64,000 bases of DNA from Paragordius varius (lineage: Eukaryota > Animalia > Nematomorpha). How positions within the stretch are numbered: the first letter of the stretch is position 1; every line of letters starts with the position of its first letter. Below the pieces are notes generated by a model that had not been told where the DNA came from, did no database searches, and saw only the letters and a program-made list of their open reading frames with translations. The translations under genes were made by a program, and so were the position numbers. The stretch covers positions 12,400,001 to 12,464,000 of the forward strand of contig OZ176050.1 in assembly GCA_964247055.1 (NCBI GenBank). Reading direction: 5' to 3'. Of the stretch, positions 1 through 64,000 are shown piece after piece.

Positions 1-92
1 CGTACCGAGAGAAGAGGGGGAACATAATTTACGGTCGCTTCATTGAGGCCACGAGTAATTTTGAATAAAAGTTTTGGTAACATACGCCTTTA

Positions 93-854
93 TCATGTGT
101 ATTCATAAGTTCTAACCGGTTTAATTAATTAGACCTCTGCGAAAAGTAAGCAGAAGATTAATTTGATACAGGACCCATTTTGTTGATCTTACAATACACC
201 CAAAATTTGATTTACCAAAAACTAGGTCTTACTTTTATCATTAAGCGGAAAGACAACATTTTAAGCATTTATTGCAATCAAGAAAGTGATGCTGTTGTAA
301 GTTATGTATGTTAGTAGAACGTATGGTGAACATGCTTTATCAATTAACACCTGTCAAACATGGTTTTGAATATTAATGAAATCATATGAAAGAGTGTGAT
401 TGCTGTGGTAGACCGCGCCACTGCAAAACAATTAAATGCAAGAGCTTTTGGATAATGACACAACTGAAACTCAACAACAATTGGCAGAAACACAAAGGTA
501 TCCGGAATGAATCATAAAACATGGCAAAGTGATTTTGAAAATGATTATGCTTTGTCTCAAACAGTAAAATTAGATACACCTTAAAATCAATAGCTAATTT
601 TTCCTCATCCGATGAACTCTCCTGACCTGATGCCACCTGACTTATTTCATGAATCAAGACCTTTGCAAAGTAGCTACTAATATCGAAGGCATTGTAATAA
701 TGGTTTTCTACATGAGAAAATCAATTTTTCTGGCACGGCGCTGAGGGATAGGCAAAATGTTTAGAAGCTGATAGACAATGTTTGAATAATATAAATTGAT
801 TTCCTTTCAAAATTAAATTTTTTTTCACAAAAAATCGCTTATGAATACACCTGG
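93..854 (+). mobile_element. Decayed, internally deleted mariner transposon
   Basis: Inverted ends TA|TCATGTGTATTCATAAG ... CTTATGAATACACCTGG|TA. Transposase remnants QELLDNDTTETQQQLAE, HPMNSPDLMPPD and GQCLE are broken by stops and frameshifts. Confidence 0.75.
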
Positions 855-1384
855 TAGGCAAATAAATATTTTTTAATCTATCGTTTAAAACTGTATCAAA
901 TGACTTTTCGAATTTGGCTGTTTTTGGCCAATTTATAAATTTTAACTAATTTGGCGCTTAATTTTTAAAAATATAAAATGTTTCAAAAAATCTACAAAAA
1001 ATAAACTTCAATAACTAATTCTAATTTTTTTAAAGCTATAAGATCAAAAGTCTTTTTAATCCCTCTAAGCTAGAAAGAATCATAAATTGCCAAATTTTAG
1101 TTTTGTTTCAAATAAACATCATATCAAATTAATTTAAACTTTGATATAAGCCTACTTTATCATGAGATCAACTTTCCAGCCAAAAAAAACTATAAGACAA
1201 ATAATTTTTTATAAGCCAACCATATTTTTTAAACTTGACTAACCCTTTTTAGATTGCAATACCTTGAGAGAAATTTTGGGATATGTTTTTTATTAAGTAC
1301 CAGACTTTCAAATATGAAACAAAATATTAAGCCATAATGTTTTTAGGTTACATTGTTTGTTGCAAATATTGTATTATTTAAACT

Positions 1385-1651
1385 TACAGGGGTGAATTTA
1401 CCTGAAATGTATTTATACGGACAAAATCTAAAAATATAAAGACAAATATTTATCTAAAAGACAACCATACTTTTTAAAACTTTAATCTTTAAAATTTAAT
1501 ATTTATGTTATTGATATTATATCTATTTCAGACTTTACCACTTTAAACAATGAGTTATATTGAAATAAATCAAGAATTTGGTTGTCTTTTAGAAAAAAAT
1601 ATTTGTCTTTCTTATTTGCGTTTTGTCCGTATAATTTCAGTTTTTATTGTA
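1385..1651. mobile_element. MITE family A copy (long TIRs, TA-flanked), diverged left end
   Basis: TATACGGACAAAA..AAGACAAATATTT..GACAACCATACTTTT and its reverse complement at the other end. Confidence 0.7.
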
Positions 1652-3158
1652 ACATTCTTTAATGAAGCCTAAAATTTCAGATGGCTATCAAGTTTATTAT
1701 GAAGACCATTAAAATTATAAAAAATATAAGAAAAACGGATGTATATTAAATTTTCAATATTATTGCCGTGTATGTAATCAAGTTTTGAAATGTTTTATAA
1801 AAATTAATGCTGAGAAATAGAGATACTTAAACAAATCTAATCTCTCATCCATTCCTTACTGAATTTAATTAAAAATTTTATGAATCTGGGAAAATAGAAA
1901 AAATTAAGGATAAGCACCAACATTTTTGCCAAAAAATTACGAAATTCAATTATTATTATATATTATATATAATTTATTTATGTTCGTTCGATAAATTATA
2001 CAACAAATTTATTTACAATAATATATATATGAATGTGTATGGTTTACGCTCAAACGAATATTAGGCACATTTTGTCATCCTTCCTTTACCATTATATAGA
2101 ATAGAAAAAAAAGAATGATCATGAATATTAAATGGGTTCAGTAAATTTATTCCTTTACATTTGGTTTATCAGTCCTTAGCATTATACTGACTGATTGAAT
2201 TAAAGATTAACTTTCTTTCGCTTTTTTTGTGAAAGTAGGTTTTCTAAGAATTTTTTCTGTCTGTTTCCAAAATGTGTGTGTTGTGGTTCCTGGAAAGTTT
2301 TTTTACCAAGGTATAATAGCTCAGAGTTGTTTCTAATGGTAAAAATATAATTGCCTAATATTTGTATATCGATTAGTAGTTGGCATTTTTGGCATTTGCT
2401 TTAAACTTTTTTTGACATATTGATTATTATTATTATTATTATTATTAATATAAAATGAAAGATTTGGAAAATATTGTGGAGCATACAGACTGGAACAGGA
2501 CAATGTCACATAAATATATCTAACCTAATTAAGGTTGCTTACTGATTTAGAGAGAAAACATAGTTTATCTGACTGATTTATTATTCTGCATAATATGTTT
2601 ACCAATTTTATTATGGATTCAAAAACTGTGCTGTCCTTTTCCTATAACCTTAAGTGAAAAGAGAGCCAACCAACAAATTATACGAAATTGAGTTAAATTG
2701 ACTAAACTAAAGTTAACTTAACACATAAATAATTATTCCATAATGATTTTTCATTAAGTGGTGGTGTGGTGTATAGAGTTTAAATCTTTCCATCGAAAGT
2801 GAATATAAATTAGAAAGGTTTTATCACTGTTTTGATATTTTAAAAAGAGAATATGTAATAGAGTTACGTATTTTGAGTAATAAAATAATATTGACTGGCC
2901 TAATTTGTATATTTTAAAAGTGGAGAATCCGAAAAAAGCTACATTTTATCAGATAAAAAATGTCGAATATGTCCAATTGCTTTTATTCTAAACATGATTA
3001 AATAAAGTTATACACACTTTATAAGGAGGTGTAACCGGTAAGAATAAGTTTTATAATCATTTTTAAATAAAAACCCGCTTAACTTCGCCTTTATCATTAA
3101 AAACGACAAAGTGCCCGCGTCGAAATATGGTTTGTTCATTCGCAAATAAAATTTCTAT

Positions 3159-3438
3159 TACAGTAAAAATTGAAATTATACGGACAAAACGTGAAATCAA
3201 GACAAATATTTTTTCCAAAAGACAACCATACTTTTTTAATCTTGATTTTTTTTTTAATCTTGATTTTTTTAAAATACAAAGTATAATATAGAAATGTAAA
3301 TTGGTAACACAATCAGTTATGTATTTTACGATAGCAATTAAAAGGATAAATTAAGGTTAAATATGATTGCCTTTTGAAAAAAAAAATTTTGTCTTTATAT
3401 TTTTACATTTTGTCCGTATTATTTTAATTTTTACTGTA
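3159..3438. mobile_element. MITE family A copy
   Basis: TACAGTAAAAATTGAAATTATACGGACAAAA ... TTTTGTCCGTATTATTTTAATTTTTACTGTA. Confidence 0.85.
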
Positions 3439-4679
3439 ATATGAAATAATTTGTGGTATAATATATAGTTTATATCCAAGAGTTTACTTATTCTTTCAAA
3501 TTAATCATCATTTTAAATACTATTTCCACACACTTTTATACTAGGATTTGTAAAAATATTCACAGGATATATTTAACATTGTTCATTTTTGGAATGTGTT
3601 GTGTTCTATCTAAGATTCTATTTTAAAAGCAGGACCAATTTTGAGACATATCTCTGAATAAATTTATCCTCCATTCCAAGTTAAAAAAATCAATTCTGAA
3701 TTTATAATGTAAGCTTAACAAATGAGATTACTCTATGAGAGCAGTTTCCGTGATGCATAATTTGAATTGCTTGTTTGGCATAAAAATTGTCAAATATCAA
3801 ATTATAATACATTTTATGTAAGTTTTTTATTTTAAATTTATTCGTCAATAATTCGGCAAAAAAATTATAATTTACATTTTCAATTAAGTAAATCCCATTT
3901 AAATTAAAATAAAAAATCAAATGCAAAAATTAAATTTAATTTTTTAAAACTCAAAATTGCCTGCCAGTTGTTTGTTTTTTAGATTAATATATATTGTTTA
4001 AAAATTTTCAAATATTTATTAATTATATAATGAAAATTGTTTATTTATCTCATTAAAATACTAAAAAAAAATAATGAATATTCAAATAATATATATATGA
4101 AGTAAAAAGATTTTTCTTAAACCAACTTAAAATAATGATAACAAGACACACTCACTTGCAACGAAATCTCTGAAATTCTGAATATTAATATGTGAGAAGA
4201 TGAGTATAGGTGCCAGACTGGACGAAAAAAAAAGAAATTTGAATTAATTAAGATGTGGTTAGGAGCATGGTTTGGAAAAATAAACGACCTTATAACTTAA
4301 AAACTTATCATTTAATCCTTTTTTCTAGAAATTTTCAACTTTTTTTTCCGGAATATATAAATTTTCATCTCTAATCTATCCAATTTTTCACATTTTGTTA
4401 TCTATTTCATCTATCTTTTGGTCAAAAAATATTTTTTTGTTATATATTGAAATTATATATCATTTTGTATGATTTTTGCGTAAAATATATTTCACCTCAA
4501 AAATATCTATCTACTATGTATAAAACAATGGAATAAAAAATTGAGATATAATTCTTGTAGAAATAATTTTATTATTTTCATATCGTAAATTATAATCGCA
4601 TGCACGTTTTATTATGTGTGGTTTAAATTGGTGTTTCTTATTTTAAAATAATTCCCTTTCCTATAATGATATTCTTGAC

Positions 4680-7600
4680 ATGTTATCAGCTCATCTTCAA
4701 TTATTATCATCTCTTAATTTGTTTTTTGTACGCACTAATTTTGTAATAATTGTCTTGTCAAATTTTTTTATTTCAATTATCTTTTTAATCGCAGCACTGC
4801 TAATAATTTGTTGTCTATGGTACCCGAGGAAAAAATGTTTATTAATTAATAGTTCATATTTTGTAAAAACTACGATAATAATTAGTCTTTTACCGAGTTT
4901 GATTGGTAAAAATTCTGCAAAAATAGAGGCTTCAACTCTAAAATCTCCAAAAATCAGCTCAAATGCTTTCACCCCACCACCCTCATTTATTACAACAAAG
5001 ACTCAGTTTGAAATAGTTGGGCACACACGGTTAATTCAAATTCGACAAGGTGCTATAATTGGTACAATATGGAAGCCAAAATATAAATTATATCCAATTC
5101 CTCATAATTTCGAAAAAATTAATCCCAACAATCTAAATCCAAAAGTAAATCCAAAGGTAAATCAATACTATGTTGGCTCAGGCAAAAAATCACCGCCAGT
5201 CGTTAAGACATATTTGGGTATAAAATTTGCCAGTGCAGGCCCCCAACGTAGATTTATGCCGCCTGGGCCAGCCCCAAAATGGAAAGGTTTACTCAATGCC
5301 ACAATGTTGGGTCCAATATGTCCCCAAAAATTACTGGAATTTACCAAAAACACTAAAGATACATTACAAAATTTTAATTCCCACACTTTTTCCAATCATC
5401 AAATAAAACATGATAAATCACAGAAGGTTGATGAAAATGTACAACAGTTGAACATCAATGAAGATTGTCTAAATCTGAATCTTTATATTCCTGACTTTGA
5501 ATCTTCTCTGGCTCCAAACTACAATAGTAAGTTGATTTTTCTAATTTGTGAGTATACTATATATTATCTGTGTGCTTTGCTTCCACTAAATTCGTCGAGT
5601 TTTTGAAAAACACTTTCAACCCAGTTTATAGGAAGTAGTATTATATAGTCAAAATATTTATGGATTATAATAGAACCAAGCCCATTTCCTTTCATAATGA
5701 TAAGCTTTTCAACCATTTCCTTTCTTATATTTTTAAGTCCTATTTTTATAATTGTTTAAATTAATCACTTTTGGGACTCTGATTAATCGAAAATAGTGCT
5801 AAAACTAAAACTTGATTTTTTGAAGAAAAAATTTAAAATATTTATAAAATAATTAATTGCTTAAAACATTTTATTTTTAAAATGGTCTCATGATGCGCAT
5901 TATTAGCCATGTATTTCCCCCTCAATATTGGTTATTGTAAAGAAACTCCACTGTTTTTTGTATCTGAGTTTAATTTTATTCTTAGCCGCCTTCTACGGTG
6001 TAATTATTTTAATAATTTAAAATATTTAGCCTTATATTCATTGACAGCTATTTTCATAACCTATTTAATCCAAATAAATCATTAAAAATCAATATGCAGG
6101 TTATTTGCATATTTATAAATAATTTTAACTTTATCATTTTTAACAGATGTCAAATATGGATACTAAATTTTATTCAATGAAATGTGTTATTATAGTTATG
6201 TTATAACATTAGGTTATAAATATTCATATAAGGAATTATCCAACCTCTATGCTAAAGCTTATGAAAAATTATCATTTTTAATTATGTTAATGGATTTTAA
6301 TAAGGTGGCAAAGAACGGACTCTATAAAATTTAATTTTTAATTTAGAAAAAAGTTTTTTTATATATTAAAATTATCTTAATGCCAGAAGAAAGCATCATC
6401 AAATATTGATTTATCATGGGAATTCTCAGTTTTACCTTGGTTTAGTTTATAAAATTTGGACGTTATTATTTATTTAAGAAAATCGAAAAAATAAAATCTG
6501 TCAAAAATATCAATAAAATATATATGTAAATAGTTTTACATAAAAAACTAAAATTATACGGCAAAACGTAAAAATGTAAAGACAAATATTTTTTTCTAAA
6601 AATCTACTTTAATATAACTCAATGTTTTAGATGGCAAAGTGTGAAATAGATATGTAAATTACTAACACAATCAATTCTATATTTTACAATTGTAACTAAA
6701 TAGTTTATATAGTAAGGTTGAAGTATGGTTGTCTTTTAGATATTGTCTTAATATTAGTTGGTTTTGTCCGTATAAAGTTTTTATTTTTACTGTAAGTCGT
6801 CTCAAAACTTGATTCAAACTTTTATGGTGGCATTTAAAATTCGAGTAAATATGCGAAATTAAAATACAGTTTTTTATAGAAGAGTATAAATTGGCCAGCT
6901 ACAGTTTGTTTTCCCAATTTTTCTAGAGTTTAAAGGCACGTATATATTTGATAAAAACAGCTGTGATCTTTGAAATCAAGACCTAACGATAATAATTAGC
7001 TGCATTAATGCAATTAAATGCAAATAACATTTATTTTTTAACATTATAGCGAGTTTTTATAGCGAGAGCTATTCTATAAAAAATCTAAAATTAATGTTTG
7101 GCGTCAAAAAGTTGAGTTGATGATTTTTTACAATATTTTTCTAATATTTTTCTGATTACTTTTAAATTCTATTTTGAATTGGTGCCTAATCATGGAAATT
7201 TTAAGGAAATTTGAAATTATAGGGTAAAAAATCACAGTAGAAGCAAAATAAAGGTTAAATTTTAGATCAGGTATGTCCAACACCCGGCCCTCCGACATTT
7301 TCTTAACAAAATTAATATTTCTTAAACAATTTTTCGAATTTAATCTATCCTATTGGCAGGAAGTATAAAAAAATTGCGATATTGTGCTTGTATTTTACAG
7401 TCTTACGTTTAAAATCTAATAAAATATTTACAAATGACCAATATTTCCGAATGCGACCAGCAAAGCCATTTATGTTGGACATCCCTGTTTTAGTTAACTT
7501 TTAATTTATTTTTTAAAAAGATTATGCGCGCACAAAAAATAATTATCATGGTGAAAATTAATTATAATACTAAAAATAATAGTTGTTATCAATTTTCTAA

Positions 7601-7861
7601 CATATATTTATACTAATCCAGAAACTTTATACAATATATTGACGATTGCAAAATAAAAATGGACATAGTTATTAATCTTTATGTTTAGAATTTTTCCAAC
7701 AAAAATCTTAAATAATTCCTGTGGTGAATGACACAGCTTTATTCCCTGGTGATTTTATCATTAGTTTTTTTTGTCTTTTTAGGTTTTTTTTGTATCATCC
7801 TGATTATTATTTAGAAAAAGTAATAATAATTTTCAATTTACTACACAAAACATATTATCAA

Positions 7862-7901
<40 letters not shown>

Positions 7902-10900
7902 TTCAATAATCCAATCAAAGAAGGAGAAATAATTTGAAAACTGTAAAAATGGATTTAAAGTTTTGTTAGGTTTTAAACATGTATAAATATTATTAAATTT
8001 TGATAACATTTATATGGATTGTCTTTTCCGTTATACAATTAGTTTTTGATTATTTAAGTTTTCACATATTTAAAAGTTAAAGAATTGATTCTATTCTAGG
8101 TGGATAAGGTTGTTTAAATAGTCTATTCTAGTTGGATAAGGTTTAAATAGGTTAATAAGCAAATTATTTAGCAAACTCTAAATAATGTTTTGTTTAGTTC
8201 ATAATAAATATTTATGTATTAAAATTTTTGAATTAAATTGTGAAAAACTTAAACTTAGCTTTTTAAAAAAATACAGAACGATAATAACAAATGTAGGACG
8301 TGACTTTTGGCATAAAAGTCCAATTTAAAGTAAAAAATTTGACATTTTACAAAAAAATGAGGTTTAGTAAAATAAATTATTTATCTGCAGTACAAATCAT
8401 ATTTAACTTTGATTAGTTTTATGTTTAAACCACTATTTGGTAAATCGTTTTTTTAAGAAAAGATGTATATCGAAATTGGTGATTTTTTATAGGTTTTTTA
8501 ATATAATAATATATATTTATAGATTAGGGACTTTTAGAAAGTTATGGATTTTATGAATAATTTGTATCCTATTAAAAGGGATTTCATTTTATAATTGTGC
8601 AACTATGCTTTTTTTCGACATATTTTTTGCTTTATGGATAAAGAAATATTAAAAAAGTTATTAATTATGAAAGCGAAACACGGTTATAAGGGTGGTTCAT
8701 TATAAATATATAAATAAAACTGCAAATTGTATTATATCGCTCTCAGTTGATATGCATGTGTGCTACGCACATGATATAAAAAGCCATAAGAAATAATTTT
8801 AAACACTAATATTTAAAATTAAATCCTCAAACTTAAGCTATATATTTATGCGCCTTTAGTTAGCTGAAAAATTAAATATAAGTTAAATTGGTAGGTGCTT
8901 TGGGGTACTACATTTAGGATAAATAAAAATTTTATAAGAATGTTAGGTGAACTAATCCGGAGTGATGTGATGTTTTATTGAAATATATCCTCAGAGTTTA
9001 TATTTTTTTATTATTAATAAACGCCATATCTGTTTATATACTGTCAAGCCGAATATATTACAATAGATATTTGTTTTAGTTTTCGCAAATTGTCAATTTA
9101 ATTTATTTAACATTGCTTTTTGTTTTTGTCCAATTATTCTGTTGACATCAAAGCATGTAATACACTATAATTTAAAAACGGTTTAAGCCTATCAAACCGT
9201 AAGGTTAAAATACCGCTAAAACTAGATATAATCTTTGAACATGTTAACGATAAAAATTATATCAAATACGGATAATAAAATCTGAAAAAAATTATGAAAA
9301 TTACTTTAATTTTATATTTATTTGTTGTAATTTGACATATTACACTATGAAAAGAAGTTATATTATCTTCTTTTGGTGTCTTTTCATTTGTGAAGTTTAT
9401 TGATAAGTTATCACGTTACTGCATTTAACCGTTCAACAGGTTGTTTTAAAGGGTCAATTTTCTACAAGATATTAGAAAATTTTAATTATTTTTTATAAAT
9501 TAAAAGGGATTACATTTCCCAAAATATAGAGTTTTGAGCTTTCTTTTTTCTTTCTAATGAACGGTAAGGACTTACATTTCAGAAGAGCTTTAACACTCGC
9601 CTGCCCTGGGCTGACATGAAAATAGTTTCGGCCTTCCTACTTTGGTAACAGATATACCAAAGCATTGTGCAAAACCCGTAGATTCTAAAATAACTTTTTT
9701 ATTGCTACACGTTAAAAATGTTTGTATGTATTATTTTAATTCAAATTTTAAAATTCTTGGAAATTTCTCGATAAAAAGCTTGTTGATCAAAGAACAAAAA
9801 CCCATGGGGATTTCACAACGATTTCATTATATTAACTCTTTGAAAAAGATCAAAGAATAATTCATTGATTGGAATGTTTAATTTTTTAATTTTACTCATA
9901 AATATCAAATTTTTTATTCAAGGAAAAATATACTGAGAATAATTAATTATATTGAGTTCTACCTATAAATGATATTAAATTTCTGATAATTATTTTATTT
10001 TTGATTATAAGATAATTTTAACGTCTATTCGTTTTCATAAGTTTTTACCGGTTTTTAGTATAAACTTGTAAATTTGAAAGGAAAAATTATTATTTTATTC
10101 AAAATATTGTCCACCGGCATCTACACGTATTACCCAAATCATTGGTAATAGGAAAATGGCACAAAATTAATTATCCTATGCCGAAAGCCATTCGACAAAC
10201 CATTTTCCAACGTCTTCGGAATTATTGAAGTGCTGCTCTGCGGCGGGTGCCCCCTTGATGTGAAGTTATAGCAGATAGCGCAAATCAGGAGAAATCATAG
10301 ATTGTGGTGAAAATTCCCATTGGAGCGATTGTAAAGTGTCTTCCACCAATTTCACTATGCGAGACAAAGCATTATCATGTAGCAAAATCGTTTTGTCATG
10401 TTTTCTGGTGTTCATTCTGTTTTTATGCTTATAATTAGGTATTTGTTGGCGAGAGTGCTCCATATTGACAATTTCACTATAAGTAAAGAATTCATACTGC
10501 TTTGGTCTAACCAAACACAGAGCATGGTTTTCTTGCTCAGGCGATTAGGCTTTGTTGTAGATAAAACGGCCAGAGAGGTGAGAGTCACGATTTTTCCGCC
10601 TCGGATAAACATCCATTTCTCAAAACTCATCCTAATTCGATGCAAAAAACTTCTTCTCGCGGCGTTGAAGCAGGATTTTACAAGCCACCCTGCGATTTAG
10701 GATTTAACGTTTATAAAAATTTTGGAGGTAATTCTACCGAGTTTTTGGTTTCTCCCATTGCTCAAAAACATCTATTTTTGTGGTACGTGTAGTGTTTCTA
10801 TCGATTGTCATTGACTTTTAGTTTAATCATTATCCAATAACTCTTGCATTTAATCGCCTTTGCATTTGTGAGGTCTACCAGAGCGCACACACTCTTTCAC

Positions 10901-13900
10901 ATGAAATCATAACTTTTAATATTCGACACCATGTGTTCATCAATAAAGCATGTTTAGCATATTTTTTTCTAACAAAAGATAACTTTTAACAGCTTTTTTC
11001 CGAAGGCACAAAATTTGACATGATTATTGAATGATAAAAGACTCTAGTTTTTGGTGAACTCAAATTGAAGTTTTTTAAAGTTTAATATTAGATGAACAAA
11101 ATGAGGTCTTTATCTATTTAATCGTCCATGTTATTTTCGCTTATGTCTTCCCCTAATTAAACCATGTATACACCTGGTATAATATGCATTTCCCAAAAAA
11201 TTATGTATGTATTATATCTTAAATAATCCACAATATTTCGTTTTTAAACTGCATTTATGGTAGTGAGTAGGATGACTTAAAAACCAGTTACCAACAACTA
11301 TTTACCATTAAAAAGCTGTACAGAATTTTCGTAAAAACTAAAATATATTATTGTTGTAACAGTTCGATGTTTATATTAAATAGAAAACCGGTAATAATTA
11401 AAGTTTAATAGCATATTTAAAAATCAAAAGTTTTTTCATTGCCTAAATTAAACAACAAAATCCACTTTTCATAAATATTTATTTTATTTTCGAGAATATT
11501 AAAACTCCCATACATAAAAATGTGTTATACCATACATAATTCCATCTTTTGTAAGAAATGCGACAGAATCTTTTTGTGGTGGAAACATTAAAATTATTTG
11601 ATAATTACATTAAATAGCTATATGAACTATACTTTATAGACAGATCTAAACCTGTGGTTTTAATGTTATGGTTGGAGTCATTTGAACAAAAAGGTGAATT
11701 GCCTGATCCCAAACATCTGGCGTTAGAATTGAATGCCATCATCATAACGTTTAACATTCGATTGGGAATATTTGGTAAGTTTAGGGAAACTTAAGCGTTG
11801 AAGGGGTGCGGGATTTTAGATAATTTTAAATAAATCTTTAAAAGTTTTTAGTTAAAATAAAACATAAAAAAATAACCCATTTATGATCACGGTTTGAAAT
11901 TCATTTTTTAATGCGAGGGGTTGTTTTAGAAATGGAGGGGGTACCATCAATTAAGCCACACCTCTGTAAGGAAAACAAATCAAATTTCATATTTAACAGA
12001 AAATCCCCAAAACAATGTATACATACTAAAAAAGACTGAATAGGGCTAATTTAAATTTTGGTTTTTTTTACTTGTTTGTTAATCATTTTAATTTTTAAAT
12101 TACTGTATGCAATATTATGTGTAATTTTTATAACTTTTTGTGAATAATATATATCTATATGGTGATTATTTAAGGCACACATTCATATTTATTTCTAAAT
12201 TAAAAGGCTTTTATTTAAATTTGTTACTAAGCACAGTGTGCAAAAAAATATGAGATAGATAACCAGATTTGCCGCAAAATTTTTATTTGTTGACGACCTA
12301 GTTTTTAAAGTATTGAGAGAAAATCAAGATTGGACAAAATATGAAATTATGGATAATTAAAAAAATAATGATGAAACTTGAAATATTGAGGATTATTATC
12401 ATTTTAGTCGAAATTTATAATTTAAAGCCTAAAGTCATATAGTTAGGATTTTTATTAAAACTCAAATCAAAATATCGTGTTTTTCCTTGAATATACTTAA
12501 TATACAATTAACATGATATAAAACTATAAATAATTTACTAGTTTATTTACATTATAATCATATTATAATATTTTTAAAAATTTGACATAAGGTTTTTTTC
12601 ACGATTCCGCTCTGAATGTAAACGGAAATTACGGATTCTTAGACATCTGCGCTGCGTTGCAATGGACTCGTGAAAATATAGCACAATTCGGAGGCGATAT
12701 AGGGTCAATAACAGTGCTTGGAGGATTGTATGGTGCACCATTGGTTAATGCATTACTCTATTCTCCTCTTACGTTCGGTATTTACAGTAATAATTAAAAT
12801 GTAAAAATGTAAAGACAAATATTTTTTTTCAAAAACAACCATATTTTTTACACCTTACTTTTTCTTATAATAAAATTACCACTGTAAAATATATAATTGA
12901 TTGTGTTACCAAAATTTCTTACTTAGCAAATGTAAATTGAAAAAAAATCACGATTCGAAAAAGTATGGTTGACTTTTTGAAAAAATATTTGTCCATACAT
13001 TTTTACGTTTTATCAAAATATTTCCAATTTATACTGTATTTGTCATAGAATCGTGAAACATAAGACAAAACTTAAATTAATGAGAAATATTTTTTTCCAA
13101 AAACAACCATATTTTTTAAACCATGATTTTTTTATAATCGATGGTTTTGATCGTAAATTAATAAATAAACATGTAAATTGGTAACACTCTCAATTTATTT
13201 AATTTATTATATTAATGTAGAAAATATTAAGGTTCGAATAGTATAGTAGTCTTAAATAAAAAAATATTTGTCTTTTTTTACGTTTTGTCTGTAACTTTTC
13301 AATTTTTACTATGGATAAAGTTTGATGAAATAGAAATTTATTAATAATTTTATCTGATAGATAAATTTAACAACCTAATTCTGATTGGGAGTACTTTTAA
13401 AAGTCAAGCAAAATTTAAAACTCAGCACGATGATGATATTATATGGAGTATTGATGGTATAACTCAAGCTATGAAAGACATATGTGATTATAAAAATACC
13501 GCGCTGTCCGTTATTAATAAAGAAATGAATTCTAACATTAGCGAGGCATTGACAAAATCTATCATTTATCAATGTTTAAAAAAGCAAATGTCCCTGAAAG
13601 ACTTGTTAAGGCTCCAAGAAACCTTGATATCATTCAATGTCGAGTGGAAACCCTATTTAGACAATTACATAATTAAGCCACAATTAATAAGGATCCGTAC
13701 TAATACACTGCCGTCACAAAGATCTCCTAACAAATTACATTTATATAATCAAACGACCACCAAAGTATTAAATATTTTATTGTCAAATTCGCTCGCATCT
13801 TACAAAGTTTTTAAAGATAACCTAATCGATATGATAAAAACGGTTCTTACCAATTCAACTGACCATGAACGTTTGGGTTTGCATTTGTTGAAGCGTCAAA

Positions 13901-16900
13901 TATGGATTTTTGTAAAGCGGAATTTTATGCATCACAGAACACTAATTTTTTCATCCATATTGCATGAGTATTTGCTGAACTCAAACAGTATAAATTTGGA
14001 TACAAGTCACCGTATACTAAACAACATTATGTTGGATTACATTGATAATGCCCCTATGGTTAAATCACTTAATGCCTATCTTTCAATCAAGCCTCCTAAC
14101 ATCCCAACTGTCAAGCCATATTTATGGTATTTAACTACCAGTGGGAAACAAAACAGCCACATTTATAATCAACAAAACCTTCTTAGAAATGATATGTTGT
14201 GGGCAACAAATTTCCTGACAAATCTAAGAGCCTTCATCCATAATTAGTATGCTATTTTGGAAATATATTACATAAAAAAAATTTTGTGGTGTGATACATA
14301 AAGTGGTTTAAACTAATGTGACCAGATATTTTGAACTTTGACGCAGTACTTTACCCTTTTTAACCATCGGTGGGGTATATTACACAGTTTCCACATAAAA
14401 ACCAGATGAAATAAATACTGATAGGAAAATATCAGGATTAGGGCGTAATTTTTTCAAATATGCTTTATTACAAATAATATCACTAAAATACAACATAAAC
14501 TGCAAAAGCAAAACAATATTTTTAAAAATCTTAAATTTTTAGATGTGGGCTCTGAAAGTCCCAAATTTTTTGGCTCTTTTAAAATGGACTATTCTCTTAA
14601 AATAAAAAAAATTCCGACATTGTGCAATAATTTATATATACTTAATTTTGATATCTACTAAATATATTTTTTTAAAAATGTATGCTTTCAAAAATTTAAT
14701 TTCTAGCAAAATTTTGTTGAAGCCTACTTCATACTATTTTCAGCATGATGGAAACGATATAAACAGTTGAGATTTATAACACGTTGTATATATATATATA
14801 ATATGATAATGGTAACATTTTTCTCACTCAGAATTTTGATTAAAATATTCGTTCGTTTTCAAATTTATATTAATAAAATTGTGTTTTTTTTACAAAAATT
14901 CACCAAAATTTGCAAGTAAACAAACCTTTAAATTAAAATTCTGTCTATAGTAATGTGCAACATCATCGAATTATTTAGAAAAAGGGTTTTATTATATCTT
15001 AGAGCGTTATACCATTTCCATCATGCTTCAATAAAATATCAACCGATTAAAAATAGGCCCATCTTAGTTTTTTACCGCAAAAAGAACCATTTCTTTACAA
15101 ATTATGGGGTTCAGAGGGTACTATATTAAATTCTAAAATATTTTTTTTAATAAATAAAAGGTAATTAAAATATATTTATAAAAAAAATTTTAATTTCAAA
15201 AAGCAAAAGTGGGCGCAGTACAGTCGCAGTTTTTTCTGAAAACCCAGTACTGTACTCCGAAAAACAGCCTATACGGTCACATTAGTTTAAACAAAATTAT
15301 TAAAATGCAACTATTGATAAATTTGGGGATTTTGAACCAAAGATGATTTTTGCTTAAATTTGGCGTTTTAATTATTATCCGTTTTATCAACAAAGGGGTA
15401 AGAATTAAATCTAAGTTTATCAGCATTTGTCTCCTAATAATTGACTTTCGATTGATTCCCCATCATTAAATACCTAGAAAACTCTCCCTAGGAATAACTG
15501 TACACAAAATTGAATTGATATTATAGTTATTTTTTGCTATTATTTAATAAATACCCTTTAATATTTTTTTAGTTCCACAAATCATATCAAAATATACGAT
15601 GCCAATAAACGATATTATACGGAGTTAGGTATGTTGTATTTTATTTCTTTTTCCAGTATATTTTATAAAGCCCCCCCCCCCCCCTTTTTTCCGCAAAAAA
15701 TGACTTTTTAAATATATAAAAATCAAAAAGGGTTAATTGCATTTAAATATCTTTTAACAAGTAAAAACATCATTTAAAGATCCATTTTACTTAATTCAAT
15801 TATATGGGGGAAAATATAAATACAACAATTATAGGTGAAAACTACACCAAAGTGCAACAAAATTTTCAACATGATCGGATGACATTCTGGAACATTCTTG
15901 TGCCCATATTAAATCAACCCCATGTATTCCACAATCCACATAAAACTAATTTGGATGATAGGGAAAGTTTGACAACACCATATTCTAACAACGGGCATAG
16001 AAGACAAACACAAAAACACAGTAATAATAATGTGCAGCATTTACCTCATTCTCAATTAGAGGCACAAAATGGGGAGAGAATTGGTTTATACGCGAAACCT
16101 AAGTTAATAAGTAATGATGATACTGGTCTATCCGATTATTACTACAATCTTTTGGATCCGCCCGTGTTTGAGAATATTGGTGAATATGACAATGCCAATA
16201 TTGGAATAGAATCTAATGCCTGGCATTATGATACGTTAAACAGTAATGGACATCATACTTCAAATTTACCACCGCCTCCCCCTTTACCTCCCATGTCTAT
16301 ACCGCCTCAACTTCGAAAAACTTCTTATTTCGAAATGATGTTGACCAAAAAGTATTTGTTGGAACATCCAACATCTTTTCGCGGGGCCACCCGGATACTT
16401 TTTAACTCCAATCATTCAAAGTCTCGACCAGTTGGATTTGACGCGGCGGCTGATACTATAGGGAACCATTTGCCAACAATAACTCACCCATTCAGGGGTA
16501 AAGGAGTCGTAATGAGTAAACTTCATAATAAAGCTAGTAAAAGCCATGGCCAACGTATTTGGGCCAAAGTATGGAGCATTTTACGAAGTAATGCATTGAC
16601 CATAGCACTTTTGCTTGGAACTTTACTGCTGCTGTTTAACTTATTCATTCTGCTTGCCATATATCGTCAACGAAGGAAAACGGCATCAATATGTTCGCAT
16701 CATTCGGGTTCACCAGCTCAACAAGTGTGTATACCATCATCACCTACTCATACCATAAATGACAAAAATGGTGGTTTTAATTATACCACAACTTCTCAAA
16801 ATAACCGCTCTGATGGCATAAATAATAGCAAAAATGGAGAAAATGCTTACAGACGAGATAAAAGATTTAAATCAATGCGCACCCTGAAGAGATTAGGCAA

Positions 16901-18137
16901 TAGAATACCACATTGTGAATGCAGAGATGGTTGTTTTGAGATGTATAATAAGTGCAGCAAAAGTGTTGCAAATGAAAACAGTAAAAGTGCAAGCCCGACA
17001 ACTAATTTAGAGCATTTGACTAAGTCCACAACTAAATACCAATCAAAATACAAAACCAAAAATTTTGGTATCATGGGAGGAAGCAAAAAAATTAAGAAAT
17101 TTGGCAAATTTCGTTACAATAATCATGAGATTTCCAAATCCTTTATTGGCCATAACTTTAACAATGTTGGGAATGAGAATATTGATCGACCATTTAATAA
17201 ACAGGATGAAATTTCTGCAACTGATTTTATTTTTGATAATCAATGTTCTCAAACCGATGGTTCGATTAAGGATAAGGCTACTTATACCTCTACTATAAAT
17301 CCAATTAATGCCAATATTGTAGATTACTCTTCTTCACAAAATTACGGTTATATCTATGGGACAAAATATGAACATATAAATAATCCTTTACAAGCATCAT
17401 CTATAGGTAAAAATAATCCTGCATATTTTATGGAGCAAGATCAATTGAATAATGGTTTTGAGAATAGAAATAATGGTAAAAATGATGTCAATTATACATG
17501 TGTTAACAAAACTGGGATTCAGATTTCAAGTACCGCCGCATCAAATATTGATCAGAGTTATCAAATAAGATACAATGTTTGGGAAAGGAAAGATGAACCA
17601 TGTGTGACAAATTGCAATGATCTAACCCCATATTTACCTAGCAAAAGCTATTTCGGAAATAATCGAACTGGTAGTTTACGGAAGCCTACAACTCTAAATT
17701 TAAATACGAATAAAAATATCTCTGCACCATTAAATTTTTCATTAGAAAACAATAAAAAAGTTTCTCCCATTTTACTTTCGAGTGGTCTCCAAAAAATTAA
17801 CGGTCCATCCCCCGGACAATTATCAACTACTGATGAATTAAACAGCATTCCAGATCACCTGATTCCACCACCTCCACCTTTGCACACCTTGTCAAACTTT
17901 CCCAACAACCCTAATAATTTGATTTTAAAAACACCGAGTATCGAAAAAAGTTTAGATATCCCCTTGCAAAACCATACAAATTATAATATTCAACATAACA
18001 TGACTCCTAATTCGTTTTTAAATACCAATCATGAACGACGCAAAAGGCTATACCGATCTGAGGAAATTGAAGGTAACTTAACTATTGCTGAGTTTATTAG
18101 AGTAAAATATAGCATAATTATTTTTAGTCTCTTTTAG
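4680..18137 (+). CDS. nlg: Neuroligin-like cell-adhesion protein (non-catalytic carboxylesterase/cholinesterase fold, TM, long tail). Coding exons 4680-5526, 11640-11774, 12592-12777, 13361-14246, 15573-15628, 15835-18137; about 1470 aa
   Basis: All junctions are GT-AG and phase-compatible. Motifs occur in the expected order: YLGIKFA..RRFMPP..WKG..NAT..GPICPQ, NEDCLNLNLYIP | KPVVLML..AIIITFNIRLGIFG | FF..[33 protein letters not shown] | DKFNNLILIGS..QCLKK..WKPYLD | YDANKRYYTELG | HDRMTFWNILVPIL, then TM ALTIALLLGTLLLLFNLFILLAIY-RQRRK. The start codon and extreme C-terminus are less certain. Confidence 0.9.
6537..6794. mobile_element. MITE family A copy
   Basis: Same TIR motifs (AAATTATACGGCAAAACG ... 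TTTTGTCCGTATAAAG..TTTTACTGTA). Confidence 0.8.
7268..7487. mobile_element. hAT (Charlie-like) MITE
   Basis: TIRs CAGGTATGTCCAAC / GTTGGACATCCCTG; 8-bp TSD TTTTAGAT / TTTTAGTT. Confidence 0.8.
7864..7896. repeat. (TA)n microsatellite
   Basis: Direct reading. Confidence 0.9.
10020..11177 (-). mobile_element. Decayed near-full-length mariner transposon in neuroligin intron 1
   Basis: Minus-strand remnants: MSNFVPSEK (ATG 11021), EKW, STTKPNRLSKKTMLCVWLDQ, ILLHDNAL..TLQSLQWE..SPDL, AGGQYFE*. The right end TACACCTGG|TA matches the 93-854 copy; the left boundary is approximate. Confidence 0.85.
12783..13312. mobile_element. Two tandem MITE family A copies (12783-13038 and about 13045-13312) filling neuroligin intron 3
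   Basis: Each copy has AAGACAAATATTT..AACAACCATATTTTT and inverted AAATATTTGTC..TTTTACT ends. Confidence 0.75.
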
Positions 18138-18339
18138 GTGATAGAATTATAATAAATTTTGTAATTGATCTTATTTAAAAATAATAGGAAGGTTAATTGG
18201 TACAGTAGATTCCAGCGTTTTTTTAAATTTTATGAACGCCATCTTACCTTTGGCTCTTTGAGTGTTGATGCGAAGTTTATTCATCCATTTTAGTAGTACA
18301 AAAGAAGAATCATTATACGGCTATAAGGAATGAGATAGA

Positions 18340-19044
18340 CCTCGATTTACTCGGTAAATGGGTCGCACACAATTTGATTGAGTTTTATGTCAAATCGCAA
18401 AGTGATATGTGGAATTGAGTTTAAACCTCATGAAAGACAATCTTTTTTGACACCCACTTGTAACGTGTAATGAGTGGCATCATTTTGTAAATCCAAAGCG
18501 GAAAAATGATGGATTTTATCCTGCTAGGAACACCAAAGCCAAATAGCATAGGCAGGTAGACCATGCTCGGTGCAAAGTAGCACCCATTCAATATATGTAT
18601 TTATAGACTTTTGAAGCCTTATTAAACTGTTAATAGACAATGCTATCGTTAAAAAAAAGATTTAATTGAAAAGCGACCGGAATGGGCCCAGACGGTATGG
18701 CAAAGTACTTTGGCCACATGACAATACACCGTCTCATACAGCAAAATTATTGAAACCTTGAAGTCGTTTGGATGGAAATATTTTTTCGCCTCCGTTAAAT
18801 TATCCAGACCTAGCGCAATAGACTTATACATCTCTACTTCAATATGGCACACCCTTTAAGAGCAGCGCTTAGACGCTAGGAAATGACTTAAGAATGGTTT
18901 CAAAGACAATCAGTTTTTCTGGCATAGCATTCATATATTGCCTGAGAGATAGGTGAAATATGTAGAAGCCGGTGGACAATAAATAAATGATTTTTTTTAA
19001 TATTAATTTTTTTACAACCGATAAAAACTTATAACCAGACCTAA
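18340..19044 (+). mobile_element. Decayed 5'-truncated mariner transposon
   Basis: Plus-strand remnants LGKWVAHNL, NPKRK, LIEKRPEWARRYGKVLWPHDNTPSHTAK, TLKSFGW..PDLA, FWHSIHILPER, VEAGGQ. The 3' end AAAAACTTATAACCAGACCTAA is mariner-TIR-like; the 5' boundary is approximate. Confidence 0.8.
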
Positions 19045-20472
19045 AAAATATACATTATGCATAAACTAAGGTGTTGTCAGCTTTGCTGAAATTTGGCCAT
19101 ATTCATCTTCTTAATTTTATCCTGGTGTTATTCGATGCGTTATAGGCGGCAAAAAGTTTGCGATACAATATATTTTAATTATTTTGCATGATCTTTTTGA
19201 AATAGCTTATTGGCAACAAACTAACACAAAAGCATATTCAAATAAAACAACTATATATACAATTTTTATCATCTTTAGACGACTCGAATTCTCCAAAATG
19301 TTTCGCGGGAACTGGCATTCAAGAGGTGCAAGTGTAAAATATATCGAAATCAATGTATGTTAGCAAATTATCTCTCTTTTTATGTAATATTACCCAATGT
19401 TTGTGCATTTACCTTATAATTATTTTACATAAAAAGTATAATACTTATGTAATAAATATCTTAAATGTGATAGGTTATCGAATAGTTTACCCTGACTCAT
19501 AAATTATTAAAAATTATCAAGTAATTTCACAGGTATGGAAATCTGCATATTTTATCAAGCGTGTAGTTTAGTTTCTCAAAGTAATAACAAGTGGCATATA
19601 TTCTTCATAATATTTTGTCATTTTTAATTTGTGTGAAAAATATGGGCTTTGAACCACCACCATAATTCACCCCTGGCTTAAGGGATTAAAGCAAAACTGA
19701 TTCCGATGAATCAGAAAATTATTTACTAATTTTTTAAGATACTTATTTGACTATGTATATTTGCAAATGTGTCAAACAGGCTATAAAATTTTACCGGTAT
19801 TATGGCTCTTGAGAAAAGAAAAATATTATTTTTTGACCCGTTAAAATTTTTTGGTTGGTAGCAATGGTTTAAATACAAATAGTTTTTTGAGAACTATGGT
19901 CGGGCTTTAATGTTTTTAACAACTTCAGTTAGAGCTTTAAAATCACATGGGCGGTTTCTTACACAAGATAGGTGTTATGTATGATAGTTTTCTCCAACAG
20001 CGATGAATGCCAAACTACAATAATTTTATAAATATACATTAATAGCAAAAACTATTCGGCACCTTAATTTATAATCCTAAAAATATATTTCATAAAATTA
20101 TAACGATCTAAATAAGCGAATATGGAAAAGGAAGTTTTGAAATATAAAATTACTATGAGGAGCAAAAAGCCGATGTACATTGAGCGCCAAAATCAAATTA
20201 TAAGCAGTATTGCTTTAATTGATTCAGTGTTATTAAATTTAAGTGGGATTCCAAAAAATTTCCCAGTTTCTCTTCTATTAACGATTGTTAAAAAATCGCC
20301 CTTTTTTAATATTGATTCGATGGAAAATCTGCACAAACGCGTAAAGCCCATTTTAAATGGCAATTATGTTTCATGGGATTAAAATTAAAATATTTGCTTT
20401 TAGTGAAATGATTAAAGGAGAGTAAATCTTAAAAACAATATTTTTATTATAATTTATGTGTATAATTTGATA

Positions 20473-20938
20473 TATACCGTTTGCACTTCAAGAGTGTCCT
20501 TGAACATTTAAAGTTAGTTCTTAAAATTTTTAAGTTTGGATTTAACCATAAATTTGGCATGTATTTATTTGTTTTATTAATGTCTGCCCTAATTTTCTTG
20601 ATTTATTGAATATTTATTTATTTAAAATTAATATTTTTTATTTAAAAACTAATTTTAGTTTTGAACTTTTTACTAATTCCACAACATGATTAGATAAATG
20701 TTTTCAACGATTAATTGTAATAAATAACCCAAAAACTGATATTTTTTCAATTAAATGTTAAAATATTAAAATTAATATATTTTTTAAAATAATCGGATTT
20801 TGATTTAAAAGTTGGGTTGAATCAAGAGAATTTAAAAATAATAAAATTATGATATACGGTTTTGATAAAATCAAAAGCAACTTGAAATTTAAGGACTAAC
20901 TTGAAGTGTTTAAGGACACTCGTAAGTGCAAATGTATA
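20473..20938. mobile_element. MITE with ~45-bp TIRs (TA-flanked)
   Basis: TTTGCACTTCAAGAGTGTCCTTGAACATTTAAAGTTAG is inverted to CTAACTTGAAGTGTTTAAGGACACTCGTAAGTGCAAA. Confidence 0.7.
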
Positions 20939-20979
20939 CAATGAATCAGCATTAGAAACGAAAGTTTTTCCGACCTCAA

Positions 20980-22076
20980 ATCTATATATTTATAAAAATG
21001 GAAAGTGGTGGCTTTGTGATCTGTTTCCGGAAAACCGGTAGACCCATTCAAATCCAAATGTCGAAAAAATATAATCATTAATGAATGCTCCGACAATAGC
21101 TTCGCCCTTTTCACCCCGTGTAAAAAACGGGTTACACATGTCCACAAAAATCATGTCTTTGAGGCAATTTTCCGGAAAACGTGTTGGACCATTTGATTTC
21201 AAATATGATATTTATTTGCTTTTTATCAATCGCGCCGAACATAGTCGGCTCGCTTTTTTAGTTTAGGCTCTCTTTTTACCCACTCCCCCCGTAAAATGCC
21301 ACTTTTTTTAAAAAAAATAAGTCCACAAAAATAATTTTTTAAATCTATCTTTCGCTCAAAGTATACCGTAAAAATTTAATAAGGATTCCAGTTCCCTGTT
21401 AAAAGGCAAAAATTTTAGTCATGCGTTTCTTTAATGATAGCTGATGGGTAAGGAGATACCCGCTAAAAACTGACCCGCCATATCGAAATGGCGAGCGCTG
21501 AATTTCAGAAAACCTATCAGGCCATACAATATCTGCTTAAAGTATTACCCGTAACAAGGCAAAAATCTAGGTCTTGTGTTTTAAAATTAGCCGTTAATTA
21601 AGCCCTTCACGCCCTGAAAAATGCGCCACCATAGAATGATTTTTTAATTTTGAGGAAATTTTTCCTAAAACTAATGAGAGCATATGGAATCAATTATGAT
21701 TCCAGGTATTTTCCGTAAAAAGGCAAAAATTTTAAACAAACGCTTTTTTTGTATCAGCTTCTGGGTAGGGAGCTACCCGTATAAAGCTGCGCCACTTTAT
21801 AGGAATTACGTTGTTTTGGAACTAATTTAAAGAAAACCTATCAGGCCATATGAGTTCAATAGGTGCTCGTAACAAGGCAAAAATTTAGGTCGTGCGGTTT
21901 TTTAAAATTGCCTTTTATTATGTATGCTATTTGGAAATAATTAATGACTTTCTAGCAATGTATATATTCATCTATATATTTATAAAAATGGAAAGTGGTG
22001 GCTTTGTGATGTGTTTCTGGAAAACCGGTAGACCCATTCAAATCCAAATGTCGAAAAATATAATCATTAATGAATG
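20980..22076. repeat. Near-identical ~108-bp direct repeats (20980-21087, 21970-22076) flanking diverged internal ~190-bp repeats
   Basis: ATCTATATATTTATAAAAATGGAAAGTGGTGGCTTTGTGAT...AATCATTAATGAATG occurs twice. The internal units AAGGCAAAAATTT..GAAAACCTATCAGGCCATA..CGTAACAAGGCAAAAAT lie at about 21400-21592 and 21718-21912. Confidence 0.85.
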
Positions 22077-25056
22077 TATACGTGTTCAATAAAGGCTTTA
22101 AATAATACCCATAAAAAGGTAAAAATTATAGTGTAGCGGTTTTTTCAGTTGGCCGTCAATTTGGGGCCTTTACACCATTAAACAATATATTAGTATGAAT
22201 GCACCGTTTAGATAATCCTATGAGATCATAGCTATTAAATTATTCGAAATAATCCACATATATGGATCATTTTATTGATCCCTTTTTTCAAACAGCCCCC
22301 CTCCCCCCAGAAGTCCGAAGGACTTTCTCAGGCTGCATAGCAGCACGAGATTTACGCTAGTTATTTTATAAAATACAACAGCTTTTTTTTGCTACAAGTT
22401 TTTTATGGCTCGAAATTTGCGATTCAAACCAATATATTAAAAGGGTAGACACTTTTTCAAAATAAAATTGAAAATAATATTTTTTGTATACTAATTCATT
22501 TTTGAACATAAGACATTTTGGATATTAGAGAACAATGTTATCTATCCCGTCTAACGACCTATTCTTTCAAGTTAACCCCAAATCATCACTTTTTTAATTG
22601 ATGCAAAAGCTTAACCCAAATATAGCGCGTTTTTTTAATTTGGAAGCCAATCAAAACCATTTAAGCATATTAATTTATATGGATGAAATAAAAATTAATT
22701 TTAATTGAAAGAGAATATCATTAATAATATTAACAGGATCCAAATTATTTTTGTAGCCTAAAATTCATTGTTTTATTAACTCAACGGCTGCATTCACTTT
22801 TCGGCGTAGATCAGTTGGGTTCACACTGTCCAATCAGCTCTTTCAAATTTTTGGGTGTGTTTTAAGCCGTAAATCGCACGGTTAACATTTTTCGTGTCAC
22901 CAATTAATTTTTTACATTTTATTATAAGAAGTTTATTAAAAAAGATCAGTTTAGAAAAATTATATATTCAAAACTGAAAATAGTGTTTTTATTTTTTACA
23001 TAAGTTAATTTCATATGAAAATTATTGTAATTAAAATATTTTTTATCAAAAAAAACGTTTATGATTGTAACAATATAATTTTATGTACACTAATAACATC
23101 ATTAGGAATTTTTTAACCCAGGTCTTTAATCAATTTTATTGGTTTTTAAACTGCCTGTCTTTTTAAACGTCTTCCATATTAAATTACAAGGTTGGAAAAC
23201 ATGGTCCAATAAATATGTAAAGACTGTGTAAGACAATGACCCTCAAAAGGAAGGCGCGATAAAGAATTTAATTAAAAATAAAATTAAAAACAAATAGAAG
23301 GGTTTCAGTATGAATTATCGAGATTTGTCACCGATATGGAAAAGATATTTCAAATAATTTAGATAAAAAGATCTCATTGATTGGAATTTCTATAATATTA
23401 TAATATATAATTTACATTTTTATCTTGGATTTTTTTGAGAGGGGCGCGCAAGAATTCTTATTTTCACTTTGGTGGGACGTTAACAAATAAAAGTTGGGAA
23501 CCACTGGAGAAGATAACGCGCTCTTATCTATATTTCAGGGTGACCTTTTGCAAAAGCTTTTATATTGTGACTACATTCCAATAGTTTGTAAACAGTAGGG
23601 ATGGCAAAGCTTAGCGAATTTATGAATATTCTAGAAAAATATTTAAACGGTTCGCACATTACATTTATATACTATAAAATTATTGATTTTGGTTTGAAAA
23701 TGAATACTAGACAATTGACTATTTTGCAAGCACCACTTATAACAATTTAAAAATATATACTAATTTTATTGATATTATTTTGGATCTTCCTAATAATAAT
23801 TTTACTAATCACGGATTTTCCAAAAAAAATACACTATTTTTTATACCTAAGTAATAAAAAATTTTTATAATATTAAATTCGCATCATTTAATAAGCGTTA
23901 TGCAAATATGTCACTTGTATGCGAAGCAGAATAAAATAGATGGCGTAAAATTTATTTATATAGATATATTATTTTATATGTATATATATATACATATATA
24001 TAATATATTTATACTTTTGTATATTCATATAAAACAATACAAAAATGAGTAAATATTTTGTAGATTTAAGTGTCGGCTTTCAGAATCTACATAGTTATTG
24101 ATATCTTAGTTATTTCTTCGACTTATAAGGGTTTTTCTCTATGGTTGATTCTTAAACAATCGACCTAGTGGATAATTTTTATTTTAAATTTGAATAAACG
24201 CTAAAAATACGGTAAATTTTAAATTAAAAACATACCATCTTATAAAACAGCTAGGTTTTAAACATAGATTTCATATGAAAGCATGAATATGAATTATAAA
24301 CAGTATCCACCAATTCGTTGTTAATTTAAACATTATTACTAAGGTGACCAGATTTTTTGAAGGAAAAAGCGGGACAAATCTGAGAGGGGGGGTCATTGGG
24401 GCGTACAACCAAAAATTTTTATACAAAAAATTTATTGTAATATTTATTTATTTTAACACAAATACATTATAAATATAAAAAAATTGTACCTTACAGGTTG
24501 TTTGTACCTTATTCAATAAATTTACATGTGCACGATCAAAGGGTGAAGTGATTGTAATATTCTAGAAAAAAGTAATTAAGACGAAATCATTAAAAAGTGC
24601 GCTGGGGGATGCAAGAAGCGGCACAAAAAATATTTTTAACAATTTAGCGAATAATCTTAATCAAAACATTATTGGCAGATACACAACGCTATTCAAACAG
24701 CTACTGATTTGTTACCCCTGGATGTGGAAAATATAGATGTTACTGTTTAGCTCTTTTGCCAGCGATTGAAATATTAAAGGTCAAAATTCTAAGTCAAAAA
24801 AGGTTAGAAAATAATTTTATACCATTACCTAATCGCAATATTATAAAGCATCCAGAAAAACAAGGCTCAATGAATAGCTAGAATATAAAAATGTTTTATA
24901 CAAACAGAAACGATTATTTGGAAGACAAGACGGTGCACAATGACACTTTTTTATGAAGTCTCATTATTATAAATATATTGAATGAAAACTTATATTATGG
25001 ACAACAGAAAAAAATACTTAGGATAGAAATGGCTAAAAAATTCATTTTTAAACAAA

Positions 25057-25555
25057 TTATGTTCCATACAATAATATTTTAAGTGTAGAATTTGCATTAT
25101 CTTTACCTGAACCACTGCTGTATTTCAGAAAATGCATGTGGCGAAAGGACATTGCACACAATGGCTTCAGCCTTTGTACGAGCACATGTAAATTTTTTAT
25201 GGAATAACTTGCGAACAACTTGTGAGGTAAATCCATAGATCTAAAGGAATGATTATGATAAACGGCGTGAAAAGATAAAACGCCTTCGGCTAGTGCCAAA
25301 TTCTTTTCTTCCTCTCCAAAAGCGGTTTTTCGATGAAAATCGCTTAATTTGTAAGATGATGCCGCCATATCCAAACATTTTTTTTATTTTCTGTGTTTCC
25401 ATATGCTTTGTAATATCATGCTTTCCGCCATGTTCTATGGTGAATTCCCCCTCGCATATAAGACATTTAACAGATGATTCAATCTTCGTTTTTTTCATAT
25501 AAGGAAAATCTTTCATTAATTCATCGTTGAATTTAAAACCTCTTTTTGAGCTCAT
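25057..25555 (-). pseudogene. Frameshifted hAT transposase N-terminal fragment
   Basis: BED-like zinc-finger remnant KCLICEGEFTIEHGGKHDITKH (25253-25555 frame) shifts into AEGVLSFHAVYHNHSFRSMD (25057-25374 frame); the catalytic core is absent. Confidence 0.8.
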
Positions 25556-25607
25556 ATTTATAAACTACTATAAGTAAAATAAATATTATATTGCCTTTAT
25601 TTTCTAA

Positions 25608-25830
25608 AATAAACGTGTAAGGTACCGATTTGTGGTATCAATTTGTCTTTTAAGCTCCGATTTGTGGTATTAATTTGGCTTTTTAAAAATGTTGGCAAGT
25701 AATAAAACTAAAATATTTGTATAATAAATTTTATTACCTTAATTTTCTGGAATAAACGTGTAAGGTACCGATTTGTGGTATCAATTCGTCTTTTAATCTA
25801 GAGATTTGTGGTATTAACGCTTGGCTTTTT
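25608..25830. repeat. Tandem ~80-bp duplication inside the hAT element
   Basis: AATAAACGTGTAAGGTACCGATTTGTGGTATCAATT at 25608 and 25751, each with a second GATTTGTGGTATT subunit. Confidence 0.85.
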
Positions 25831-26951
25831 GATAATCAGTAGTAGTAGAAAGGAAGTGTATAATCATATGATATAAATTCGGGAAAAATAAATAATTTAA
25901 ATTTAAAAATAAAAAATTTTAATTTAAAATTTAGATTTTAAAGATACTTAATGATAAAAAATTTAAACGGATAAAAAAAATTTATTTATATTAAAAAAAA
26001 TTTTTTTTATATAATCGTGAAAAAGCGGGACATTTTAAAAAGTAGCGGGACGCGGGACAAAGTGTGAAAAAGCGGGAATGTCCCGCCAAAAGCGGGACGT
26101 CTGGTCACCTTAATTATTACTTTAACCCAGTGGTACTCACCAAACAAGGGCCATATTACCGATATAATTGTAATACTGTTTGACAATTTTGAGATATTTA
26201 TACTCAAATAAGCAGTTCAGGGCCATAAAAAGTTTATAATGTTTTTTTATATTTTAGGGGAAATATCCGACTTCTAAAAGTATATATAAAACCGAGAAAA
26301 AAGCAAATTCGATAACTATGTTGATACTGAAAGAGCGATGTCGTCATAAAATCATTTGTCGTCCAATTTTTTGTTTTTATGCTTAGTATTCCCGTTTATA
26401 AAAAGCTAAAACTGTACCTCTTTTGTATTGTAATTATACTACAGAGTTTTTTTACGCTCCATCAACTGATATATGTTTTGTGACAAATTATTATATTTAG
26501 TTTAGTTATTATAATGTACAAATTAGACCTAAATGAATATTATTTTTAAAAAGAAAATCATTTTTTTATATAACCTAGTTGGAAACTTATTTTTTTTGTT
26601 TTTCACCCTACTACAGCACAATTTAGCAGAAAACGCAAAAAATATAACCTTGCTGTCTAGTGTATTTATTAAATATATAATTATTAGGACAGTGAAATAG
26701 ATTAATTGATGATATAGTAAAGTAATGCATGTTTAATTACATAATAAAAATATTACAATGTTTCCACACGTATGACTGTAGTGGATATATAAAAACATTC
26801 AATATAAGGTAAAAAAACTCTAATCAATATACAAATTAAGAATTAAATTTGGATTGCAGCAAGGCACGCATTCCTTCAGCTAGTAAATATTAGGATCAGC
26901 CCGAATTATTTTATAAATAAATATTCTCTAAAATTATTTCTTAGTGTTATC

Positions 26952-29900
26952 TTAAACTATAGTAGTTTTGTCAGGAAGTAAAACGTTGGGGAGTGCAAAC
27001 GGCTGTTTAAAATGAATCATTTGGGCATTATTTTCCTTATCGAACATAATGAGTGGTGTTACTTTAATAATTTCTTGCGCCGTGATATTTTCTAAGGCTC
27101 CATCAGTAGATAATTTAATGTTTGGTTCAATCTGGCCCATATTATATTGAGCCGAATAATATGAATATATAGGATAGTAGGATATTTCTTCCTGAATACT
27201 ATTAGGTTCAACACAGTTATTACTCATGCTAACAACAAGATTCTCATCATCTCGGTTCTTTATGTAACGAGTTGTTATATAATTATTTGACTTATTACAG
27301 TTTTTTTGGTTTCTAAGACGGTCATGCAGATGTGTTGTTGGAGAAATATTACTAAATCTGATAGCTTGTTGAGTCGTCTTATTTTCAACAATGTTCTCAT
27401 TTGGTGACCAAAATACATTATCTTCATCACATTCTTGTAGGGCGGCTGGTGCATTACATAAGTATTTATCATTATTATCAAGGCCGCTTAATTGATAGCT
27501 GCTACCACCTTTTATCATTGCGGTATTTGGGGCGTTGAAATGCTCAAGTTCATTAATACAGATTGGGTGGTGATGATTCAATTTTTCCTGATAATTTTGA
27601 TAACTATGATCAAAATCATTAAAATTGACATTATTATTATTATTTTCATGATTATAAAATAGCTCGACAGTTGTCGCATTACTCAAATTGAAAGAGGACG
27701 AAGATTGGGGCCAACCTGTTCTTACGCCATTTTCAAAATTATTTTCTTGTTGCTGTAAAAAATAATGGTGTTGATGTTTGGGTGTTCCACTTTCTCTACC
27801 AGCATTTAAAAGAGCATATTTATTGGTTGCAATAGTGGCATCAATCGTAGCCGTTATTTGATTTCCATTTTCTAATATATCATCGTTATTATTATTGAAA
27901 TCACGTAGAGTTTGATTTAAACTACCTTCGTGGTGGTTATTATGATTAATATAATTTAAATTATTGTAATAATCGATGTAGGATGCGATCGGACTCCTTA
28001 TGCCATTATCTATATTCAAAGAAAAAATGATATTGCTTAAAAACTGATTGTGATAATCTTTAGAAATATAAATATCCTACATTCATCTTTTAAAAAGATA
28101 TAATTTAGAGGAAATATTATGTAATTAATTTGGCTATTTATAAAAAATGAACATTATAAAAATAGCTAAACTCACCGTTGATTTTTGTTAAATGATGCGA
28201 TTTAGACATAGCCATAGGACTTTTATTCGTATTCTTTCCACAATTCGGTATAGTATCGTTTGGTGGCAAATGCATTGTATTATTATTATTATTATTATCT
28301 AAAACTTGGGTTTGCGTGGTTGATTTCCCAATAATTTTTACATTACCATATATTCCATTCATTGATTTAGATTTATGCTTGTTGTTGCTACCGCCTCTTT
28401 GATGTCCTGGTTTAGGCTGAAAAAAAGATTTTAACGTCCCGCTGAAACCGGATTTGGGTACAAACGGATTTTGTATGACAAAATTCTTTTTGGAGGGCGT
28501 TGATGATACATCTTTGTCATTGTAACAATTATAGGGGTAATTGTAACACGTAATATTTTTGGGCGGCGTCACTTGAACATTAGGGGAGACATTTTCATCT
28601 TTTACTTTAGTCTGTTTATCAACAAGTGTAAGATTACCGTTCTCATAACAGGAATAACCTTGATTAGCGCTCCCGTTTAAACTGGATTTCTTACCATTCA
28701 TCATATGTCCTCCATTCGCTAACTTCTTTGACGACGCAGTATAATTTTTCTCTTTTTTGTCGCCATTTTTATTACCGTTAACTCGTTGTGAGATTCGTCT
28801 GCGCCAAAACATACAAAAACCACTTACGACTGCGATAAAGAGAAAACCCATGCCTACAATCAATAGGATAGCGTAGAGAGTAGATATGGGACCCACAGAT
28901 GTGGTCAGTTTAGGGTCAAAATCATTATTATTATTAGCATTATCCGAATTTCTAAGATAATTATTTTTAGGGCCATCAATAGAATTTATTTGTTTCTGAT
29001 ACTCGGTATTTTTGTCTAATAAGTAATGGTAATTGCCACGAAAATTTGGAATATCCTTATTGTCAAAAATATTGCTGATATCGCTAGCAAAATCAGAATT
29101 TTGTCGTTTCAACTCTTTTCCTGCCATAGGATATGCCGGTTTCGATTCATAAGGCGAAAAATTATTGAGAGCTTTAGGCATGGGCGATTGTTTAATGTAA
29201 AATGCCTTACGTGCACGGAAATCAAATCTTTCACGATATTCATATTTGGGTATCACCTCTATTTTTTCACCCTTCCCTACGCTAACATTTTCATATTTTC
29301 TATCCCTAGAATCGTTTATGATGTTATTAACAGCTTCTGTGTTATCGGATTTAACAATTGGAATAGTTTGTAAAGGAACACAAGAATATACACCTGGTTT
29401 AGGGCAACGCATAACCAAACGAGTATTTAGGGCAAAGAGTGGTGAGACACTATCATTTTTTGACATAACATTCCACCAAAATTTATGATTGCTGCTTGGC
29501 GGCATAAACGGTAACGAATCCAATGATCGATTATAATCAGAGGCTAACAAATATAACTGATCATTAGGTTTAATAAGATGATTATATAATCCATTATTGT
29601 CGAGGGAAGTAACTTCCTCATAGGTGGATATAGGCGTCGTTTGTGTCGTTGTTGTCAAGTGTACATTCATTCTGCGTGATCGCTTTTTAAACGCCACCTC
29701 GTCGGTTGAATCCTTTAGCGTTACCAGAGAATTGGAAACGTAATGGTGTAATGATTGTTCAGATATTACGCTGTATTGGGGATTGTATTCGGAACTCTCT
29801 TGAAAAATCCACACTACCCGTGGTAAAGGATCTCCCAAGAAATAGCATTCAATATCGAGAGTCGAGATGGGCGTGTTTCCATCACGTAAACAAAAATCTT

Positions 29901-32900
29901 CAGGATCTTTGTTAATTCTATTGCTTTCGGGATTGGTATCTATTTTAAGAATTTTTTGGGTATCATTCATATGTTTTCGTTTTAGGGGTGTTTTTTCAAT
30001 AATTTGCCATACGTGAAGTGTATTTAAAGGGTTTACCATATCGTCAACTATTGAATTCGGTTCAGCTGTATTCTGAGTGACCGGAAGTTTAGTTTTAGAG
30101 TTTACATCACGATTTATATGTGAAGACAAATGTGTCAATAGCAATGGACCACATACGAAATCGTCTGTCCGTAAATTTTCCCAAGTAACATTAGCTAGGT
30201 GTTCAGGGCCCCGGACACAGCACAAGGCATTAAATGGATTTATTTTATCATAGGTGGAATTAATCATTTCACCATCTTCATCCTTAATTTTATTTTCAAA
30301 ATCAAAATTTAGGGCAAAAGCTTTCTTATTTTGCCCATTATTTGATTGTTCTAGCGTCGTCCATTGTTTGAAAGCACGCATCCGGCAATTACATTCCCAC
30401 GGGTTAGAACTGGCATCCAAAAATACTAATTGGTTCAATTGATAAAATAAATCAGGTCTAATTGCACCCAGCAAATTTGCTGATATTCTTAGCGTTTGTA
30501 GTTGATGGAGTCCGTTAAAAGCACCGGTTTCAATATGCGTTATCTGACAAGCTGCTATTTCTAGCACTTGTAATCTACAAAAATATAAAATAAATTTATC
30601 ATCATAAATGTATATGAAACTTGTGACATATCAAAAATAATTTATTTGTTCACAAATTTCGATCTCATTTGTAATAACAGGAAAAAAATTCTTAAGTATA
30701 CTTGATATTTAAAAAATAAAGAGGTATCAGGATTTTTATTAAACGCTGATCGGCATCAATTTAACCGTGTATATTTGAATTAAAAGAAGAATATTAGTAA
30801 TTTAAGTTGAGTGCAAAATTATCTCGAATTCACAAATAATGCCATTAATTTTAAAATGTCATAATGTCAAAACCTTGTGGTCCTGTATGTTTAAACACCA
30901 GCGTAAAGATCAAAAATGTTCTATATCCCTAAAATTAGGGCATTTGCCTTATAATTTATAAAAATCAAAAGGCATAGACATTCGTTTTCTTTAACTTTTT
31001 AAAATAGCAAACACTAATATTGATCAAAAGATATATTAAAATCCAAAAAACTATTTTAAATGGTTGAAATAATTAAAAACGTTTAGTCGTGCCATGTTAC
31101 TATAATGTATACAATTCAAATTCACCCTCAAATAAATTATATGTTTTTCTTGATTAAAACATATATTTTTTATATTTTTATATAAATTAAATTTTGTTTT
31201 AATTTAAAAATAAGGAAAAAATAATAAACTATTCCATGAATATATTTCATATATATAATGGGTTATATTAGTTCGAAAACACATAATTTATTTTTAGAGT
31301 GAATTCAAATTGTTCAAGGGTGAAAAGGTGAATTTGAACTGTATATAAAATGTTATAAATTTATTAGGCCTTACTATTTAATCTGTTAGACCTAATATTT
31401 TTTTATGCTAAATCTAACAAATTAATTAGTAAATATTTTTAAATAATTTTTGAGCCTCTGTATTTGACTAGTTAATTAAAATTATTTTCCCGGTTTAATA
31501 TGGACTTAGAGCTTAATTTATGTATCATCTTCTGTAGACAAGCTACTTTGAAGTTACTTAATAATTTTATAACTATTGCATAGATAAAATAATTAAAAAA
31601 AGGGGAACTCATTGGTATTCAGTTATGATAGCTAAATTTTAGAGTAAAATAACCTAAACTAAGAATTAAGTATACAAAATGATTGTGGCTGTCAAAAGCA
31701 TTTAACATCAAGTGCTACTAAGAAATATTTTTAATGTTCTAATGTCAGTATATTGTTAAAACTTCCAGAAAAATTCATGTAGTTCCACGAAACTAAATAT
31801 TCACCTTAAAATTATTACAACACCAAAGACATATTTGACAATTAAAATACTTTTAATTTGGTAATTTTTAATATAATAGGGTTTTAAAACCGGAAACTCT
31901 TTAATTTATTTTTCCAATTTTTTCGACACAATTTTAACTCTATCTAAAAATGTCTTCTATATTGTATACTAATATTTTTGATTTTTAGATATTATCACAC
32001 AATCAAATGCGCTTAAAGTATTTCAACTTAAAAACAATCGAACCGAAACTGTATTTGCCAGAATTCAAGACAAATTCTATATCTCTACTAAATATATCAT
32101 ACATATCTATTGTTCCCTTTCATAATAAAAAATATTTGGAAATTTAGTTATCAAAATTATTGGAATGATGATTAGAAAACACAACAACTATTTTTCGCTT
32201 TTTGTGGCTTCCCTAAACATAAAATTTTATATATTTAATCAAAATTGACAGGTATGAATAAAAAAAAATGCCAGAAACCGCCATTTTTTGCCAATGAAAT
32301 AAAATGCTTATTAATGCGACATGATTTCATAAAAGACAAAACAGACCAATCGTAAAATTATTTTTACCTAGAGCCGTTTTTTTGAAAGGGAAATTTTGTT
32401 TTAATTAAAAAAAATAAAACATGGTGAGAGAGTGCGAATCTTGAATTTTAAACATCAATTTTTGACTTTTTGTCCATTTTGGACGTTGCCTTTATATTAT
32501 ATGAAAAAAAATCACCTATGATCAAAAATATAAAAAATTTGCAGGCAAATTTCATAGGATTTAACAACAGTGTAGCATTTAATTAAATATAATTGAATTA
32601 ATGGTTGATTTGATAAAATTAATTAATTGTTTAATTAAAAATCTAAACAGCGCCTTTTTGTCCCAGTTTTTTAATTTTCACAGAATTCTTAATTTCCGTA
32701 GAAACTGCTTATAGTTCGCACATGTGAATTTGAAATTCCAACATATTGCTTTTGAAGGCAGAGTTAAAAATTAAGGTTTATGACCCTTAGTCTTGGAATT
32801 ACACATATGTTAAGTATTAGTTATTTTAATTAATCATTTATTAACACATCAAATCTGCAACTATAAAATCGTTGATTTTGCATTATAAAAATATAAAATG

Positions 32901-35900
32901 TGACAAATCAAACATTATTTTTATAAGATATACTGTAAGTATTTCGAATCTATATTTTAAATGGTTTATTAAACATCTTTTAAATTAAAATCTGCTCTTA
33001 AGTTTCATATAAAATATGAGGATTCCGATATAATATCCCGCTCTAATTTTACCTGTAAACTCAGTGACAAAAAAAATTTCATTAAAATGTGGGAAAATAA
33101 TGTGTTAAACATTTACGACATTCAAAATAAATATATTTTCTTAATGGACTAATTTTGATGAATTATAATTGTGTCATGTCAAATTTTAAATTGACCCTAC
33201 CACGTAATACATTCACAAAGTTTTAAAGTATGTTAAAAATAACATTTCATAATTTTATATTGTTCATATTTATCGATGATAACGTGATATAGACCAAAAG
33301 TAATTAGGTCCCCTTCTATTATTATTATAGTTACAAATCAAGGTTATTTTCATAATTATAGAAAGGTATCAAAATACATCTTACAATTTCTATGCATTTA
33401 TTAAGCAGCTTTGCTTAATATAAATGCTAATTCAAATGGTCTTTCATTCTATCTGCATCAAAGGCTTATAAAAAAACATTTTACATATGATATGGATCCT
33501 AAAAAGGGCAAATATAAAATAATATTTTAACTACTTTATATATTTATACAAACATATTTGATGTGTAGGGTTTCATTGGGTCAAACAAATATAAATAAAA
33601 GATTTATAGTATCTTTAGGTATAAACAGAACGTGGCATCGGGTGAAAACAGAAGCCATATTACTAAAGTATAAATTATATGGTTTTGAGGCTCAAGAGTC
33701 AAAAGTTATATTCAATTTTCTTTTAATTACTAATCAAAAAGTTTTAAATTTAGCAAACGATAAATTAACTATTTTTTGGGGGAAAAAATAATTGCATTAA
33801 CTCATATTATTTTGTGAATGTATGATTATAATTTGTATTAAAAGGCATATCAATATTTATTTGGTTGTTTACTAATTTTTGATGCATAAAAGTAATTAAT
33901 GGCCTGTATTTTTAAGATAACTTTCTTAAATGACTTGCAAAGCCTTTAAACCACAAACGCCATAAGTAATTTGACAGAGTTTTATATCAATACACGATAT
34001 TTGATGCGCGCGTTATATAAGTAATAATTTATCAAGCATTAAGATTTATAGAAATAATATATTTAGGGTATTTTACCCTAGGGGTTTTCCTATTAACATT
34101 TTTAACTGGAGTTTCATTGCTATCATTAATAGTTATAATATACATACATTTGTAAATTTGCAATGAAAATTTTAAGAGCTTCTGAAATCTTTCACAAATA
34201 TTTAAATTTATTATGAGAGGTATCCTTGATTAGAGTTACCATTGAAAATACAATTATTAACAATCTAAATAGATAGCTCATTTTTGATTTAGCCCAATAT
34301 CTTAAATATACCATTTACAACTCAAATTCAACTTTGAACAATTCATATTGTCCCTAAAAATTATGTGTTTTTTAAGATTAAAAATTACTTATATTTATAT
34401 ATTTAATGAAATTTCATTTAAAATTAAAATACTGGATAATAAACTATGCCATAAAGATATATTTGATATTAATGATGTGTTGTATTAGCCCGAAAACACA
34501 TATATTATTAGGATAAATTTGAAGTGTAAATGGTATATTTATTTTTGCATTGAGACCTCAATACGGTCATTATCAAAATTTAATGCGCTATATTGGTATA
34601 AATTTATTCCCATTTTAAGGAAATGTTAGAAATCAAAACAACACTTGTTATTAATTACATTTTCTCGCTTAATTAACTTTGGCATATTTTTTTTTAAAAA
34701 TTACTAATCTGAATATTTAATTAGTAAAACGTTATCATCATCATTCATTTGGCCTTCTTTTAAATAGTTTTCTATTCTAACACCAATGAATGTTATCATA
34801 ATTCTATATTGTATAATTCAAACATGGAACTGTATGTTCGTCAAACAGAACAAAAAACTAGAATACATCTTCTCCTGGGATTTCAGAGTATATGAGACGA
34901 CCTTATTTTTCTTTTGCTTCCTAAGCCTTTTCCAACGTATTTATAAATGTTAAAAAAAATTGTAAATACAATTTATCTTGGTGAGAAGCGGAACCTCTAA
35001 GCTATGCATATTTTTTATGTCATTTTATGTAAGAAAACTAAAAATAAAATTATATAACATTTTTTTAGTCATTCATTAAGCGAGCGCATTATCGCACGCA
35101 ATATCGTTCGATGATACATATTTCAATTTATTATATATATTCACAAATTTTAGTAAAATTATAATATTTTTTAATTGATACTATTCCACATTAAAAATAT
35201 TGCCTAAACATTACTAAAAAAATAATTTATTAGAGAGAATGAAGATAAGAGGAAATTGCCCAGTTGTTTAATGTAAAAAACAGGCACATTAACCAAACGA
35301 AACCACATATTCACGCAAAATAAACGTAGTATTTTTGAAAGATATATATAATAATTTATTAAAGTGCAATGTACCTCACACAAAACTTACATTTAAAAAT
35401 TTTTTTGCTTTTCCAAGAGGGAAACGGATGAAAATAAAGAAATTGAAATGCCCCCTGACTGTGTGGTTAAAATCTTTCTTTGGGAAAAGCCTTTAAAAGC
35501 ACCCTACTACTATTTAATTAAGTAATTGATATTTGATTCCTACTTAACTAACTCTACTATTTTCCCTTAAGATTTATAAAAAATTTCCAATTAGTATAAC
35601 TAAATATTATTAACCACAAGTGCAAAAGTTATGTGCAAAATAGGGGAAATATATTAAATTTCCTAGCTGCTTAGGATTTATATATATTAAAAAAATATTT
35701 TTCTCTCCTTAAACCGATTCCAATAAAAAACAATTTTATCTTACATTTCAAACAATATCGCCATCCCTAAAATAAAATTTAATACTTTAATATCTATTAT
35801 GTTTATAAAAACATATTTTTGCTACACTTTATTATCAAACTTTGTTTCAAACAAAAAAAAGTATTTTTTTTCTTGCCAAAAATCTTTTTTTGCGTGAGAT

Positions 35901-37859
35901 GATAGCACTTAATTTAAATTACCTATAATTAGCTCCGCCTATCTTTCTGCATCAATAATTTACAAAAATTAAAAATCAACCTAAAATATGTGCATGCAAA
36001 GAAATTAGTCAATCAGTCATATAATAATACACTTTAGGATTTTTGATAGTAAAAAAAGATTTTTTGCGTAAATAAATTACATTATGTTTATGATGAGCAT
36101 AAAGTTAGAAAAAATATCTTACCTTACGCAAAGTTATGAGAAAATTATAGATTAGTGGAATAGGAAAATAAAAGGACATGTCACAACGCGCTACGGTTCA
36201 TTAGGTTTTATCTTTCTTTATTTATAAGATTTTTATAAGTTTATATAGCGATAACATAGTAGCAGGTCGATATTCTCTGTCCATATATTTATTTATAATA
36301 AACATATAAAAATAGTACCAAAATAAATTTATATTTTTTTGATTGTATAAAATCACTTATAGATTCTGGATATCTCACATATGTATATACATATAAGGTG
36401 ACATACAGATATAAGGCATATCAATATCTCAATATATATATATATAATGGTATATAATGTGAACAAATCGCATGATTAAACACAAGATAGATTAAAGAAT
36501 GAAAAAAATTCTTAGACTCTGGAATCTATTAAATAACTTTTATTTATATAAAATGCCACCAATATTAACTATCTTAACCATTAGTTCAGCTATGATGTTC
36601 TCTTAGATGTTCGCAATAAATCATTCAATTCCTGTAACTCAATTGAAATATTTATAAAAATTGCTTAAAAATACATTTTAATATTACTAAACTAGACTAT
36701 AACAAATTGTTTGGCTTACGATTGGCATTAAAAAATAACATAAAATGACCAATGGAAAATAGGGTTAAATTTGACCGTGATAGTTTCCGCTTAAAAATAA
36801 CTAATCAAAAAACTTTGAAAAGTGTGTTTTTTATCAGGTGTTCGAAATTAATATAAAAAAGCGGTATAAAAACCTAAATTTAATATTAACACACCGGTTT
36901 TTATTTTTGATCTGTCAAGTTGACCCTAAACAAAAATAATGTTTTGACAATACCTGTAAGTTAAATGCTGCATTACATATTAATTATGGCGTCAATAATA
37001 AATAATTTATTAAAGGTGCTACTCTCTATTTTTATTTAAGTACAACAAACTGGTTATTTTTATTGATGTTTATTAATAACAGGAAAAAATTAAAACGTTT
37101 TAATGTAAAAGGTTAATAATTTATTGCTATTTTTGACAACCTTATTAATATTACAAAACTAAAAGAGCTACTTTGTTGGTCTCCGTTTCCTTTTTTACAT
37201 ATAATTTTAAATTTTTTATACATTTAAAACTATATCGATTAATTATACCTAGGACAATGGATAAATGAATTAGGCATTAGAGTTCGTAAGGGATTATGCG
37301 AAAGAATTAAACTTTTTAAAAATGGTGTGTCTTGTAAACTTCCTGTAGGTACGGTCGCTAGTTGATTTTGCGATAAATCCAAAGATTTAAGGAACCTTAA
37401 ACCATAAAAAGCTTTGGGATCAATGGTGGTTATGGTACAATTACTAACATCCAATGATAAAAGATTGGTGGACCCTGTACGATAAAAAGTTTGAGCACCC
37501 ATGTGTGTGAGGTTAGGGTTAGACCCAAGTAATAAATGCTTAGTTGATGCATCAATGGCATCCGGAATTTCGTGCAAGCTTTGGGCTTCACAATTCACGG
37601 TATAAACATTGTTAAGGGTAAAACAATTACAACCTACCGTATGCGGGCACATTAATTTATGTCGTTTTCGTTTAATTTGTGTATCCGTATGCCTCCTTTC
37701 CTTATTTTCATAATAATGATTATTACCGGTATAATTGTTATCCTTATGCATCATGTTTTTGTGGTAATCAAGTTGAAAGTTTTTTGTTTCTGAATGTCTC
37801 AAATTGATTTGAGGATAGTGCAAAGATTTTGGAAAACTTGTTGTAGTTATATTAGCCAT
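26952..37859 (-). CDS. Kekkon-like LRR + Ig + TM receptor. Coding exons 37859-37249, 30574-28176, 28009-26952; about 1355 aa from ATG 37859, true 5' end uncertain
   Basis: LRR-NT (CPHTVGCNC..VNC), LRRs (LKSLDLSQNQLATVP; LQVLEIAACQITHIETGAFNGL) and LRR-CT (NPWECNCRMRAFKQW..HLANVTWENLRTDDFVCGP, like Kekkon 'WDKLDVDDFACVP'). Ig cysteines (IECYFLGDPLPRVVW ... GVYSC), TM (LYAILLIVGMGFLFIAVVSGFCMFW-RRR) and C-terminal TTIV PDZ-type motif. Junctions AG|gtataa..tgtag|A and G|gtgagt..atag|AT keep frame. Confidence 0.85.
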
Positions 37860-40800
37860 TGCAATAAGATATTAACTGATTTACGAATTTTATTTAGATT
37901 CACGATTTTTATCAATTCCACCAAAATAATGATGATATATCTACATGGGATATAAAAAATGTAAATCTTAATATAAAACGTAAAGTTAAAAAAGGATTTT
38001 CGGATAACATCAAAAGAATTATTAGTGGCGGTCTGCAAGGCATGACAAAGATGTTGACTTCTATTGGTGACAAAACGCGATATCATTAGTTTTTTCCCCA
38101 TATCTGATTTTGTGATTTCCATTTATATATATAAAAATTATGATATAGGCAACATGGATATAAAAAAGTTTGATAAATCCAATGGAAAACAAAAAAAATA
38201 TTTTTTATACTGGAACAATACTAACTCATTCTATGTGGTTGATTGCAAAATGTGTAATATATAAAGTAAAGTGGTAGTATATATTGCGTGTTTTTAACTG
38301 TAGATTTTTCATGAATTATTATTACCACCGTAGTAGAGCACTTACAATTTTCTTTCTAATTTTATGTTAAAATATGGATTTTATACAGAAAAAATTATTA
38401 AAATAAAATAATCATTTTTTTCATTATAATATACATGAAAAGGTTTGTCCTTGTATTTATTAAAATGATAAATAAAAATTAAAACAATTAAAATAACTGA
38501 GCTACACTTAATAGGCTCTTTGAGAAGAAAAATCATGCAAATTATTTTTTTCTTAAAGTTATAGAGATTAATTAACCATTCTTTCTAACTGAGCCAAATA
38601 TCATATTTCACTTTATATATTTTCAGAAAAACGGTGTAAAATTTTTGAGTTTTAGATAAGTTTTAGTTAGCATTTATTAATTTTACAGCCTATTCTAGGT
38701 TCTCATGGTCGGCATTTAAAAAAATATTATTATTAATTATGGTAAAATATTGTTTCAAATTAATATTTATATCATTATTTATAATAATGCAATATTTTTA
38801 TAGTAGGGAATAAAATGTAGATATGAGTTCAATAAGGCAATTTTTTGGTTAATCTAACCAATTCAATAGATAAGAATTTTAGATAAGAAATTCTCTTATC
38901 ATATATTTTAACAGCAATAAACTGAAAGACAAAATGGAACTATATAATATATCAAAACAATTTGGATATATAAGGTTTATAAAAACGCGTTAGTAATTTA
39001 TTTAAAAAATTTTGATATATATAAATTATGTTAAAGTTCATTAACAAACAGTACAATATCCCTGATGTTAAAAAAATTTATTTAGAGGGTTTACCTTTCA
39101 AATTTTCATTTTTAATTTTTATACATAAGTAAAACGTCAAAACAATTTTATACGAGCATTTTTTAATTTTAAATAAATTTAGATATGTGGGCAAGTATGG
39201 GTTTTCTTTATTCACCAAATAAGAAACAGTCCTGCAAAAATTGTTTATAATATTTTTGGCCTTTTTAGGCGCAAGGCTTTATTAGTCTTAGAATATGTAC
39301 TTTTTTCCCTCTAAAACCGGAAAACATTAAAAAGCCATTAATCATATATGGACCAGGACCATTAAAATTTAGCATAAAAATGGGTTGAATTGTTACCATA
39401 AAAAACACACAGTTTTTGTACTTTTATTATTTGAACGTTGATGATGAATAAAATTCTGTTTGAATTTGCACACTCATATAGAATTTAATTTTAACCAATG
39501 TTATTTAACCAAAACGAGGATTATTGAATAAATAAGGTTTTTTCAGATAATTAACAATTAGGTAAATTATAAAACAATGGGTAAAAAATTATCAAAATTT
39601 TAACACTAAATATTAATATTTAAAAAATGCTTCTGACCCATACTAAAAAGATAATTTAATTTAATCAATTTAGTGTTTCGATTCAGTATCCCTTTTCTTC
39701 GTGCAGGTAAATATAATTTGAGATAGTTTAAACGCTATGTGATACGATTGTAGAATAATTATTGAAATATTAATATCATAAATAAATTGGTGAAAAATAT
39801 ATCTTTGTTTGAATCTTATTTTTAATTTACGTTTTCCTCATAGATTTTTGAATTAAACAATACTAATAGTGAGAACACATTGATTGATAATAATACATAT
39901 AGGACAATCAGTAATTAGAAAAAATATAAGTAATATATGTTTTTTCTGTTCTTGAAACGAAATTATAAACTTGGTAGTCTGTAAAACTTTTCTCTATCCA
40001 CGGATTATAAAATAATTAATAATCTTTAGCTTTTTGACAGTATAATCAAAAAATTTAAGGAAATTAGGTAGGCCAGTTATTTAAGGCGGTGGCGAATTAT
40101 GGTGTCAAAAAGATAAAAAATTAAGCTAAACAAAGAAAGAAAGTAGTAGGAAGTCAATCCATTCATTTTCATTATTTTACTTTCTTTTTCAAGTAAAAAT
40201 AAATAATGTCATTAAAATTTCGTTTTAAGTTGCTTGATTAAGCCTATTTAGTTTTTGAATCCGAATGGTAAAGCACAATAGAAATACGTTTTTTTTCATA
40301 CATTAAGCCTATTGTGTTCATACTGTGCATTAAAATTTATTCCGGTGTGCTTCTCTTAGAATAAAAAAAATTGACTGCATTAAGACGTGAATATTGTATA
40401 AGAAAAGTTAATTTAAACCTATTAATGTTTTGTATTAATAAAGATAATAACATATAAATAATATTAAGCTCCCTGCCTATTTCTGAAAGGTTCAACACCG
40501 ATAAAAAAGGTGCTTAGTCTCTCTTAATTAATTTTCCAGAAACCACATTTAACTTATGTTATTTATAAAGCAGCAGAACATATATGCCATTGACTTTTGC
40601 ATTTTGCAAAACATGTATAGAATTATATTTAGAAAAATTGAGAAAATAGATTTAAAAATAATTTTTATTAAAACTGTTTAATTGTTTAAAATCAAGATTT
40701 TTGACAAAAATAAAAGGAGATTTTGTATACCTTTAAAATATTAATAAAGCCAAATAATAAATTTTCATCTAAAAGTTATAATATCATATTTATATTACTT

Positions 40801-42784
40801 TAATTTCAGAATTAAAAATCAAGAATACCCAATAAATGCCCATTCAATCATTTGTTGTTAAATTTTTTTATAAGGCTGTGTGTTCATAAGAGGGGATTGA
40901 ATTTTAAAAACGTATTTTTTGGTTGAATTTATTATTGATATTTTTGTTTAGACTTACTTGTTAGGCTTATCTCATGGTCATATATATTAACAAAATAGAT
41001 ATAATATATTCTATGCAGGTATTATTATTTTATGGAATATATATTAGGAGTCAAAATCCCTCAGAAAATAATGATAAATTATTAGATAGATATAAAGCAA
41101 ATCTGTCTCTATTATTATATTAATAAAACTTATTTAATATATTGTCAAGTACCCTTATAACAGTGTTTAATTTATTATAATAATGCTAGAAACAAATTAA
41201 AATTAAATAGATCATTCAATATAATAGATTCACCGTTTAACCATAAAAACCATTAGAATTTATTTTAGCCCTAAGAGCGATATAAAAATTACGTATTTAC
41301 ATTTAAAAAATAAATTATAAATATAATAAATTATTTAAATATAATCGAAAATCTTTATATATATTTTTACATGTTCAATAAAACTTATTAGGAATTGGAA
41401 GTGGCATCGTTTTTGAAACCATCCCAATTTTTCAAGACTGTTTTCAAAATTAACTGTTTTTAAACCAGGATCGTGGTGTCAAAAAAATATTTTTTCAAAT
41501 TTTTATTATTTTATACAATTATTACCGTATTTATCCTTAAAATGTTTATATAATTCAAAAAAGCAACATAAAATGTAATTTTTTGGCTTACATGAGGCGG
41601 TTTTCGTAATTTTGTGGAATAAAAATCTTTGTAAATTTACGAAAAAGGCAAAATCCGATCATTTTACCAAAAGAAAACCGTAAACGCTTTTTATAAACAC
41701 GAAAATATCAGAGGCCCAAATTATTAATTAGAAACACTGGAAACAGTTCCGAATCAAATCCCAAATTAATAAATGTTCTCTTGCATAAAAACGCTCTTTA
41801 AATTTTTGAAACATTTAAAATTCATTCAAAGAGTCAAATGATTCTATAAAAACTTGACAACCTATTTTGTAAGACATATAAATACATTGTTATATTTTTT
41901 GGAGATGAAATTGAATTATTATATACATATATATATATATATATAACATAATTAATGCCGTAAAGTTACCCCAAAAGTAAGATTTACTTAAACATTCATT
42001 CTCTGAAGATAGTTCATCAAAAATATAGTCTAAACTAAGAAATCATTATTTAATATTAATTAGTTTTATAAAGTATCAGTGTAGTATCTCAAAATCTTGA
42101 GAAGAATGATTTATTACAATACAAAAGATAAGAATATTATTTTCCTTAAAAAAATTTTATTTAGGCCTAAAATATTATCGATAATATAATTGTCACATAG
42201 AGTGGAATAACGGAATGGCGACACATAATTTACCAATTTTTGTGCAATTTTAGGTTTTAAATAAAAATATATATTCTCAATGGCCATTAATTGCATTTTT
42301 TTTCGTGTACCTCTCTAATTGTTAAATACATAAAGTAGTAGCTAGCTATCCATCTAATGATTTATTGATTTTTAGACGTATGCCTAAATCATTATTATAA
42401 GGATTGTAGTGTAGTGTTATATAAATACTATATAATCTAAAATATTGTAAACATGATATTGTAAGTCCTTTTTGTGTGCATAATTATATTGTTTACAATA
42501 TTGAAATTATAAATGCATGAATTAATAATAGCTTTTAATTAAAAATGGTATGCAGAAAAAATGGAAATAGCCAAAAAACATCAAGGAAAATATCATAATT
42601 CGATAACGTATATTATAGATTTTGCAATTGACCAATATCACTTTAAAATATGGTATTAAAGTAAAAATCCACATTGTATTAATATGCGTAGGTGAAGAAA
42701 ATATTATAGTTTTTGTAATATTTCACTTAGTTAGCTCCATACCATTTACATTTCAAAGTAAAACATTTCAAGTTAATTCTTAAG

Positions 42785-42955
42785 CATTTCACGCTGGTCC
42801 TTTAAAACTTCAAGTTGGTCCTGCATTTAAAGTTTCTCCTTTAACACAAGTAGGTCCATGTTGTGGTTTTTTAACACTTAAAGTTGCTTCCTTAAGCAGT
42901 CCTTTAACACTTCGAGTTTGAACATTTAAAGTTGTGCTTAAACATTTGTTAGTCA
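42785..42955. repeat. Degenerate short-period repeat (GGTCCTTTAA / CACTTAAAGTTG-like units)
   Basis: Recurrent TTTAAAGTT, GGTCC and CTTTAACAC motifs over about 170 bp. Confidence 0.5.
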
Positions 42956-44314
42956 TTGAGAATTTTAAGTTTGGGTATAACTATAATTTGCTGAAAGATT
43001 TATTATGTTTATTTTTATTGTAATATCTTTATATATTATATTTTTTACTAAATCACCAATTTTCATTCAAAAAATAATTTTTTGGTTTAAAATTTATTTT
43101 ATCCAACAGTATTTTTAACAAGGACCCACTTGAAAGCTAACATATTTGCAAAATATTTACTTTGAAACTTTCCTGAAAGCTTATGGAATATTTAAATTGA
43201 TTTATGCCAGGTCTTTCATTAGTATAGAAGCGTAGATTTAAGTAGAGCCATTTTTGAAATGATTCTTAGGTTATGCCTACTTAAAGGGCAAATGGGCAAA
43301 ACTGAATATGACGATGAAGTGAGGAAACATACGATAATTTTAGATTCAATCAAAATTTTTTAATTTTAACAAAACAGAAGTAAATTTCCCAAATTTAAGT
43401 TATTCAAATCATAAAATACAAAAAATATATATTAAAAGTAGCATCAGTTTGGGCTTTATAGTATTATTTATCCAAATACTCTTTACCGTTATTTCTCGGG
43501 AATATTATCTGATTTTAATTTCGTTATATAGAGAATATATATTTGAGACTTGTTTATAACTTAATTTATTATGAATTTCCTTACAGATTTAATTACAGCG
43601 AGGCGTGAAAGCTTACCTAATAATTTAATATTAAAATTTTATGACTTGAACAGTAAAATAATCATATATATTCACCATAAGTAAAAAATTAATAATTCAA
43701 TTCTATATATATAGAAAAACAAAAAAATTTTTGGATTTATAATTTATAATAAATTGTCATTTGTCAAACTAAAATTAACGATTTTTTCCAGTGACCTTAA
43801 AATTTACTTACTGAAAAGTTTTGTAAAAAATGCAGCTATAAGTTAACCAAATTTTTTTATAACATGCAATCTTTAACCTACACATAATTTGTTATACATT
43901 TATGAGTGGAAGAACAAGATAATATTCCCAACATTTTAATATTTTTATTATTCAAATTCTCACGATTTGCATAAATTAGCATATGTAAGAGATATGATGA
44001 TTTATAAAACAAATAGTCATCTCATACATGATGAATTTTATCAGTAATTTATGTATAAACAAAAGTAATGATCTCAACGATGTAATATACAATTACACGG
44101 GGTTATGGATGAATTGTCCTATTAAAACATTCATTATGGTCTGTAACCTTTAAAAGTTAATAGTATAAATAAAATTTATTAGTTTAAAAGAACAGTTCCA
44201 GCTTAAAAGGTAAAAAAAATGTTTGGCGTCGTAGAAAATGTATATTTGTTTCCTAAAAACTATGGGTTAAATCAGTGATGCTGACCAAAAAAATTTGAAA
44301 GACAGCAAAAAAAT

Positions 44315-44370
44315 TACAGTAAAAATTGAAATTATACGGACAAAAGGTAAAAATATAAAGACAAATATTA
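44315..44370. mobile_element. Solo left TIR of MITE family A
   Basis: TACAGTAAAAATTGAAATTATACGGACAAAAGGTAAAAATATAAAGACAAATATT with no matching right end. Confidence 0.7.
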
Positions 44371-44488
44371 TAAATATATAATTCAAAGATGTACGAATCA
44401 TAATGTTTTCTTCATTTTGTAGGTTTTGGGTGATTAAATTTTTTGGATATACAAATGGACGTTTAGATTTCCAAATTTGGGTTTAAAC

Positions 44489-44758
44489 CAGGAGTGTTCA
44501 ACAGGTGACCCTTAAAATTATTTTTGCGGCCCACGAAAATTTTTAAACACAAAATTTTACGAATTCTATGCAACATTGATTTTGTTAAACAAACTTTCTA
44601 AATTAAGCTTTCCAAATTCTGGCAATGAAAACTAGGGGAAAGTTAAAATATATAATAGATTTTACAGTCTTATATTTAAAATCTGATCAAAAATCTGTTA
44701 ATGCCGCCCATATATTTTGCGAATGCGGCCCGGAAGCCAATTGTGTTGGATACCCTTG
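44489..44758. mobile_element. hAT (Charlie-like) MITE
   Basis: TIRs CAGGAGTGTTCAAC / GTTGGATACCCTTG with internal GCGGCCC motifs; degenerate TSD GTTTAAAC / ATTTGAAC. Confidence 0.7.
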
Positions 44759-46557
44759 ATTTGAACGCTATAAAAGCGAAAATGAATGCAACGAAAATGC
44801 GCCAAACTCATTTTCGGTATTTGGTTAAAATAACTTAATAATTTTAATATATCATATTAATTTTACATATAAAAACACATACCATAGGTCGAAATTTTCA
44901 TTAATTTGCCTAGGGGGTTGCTTAAATTTAACGTTTTAAAATGAACAGCTTCGGATAATGAAATTAAATTAATTTTTAAATGATGCCAAAACTCGTCCAA
45001 GATCCTTGCATGCTCTAAATATTCTAATTTACTGAATTTTTATAATTTATTATCTAACTAAAATTGCCAAAAAAAATTATATTTATATTTAAATTAAATT
45101 TCTCTACCTTACGTTCTCCCCTTAAAACATTTATGGGATGTGTGCCTAACATTCTCTTTAAAGATAGGTAATTATTATATATTAAAATTATACATATCAT
45201 TTTTTAAATTATCTTTTAAAATGGTCATCCACGCTCTAATACTCATTAGAATTCTTTAAACAACTGTCACCACAAAGCAGATGCTATTTTTTTTACCTAT
45301 GATTTTTTTCTCTCCAGGGAGTTAAGCTTATATTATTTACATATTTAAGAATAATGCAATGCTTTTTTATATACGTTAATGATGTGGACATTTATTATAC
45401 TAATTAGCATGCAAAAGAGATTTTAGCGGTAAAAATTGCAAATTATAAAATGATGGTAATGGTGTGCGCGACGCGGGAGTTTTGGATTTTATATATATTA
45501 TAAATTATTTATTATATGGGGACATCTTAAAATATAAATAATTTATCATACCAAAATTAAAATAATATAATTATGTTAATAAGATGATGAGGAATAAAAA
45601 AGATTATAATTTTCATTTAATTATATTAGCATATTTTTTTTATCTTAATTGAGCTAACACAGTGGGAACCAAATTTAAGAGATGGCGCTTGTTGTTTTAA
45701 TCATAGAAATCGGCTATGTAATTTCGAAAATATCTATTTTAATGCCGCTTTAAAACTAGAAACTTTAAAATTATAAGAAACAAAAGCCAAAATTATACCG
45801 TTTGACTGAAAAATGGCCTACAAAAAATAGTTCAAAAAATAAGGTTTTAAACAATTAACGCAACTAAGTGATTCGTTGATTTATATTAATTAATTGTGGG
45901 CTATTTCTCTTTTTTTGTATCCGAAAGTATTAATATTCATTAAGAGACATAAATAAAGTATTATTTTTCGGTCTGAATCTAGAACATAAAAAATGATTTT
46001 GTCGACAAATGAATCCTTAAAGTTAAATATAAACGTATAATTTATTGAACAGGTTACCAGATTTATAAACTCCGCATAAACTATCGATAAAAATCAAAAA
46101 ATAATGATTTTTAGGCAACTAAACAGCCGTTTCATGGTTTAGGCTAAAATTTCAACAACATTTATTTTTTTATACATATATTTATGCACGTTTCTACTAA
46201 TGATATTAAGTAACTCTCTCTCACTCTCTCTCTTCTTTTTTTATAAATGCTTTTGGATCGGTCGGCAATTATTAAAGGTAACAATATAATTATTTTTTAT
46301 AAATTAGAATCATATATTTATTTACATATCATACAATAAATACATTATATATATAGGAAACTAAATTGAAATATCAATTCATTCCATTTAAATAATTTTC
46401 ATTAAATCTAAAACAATTCTCACTTTATGTAAAACCCCACTATGCTACCTGATGTTAGCGTTTTGATTAATCAATTGATAAGCACATATATTTTTCTTCT
46501 CCAATTTAAAATATTTGGGATTCAAAATTTTGTGAATCCTTCATTGTGTTGTTAACA

Positions 46558-47837
46558 TCAAGAATTCATCATAACATATACTTGACCGATATTATCGTAA
46601 TCATATGTTCGGTTTAAAAATGTATCTATTAACCGGATTCCAGATATTGACTAAAAGAAAATACTTTAATTATCAAAACCGATTTTGTAGATAAACATAG
46701 AAATTAAGAAGTAAAAATTACGCAACTTAAAAATCTAATACAATATTCAAACTTAAAAAATAAGTTTTATAAATAAATGTAATGCAAATAAATATAAATG
46801 CCGCCATATTCTATAATTAATTCTTTGAATGTTAACATAATCCGTATTTTAAACATGATTAAAAAGTTTGACAGATCAATATAAAAAAGTGTAATATGCA
46901 TCAAAAATAAATGGATTTAACTTTAAATCCAGGTCGTGTGGCATAAAGAGTAAAGTTTAAAACATTAAAGCAATTAGGTTCAAGTTTTCCCACATGTTTC
47001 CTCAGAATTCCGATCCAATACATATTTTGCGGTTCGTTAAAATCATCAATCAATTCCAAATCTAAGTCCATACTTCGTTCACTAAAAAAAAGATAAGTAG
47101 TAAAAGAAATATATTTTTAAATAGCCTATTTTACATTATGTAAGTCAAAAAATCATAATTTAGGATTTTTTGGATATTCAAAAACAGAAATTTTCAAAAA
47201 ACTGTTAATGCACCATAATTTAGTGAACAATAGTACCAATGACCCAGGATGCGTATTAAAATATTATAAAAACTATTATATGTGGCGTTTTGTGTTCCAA
47301 TAATTTTGTAGGCTTAAAAGTTTTTCAAAAAATTAAGATTATCAACATAGCTATAAAAGCGTATTAAATGCGCCGAAATAGTCAAGTCACTTTTTAATAA
47401 TGGTTAAGAAAATTTCGTTTTTATAACTATTGTATAAGTCCAAAATCGTGCCTTGAAGCAATTTTTTGTAAAAGGGGTAGTAAAACCTATTTAAATATAA
47501 TGGCATATACATATAATTTTTATATGCGTTAAATATAGTCACACCTTGAACTAGCGCCTCGAATTGGGTCTACTCCGTGTTTAATTGATTATTGCAAAAA
47601 ATAAAGTCTTCAAAAATATGTTTGAAAGCGATTTCTCTGAAAAACTTATAGGGCCATATAAAATATATGATTTTAGTTTTTCTTTTATATAAGTAAAGAT
47701 TATGGTTAAATGCGTTTTTTTAAGGTGCATTTGGTAAAGACCTTCGCCCTATATAAAATACGCTTTTACATAACGTGACTTTGAAACAATAATGGAAAAA
47801 ACATGGCGCCTAATTTTCATTCGGCCATTTACATTTT

Positions 47838-47878
<41 letters not shown>

Positions 47879-50800
47879 TTTTAAAACGTCGCTTTGATTA
47901 GGAATTTATATTTAACGGCAATTTTATTTTTTTGATGCAGACTTTTGAGAAGAATTAAAAAAATAAAATTATATAATTTACTCACGTGAAATTGGTAAAA
48001 CGGCAAATAACTTCAAACGTTTCTTCAACGCCAGCTTGATCGGGTATCTGTTCGATTTGGCAAAATATATCGGGTACCACTGTAGGCTAAAAATTTATAA
48101 GTACCTATTATAGGCGCTTTTATTGTGATTAAAATTAATTGTATGTAAGCATTGTTAATCATTAATGAAAAAATCGTGATTCTGAATAAATCTGTGTCAG
48201 GAAAAATTATTATAATGTATATTTGTTTTATGAAATTTATTTAGCCCTTTTTGTTTAGTTCAGGGGTCAAAAGTTAATGAAATGAATATCAATCTATTTA
48301 AATCCATATTTGTTCAAAAATTCAATTGATTCACAATCAGCCTGTAAAAAACAGTTAATCAGTTTCATTATCAATTTAAAATCTTTGATAGGATATCTCA
48401 TGAGTCACCTTGATTAAGTAAAATTATTTTCACTTTTTTAAAAAAAATCAATATTTTTATAAAAAAAGTAAATCTAATAAAATTAATCAAAAACTGCTTT
48501 TATAAAAAAAGTAAACAAATTCAAATCAGAAACTGCTTTTATAGGCTAAAATGAATACGATGCGCATAGTTTTATTTCAATTTAAAAATTAATTTTAAAA
48601 TACCAGTCTATGTAAAGGGCTAGTTTGTAAGGCACCCTTTTCACCATATGGGCCACGCCATCCTATCTGGAGCTTTCCAACTTCTGTAACTAATTTGTGT
48701 TTCGATAAGGAAAATATAATAAACTGAAATTTAAATAAAAATACTTTTAAGGATAATTGAAAATTAATAATGTACAAATCATCATAGAACTAGCTTTTGC
48801 CATTTAAATCGCTTAATTATATCATAGAATAATAAAGAGAGAAATACTCAGGGGTAAAATATTCTAAAATCATGGTAGATAACAGTTGGGCCATATATAT
48901 AATAGCAGGGGTAGAAATGTAAAAAAATTACTTTTAAAATCAATTTCAAAAACTCAAAAAGATTTAATGATTATAAATTTGTCCTGCACATAGCAAACAG
49001 TAAAACAAAGGTAGTTTTTAGTGGCGGAAAGAGATAGACATACATTACTACAACATAATTCGACATAGAAAACAAACATGTTCACTTGAATATAATTTTT
49101 AGATTTCCTTTAAATGGTTCTTTCCTGCTCAACAAGAAATAATATTAGTATCAGAATTTTGTCCATGCGATATAATATATTTGTAATATGTTTGAAGAAT
49201 ATGAAAATAATACGCACAAGGGCTACTTTGTACCCATAAATTATGCCGACCCTTCTTAAAATACAAAAAACATATTCCGCAACAGAAGAAAGAGATATGA
49301 TTTTGTGATTAATTTGGACAAATGTGGATTAAACCTTTATACCATGAGTGGCTCTAGAAAGAAGCTATCCGGAAAATGTGTAATTATTAAACACACCCCC
49401 AAACACACTTAAACGCTATATAAAGAATGATCGGTTTTTATTAAAATTAACGGTTATTAAATATGAAATTAAACTGGAAATTATATGATGCCGAATTTTA
49501 AAATTCTAGGGGATGGTATATATGATAATTTCAAGCCCATATTTTATAGGATTATTCAATCGGCAAAATATAAACATTCCATTTTCATCCCTCTATAAAG
49601 GATAACTTTTTTTATATTAGTAATTGAATTTAAACGAAAACAAACCCAATGGAAAACATTTTTGCCAACATTATATATTGATGACATGATATTTATTTAA
49701 TACCTTACACTAACGAAAATTGTATAATAAATAGATGATATAAAAGATAAAACATATAACTTACTTAATAATGCCTCTTTACTTAGGATTGGTTTTTGTC
49801 TAATGTAAAGTCCAAACAAATATTGACGCACATCATTGGGCATAAGGCAATTGATATCGTTGAAGATTAACCTGGAGAAAAAACAAAAATTCTTTATAGT
49901 TTAAAATAATTTTATCAAATTTCATAATTAAATAAATTTCTACTGAGTTTCATCTTTGGAATGATAATTAAAATCTTTAACGATATAGTTGGGATGTGGT
50001 AACAAACTCATTTGTTCCAAAACCATAGGATTCGATGTTAAATTTTGGACTTGCGTTTCCAAGTAAACTTGTCCATTCTGCGTAAAAGAGAAATAGGAGT
50101 TTATAAGGTTTCGTCATAAAGCGTAAATGACATTAAATATTTAGCAATATAATAAAGATGCTAAATAAAACTTATGAATTCCTCTAAATTTTATACAATT
50201 TTTCTAACATACATACAGAGCCGCATAAAAACTATTTAAAAAGCGCCTAAAATCCAATTGGTAAGTGCTAACAATTTTCCATTTGTAAAATAAGGCTCCA
50301 ATATTAAATATTCGAATTATACTTTTCGATAATTGATTATATTATATAAATGAAAATTACCTCTAAAAAAATTTTATGTTTATAAAGAGTCATGATTCAA
50401 AAAATCCATTATTTTTTTATAGTATTCATTAGATGGGTAGTTGACAGCTTTAATATTAATAATCTTTAGTGAACACATTTTTTTTCTTCCCCTCTATTCG
50501 TCTGTTGGGCTTTTTATCATAGCTACTTTTATTGAGATATAAATACATGAATAAAATATTGTTTATTAACATACATCAGAATTGTAAAATTTCGTTTTGA
50601 CATCCAGTGGTTTGTTGACTTGAAACTTAAAAAACTTTTTGAGTTGTAAAACATTACTGTCATCTTTTCCCGCGTTGGATGACACTACATCAGGCTTAAG
50701 GGTGTATTGAACTTCGCATATTAACCTGAAAAATATATAATTCAATTTAGTTTTTAAATCAAAAAAAATATTTTATTTAAAATTAAATTTGATTGCACAA

Positions 50801-51356
50801 AAATGCCTACACATGAGGGCCCAGTTCCTTAACTTCGTGAGATACAATGCTGTCAAAATTTGTTTTAGCACCAATCTCATTGGGTGTGCTAGAATTATTT
50901 TCGGTGGCAAAAATGCATAGTTTTTGAGTTGTGGTTTGGACATATATCTGTTGTAAAACAATTATGAAGTCAAGTAATTATTTTATAATATTTTTAAAAA
51001 TTACCATTAATGATACATTGTAAACACTTTGATCGGACATGGGATTGTGTATAGTGACGTAAGCTTTGAATGTTTCGCCTAAATAAATGGTCCTATTATA
51101 TTTAGACATAAAAATACCCAAATGTTTGAGGCAATTTCATACGTAAACCAAGTGATGAGGGATATTCCAAGTCAGAATTCGTATTACAATTGGCTTCTAA
51201 ATCGTATTTCATTTGATCGTAACAATAATCTTGCTGCTCCCCGATGGCATAAAGATTTGAATTAAAATGTGGAACTGATAATCTCATAACTACATAATTA
51301 AAGTAATATATAACACCTTTTAATTCTATGTACTGTTTATCGGCTATTATACTCAT
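46558..51356 (-). CDS. TRAPPC13: Trafficking protein particle complex subunit 13. Exons 51356-51317, 51289-51118, 51092-51005, 50947-50811, 50725-50575, 50077-49944, 49871-49765, 48689-48604, 48086-47986, 47081-46922, 46650-46558; 422 aa
   Basis: The spliced translation follows TRAPPC13 collinearly: LKVMRL..P, LPQTFG-TIYLGETF, HEVKELGPHVLIC, KKFFKFQVNKPLDVKTKFYN, VYLETQVQNLTSNPM, LMPNDVRQYLF, VGKLQIGWRGPYGEKGALQTSPLHR, IPDQAGVEETF, ERSMDL, SISGIRLIDTFLNRTYDYDNIGQVYV*. All 10 introns are GT-AG and exon lengths sum to 1269 nt (423 codons). Confidence 0.93.
47840..47874. repeat. (TA)n microsatellite in a TRAPPC13 intron
   Basis: Direct reading. Confidence 0.9.
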
Positions 51357-51453
51357 TGTGGCGTTTCTAAATTTTAAATTTTGTTACTAATAAAGCATGC
51401 AAATATTTTTCACATGTTAAATTTACTTTCCTCGTTTCGACCCTTGTTGTCAT
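51357..51453. promoter_or_regulatory. 97-nt spacer between divergent TRAPPC13 and numb start codons (putative bidirectional promoter or overlapping 5' UTRs)
   Basis: ATG at 51356 (-) and ATG at 51454 (+). Upstream of the numb ATG the frame is closed by TAA, with no AG acceptor between that stop and the ATG. Confidence 0.55.
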
Positions 51454-52784
51454 ATGGAGCGGTTGAGGCGTAGCTTTAGAGACAGTTTTCGAAAACACAA
51501 GAAAAATACTCATAAAAATAATACACTTGAAATCTCAAAGCCTATTGAATGGCAAGCGGATGAAATAGCTGTAAAATCTGGATCCTGCAACTTCCAAGTC
51601 AAGGTAAAAATATTTTTTATAATGTGTTTGAGTTTTTTATTCAATTTTTTTATCAAAATTAATTTAATTATTCTTTTTTAAACAGTATTTAGGATGTACC
51701 GAAGTTTTTGAATCAAGGGGCATGCAAGTTTGTGAGGAAGCTTTTAAAGTTTTAAAAGTAACTTTCAATTTTGTAGCAACCTTAATTGCTTTAACTGTTT
51801 CATACTAAATTATTACCTTATTTTTTAATTTTTTAGCGTGGAACTAAAAAACCTATACGATCAGTCTTGCATGTCAGTGGTGAAGCCCTTAGAGTTGTTG
51901 ATAAAGACTCAAAGGTTAGCTCTTAGATAAGATTTACCAATTTGATAATCATAATTTTCTCTGCTTTTTTATTTTTTCGTTAGATTTTAAAATTCGGTTG
52001 TAAATATGGTTTGCTGAAAATTTCGGCTTTTCACCTTCAAATCATTGATTTGGACACGAATGTAAGTAGTTTATTTGTGTCCATCCGTTCTCTTGTCCCT
52101 ATTTATTTTCATATTTGTCCCATCACTGTAGTTTTATATTTTTTGTCGCAAACTATTTAAATTTTATTTTTTTATAGCTCAATTTTAAAATAAAACGTGT
52201 TTTTTGAAAATATTCACTGTGTTTATAAATATGAAATCTACAGAAAGTACGAAATTTTATGTGACAAATAAAACTTTATTCCGCATAGAATTTCATTTAC
52301 TAACATTTTGTGGTGATTTAAAAATGAAAACTTGTAACAAGAAATTTAATTTTTTGGTTTTATGGTTATTAATTTTTATTTATTTTTTATTAAATTATAA
52401 TAATTGTCTAGGTCTTTTGAGAATTTTTGAATATCTTCAGACTAAATTTTCCCAAATTATTTTAGAACTTTTCATTATTTTAATAAAATGGTCGGATAAT
52501 TAATATTTTGATTTTACCTAATTTCATAATATAAATTTTTATTTACGTAATATATCATAAATTTGCTCAACGCATTTACGAAGGTTAATTTGTTTTATAA
52601 AATTAGAGTTAGATTTTATAGATAAATTGGGAATATCATATATAAATATTATACATTGTTTATATTTTTTATGTGGTGTAACAGTCAATCTGATTTGCGT
52701 TGTGATTTTATTACATTCTATCAATATTTTAGCTATTATCTTTATATATAAATATAAAATATCTTTTGGCAATTTGGGAAGACA

Positions 52785-52824
<40 letters not shown>

Positions 52825-55339
52825 TTTTATGTCTGATTTTGTTCATATTTTTAATTATTTAAATTACAACTAATTTAAATATTTTAGTCATGGTTCATAG
52901 ATGGTCTGTTCTCTGCTTTAAAATTGACTAAAAATATATTTAACGTCAAGGTATAAGGAAAAACAAGGGCGATATTTGTAATCATTTTTAAGGGCTGAAT
53001 AATGTTGAATTTCATCAGATATTATCGAATTCAATGGTTAATTAAAATTTTGATATAAATTAGGGTAGCTTAATTTAGACCAGGCTAAATCATAAAATAG
53101 AAAAAAATCTAAGTATTTAAGGGCATTCAGTGGTGTTCATATTTTTAAATTAATTGAAGGCATTCCATATTTTTGTAATTATTTGATTTCGGGGTATTTA
53201 TCTACCTCAATTCGTATCGAAGGGCATCCATATTTTTTCTTGACTATTTAGTTTTGTTGTCGGTAAAATTAATTTGGATCTTGACAAAAAATTTAAATTT
53301 TTAAACTGGATTTGCTTTCTTATGATATTTTATTTTTGTTTTTCTTTTCACACATAAAATTGTCGTAATGTGTCATTGTCACACACACCACGCGTTAAAA
53401 ATCCTTTTTTACTTTAATTATATATTATTTTTTATTTTTCATTTTAAATTAGATTATGTACATAATAACTATCTATGTATTGTAGCCTGAGGGATTTTTT
53501 GCAAAATGAAATGTATTTAGTTACTTATCCATATTAATTTTTCATGCGTGTTAATAAACTTTTTCTTTTTGTTTTTAAACGGGAAAATGTGATCAATAAT
53601 ATTATGATTTCAAGAGTCCTTATATAAAAGTATTGATTCTATCATCATTAATATTATGTGACTTGTCTTTTCTATTATTCTTCTTAATTTTTCTCGTAGA
53701 ATATATTATAAGTAAACTGTAACTTTATAAGTATCCTGACTTGTTACAAATGTATACAGTAGTATTAAAAAAATGTTGCTTTTTACAAAAATAATTGGGC
53801 GATCCTGTTTTAAATTTGAGTTTTAAATGATCAGTTAAAGTGTTGAGTATTTTTAAAATTGACATTTTTAAAGTTGAAATAAACATTATTCGTTAATATA
53901 TGTATATATGAGTATTTAGATGGCCTTATTTTTTAACCTTAAACATGCATGATATTGTGATGAGTTTGATTTATATTTTGACTTGGAATTTGGACTTTTG
54001 TTAATCTCAACGAAATTCCCTAATAATAAGTACAGAAATACGGACAAAGCGTAAAAATATAAAGACAGATATTTTTTTAGAGATACCCATACTTTTTAAT
54101 CTTAATTTTTATAAATTATATCTGATTGTTTTAAACTTCAAAGTATAAATTAGAAATGTATAATTGGTAACACATTCAATTTTATAATTTACAGTGTTAA
54201 TTAAATATTTTATATAAGAAAAGTTATAAGATTTAAAAAAGTATGGTTGATTGTCTCATGAAAAAAAAAAATTTTATTATTACGTTATGTCCTAATTTCA
54301 ATTTTTACTGTGAGTTTTTAAAAGTTATTATATAAAGCAGTTAGTTTTTGAATTTATTAAAAAAAAACCGTGTTTTTAAGTAATATTAACTTAAATTAGT
54401 GCTCTTTATTTCTTAATAATATGAAATAACTTTAATATTAAAGCGTCTGTAATACAATATATATGAAAAATTTGTAGGGACTAATTGTCGATCAAACGAT
54501 AGAAAAAGTTAGTTTTTGCGCACCTGATCGGAATTACGATCGTGGATTTTCTTACATTTGCCGGGATGGAGCTACGCGACGATGGCTATGTCATGGCTTT
54601 ATGGCTTACAAATATTCGGTAACATAACTTAATTTTTCTTAATTAATTGCTTTTTTGAAATTTAAAACTGTATATTTTTTGCTGCATAAAAAACTATAAA
54701 GATTAATTAATTACTTTAGTGCATAACATTGGTATTAGGAATGGTTTATTATTATTATAATTAAGAAATAGATTGAGGATAGGGTAGTTATATTGGTAAA
54801 GAATTGTCTGGAAACAATATATATATTAATTTAAAACCTATAAAGGTATAAATACTGTACATTGTAAAATTTCGATAACTCTGAATATTCAATAATATTT
54901 TTAAAAAGGGACATGATTCATTCAAAATGATATAAGAAAAAATTGCATCTGATTATGTAATAATAAATCTTTGCCCTTTTAATTATAATTAAATTAGTTT
55001 TTGCACTTTTTAATTATCCTGTACTTGTTACAAATAGAAACAAGGTCCTATCGCCATGTTCAATCGAGGTGCACGAGTTAAGGTAAGTAAGATTATTATT
55101 TCTTCGTTATCTTTCCAATAACTTTGATTGTGTTTCTACTCTGCCTGTTTTTCTTGGGAATTTTATTGCACATTTGATTATTACACTGTTTTCTGCACAT
55201 TATTACTTTCTCAGTTTATGATCACTTCCTAAACTCTATCATTTGCCTTATTTTCCTCCTAAAGCTTTTCTTTCTTTACTAATATGAATTAATCTTAAAT
55301 AATCTCCTAGATTTGGGTTTTTACCATGCTTTATTAAGC

Positions 55340-55374
<35 letters not shown>

Positions 55375-58300
55375 CTCACCCACTAAATAATTTATGGATA
55401 ATGGTAAAACAATGATGGAAACGTTAGAAATAATGGGAAATTAAAGCGTAATGCACCAATATCTAATTTTACTTATGTATCTACCTCAATCATTCCTGAT
55501 CCTACATTATATATTAGTCTGGTGTTTAAAATGTATTACTATGAAAAAAAAATCAAAAAGCATTAACTCCAGTTTTCATATATCGGCGAATTTTATAATC
55601 CTTCTGTTAAATCAAAAGATAATTTGATTAATTTAAAGCCTTTTTGGCGTTAGATTCTTATTGCATTATCCCATTTCTGCCAAAACAAAAAAGATGGACA
55701 AAATATTTTTATTACAATGCTTTGTTTCTTAGAATGGATTTTGCTATAAATTGTCCCTAATATGATGGCTTTAATATTTGCTAATGCTTCAAGAGACTCT
55801 ATTGATTTTTTACCTGTATAGTGTTTCTTTAGCTTTCATATTTACCATACAATCTAGAATTTAAGGTACATGCATTTGTTTTTTTTAAACAAAAATATTA
55901 ATTTACATAAAACGTCGTTGGTGTCACATAATATCTCTTAATCTGATTGCATAAGTCATGCCATGTACGTACTTTTGCATACTTTTATTTTTAATTTTCC
56001 ATATTTCTCTCTTTTCTTGCAATGGAAAAAGTAAATGTTGGAAAAGTTTTGAGAGTTCTTAAACTGAATAGGGAGTTTGATTTTTTTGCTATTGTAAAAT
56101 GGTAAATTACAGAAGTATTTTTCTATGAACAATTGTTAGAGTCCAAGAATCCTCTAAGTCGCTTTACAAATAATCTCAGGCTAAAACTCAGTTTTATGTT
56201 CAATCTTTCAGTTTAATTTCCTGAAATTTTAATGATTTATATTACTGCATTGTTACGAAATTGCAAAATTGGATATAAAAACCCCAAGTGTCAGATAGTT
56301 GGTCGCACTGATGGATGCTAACAAGCCAAAATTAGTCTGCGATTACTATTGACAAATGATTTTACTTCTTTTTTTTTCTTCGAAACTTTAATTTTCAGTT
56401 AAAACATAGTTGAATTTTTGTTGCTAACCTTATTTCATGGATTTTAAAATTTTCTGCCTTTCTTAATTTGATAGAGATGAGATAGGTTTTAAATATTTTA
56501 ACCATATATAAAATAATTTGAATATAACCATATCTCACATTGTTTTTGCATATATTATTCATATGATGCAAATCGTATTATAATAAACAGAGACTGTTTT
56601 TACTCAACATTTTATTATGTGACAGTTTCATACTTTTTTTATCTGTTATTAAACGAAAACCACCATATAAGTTATAAAAAAAGAGTAACGGATAACCTTG
56701 AAGTTATTTAATATTATCAAACAACCAACTAACTATTGATAATTGAATAAATTTATGATTAATCAATATTTATAATTATATAATAATCAAAACAACCATG
56801 GCAACAGGTCTTCTTTGATCAAAACGTTTTGATAATACAGAATAAGGGAAATAATTTTGGTTATAAGGTCCTTTAAATAGATAATTTAAAGCAAATATTT
56901 TTTTCTAAATTGTCCAATATATATATATTATGCTCGAAAATATAAAACCTAGTTTAGATACCTTATCTTTATTTACCGATTAAAAACACTTTCTAGCTCA
57001 TAAAAATACGCCTGTTTACTGTATTTATTTGGATGTCACAGTTTTTTGCTCTAACTAAGTTTAAACTGCCTAACTACCATTTTTGTATTACATTGTTATT
57101 TAAATTTTGGAAGTGGAATATATATATATTTTTATTAAATAAAATTCAACCATTTTCCAACTTCTATTCTATCATTGTTTCTGGTTTTCCTAAAGTGACA
57201 AATGTCCATTATTTTTTATCGATATTATTCGTTTAACCGGTTTAGAGTTTTAATATCAACCAAGCTAAATTCATATTATAGCATGTATAAAAAGAATGAA
57301 AATACATAACTTTCATCTTTTTATGTGCTTTGCTTTGTTTTTAATATACCTTTTCAAATTCTATTGCCTTTGCACACATAACATCAATGGTTAAATTACT
57401 AACCAAATTAAGCAAGAAAAAACAAAAAAGTCCATGCTAACACTTTAAACATAATTTTTTTATCTATTATGCCCCGATTAGTATGAGTAAAAATACATTT
57501 CTAGTTTTTCATTATATATGTTGTCAGATAGCTTTTTCAATAAAGAACAGTATTATTGGATAAAAGCGGCAAGAGAAAGCGAAGAATTGCCATTATATTT
57601 ATATTCAGTACAATCATACTTCTCTATTATATATGCTCTCTGGCAATATTTAGTGAAAACCCAGCAATGTATTGTTATTCATACATACGGTAACAGAGTA
57701 TATTCACATTATTGTTGGCCAATTGTTAATAAACATAAGCGTGTGTTATAAAAAAAATTTTGTCCATAATTAAACAATTTTTTCCTATCCATCTTTCATT
57801 ACTTAGTTTATTTAATTATGGACAAAATCTGTTTTATAACGCACGTTATTGTATCCAAATCCACTAACACCAATATATTAGCACTCATATTGTCTAATTA
57901 CCAATTATTATATACTCTTTACTATATGTATATATTCAATTTAGGGTGAGCGTCTAAGTCATGCCGTAGGTTGTGCTTTCGCCGCGTGTTTGGAACGGAA
58001 ACAGGCACGTGATCGGGCATGTGCCGTCGCTGCAAAGTATGAGGGTGGCCTCAACAAAACCACATTCACACGGTATGGTTCATTTATGAGCAATTCATCA
58101 TCTCCACAACAGCTGACAGCTGTAAAACAGCAGAATATGACGCATTCATCTAATCATCAGCTGCTGCTTGATACCGCTGCCAATCAAAATGCGCACACGA
58201 CAACAAACGGTCACATGACCTCAACCACCACTGCCAAAATCAATGAGCGATGGGCAAACGAAAAGAAGGCAGACGATATTATAGCTCAACAACAACAACA

Positions 58301-60025
58301 GAAGCAGCCATTCTTCTCTTTACTCAAGAATAAACGCCATCTTTTTGGACGAGGTTTCTTCATTATTAAGATTTAAAATGATTAATTTAATGTATAGTAC
58401 GGTTTATATAAACCTTATAGAATTTTTTAAATTGTGTTACTCTTAGATTAAAATTCCACATTTACATATCATATATAATGCGTTTTTCTTTTATTCATAC
58501 CTTATACCATTGACATCAGACTTTATTAATTTTTCGTTTTTAAATTGTGTATACAGAATTAAGCTTGCCAAACGGTGTTCTCATAAATTCACCCCTTCGA
58601 CCTCAGTCTCACAATGAACCTTACAGTAAAAGTTTTGACAAAGCATCCAACACAGCCATTTCTAGCCAAACTAATGCCATGAATGGAAGCGTTGTTGGTG
58701 CCCGACAAAGACCACCCATCAAAATGGATTTACTACGCCAAGCGTCATTCAGGTGCCCACATTTATCCTCAAAAAAAGATTTTTCTCCCTTTAAAAAGCA
58801 ACTTTCACTGCGATTAACTGAATTACCTTCTACGTTAGAGCGCATAGCTTCTTCAAATGAAGGATCTTTGACTAAGACATCACCTCAAAATGTCAACTAT
58901 AATACTCGGAATAATAATGCTAATCATAATAATACTTCATTACTCTTTGAATCTGATTTGGATGAAAACGCCGATACTTTGAGTAATGGCACAAGTTGCC
59001 GAAAAGAATTAGATTTTACAGAAAATGGCCCCCATGCCTTAGGCCGAGATATAAATGAATTATGTAAACAAATTTCGAGCAATTTTCCAATATCTCCGAC
59101 GACCACTAACGTATCACAAACAACGGAACATTCACCTTTGGACCCTTCTCCCCTAGCTTATAATGCAAAAGAACAATATACAACTGAGACGGAATTCCTA
59201 AAAAATCAAAATTTTAATTCATCGAAACCTATTCCTCCAATCATTAATGGTAATAATACCAATTCTCAGCTTTATACAAAGTATGATTCGCCATCTCCCA
59301 CCTTTCAAACTACACATTTACCCAAAAGGAATAAACAACCTCATGCTAATCATCAGTCAAATTCAGCGGTCTATTCTTTGGATTCTATTGATGGAACCCG
59401 TAAATTTGCGCTAGAAAAGCATTCTAATCAAAACATGGGCGAAAAGGGCCACGTCGCCACTCATTATTATAATACTGATAATACTAAGCATAATAATTTT
59501 AATGGAAATGATGCGAATCATGAATCCAAACAACATAATTTTATCATAAACATTCAAAATAATTTATATCATAATAGCAGCAGTGAAAATCATAGTACCA
59601 GCTATAATCACAACCATCAAGGTCATACAAATGGGTCTTCTGGTACATCCGGGCAAATGAATCAGCCATATCATTTCAACAAAACAAATCCCTTTCTCCT
59701 TTCACATCAATACATTGTTCCATCATATAATCATCAACATAGGAATGAGGGGGAGCCGTATGACATGAAACCCAAAAATTTACATTCACACAATATTGGT
59801 GTCATTCGAAAAGAATATTATCATGCTCAAAATAATGGCGGTGACTATAACATTAATAATAATAAAAGATCAACAGCTGATTTTGTACCCTTGAAACGAG
59901 CAGACGATGAACAAATGATTGGTGCATCAGTACCTTTGAATGGGTTTTATGTCACGAGACCTTTTTCACGTGCTACAACTAATCCATTTCTCATTCCCGT
60001 AACTAATATAGGCTCACCCTCATAA
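51454..60025 (+). CDS. numb: Numb endocytic adaptor (PTB domain, NUMB domain, NPF motifs). Main exons 51454-51603, 51686-51757, 51837-51914, 54478-54618, 57945-58353, 58557-60025; about 772 aa
   Basis: [33 protein letters not shown]|[24 protein letters not shown]|[26 protein letters not shown]|[41 protein letters not shown]..|[24 protein letters not shown]-domain motif [28 protein letters not shown] and two NPF motifs. The 58354 donor (gtttct) is weak but phase-compatible. Confidence 0.95.
51984..52061 (+). CDS. numb: Putative alternative (mutually exclusive-type) numb exon 3b, 78 nt, [26 protein letters not shown]
   Basis: Long pyrimidine tract plus ttag acceptor and perfect gtaagt donor; phase 0/0; same length as exon 3 (51837-51914). 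Residue pattern [16 protein letters not shown] aligns without gaps to [16 protein letters not shown]. Confidence 0.75.
52787..52820. repeat. (TA)n microsatellite in numb intron 3
   Basis: Direct reading. Confidence 0.9.
54031..54312. mobile_element. MITE family A copy in numb intron 3
   Basis: TACAGAAATACGGACAAAGCG..AAGACAGATATTT ... AAGTATGGTTG..TTTTTACTGT. Confidence 0.75.
55038..55082 (+). CDS. numb: Putative 45-nt numb cassette exon, [15 protein letters not shown]
   Basis: aaatag acceptor after a T-rich tract and AAG|gtaagt donor; phase 0/0, stop-free, and GC-richer than the surrounding intron. Confidence 0.5.
55342..55372. repeat. (TA)n microsatellite in numb intron 4
   Basis: Direct reading. 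Confidence 0.9.
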
Positions 60026-62078
60026 TTATTTTGAATAGAGATTTAATTTGTTTTAGCATTAAAGGGTATAGAGTTTGATCGTATTACTGCCCAATTAACT
60101 CTTGAAAATCTTATAGAATTGCAAACATAGTTTTTGAGGCTCAATCCATTTTCCTTCTATTCTCAAGTGAACATTCCAACAAAAGATGCATAAATTATTT
60201 CGCTTCAATTGATTTTATTGCCGCTGCTTTACATATTTTTTATTAAAAAAATTTGGTATATAGAGTATAGTTTACATTGTAGTTTAAAATTTACATAAAT
60301 TTATACCATATCATATTTATATTATTTTGCTGTAAATTACTAATTTTATACCTGTATATATGTAAATATTAAATTATTAATATATTACCATATATATAAT
60401 GAGTTGCTACCACTAATTCACAAGGTTAAAACTGTTAAGCTAACATATCCCTATTTATCATTCCGACATCAATATAATCTTTACGAAATTTATAATTTTC
60501 TTTTATTATAATGTTATATTTTTAATGTATAAACATATATTTTTATTATATAAAACGATTTATCTTTTAAAATAAAACTTATAATACTGGGACAGACTAT
60601 CAAATTTTGTAATTATACATTATTTATTTATTTTGTACATTCAGACCCGTTTCCATGTATTTTTTTGTATATAAGCATTAAACCCATATATGCTTAATAA
60701 ATATTTAGATTTCTAAATTGAAATATCAAAGTTGAATTTTCAGTTAGTAAACCTGTGCACCAAACAGAAAATTATAACTTCGATATTTATTATCCATATT
60801 TATCAGCTATATATTATAAAAAAATAAAGACGATTTATAGAGGGCTATTGATTTCAAACCTAATCGATGACAACAGCGGCTCATTGGCCTGGTTTGAATT
60901 TGCAATTTTAATTTGTATGATTCAATCCAAATTAAAGAGACATGCAAATTGTAAAATTAATGAGTCAATCAGATAAATCCCTTTATTACCATAAAAATAA
61001 AAAATATATTGATTGCAAATATTGGTTATCCGCTACGCTATAAATGCCCTAAAAGAACGACTCTTTCGAAGCAGCTTTTAATTCCATTAAAACTTTAAAG
61101 ACAGTCGATAATCCCACATAAAAATTTATTTGAAATTAACTGCCAGTCGTCGTCTTGTACATCCGCAAAATAAGCAAAAATTTTATATTTTTTGGAAAGA
61201 TAAACGTCCCAAATAGATATGAGCTCACCGGAAAACATATGGTGAATTTAACATTTCTTACTTTATTTTATTTGTCCGCTATGACATTTTGGGGTAGTTA
61301 CCCTAGAGCTCGAAGTAAAAAATTAATTTTTGAAAGTTGTTTTGGTTAAAATTTAATTAGCCAACCCCTTTTTTTATATTAGATAAAAAACTTATAATTA
61401 TTCAGATTGCTCTAAACACGATTAAAACAGCTCATATTAAAATCGATAAATATCAAATTTCTGGTAAATTGCGAAGGCATTTTGAAGTTAATTGTTTGCA
61501 TTTTTAACCATAAAATACAGTTATATGCGTTCGGTTAATTACCCCAAAAGGTCATGAAGTGTTAAAGTGTATGTTAAATTAATTGCTTTTTTAATGTACT
61601 TTTGTTTAGTAATCTGTGTTAAATGTGGATGGATTTTGGGATTCGATAATCTTTAACGAAATCTCTGACACTGATATTGTTATAATTATATCGATAAAAA
61701 ATTTAGCATATGAAATAATTTGGTTATGAAAAATCCATTTTTAAGTTTATTAATTTAAACATTTTATGGCCTAATAGGGTTGTTTTATATCTGCTAACGA
61801 TTTATTTGAATAATATTTAAGGTATTACGGCGAATTTTAAAATATTTCTGCCTTTTAAGTGCATAATACAATTTTTTTTCAAAAAATCATCATCTCAAAC
61901 TTATTTGCCGCCATTTTTTTCTTCAATTTATTTACGTCGATATACAATTGGCAAACAACGTGTATGATGGAAATAAAGATTAAATTTACTTTAGTAAGCT
62001 TTTAGGTTACTGTTAAAAGGGTTATCATCATACGCAAATTATCCTTCTCTTTTTTAGTGCATAATACACTTTGGTCCT

Positions 62079-64000
62079 TGTTACGTTAAAAATATATATT
62101 ACCTTGGTTGTGAATGCAAATTATTTTATTTATACTTATTATCTTTAACAACGTTTAAACCACACAACTATCCTTGTGAATGCAATAACCAAATTTCCTA
62201 ATGTATATAAGGAATCATTGTAACACACAGAACACATTATATTATATTATTCGATTTTGATGTTATACTAAATAAATAAATATATCCTTTATAATTTATA
62301 TTAACTATTTGTCAACTGGCGCGGCTATTCGAGGCTATGGAAAAAATTAATTTATCATGTTTTAATCCAAATGTTGAGTTTACAAATTATATTACATATA
62401 TTAAACGCAATTTGGAGGTCAAGAATGTCGCAGCCACCGATGAAAATATGAAAGCATGTTTGTTGGCTTTCGGAGGAATCGAAAATATTAATAAAATTGA
62501 AAATTATTTCTATCCACAAGCAATAGACGACATACCATTCCCAGATCTATTAAACGCCGGTATAAAAATCTTCTCCCCCTCAAGGAATATTTTTTCGTCG
62601 CGTTTTGATTTAATTAAAATGAAGAGGGGGAGAATGGAAACGTTCACAGAATTCCTGTTAAGAGTTAAACAAATGGCCATCCACTGCCGGTTCTCGTCAA
62701 ACATTGACGAGCACATCAGAGATGTATTCATCGCCGGGTTAGACGAGCAAGCCGTGGAAATGGAACTATTCACACGGTTCCCAGAAGCTTTAGAAAACGG
62801 GGCTCCCGTTTCTCTAAATACGGTGGTAAATATTGCCTTATCACATGAAAAGGCACGAGATGGACTAACGAATACAGAAGTGCTGTCCATCAATATTGAT
62901 AATGATAATAAAAGTAACAATAATAAGAACCACAGTAGTAATGGTGAAATAAACGAAATAGCCACACTTCACCAATCAAAGAGCAGCCATAGTAATAATA
63001 ACCGACGAACCTGCACAAAATGTGGGACGACTCATACGTTGGGACATTGCCCTGCCTATGGGAAAGAATGTTATAGATGCCATCGTTCAAACCACTTTGC
63101 TCGATGTTGTAAGGTAGTGTTTAAAGCATATTCCCTTTTTAATAAGACAAAAAAACCCCAAATTGTTCCTAAAATAAATAATATTCCTATTGAAATGATT
63201 TTTGATACGGGTGCCGATATTTCAATTATAAATTATAAAAACTGGTGCCGTCTCGGCAAGCCAGCACTAGATTTTGATAACAATAATATTTTCATACATG
63301 CATACAATAATAATCGTATAAAAACATTAGGTAAATGCAAATTACAAATTGAATTAGATAAAAGAACGCACATTCTAGAGTGCTTTATTATAAACAACAA
63401 CTTACCATCAATATTTGGAATAGACTGGATAAAACAATTTAATTTAAAATTACCCAATCATGTAATAATAAATAACTTATCTTCATATGATATATATAAC
63501 AAATTTAGCAAGTTATTTTCTGAGGGCCTTGGTTGCTGGAAGGGCGACCCGATTAAAGTATTTTTAAGTAATAATAATTGTGGTAGAATTTTTCCAAGTA
63601 GAAGGGTGCCACTATCATTACAAAGCAAAGTGGAGGATGAGCTAAATAGATTGGTAAAACTGGATATAATTGAACCTGTTGATCCAAAAAAGACTAGAAT
63701 CGTTTGGTCCAGCCCTACTGTAAATATTATAAAACCTAATAAAGAGCTTAGAATATGCGCGGATTTTAAAATAAGTATAAATCCACACATAAAACCGCCG
63801 CAATACATAATCCCAACCTTTGACGACCTCATCTCAAAAATTTCCTTCGGCAAATCTTTCTCGACACTAGATTTGAAAGACGCCTATTTTCAAATTCCAG
63901 TAGACCCAGATAGTCAGCACTTACTAACAATTTCGACACATAAGGGGTTTTATAAGTATAAACGATTGCCTTTCGGGTTGAATTGCGCCCCAAGTTTCTT
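62079..64000 (+). mobile_element. Ty3/gypsy (Mag/K02A2.6-like) LTR retrotransposon, 5' part
   Basis: Putative 5' LTR TGTTACG...TTTGTCA (62079-62314; start inferred) containing AATAAA, followed by PBS TGGCGCGGCT at 62317 and then the gag-pol ORF. Confidence 0.88.
62337..64000 (+). CDS. Gag-Pol polyprotein (gag, zinc knuckles, aspartic protease, start of RT); open through the window end
   Basis: 554 uninterrupted codons from ATG 62337: CTKCGTTH..GHCPAYGKECYRCHRSNHFARCC, protease IFDTGADISII, RT WSSPTV..KPNKELRICADFK, LDLKDAYFQI..HKGFYKYKRLPFGL. It is absent from the ORF track because there is no stop in the window. Confidence 0.93.
   Translation, partial: MEKINLSCFNPNVEFTNYITYIKRNLEVKNVAATDENMKACLLAFGGIENINKIENYFYPQAIDDIPFPDLLNAGIKIFSPSRNIFSSRFDLIKMKRGRMETFTEFLLRVKQMAIHCRFSSNIDEHIRDVFIAGLDEQAVEMELFTRFPEALENGAPVSLNTVVNIALSHEKARDGLTNTEVLSINIDNDNKSNNNKNHSSNGEINEIATLHQSKSSHSNNNRRTCTKCGTTHTLGHCPAYGKECYRCHRSNHFARCCKVVFKAYSLFNKTKKPQIVPKINNIPIEMIFDTGADISIINYKNWCRLGKPALDFDNNNIFIHAYNNNRIKTLGKCKLQIELDKRTHILECFIINNNLPSIFGIDWIKQFNLKLPNHVIINNLSSYDIYNKFSKLFSEGLGCWKGDPIKVFLSNNNCGRIFPSRRVPLSLQSKVEDELNRLVKLDIIEPVDPKKTRIVWSSPTVNIIKPNKELRICADFKISINPHIKPPQYIIPTFDDLISKISFGKSFSTLDLKDAYFQIPVDPDSQHLLTISTHKGFYKYKRLPFGLNCAPSF

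What the first reader, a model, noticed from the sequence alone, without database searches (positions are those of the whole stretch)
51093..51117. Obligatory 25-nt GT-AG intron in TRAPPC13
Seen: the conserved motif LPQTFG|TIYLGETF is interrupted on the minus strand by GTATTTTTATGTCTAAATATAATAG (25 nt). It is not a multiple of 3 and contains an in-frame TAA, so it must be removed to make the protein. Established: spliceosomal introns this short are exceptional in animals, where most minimal introns are longer than about 40 nt. Inference: this lineage's spliceosome handles ultra-short introns while neighbouring genes have introns of 1-7 kb, implying an unusually wide intron-size range.
Basis: partly seen in the sequence, partly recalled or inferred. 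Interest (0 to 1): 0.75.

Follow-up and report, generated by a model that had tools for sequence, protein, structure and literature searches.

The report
Tiny 25-base intron, hairworm TRAPPC13
A housekeeping trafficking gene of a horsehair-worm-like animal is interrupted by a very probably real intron only 25 bases long, one of a genome-wide class of 22-29-base introns that sit in the same genes as introns of up to a kilobase, a combination not yet described for any animal; I could not reach RNA to see the cutting.

Summary
On the minus strand, 51117-51093 is a 25-nt GT...AG segment that breaks the invariant TRAPPC13 motif LPQxF-G-(N/T)IYLGETF, shifts the frame and brings a TAA into frame. Removing exactly these 25 nt rebuilds the motif. 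The motif is contiguous in 114 of 115 animal homologues and in the closest relative, Gordionus (61% identical).

The gene is intact, with 11 exons, 10 GT-AG introns and all three Pfam TRAPPC13 domains in order. It is single-copy in the 110-Mb assembly.

A second tiny intron of 27 nt lies 173 nt upstream. The other eight introns are 57-1,075 nt.

I checked the class myself in six other genes: RPL3, BiP, EF1A, alpha-tubulin, beta-tubulin and SSR4. Together with TRAPPC13 they give 18 GT-AG introns of 22-29 nt, and these essential genes cannot be translated without removing them. U1 and U2 snRNA genes look canonical.

This scan has already noted the same intron class many times elsewhere in this genome, but not this intron. 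Published animal introns under 30 nt are limited to myxobolid myxozoans and Dicyema.

The parts
51093..51117 (-). Intron 2 of TRAPPC13: 25 nt, GT...AG, phase 2 (splits a Gly codon GG|G). This is the finding.
   Evidence: Removal joins Gordionus residues 69|G70|71. An in-frame TAA follows if it is retained.
51290..51316 (-). Intron 1 of TRAPPC13: 27 nt, GT...AG, phase 1 (splits a Val codon G|TT). Its length is a multiple of 3 and it has no in-frame stop, so retention would add 9 residues.
   Evidence: LK-V-MRL is contiguous in 102/102 homologues that cover this region.
51317..51356 (-). Exon 1 (start codon at 51356-51354)
51118..51289 (-). Exon 2, ends ...KLPQTF + GG
51005..51092 (-). Exon 3, begins G + TIYLGETF...
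50948..51004 (-). Intron 3, 57 nt, ordinary short intron
50811..50947 (-). Exon 4
50575..50725 (-). Exon 5 (FFKFQVNKPLDVKTKFYN motif). It is preceded by the 85-nt intron 4 and followed by the 497-nt intron 5.
49944..50077 (-). Exon 6 (TRAPPC13_M domain starts here)
49765..49871 (-). Exon 7
48690..49764 (-). Intron 7, 1,075 nt, the longest intron of the gene (43 times the length of intron 2)
48604..48689 (-). Exon 8
47986..48086 (-). Exon 9
46922..47081 (-). Exon 10 (TRAPPC13_C)
46558..46650 (-). Exon 11 with stop codon (TRAPPC13_C end)
51079..51142 (-). It is in frame but deletes 13 residues of the invariant motif. It is a rival or possible minor isoform, not the main model.

Best explanation
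Window 51117-51093 (minus strand) is a genuine U2-type GT-AG spliceosomal intron of 25 nt, the second intron of an intact, single-copy TRAPPC13 gene of a nematomorph (horsehair-worm) genome.

It is probably recognised across the intron itself (intron definition) using minimal signals: GT plus A/T at the 5' end, an A-rich patch about 8-11 nt before the 3' end (candidate branch site CTAAA, branch A 15-16 nt from the 5' end), and TAG at the 3' end. The major spliceosome that would excise it has U1 and U2 snRNAs with canonical recognition sequences.

If the intron is retained, the message hits a TAA five codons later, so only the spliced form can encode the protein.

Shown here:
- the anatomy of the intron;
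- the exact restoration of the conserved protein;
- the integrity of the gene;
- the existence of the same class in essential genes;
- the presence of canonical U1 and U2 genes.

Inferred, not shown: the excision itself, the branch point, and the mode of recognition.
For: (1) GT/AG sit exactly at the frame break.

(2) Pfam TRAPPC13_N runs collinearly across the gap, 7-65 then 63-88.

(3) The Gordionus TRAPPC13 protein (XP_065314516.1) aligns to 11 exons with residues 69|70|71 at the junction. Identity is 255/416 (61%), and there is no other lesion.

(4) In a 115-homologue alignment the motif is contiguous in 114.

(5) Only the 25-nt option among 8 frame-restoring GT/GC-AG pairs keeps the motif.

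(6) There is one TRAPPC13 locus in the genome, with the M and C domains present.

(7) The class is supported by my own tests:
- RPL3 has 7 introns of 24-29 nt.
- BiP has 23 and 28 nt.
- EF1A has 24 and 22 nt.
- alpha-tubulin has 29 nt.
- beta-tubulin has 25 nt at the codon 19/20 site.
- SSR4 has 23, 22 and 23 nt.
- With the two TRAPPC13 introns, all 18 are GT-AG, 8-26% GC, GT followed by A or T in 17 of 18, with A enriched at -8/-9 and T at -3.

(8) The U1 5' end ACTTACCTG and the U2 GTAGTA box are present.
Against: No RNA evidence exists for this intron or, in my hands, for any member of the class.

Three word searches found no protein from this species.

The stretch just before the 3' end of this intron (ATATAATAG) lacks the short T run seen in most of my 18 examples.

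A normal-sized 64-nt alternative with a better pyrimidine stretch before its AG exists and is in frame.

I could not fetch the Gordionus locus, so I do not know whether the intron position is shared there.
Confidence: 0.88

Rival explanations
1. The gene is mainly spliced with the ordinary-sized 64-nt intron 51142-51079. This gives a TRAPPC13 lacking 13 residues (MKLPQTFGTIYLG), and the 25-nt segment is never used as an intron on its own.
For: The 64-nt pair is GT-AG and in frame, and has a T-rich stretch before its AG. Its length is in the range that every animal spliceosome handles.
Against: It would delete the most conserved block of the N-terminal domain, which is contiguous in 114/115 homologues. 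The 39 nt that would then be intronic still encode 12 of 13 residues identical to Gordionus. That is not expected for unconstrained intron sequence in a pair that is only 61% identical overall. Essential genes such as RPL3 and EF1A show that this genome must remove 22-29-nt segments anyway.
Confidence: 0.04
2. Assembly artefact: a longer intron was collapsed or partly deleted in the assembly, leaving 25 nt.
For: I could not inspect raw reads.
Against: The 25 nt are not repetitive. The assembly is highly contiguous: 44 contigs, with this one 15.2 Mb. Seventeen other segments of 22-29 nt in seven genes on five contigs all keep exact GT-AG ends, which random collapses would not do.
Confidence: 0.03
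3. Decaying pseudogene: a 25-nt insertion has frameshifted a dead TRAPPC13 copy.
For: The segment does shift the frame and bring in a stop.
Against: It is the only TRAPPC13 locus in the genome. All 11 exons are open, all 10 junctions are GT-AG, and the three Pfam domains are complete and collinear. Conservation is concentrated in the family's invariant motifs.
Confidence: 0.02
4. The segment is removed or bypassed by something other than the spliceosome, for example programmed DNA elimination in somatic cells or translational bypassing.
For: Nothing positive. It is only that excision at the RNA level has not been seen.
Against: Strict GT...AG ends in 18/18 cases are the signature of spliceosomal introns, not of TA-bounded eliminated sequences. 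Canonical U1 and U2 genes are present. The beta-tubulin example sits at a site where an unrelated organism's ORF also breaks off right after codon 19. From my own knowledge, that is the classical first-intron site of animal beta-tubulin genes.
Confidence: 0.02

Closest known systems
Ultra-short introns of myxobolid myxozoans (Henneguya, Thelohanellus, Myxobolus) and of Dicyema japonicum (Hadjez et al., Mol Biol Evol 2026, PMC13644364)
   Same: These are GT-AG introns of 20-30 nt in ordinary conserved animal genes. The 5' signal is reduced to about GTa, the 3' signal is weak, and a few A residues lie upstream of the AG as the likely branch site. U2 snRNA is canonical (compared).
   Different: In those lineages the median intron is 22-27 nt, and short introns have short neighbours in compact genomes. 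Here the 25-nt intron shares a gene with introns of 497-1,075 nt. Ordinary 43-85-nt introns are also present. In my small sample the tiny introns come first in the gene. That paper reports short introns only in myxobolids and Dicyema among its 51 genomes, and its main text does not mention Nematomorpha.
Tiny introns of ciliates (Paramecium about 25 nt, Stentor 15-16 nt) and of the Bigelowiella nucleomorph (18-21 nt). Stentor is cited in PMC13644364; the rest is from my own knowledge.
   Same: The length range is the same, and the introns are GT-AG and very AT-rich. Retention usually creates a premature stop: 17 of my 18 examples shift the frame or carry an in-frame stop.
   Different: Those are unicellular lineages in which essentially all introns are tiny. 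This is an animal with a bimodal or broad length distribution.
Human ultra-short introns of 43-56 nt (discussed in PMC5435141 and PMC4675715, which I listed but did not read)
   Same: They are exceptions at the lower end of the intron size range within a genome dominated by long introns.
   Different: They are still about twice as long as this intron, and they are rare individual cases rather than a class found in most highly expressed genes.
TRAPPC13 of Gordionus sp. m RMFG-2023 (XP_065314516.1; CAK9297388.1, CAK9297389.1)
   Same: It is the closest available relative: 61% identity, collinear over residues 1-401, with an identical KLPQTFGTIYLGETFKAYVT block. Two Gordionus isoform models break off exactly at this gene's exon 8 and exon 9 ends (sequences).
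   Different: I could not fetch its genomic locus, so the intron position and length in Gordionus are unknown.

Membership tests
U2-type GT-AG spliceosomal intron | GT at the first two and AG at the last two bases | tested here: met
U2-type GT-AG spliceosomal intron | Removal restores a continuous conserved reading frame, and the segment itself is non-coding | tested here: met
   The motif is contiguous in 114/115 homologues, and a TAA is in frame if the segment is retained.
U2-type GT-AG spliceosomal intron | Branch-point adenosine at a workable distance from both ends | tested here: inconclusive
   A candidate CTAAA has its A 9 nt from the 3' end and 15-16 nt from the 5' end. The class shows A enrichment at -8/-9. 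No lariat data exist.
U2-type GT-AG spliceosomal intron | Excision seen in RNA | not testable with these tools
No same-species protein was found in the word searches.
U2-type GT-AG spliceosomal intron | Major-spliceosome snRNAs present in the genome | tested here: met
   Eight U1 matches and about 35 U2 matches score above the Rfam gathering score. The best copies that I read have the U1 5' ACTTACCTG and the U2 GTAGTA box.
U12-type (minor) intron | Extended 5' consensus (G/A)TATCCTT and a TCCTTAAC-like branch site | tested here: not met
   The 5' end reads GTATTTTT, and no TCCTT element lies within the 25 nt.
Animal ultra-short intron class (myxobolids, Dicyema; PMC13644364) | Length under 30 nt with reduced splice-site motifs and upstream A residues | tested here: met
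   This intron is 25 nt. In the sample of 18, lengths are 22-29 nt, GT is followed by A or T in 17 of 18, and A is enriched at -8/-9 (compared).
Animal ultra-short intron class (myxobolids, Dicyema; PMC13644364) | Genome-wide shortening: the median intron is under 30 nt and short introns have short neighbours | tested here: not met
   The same gene has introns of 57, 85, 497, 72, 1,075, 517, 904 and 271 nt. numb starts with introns of about 79 nt.
Animal ultra-short intron class (myxobolids, Dicyema; PMC13644364) | The intron occupies a position shared with longer introns of other animals | tested here: inconclusive
   There are only hints for this intron. An unnamed Logan ORF (P0026) starts with ...FS directly before TIYLGETF, as expected for read-through of a phase-2 intron. 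A crab model (P0136) has a 6-residue insert at the same site. For beta-tubulin the site match is clearer.
TRAPPC13 (Pfam PF06159, PF23647, PF23643) | N-terminal, middle and C-terminal domains present and in order | tested here: met
   39.8 bits against a cut-off of 25.3; M 40.7 and 31.6 bits; C 29.4 and 33.4 bits.
TRAPPC13 (Pfam PF06159, PF23647, PF23643) | Full-length collinearity with an annotated orthologue | tested here: met
   covering residues 1-401 of XP_065314516.1.

The most novel reading that the evidence does not exclude
Horsehair worms run two intron regimes in one transcript. One is a position- and expression-dependent class of 22-29-nt introns. These come first in the gene, and make up all introns I found in very highly expressed genes such as RPL3 and SSR4. 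They are recognised with almost no sequence signal by a spliceosome whose U1 and U2 look canonical. The other regime is ordinary introns of 40 nt to several kb further downstream. That would point to a recognition mechanism tied to the cap or to early transcription, not to U1 base pairing.

A practical corollary follows. Standard gene finders and BUSCO cannot model such introns. The low completeness reported for hairworm genomes (71.6% for Gordionus), and the large loss of universal metazoan genes claimed for the phylum (the title searched, a paper I could not read), could therefore be partly annotation artefacts.
Probability: 0.35. Interest if true: 0.8.

Novelty: new variant of a known kind. 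Interest (0 to 1): 0.65.

Why it matters
Animal introns under 30 nt were long dismissed as annotation errors. A September 2026 survey of 51 metazoan genomes accepts them only in myxobolid myxozoans and Dicyema, both with compact genomes (PMC13644364).

This TRAPPC13 intron and its relatives in RPL3, EF1A, BiP, the tubulins and SSR4 would add a third animal phylum. They would also be the first case in which such introns share pre-mRNAs with kilobase introns. That gives a natural system for asking how a spliceosome with canonical U1 and U2 copes with a 15-nt distance between the 5' splice site and the branch point.

It also matters practically. Aligners and gene predictors with minimum intron lengths of 30-40 nt will break or miss these genes. 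This bears on published gene-loss claims for Nematomorpha.

Tried and rejected
- A PDB sequence search with exon 1-2 and with exon 3 gave only chance hits or nothing.
- A word search with the 84-residue exon 1-2 ORF found no candidate.
- A word search with the Gordionus protein found 125 TRAPPC13s, but none from this species.
- To get RNA-level support for the class, I looked for a highly expressed gene with a tiny 5' intron and one exon covering more than 57% of the protein. Enolase, ATP synthase, EF1A, RPL3 and BiP all failed the length rule.
- beta-tubulin passed the rule, but the search returned only other organisms, at most 98% identical and with generic residues where this species differs.
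The Gordionus locus and any transcript contigs were therefore out of reach.
- The protein-kinase sweep showed many matches with in-frame stops. The one locus I opened was not informative, so I dropped it.
- An Rfam scan and a tRNA scan of the window found nothing.
Those lengths are therefore given only approximately.
- An apparent 18-nt intron in SSR4 was rejected. Read through, it encodes part of the conserved protein (the comparison with human SSR4 is from memory).
Exons were searched one by one by reference. The only joining was a local translation across the junction inside a script, to enumerate splice options.
- The contig is not human.

Full report
**What is there**

The window is very AT-rich (23-36% GC in 2-kb bins). 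It is piece C1:12400001-12464000 of a 110.5-Mb assembly in 44 contigs.

They start with GT and end with AG. Upstream, the frame encodes ...RMKLPQTF followed by GG. Downstream, after one more G, it encodes TIYLGETFKAYVT.... Read without removal, the upstream frame continues GYFYV and stops at TAA.

**Which gene, and is it alive?**

Exon-by-exon Pfam scans place the pieces on TRAPPC13_N in order:
- exon 2: profile positions 7-65;
- exon 3: 63-88;
- exon 4: 92-132;
- exon 5: 134-159.

Later exons match TRAPPC13_M (15-54, 60-85, 96-122) and TRAPPC13_C (21-68, 70-95). A six-frame search of the whole assembly finds a single TRAPPC13_N locus, above the curated cut-off.

The exhaustive representative search with exon 5 returned a 347-residue protein. 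The cluster look-up names it as a Gordionus sp. m RMFG-2023 gene model. The 409-residue RefSeq protein XP_065314516.1 is in the same cluster.

tblastn of that protein against the window, followed by exon-by-exon alignment, gives 11 exons from 51356 to 46558. All ten introns are GT-AG. There are no internal stops. Identity is 255/416 (61%), against 39% to a hemichordate and 32% to C. elegans.

The nearest annotated relative is therefore a horsehair worm of another genus. This agrees with what earlier notes of this scan say about the genome.

**The junction**

Gordionus residues 69, 70 and 71 (F, G, T) fall on the last codon of exon 2, the split codon GG|G, and the first codon of exon 3.

I aligned 115 full-length animal TRAPPC13s and then added each exon as a separate fragment. 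Exon 2 ends on the invariant F and exon 3 starts one column after the invariant G. 114 of the 115 proteins have nothing between them.

I enumerated all GT/GC-AG pairs that restore an open frame across the break. There are eight. Only the 25-nt pair keeps the motif. The others delete 5-22 conserved residues.

The 39 nt it would turn into intron still encode 12 of 13 residues identical to Gordionus. That argues they are translated. It could still be a minor isoform.

**A second tiny intron**

A 27-nt GT...AG segment lies at 51316-51290, between ...IELK and (V)MRLSVP. The Gordionus protein has a 9-residue gap exactly there. LK-V-MRL is contiguous in all 102 homologues that cover the region.

This segment is a multiple of three without a stop. 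Retention would therefore be silent to the ribosome, and I rate it probable rather than certain.

The full intron series is 27, 25, 57, 85, 497, 72, 1,075, 517, 904 and 271 nt.

**Is there really such a class in this genome?**

I tested this independently on conserved genes, using six-frame family searches of the assembly.
- **RPL3.** There is one locus. Two Pfam matches lie 26 nt apart at profile positions 170|172, and a third match has three in-frame TAA. Reading the locus shows seven GT-AG segments of 28, 24, 24, 26, 29, 26 and 26 nt.
- **BiP.** 23 and 28 nt, then 69 nt.
- **EF1A.** 24 and 22 nt, then three introns of roughly 60-75 nt. These last lengths were read off the three-frame display and are not exact.
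- **alpha-tubulin.** 29 nt directly after the ATG, then about 80 nt.
- **beta-tubulin.** 25, 43, 63 and 53 nt.
- **SSR4,** just beyond the window. 23, 22 and 23 nt.

These essential genes cannot be translated unless the segments are removed.

The 18 tiny introns are 22-29 nt long, 8-26% GC, and all GT-AG. The third base is A (10), T (7) or G (1). A is enriched at -8/-9 (13/18 at -8) and T at -3 (13/18).

The TRAPPC13 intron fits in length, ends and composition. Its candidate branch motif is CTAAA, 9 nt from the 3' end. The stretch just before its AG is A/T-mixed and lacks the T run most of the others have.

**Machinery**

The genome has multiple U1 and U2 genes above the Rfam thresholds. The best U1 copy starts with the canonical ACTTACCTG. 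The best U2 copy has the GTAGTA branch-binding box.

The tiny introns offer U1 little more than GU. Recognition must therefore lean on something else. That is inference.

**What I could not do**

I could not fetch the Gordionus locus to compare intron positions, nor any transcript contig.

None of the three word searches returned a protein of this species. Excision in RNA therefore remains unobserved for this intron and, in my hands, for the class. I could not check it.

There are hints that the TRAPPC13 intron position is old:
- An unnamed Logan ORF begins ...FS directly before TIYLGETF. That is the read-through expected of a phase-2 intron ending in AG.
- A crab gene model has a 6-residue insert at the same column.

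For beta-tubulin, an unrelated Logan ORF reads through into non-tubulin sequence right after codon 19. That is where the 25-nt intron sits here.

Exons were handled one by one by reference. Only a local junction translation was done.

**Comparison with what is known**

PMC13644364 (Mol Biol Evol, September 2026) states that introns under about 30 bp were considered absent from animals. It finds them only in myxobolid myxozoans and Dicyema japonicum among 51 genomes. It describes the same reduced signals and canonical U2. Its main text does not mention Nematomorpha.

Neither the Gordionus genome preprint nor a comparative preprint on Nematomorpha mentions introns at all. Full-text searches for hairworm or Nematomorpha together with intron found nothing relevant.

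The difference from the published cases is the company these introns keep. The published cases are compact genomes where short introns have short neighbours. Here the introns sit in a 110-Mb repeat-rich genome, in genes that also hold introns of up to 1 kb. Neighbouring genes have exons 6-7 kb apart.

In the five genes of my sample that have both kinds, the tiny introns always come first. Two of the five (BiP and beta-tubulin) were picked partly for that property, so the pattern needs a proper census. numb, next door, starts with introns of about 79 nt, so the pattern is not universal.

**Verdict**

This is very probably a real 25-nt spliceosomal intron. It is one instance of a class that this scan has now met many times in this genome. 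As far as the searchable literature shows, the class is unreported for this phylum. RNA confirmation is the missing step.

Noticed in passing
window 51290-51316 (-): A second tiny intron sits in the same gene. It is 27 nt, GT-AG, a multiple of 3 and without a stop. Retention would add 9 residues instead of truncating the protein, unlike 17 of the 18 tiny introns I collected.
   Followed up: yes
window 51357-51453: TRAPPC13 (start codon at 51356, minus strand) and numb (start codon at 51454, plus strand) are head to head, with only 97 nt between their start codons. This implies a very compact shared promoter and very short 5' UTRs, or leaders added in some other way.
   Followed up: no
L007 (G000:C5:4325899-4329453), L014 (C4:12480001-12486000), L016 (C1:9911001-9919000), L015 (C3:3256001-3262000), L017 (C4:4964001-4969000): In TRAPPC13, BiP, EF1A, alpha-tubulin and beta-tubulin, the 22-29-nt introns all precede the longer ones. 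In RPL3 and SSR4, every intron I found is tiny. This suggests that gene position and expression level both matter. The sample is small and partly selected.
   Followed up: partly
L017 2940-2964 (-): The beta-tubulin 25-nt intron lies between codons 19 and 20. An unrelated Logan-derived ORF (P0159) reads into non-tubulin sequence at exactly that point. At least this tiny intron therefore looks like a shrunken old intron, not a new insertion.
   Followed up: partly
G000:C6:565000-634000 and C3:257000-528000: U1 genes are clustered on contig C6, and U2 genes mostly on C3. Each cluster has many progressively degraded copies scoring below the Rfam gathering score. These are large snRNA gene or pseudogene arrays.
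   Followed up: no
window 48604 and 47986 (exon 8 and exon 9 ends): Two Gordionus isoform models (CAK9297389.1 and CAK9297388.1) diverge into short unrelated tails exactly after ...LHRL and ...TNFT. These are the ends of exons 8 and 9 here. Those two intron positions are therefore shared between the genera, and the Gordionus models are intron read-throughs.
   Followed up: partly
window 47792-47901 and 52539-52873: Long AT-rich microsatellite tracts, which translate as runs of IY/YI in several frames, lie in a TRAPPC13 intron and in a numb intron.
   Followed up: no
window 4680-5603 (+), 28141-30567 and 37242-37859 (-), 58547-60022 (+): These are the neighbouring genes. One is a carboxylesterase/neuroligin-like gene with only profile positions 24-96 of 515 in its first long exon. 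One is an LRR membrane protein with LRR exons 6.7 kb apart. The third is numb, with its NumbF exon about 6 kb downstream of the PTB exons. All are consistent with multi-kb introns next to the 25-nt one.
   Followed up: partly

What the first reader, a model, noticed from the sequence alone, without database searches (positions are those of the whole stretch)
51837..52061. Tandem-duplicated, same-length PTB exon pair in numb: candidate mutually exclusive exons
Seen: exon 3a (51837-51914, [26 protein letters not shown]) is followed after a 69-nt intron by a second 78-nt, phase-0/0, stop-free segment (51984-52061, [26 protein letters not shown]). It has a strong pyrimidine tract and a perfect gtaagt donor. 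The two align without gaps and keep the beta-strand pattern (VLHVS/LLKIS; [16 protein letters not shown]), but the basic N-terminal patch is replaced. Established: this part of the PTB fold follows helix A, where the vertebrate Numb 11-aa PTB insert modulates membrane/phosphoinositide association. Inference: an old exon duplication lets the animal swap two PTB strands and change lipid or partner binding. I know of no mutually exclusive PTB exons described for Numb.
Basis: partly seen in the sequence, partly recalled or inferred. Interest (0 to 1): 0.82.

Follow-up and report, generated by a model that had tools for sequence, protein, structure and literature searches.

The report
Duplicated alternative PTB exon in hairworm numb
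A horsehair-worm numb gene carries a second, diverged copy of the 78-base exon for two strands of its peptide-binding (PTB) domain. The copy is kept in another hairworm genus, where gene models already use it, but the two copies do not look strictly either/or, so this is a real but fairly ordinary alternative exon.

Summary
Exon 3a (51837-51914) and a stop-free 78-nt segment, 3b (51984-52061), lie 69 nt apart, both in phase 0/0. Segment 3b has an AG acceptor behind a strong pyrimidine tract and a GTAAGT donor.

The 3a/3b similarity within the window is weak on its own (5/26 identical, BLOSUM62 score 7). About 0.3% of background windows score as well.

The decisive evidence is a relative. The numb-like gene of the horsehair worm Gordionus sp. 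m RMFG-2023 has an orthologous 78-nt exon at the same place. It is the reciprocal best hit of the window's 3b (score 36, next best 21-25). It is also clearly similar to 3a (score 34-36), so it links the two window copies.

RefSeq and submitter models in Gordionus use this exon in four ways: 3a only, 3b only, both, and neither. So 3b is a real, conserved, tandem-duplicated alternative exon, but strict mutual exclusivity is not supported.

AlphaFold models favour substitution. The 3b-only form gives a confident PTB fold, while in the 3a+3b form the 3b segment is low-confidence.

No RNA data covered the window species. No 3b-type sequence was found outside hairworms.

Earlier notes of this scan list similar duplicated exon pairs in other genes of this genome. 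This is a new member of a known kind, of modest interest.

The parts
51454..51603 (+). numb exon 1 (ATG to donor; GT at 51604)
   Evidence: ORF. It is 58% identical to the Gordionus numb-like N-terminus and collinear with it in tblastx.
51686..51757 (+). numb exon 2, 72 nt, phase 0/0: end of strand beta1 and helix alpha1 of the PTB domain ([24 protein letters not shown])
   Evidence: Sequence. It is 96% identical to Gordionus. The helix assignment comes from the model.
51837..51914 (+). exon 3a, 78 nt, phase 0/0: alpha1-beta2 basic loop and the beta2-beta3 hairpin, canonical type
   Evidence: It is 77% identical to Gordionus 3a. The same 78-nt AG..GT exon is present in Nymphon and Ephemera.
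51915..51983 (+). 69-nt GT-AG intron between 3a and 3b, with a strong pyrimidine tract before 3b
   Evidence: It shows no differences in the organism-B contig, while the deeper intron is 7-9% divergent.
51984..52061 (+). exon 3b, 78 nt, phase 0/0: diverged tandem duplicate of 3a and an alternative coding exon
   Evidence: It is the reciprocal best hit of Gordionus exon L001:26957-27034 (score 36, next best 21-25). That exon is used in RefSeq isoforms X1-X3 and X5. The organism-B contig carries a single synonymous change in it (52016 G>A).
52051..52083 (+). 12-bp hairpin enclosing the end of exon 3b and the G(+1) of its donor; possible damper of 3b donor use
   Evidence: -14.9 kcal/mol, z -3.5, matched by 1 of 200 shuffles. 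It is absent at the Gordionus 3b donor, so its role is speculative.
54478..54618 (+). exon 4, 141 nt, phase 0/0 ([47 protein letters not shown])
   Evidence: Pfam PID, E 1.2e-9. It is 91% identical to Gordionus.
57945..58085 (+). start of exon 5: C-terminal helix of the PTB domain ([20 protein letters not shown]...); the exon's 3' end was not determined
58700..58849 (+). conserved NumbF region inside the large 3' coding ORF 58547-60025, which also holds two NPF motifs
   Evidence: Pfam NumbF, E 7e-12. tblastx gives 72% identity to Gordionus. ORF text.

Best explanation
The gene is the numb orthologue of a horsehair worm (Nematomorpha). Its 78-nt exon for the alpha1-beta2 loop and the beta2-beta3 hairpin of the PTB domain was duplicated in tandem before the window species and Gordionus diverged.

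The downstream copy, 3b, has evolved about four times faster than 3a at the protein level. It still keeps its reading frame, length, phase, splice sites and the hydrophobic core pattern of the hairpin (L-K-I-S ... L-Q-[IV]-I-D-L-x-T).

3b is an alternative exon. Splicing exon 2 to 3b to exon 4 gives a Numb whose PTB domain has a substituted hairpin and a less basic, more hydrophobic alpha1-beta2 loop. I infer that this is the form selection acts on, and that it changes membrane-lipid or partner binding at the face where vertebrate Numb carries its 11-residue PTB insert.

The choice is not strictly either/or. All exons here are phase 0 and the 3a-3b intron can be spliced, so transcripts with 3a+3b and with neither exon also arise, as annotated in Gordionus.

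Shown: the exon's existence, its conservation, its homology to 3a, its annotated use in a relative, and its compatibility with the PTB fold.
Inferred: its expression in the window species, which isoform is functional, and the biochemical effect.
For: - Identity of the gene: the window gene has Pfam PID and NumbF domains. Its only close relatives in the protein search are Gordionus numb-like proteins.
- Orthologous exon: Gordionus has a 78-nt phase-0 exon (NFRKKIIMAILKISTTSLQVIDLSTQ) between 3a and exon 4, at L001 26957-27034.
- Reciprocal best hits: the window 3b against all 14253 stop-free 26-mers of L001 gives Gordionus 3b on top (36, next 21). Gordionus 3b against the 21339 window 26-mers gives window 3b and 3a on top (36 each, next 25).
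- Homology to 3a: Gordionus 3b scores 34 against its own 3a, and 3b references score 42-45 against arthropod 3a exons.
- Core residues: Gordionus 3b keeps the columns L, L, V and T that are invariant in 46 other Numb sequences, nearly all arthropod.
- Divergence: synonymous sites are saturated even in the constitutive exons, and intron flanks are at random identity (0.35-0.375). An unselected ORF would not have survived.
- Annotated use: isoform X5 is 3b-only, X4 and X6 are 3a-only, X1-X3 have both, and X7 has neither. Both annotations were made with RNA-seq available (for the submitters' BRAKER run).
- Close relative: the organism-B DNA contig shows 1 change, synonymous, across 51712-52061. 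Three changes follow within 76 nt after the 3b donor, then indels, and the deeper intron is 7-9% divergent.
- Structure: the 3b-only PTB model has pLDDT 80.6, with 94-95 over the 3b strands. It superposes on Drosophila and human Numb PTB crystal structures (TM by target 0.86-0.96, rmsd 1.3-2.2 A). The 3a+3b model drops to 71.2, with the 3b segment below 50.
Against: - No RNA evidence exists for the window species. The three small putative RNA runs had no contig on any numb exon.
- Use of 3b in Gordionus is known only from automated gene models, not from reads that I inspected.
- The AlphaFold runs used an alignment of 3a-type sequences. That biases the 3b-only model toward the PTB fold and treats 3b as an insertion in the 3a+3b model.
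- 3b is poorly conserved in its first nine residues, and overall only 38% identical between the two worms.
- The close-relative comparison has little power: there is only one substitution inside 3b, and the short introns beside it are equally conserved.
Confidence: 0.65

Rival explanations
1. Strict mutually exclusive splicing: every mature numb mRNA carries exactly one of 3a or 3b, and the 3a+3b and neither-exon models in Gordionus are annotation artefacts or splicing noise.
For: The pair has the classic signature of mutually exclusive exons: adjacent, equal length, same phase, homologous. A 3b-only isoform is annotated. The 3b-only model folds confidently, while the co-inclusion model does not. 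The introns flanking 3a are unusually conserved in organism B, as seen around regulated exon clusters.
Against: Two independent annotation pipelines give 3a+3b models (XP_065316892-94 and CAK9297024). None of the enforcing mechanisms tested here is present. Both exons are 78 nt, so co-inclusion and double skipping stay in frame and escape nonsense-mediated decay. The 69-nt intron (787 nt in Gordionus) is well above the 25-nt intron that this genome splices. No docking/selector complementarity stands out above AT-rich background.
Confidence: 0.15
2. 3b is mainly an in-frame insertion cassette. The functional alternative form contains 3a plus 3b, which places a 26-residue extra segment between beta3 and beta4 of the PTB domain.
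For: Isoforms X1-X3 and one BRAKER model include both exons, and X1 is the longest model. The 69-nt intron has good splice signals. In the 3a+3b model the rest of the fold still forms.
Against: 3b conserves exactly the alternating hydrophobic pattern and the invariant core residues of the hairpin it duplicates. A surface loop would not need these. The 3b segment is below pLDDT 50 when co-included, and the confidence of neighbouring strands falls. A 3b-only isoform is also annotated.
Confidence: 0.15
3. 3b is a chance intronic open frame, or a decaying pseudo-exon with no function, picked up by gene predictors because it is in frame and flanked by AG/GT.
For: Similarity inside the window is weak (score 7). 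About 15% of 78-nt frames in this intron are stop-free. No RNA data exist for the window species. 3b evolves fast (dN 0.72 against 0.19 for 3a).
Against: The same length, phase, position and splice sites are retained in a genus so distant that synonymous sites are saturated and intron flanks are at random identity. The two 3b exons are reciprocal best hits, far above all background frames. Invariant fold residues are retained.
Confidence: 0.05

Closest known systems
Vertebrate NUMB exon 3 (the 11-residue PTB insert, PTBi/PTBo isoforms)
   Same: Both are alternative splicing events in the Numb PTB domain, at the junction right after helix alpha1. The hairworm exon 2/3 boundary is that site. From my own knowledge of the Numb literature, the vertebrate insert alters membrane association and partner binding. 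PDB 5NJJ/5NJK are the human isoform-1 PTB domain and are among the top structural matches. The start of 3b mixes basic with aromatic or aliphatic residues (ILKFGCKY in the window, NFRKKIIM in Gordionus); the vertebrate insert, as I recall it from memory, has that character too (not checked here).
   Different: The vertebrate event is a simple cassette that adds 11 residues. Here a whole 26-residue structural unit (loop plus two strands) exists in two homologous copies. The papers returned by the searches describe NUMB alternative splicing only as the exon 3 and exon 9 cassettes; none describes a duplicated PTB exon.
Tandem-duplicated, mutually exclusive exon pairs (for example those catalogued in Drosophila, C. 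elegans and human; reviews PMC9013439, PMC9741552, PMC5740500)
   Same: The exons are adjacent, of equal length and phase, and homologous in sequence. They encode a structurally equivalent module of a domain and have been conserved over a long time.
   Different: Exclusivity is not shown and is probably not strict. All four inclusion patterns are annotated in Gordionus, and no steric, frame-based or RNA-structure mechanism is evident.
Gordionus sp. m RMFG-2023 numb-like, RefSeq isoforms X1-X7 (XP_065316892 to XP_065316899)
   Same: It is the orthologous gene with the same exon order. It has the same 78-nt 3a and 3b exons, and its genome has the same 27% GC.
   Different: The intron between 3a and 3b is 787 nt rather than 69 nt. 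Its 3b keeps a basic FRKK start. It has an extra 12-residue alternative exon for which no counterpart was found in the window. It lacks the hairpin at the 3b donor.

Membership tests
Numb endocytic/cell-fate adaptor | N-terminal PTB/PID domain | tested here: met
   Pfam PF00640 matches window exon 4 alone at E 1.2e-9. Exons 2, 3a and 4 are 77-96% identical to Gordionus numb-like.
Numb endocytic/cell-fate adaptor | NumbF domain after the PTB domain, and C-terminal NPF motifs | tested here: met
   Pfam PF06311 at E 7e-12 in ORF 58547-60025. Two NPF motifs are visible in that ORF.
Tandem exon duplication (homologous exon pair) | Adjacent exons of the same length and the same phase | tested here: met
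   Both are 78 nt, phase 0/0 and 69 nt apart. The same holds in Gordionus, where they are 787 nt apart.
Tandem exon duplication (homologous exon pair) | Sequence similarity beyond chance between the two exons | tested here: met
   Within the window the similarity is weak (score 7, about 0.3% of background). Gordionus 3b scores 34-36 against both 3a exons, above every one of 14253-21339 background frames. 3b references score 42-45 against arthropod 3a exons.
Mutually exclusive exons | One and only one of the pair is present in each mature mRNA | tested here: inconclusive
   No RNA reads cover the window species. In Gordionus, gene models show 3a-only, 3b-only, both and neither. This argues against strict exclusivity, but it rests on models, not on read counts.
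Mutually exclusive exons | A mechanism that enforces exclusivity: an intron too short to splice, a frame shift leading to nonsense-mediated decay on co-inclusion, or competing RNA structures. Incompatible U2/U12 splice sites were not examined. | tested here: not met
   The 69-nt intron compares with a 25-nt intron that must be spliced in the neighbouring TRAPPC13 gene. Both exons are multiples of 3. Inverted-repeat and folding scans show only AT-rich background.

The most novel reading that the evidence does not exclude
Horsehair worms evolved a regulated swap of the Numb PTB beta2-beta3 hairpin and the adjoining alpha1-beta2 loop. This would be functionally convergent with the vertebrate exon-3 PTB insert, toggling membrane or partner binding of Numb between life stages (parasitic juvenile versus free-living adult). 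3b-only would be the dominant alternative form, and the donor hairpin in the window species would act as a lineage-specific regulator.
Probability: 0.2. Interest if true: 0.5.

Novelty: new member of a known kind. Interest (0 to 1): 0.35.

Why it matters
If the 3b-only isoform is the working product, the same spot of the Numb PTB domain has been made splice-variable twice in animals, by different means: an 11-residue insert in vertebrates and a duplicated two-strand module in hairworms. That would point to this face of the domain as a general control point for Numb localisation or partner choice.

It also adds a clean, phylum-restricted example to the catalogue of tandem exon duplications. Earlier notes of this scan list similar pairs in other genes of the same genome (Piezo, a ZP-C protein, UBR).

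The practical value is modest. Hairworms are not experimental models, and the isoforms are already present, undescribed, in RefSeq for Gordionus.

Tried and rejected
- RNA evidence. The single run search found no run on record as RNA that holds the stretch. The three small putative RNA runs of the same species (X4-X6) laid no contig on any numb exon.
- dN/dS between the window and Gordionus. Synonymous sites are saturated in every exon, including the constitutive ones (dS undefined), so no ratio can be given.
- 3b-type sequences outside hairworms:
  - A region-restricted search with the 3b-only isoform found only Gordionus above the common 3a-type level (230 bits against 168 or less).
  - An exhaustive HMMER search of 1.84 billion representatives with alpha1+3b+beta4 gave no hit better than 3a-type matches (63% or less). 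Its two 'two-stretch' hits were intron read-through models.
  - A short-fragment search, followed by a scan of all 331 fetched proteins, found no 3b-like core apart from the Gordionus isoforms that include 3b.
  - The introns after exon 3a in a sea spider and a mayfly hold no 3b-like frame (best score 10).
  - Clustering hides isoforms and only two outgroup loci were read, so absence elsewhere is provisional.
- Docking/selector RNA structures. Inverted repeats around the cluster are AT-rich and unremarkable. The 383-nt region folds with z -1.45.
- A possible third copy in Gordionus (L001 30403-30456). It is bounded by stops and has no AG/GT, so it was rejected as an exon.
- A counterpart of the Gordionus 12-residue exon in the window. 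None was found.
- The look-up of encoding contigs failed for P0001 and P0002 and worked with the longest isoform, P0010.

Full report
**What is in the sequence**

The surrounding gene reads as follows on the + strand:
- exon 1, 51454-51603
- exon 2, 51686-51757 ([24 protein letters not shown])
- exon 3a, 51837-51914
- the candidate 3b, 51984-52061
- exon 4, 54478-54618
- exon 5 from 57945
- a large 3' coding ORF, 58547-60025

Exons 2, 3a, 3b and 4 are all phase 0/0. Segment 3b has an AG acceptor behind a long pyrimidine tract, an in-frame TAG just upstream, and a GTAAGT donor. The open frame itself continues to 52157, so the matching 78-nt length depends on that donor.

Pfam finds PID in exon 4 and NumbF in the 3' ORF. 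The gene is numb.

**Is the 3a/3b resemblance more than chance?**

Not on its own. The ungapped BLOSUM62 score is 7, with 5/26 identities. In the window, 65 of 21339 stop-free 26-mers do as well against 3a. About 15% of 78-nt frames in this 27%-GC intron are stop-free. The window alone gives a suggestive coincidence, no more.

**Evidence from relatives**

A search with the poorly conserved C-terminal ORF found only two clusters, both numb-like proteins of the horsehair worm Gordionus sp. m RMFG-2023. The window species is therefore another hairworm.

One Gordionus protein reads ...[58 protein letters not shown].... In the Gordionus locus L001 the second segment is a separate 78-nt exon at 26957-27034. 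It lies 787 nt after 3a (26092-26169) and well before exon 4 (33624).

The two 3b exons are reciprocal best hits:
- The window 3b against all 14253 stop-free 26-mers of L001 gives Gordionus 3b on top (36, next 21).
- Gordionus 3b against the 21339 window 26-mers gives window 3b and 3a on top (36 each, next 25).

Gordionus 3b also scores 34 against its own 3a, and 3b references score 42-45 against arthropod 3a exons. It thus bridges the weak 3a/3b similarity inside the window and establishes that 3b is a duplicate of 3a.

The shared 3b core is L-K-I-S-x3-L-Q-[IV]-I-D-L-x-T, with 10 of 16 residues identical. In an alignment with 46 other Numb PTB sequences, nearly all from arthropods, Gordionus 3b keeps the invariant L, L, V and T columns of the hairpin.

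The two worms are distant. Synonymous sites are saturated even in constitutive exons, and the 40 nt on each side of 3b are at random identity. Survival of frame, length, phase and splice sites therefore implies selection. 3b does evolve faster than 3a (dN 0.72 against 0.19).

A much closer relative, organism B (run X3), adds a little. One contig covers 51712-52137 with a single change up to the end of 3b (52016 G>A, CTG>CTA, synonymous). Three changes follow in the next 76 nt, then indels, while the deeper intron is 7-9% divergent. This is consistent with constraint on the whole exon 2-3b block, including its short introns, but the power is low.

**How the exon is used**

No RNA data could be brought to bear on the window species.

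In Gordionus the cluster of numb-like proteins holds seven RefSeq isoforms and two of the three submitter models; the third submitter model forms its own cluster. Aligned over the PTB region, they fall into four groups:
- 3a+3b: X1-X3 and CAK9297024
- 3a only: X4, X6, CAK9297023 and CAK9297025
- 3b only: X5
- neither: X7

The submitters' annotation used RNA-seq with BRAKER. So 3b is used by two independent pipelines, and a substitution isoform exists, but the pair is not treated as exclusive.

Nothing in the sequence would enforce exclusivity:
- Both exons are multiples of three.
- The 69-nt intron is far longer than the 25-nt intron that the neighbouring TRAPPC13 gene must splice to read ...LPQTFG|TIYLGETF.
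- Scans for competing RNA pairings gave only AT-rich background.

**Structure**

The 3b-only PTB (Gordionus X5, residues 20-200) was modelled with an alignment of 46 other Numb sequences.
- It reaches pLDDT 80.6.
- The 3b-encoded residues form two strands at pLDDT 94-95, directly after helix alpha1.
- The model superposes on the top-ranked Drosophila and human Numb and Numb-like PTB crystal structures at 1.3-2.2 A.

The 3a+3b form (X3, residues 20-215) falls to pLDDT 71.2.
- The 3b segment is below 50.
- Neighbouring strands lose confidence.

The alignment biases both results. Still, together with the retention of hairpin core residues, they favour 3b acting as a substitute for 3a rather than as a loop insert.

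The start of 3b is less basic and more hydrophobic than that of 3a in both worms (ILKFGCKYG and NFRKKIIMA, against RGTKKPIRS and RGKKKSLRA). This is the loop where vertebrate Numb carries its alternative 11-residue insert. A change in lipid or partner binding is a reasonable inference, but it is untested.

**Distribution and novelty**

No 3b-type sequence was found outside hairworms:
- not among the top numb hits
- not in an exhaustive search of 1.84 billion representatives
- not among short fragments
- not in the post-3a introns of a sea spider and a mayfly, both of which share the same 78-nt exon 3a

The papers found by the literature searches describe NUMB alternative splicing only as the vertebrate exon 3 and exon 9 cassettes. 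The event is thus undescribed, but it is already present in automated annotation and belongs to a well-known class.

**Verdict**

This is a new member of a known kind, with interest about 0.35.

Noticed in passing
window 52051-52083: A 12-bp hairpin pairs the last 11 nt of exon 3b and the G(+1) of its donor with 52072-52083, leaving donor positions +2 to +10 in the loop (-14.9 kcal/mol, z -3.5). It is not present in Gordionus. The two nearby organism-B changes (52068, 52085) spare the stem. It could damp 3b donor use in this species.
   Followed up: partly
window 51093-51117 (minus strand): The neighbouring TRAPPC13 gene needs a 25-nt GT-AG intron to keep the frame (...LPQTFG|TIYLGETF). I checked this directly from the sequence. 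It shows that this spliceosome handles very short introns.
   Followed up: yes
L001 35035-35070: Gordionus numb has a further 12-residue alternative exon (KNGIFRKRTHVK) just before the C-terminal PTB helix. It is disordered in the model. No counterpart was found in window 54619-57944.
   Followed up: partly
L001 30403-30456: In the Gordionus intron after 3b, a frame reading AWHLKNVDLDT resembles window 3b ([11 protein letters not shown]). It is bounded by stops and lacks AG/GT. It is either chance or a decayed third copy.
   Followed up: partly
window about 53950-54290: A high-copy repeat lies inside the large intron. Contig depth in run X3 rises to several thousand here, with many partial contigs and internal joints.
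   Followed up: no
window 63675-63995 (minus strand): tblastx against the Gordionus locus shows a reverse-transcriptase-like match (…LLTISTHKGFYKYKRLPFGL…). It is probably a retroelement fragment at the window's end.
   Followed up: no
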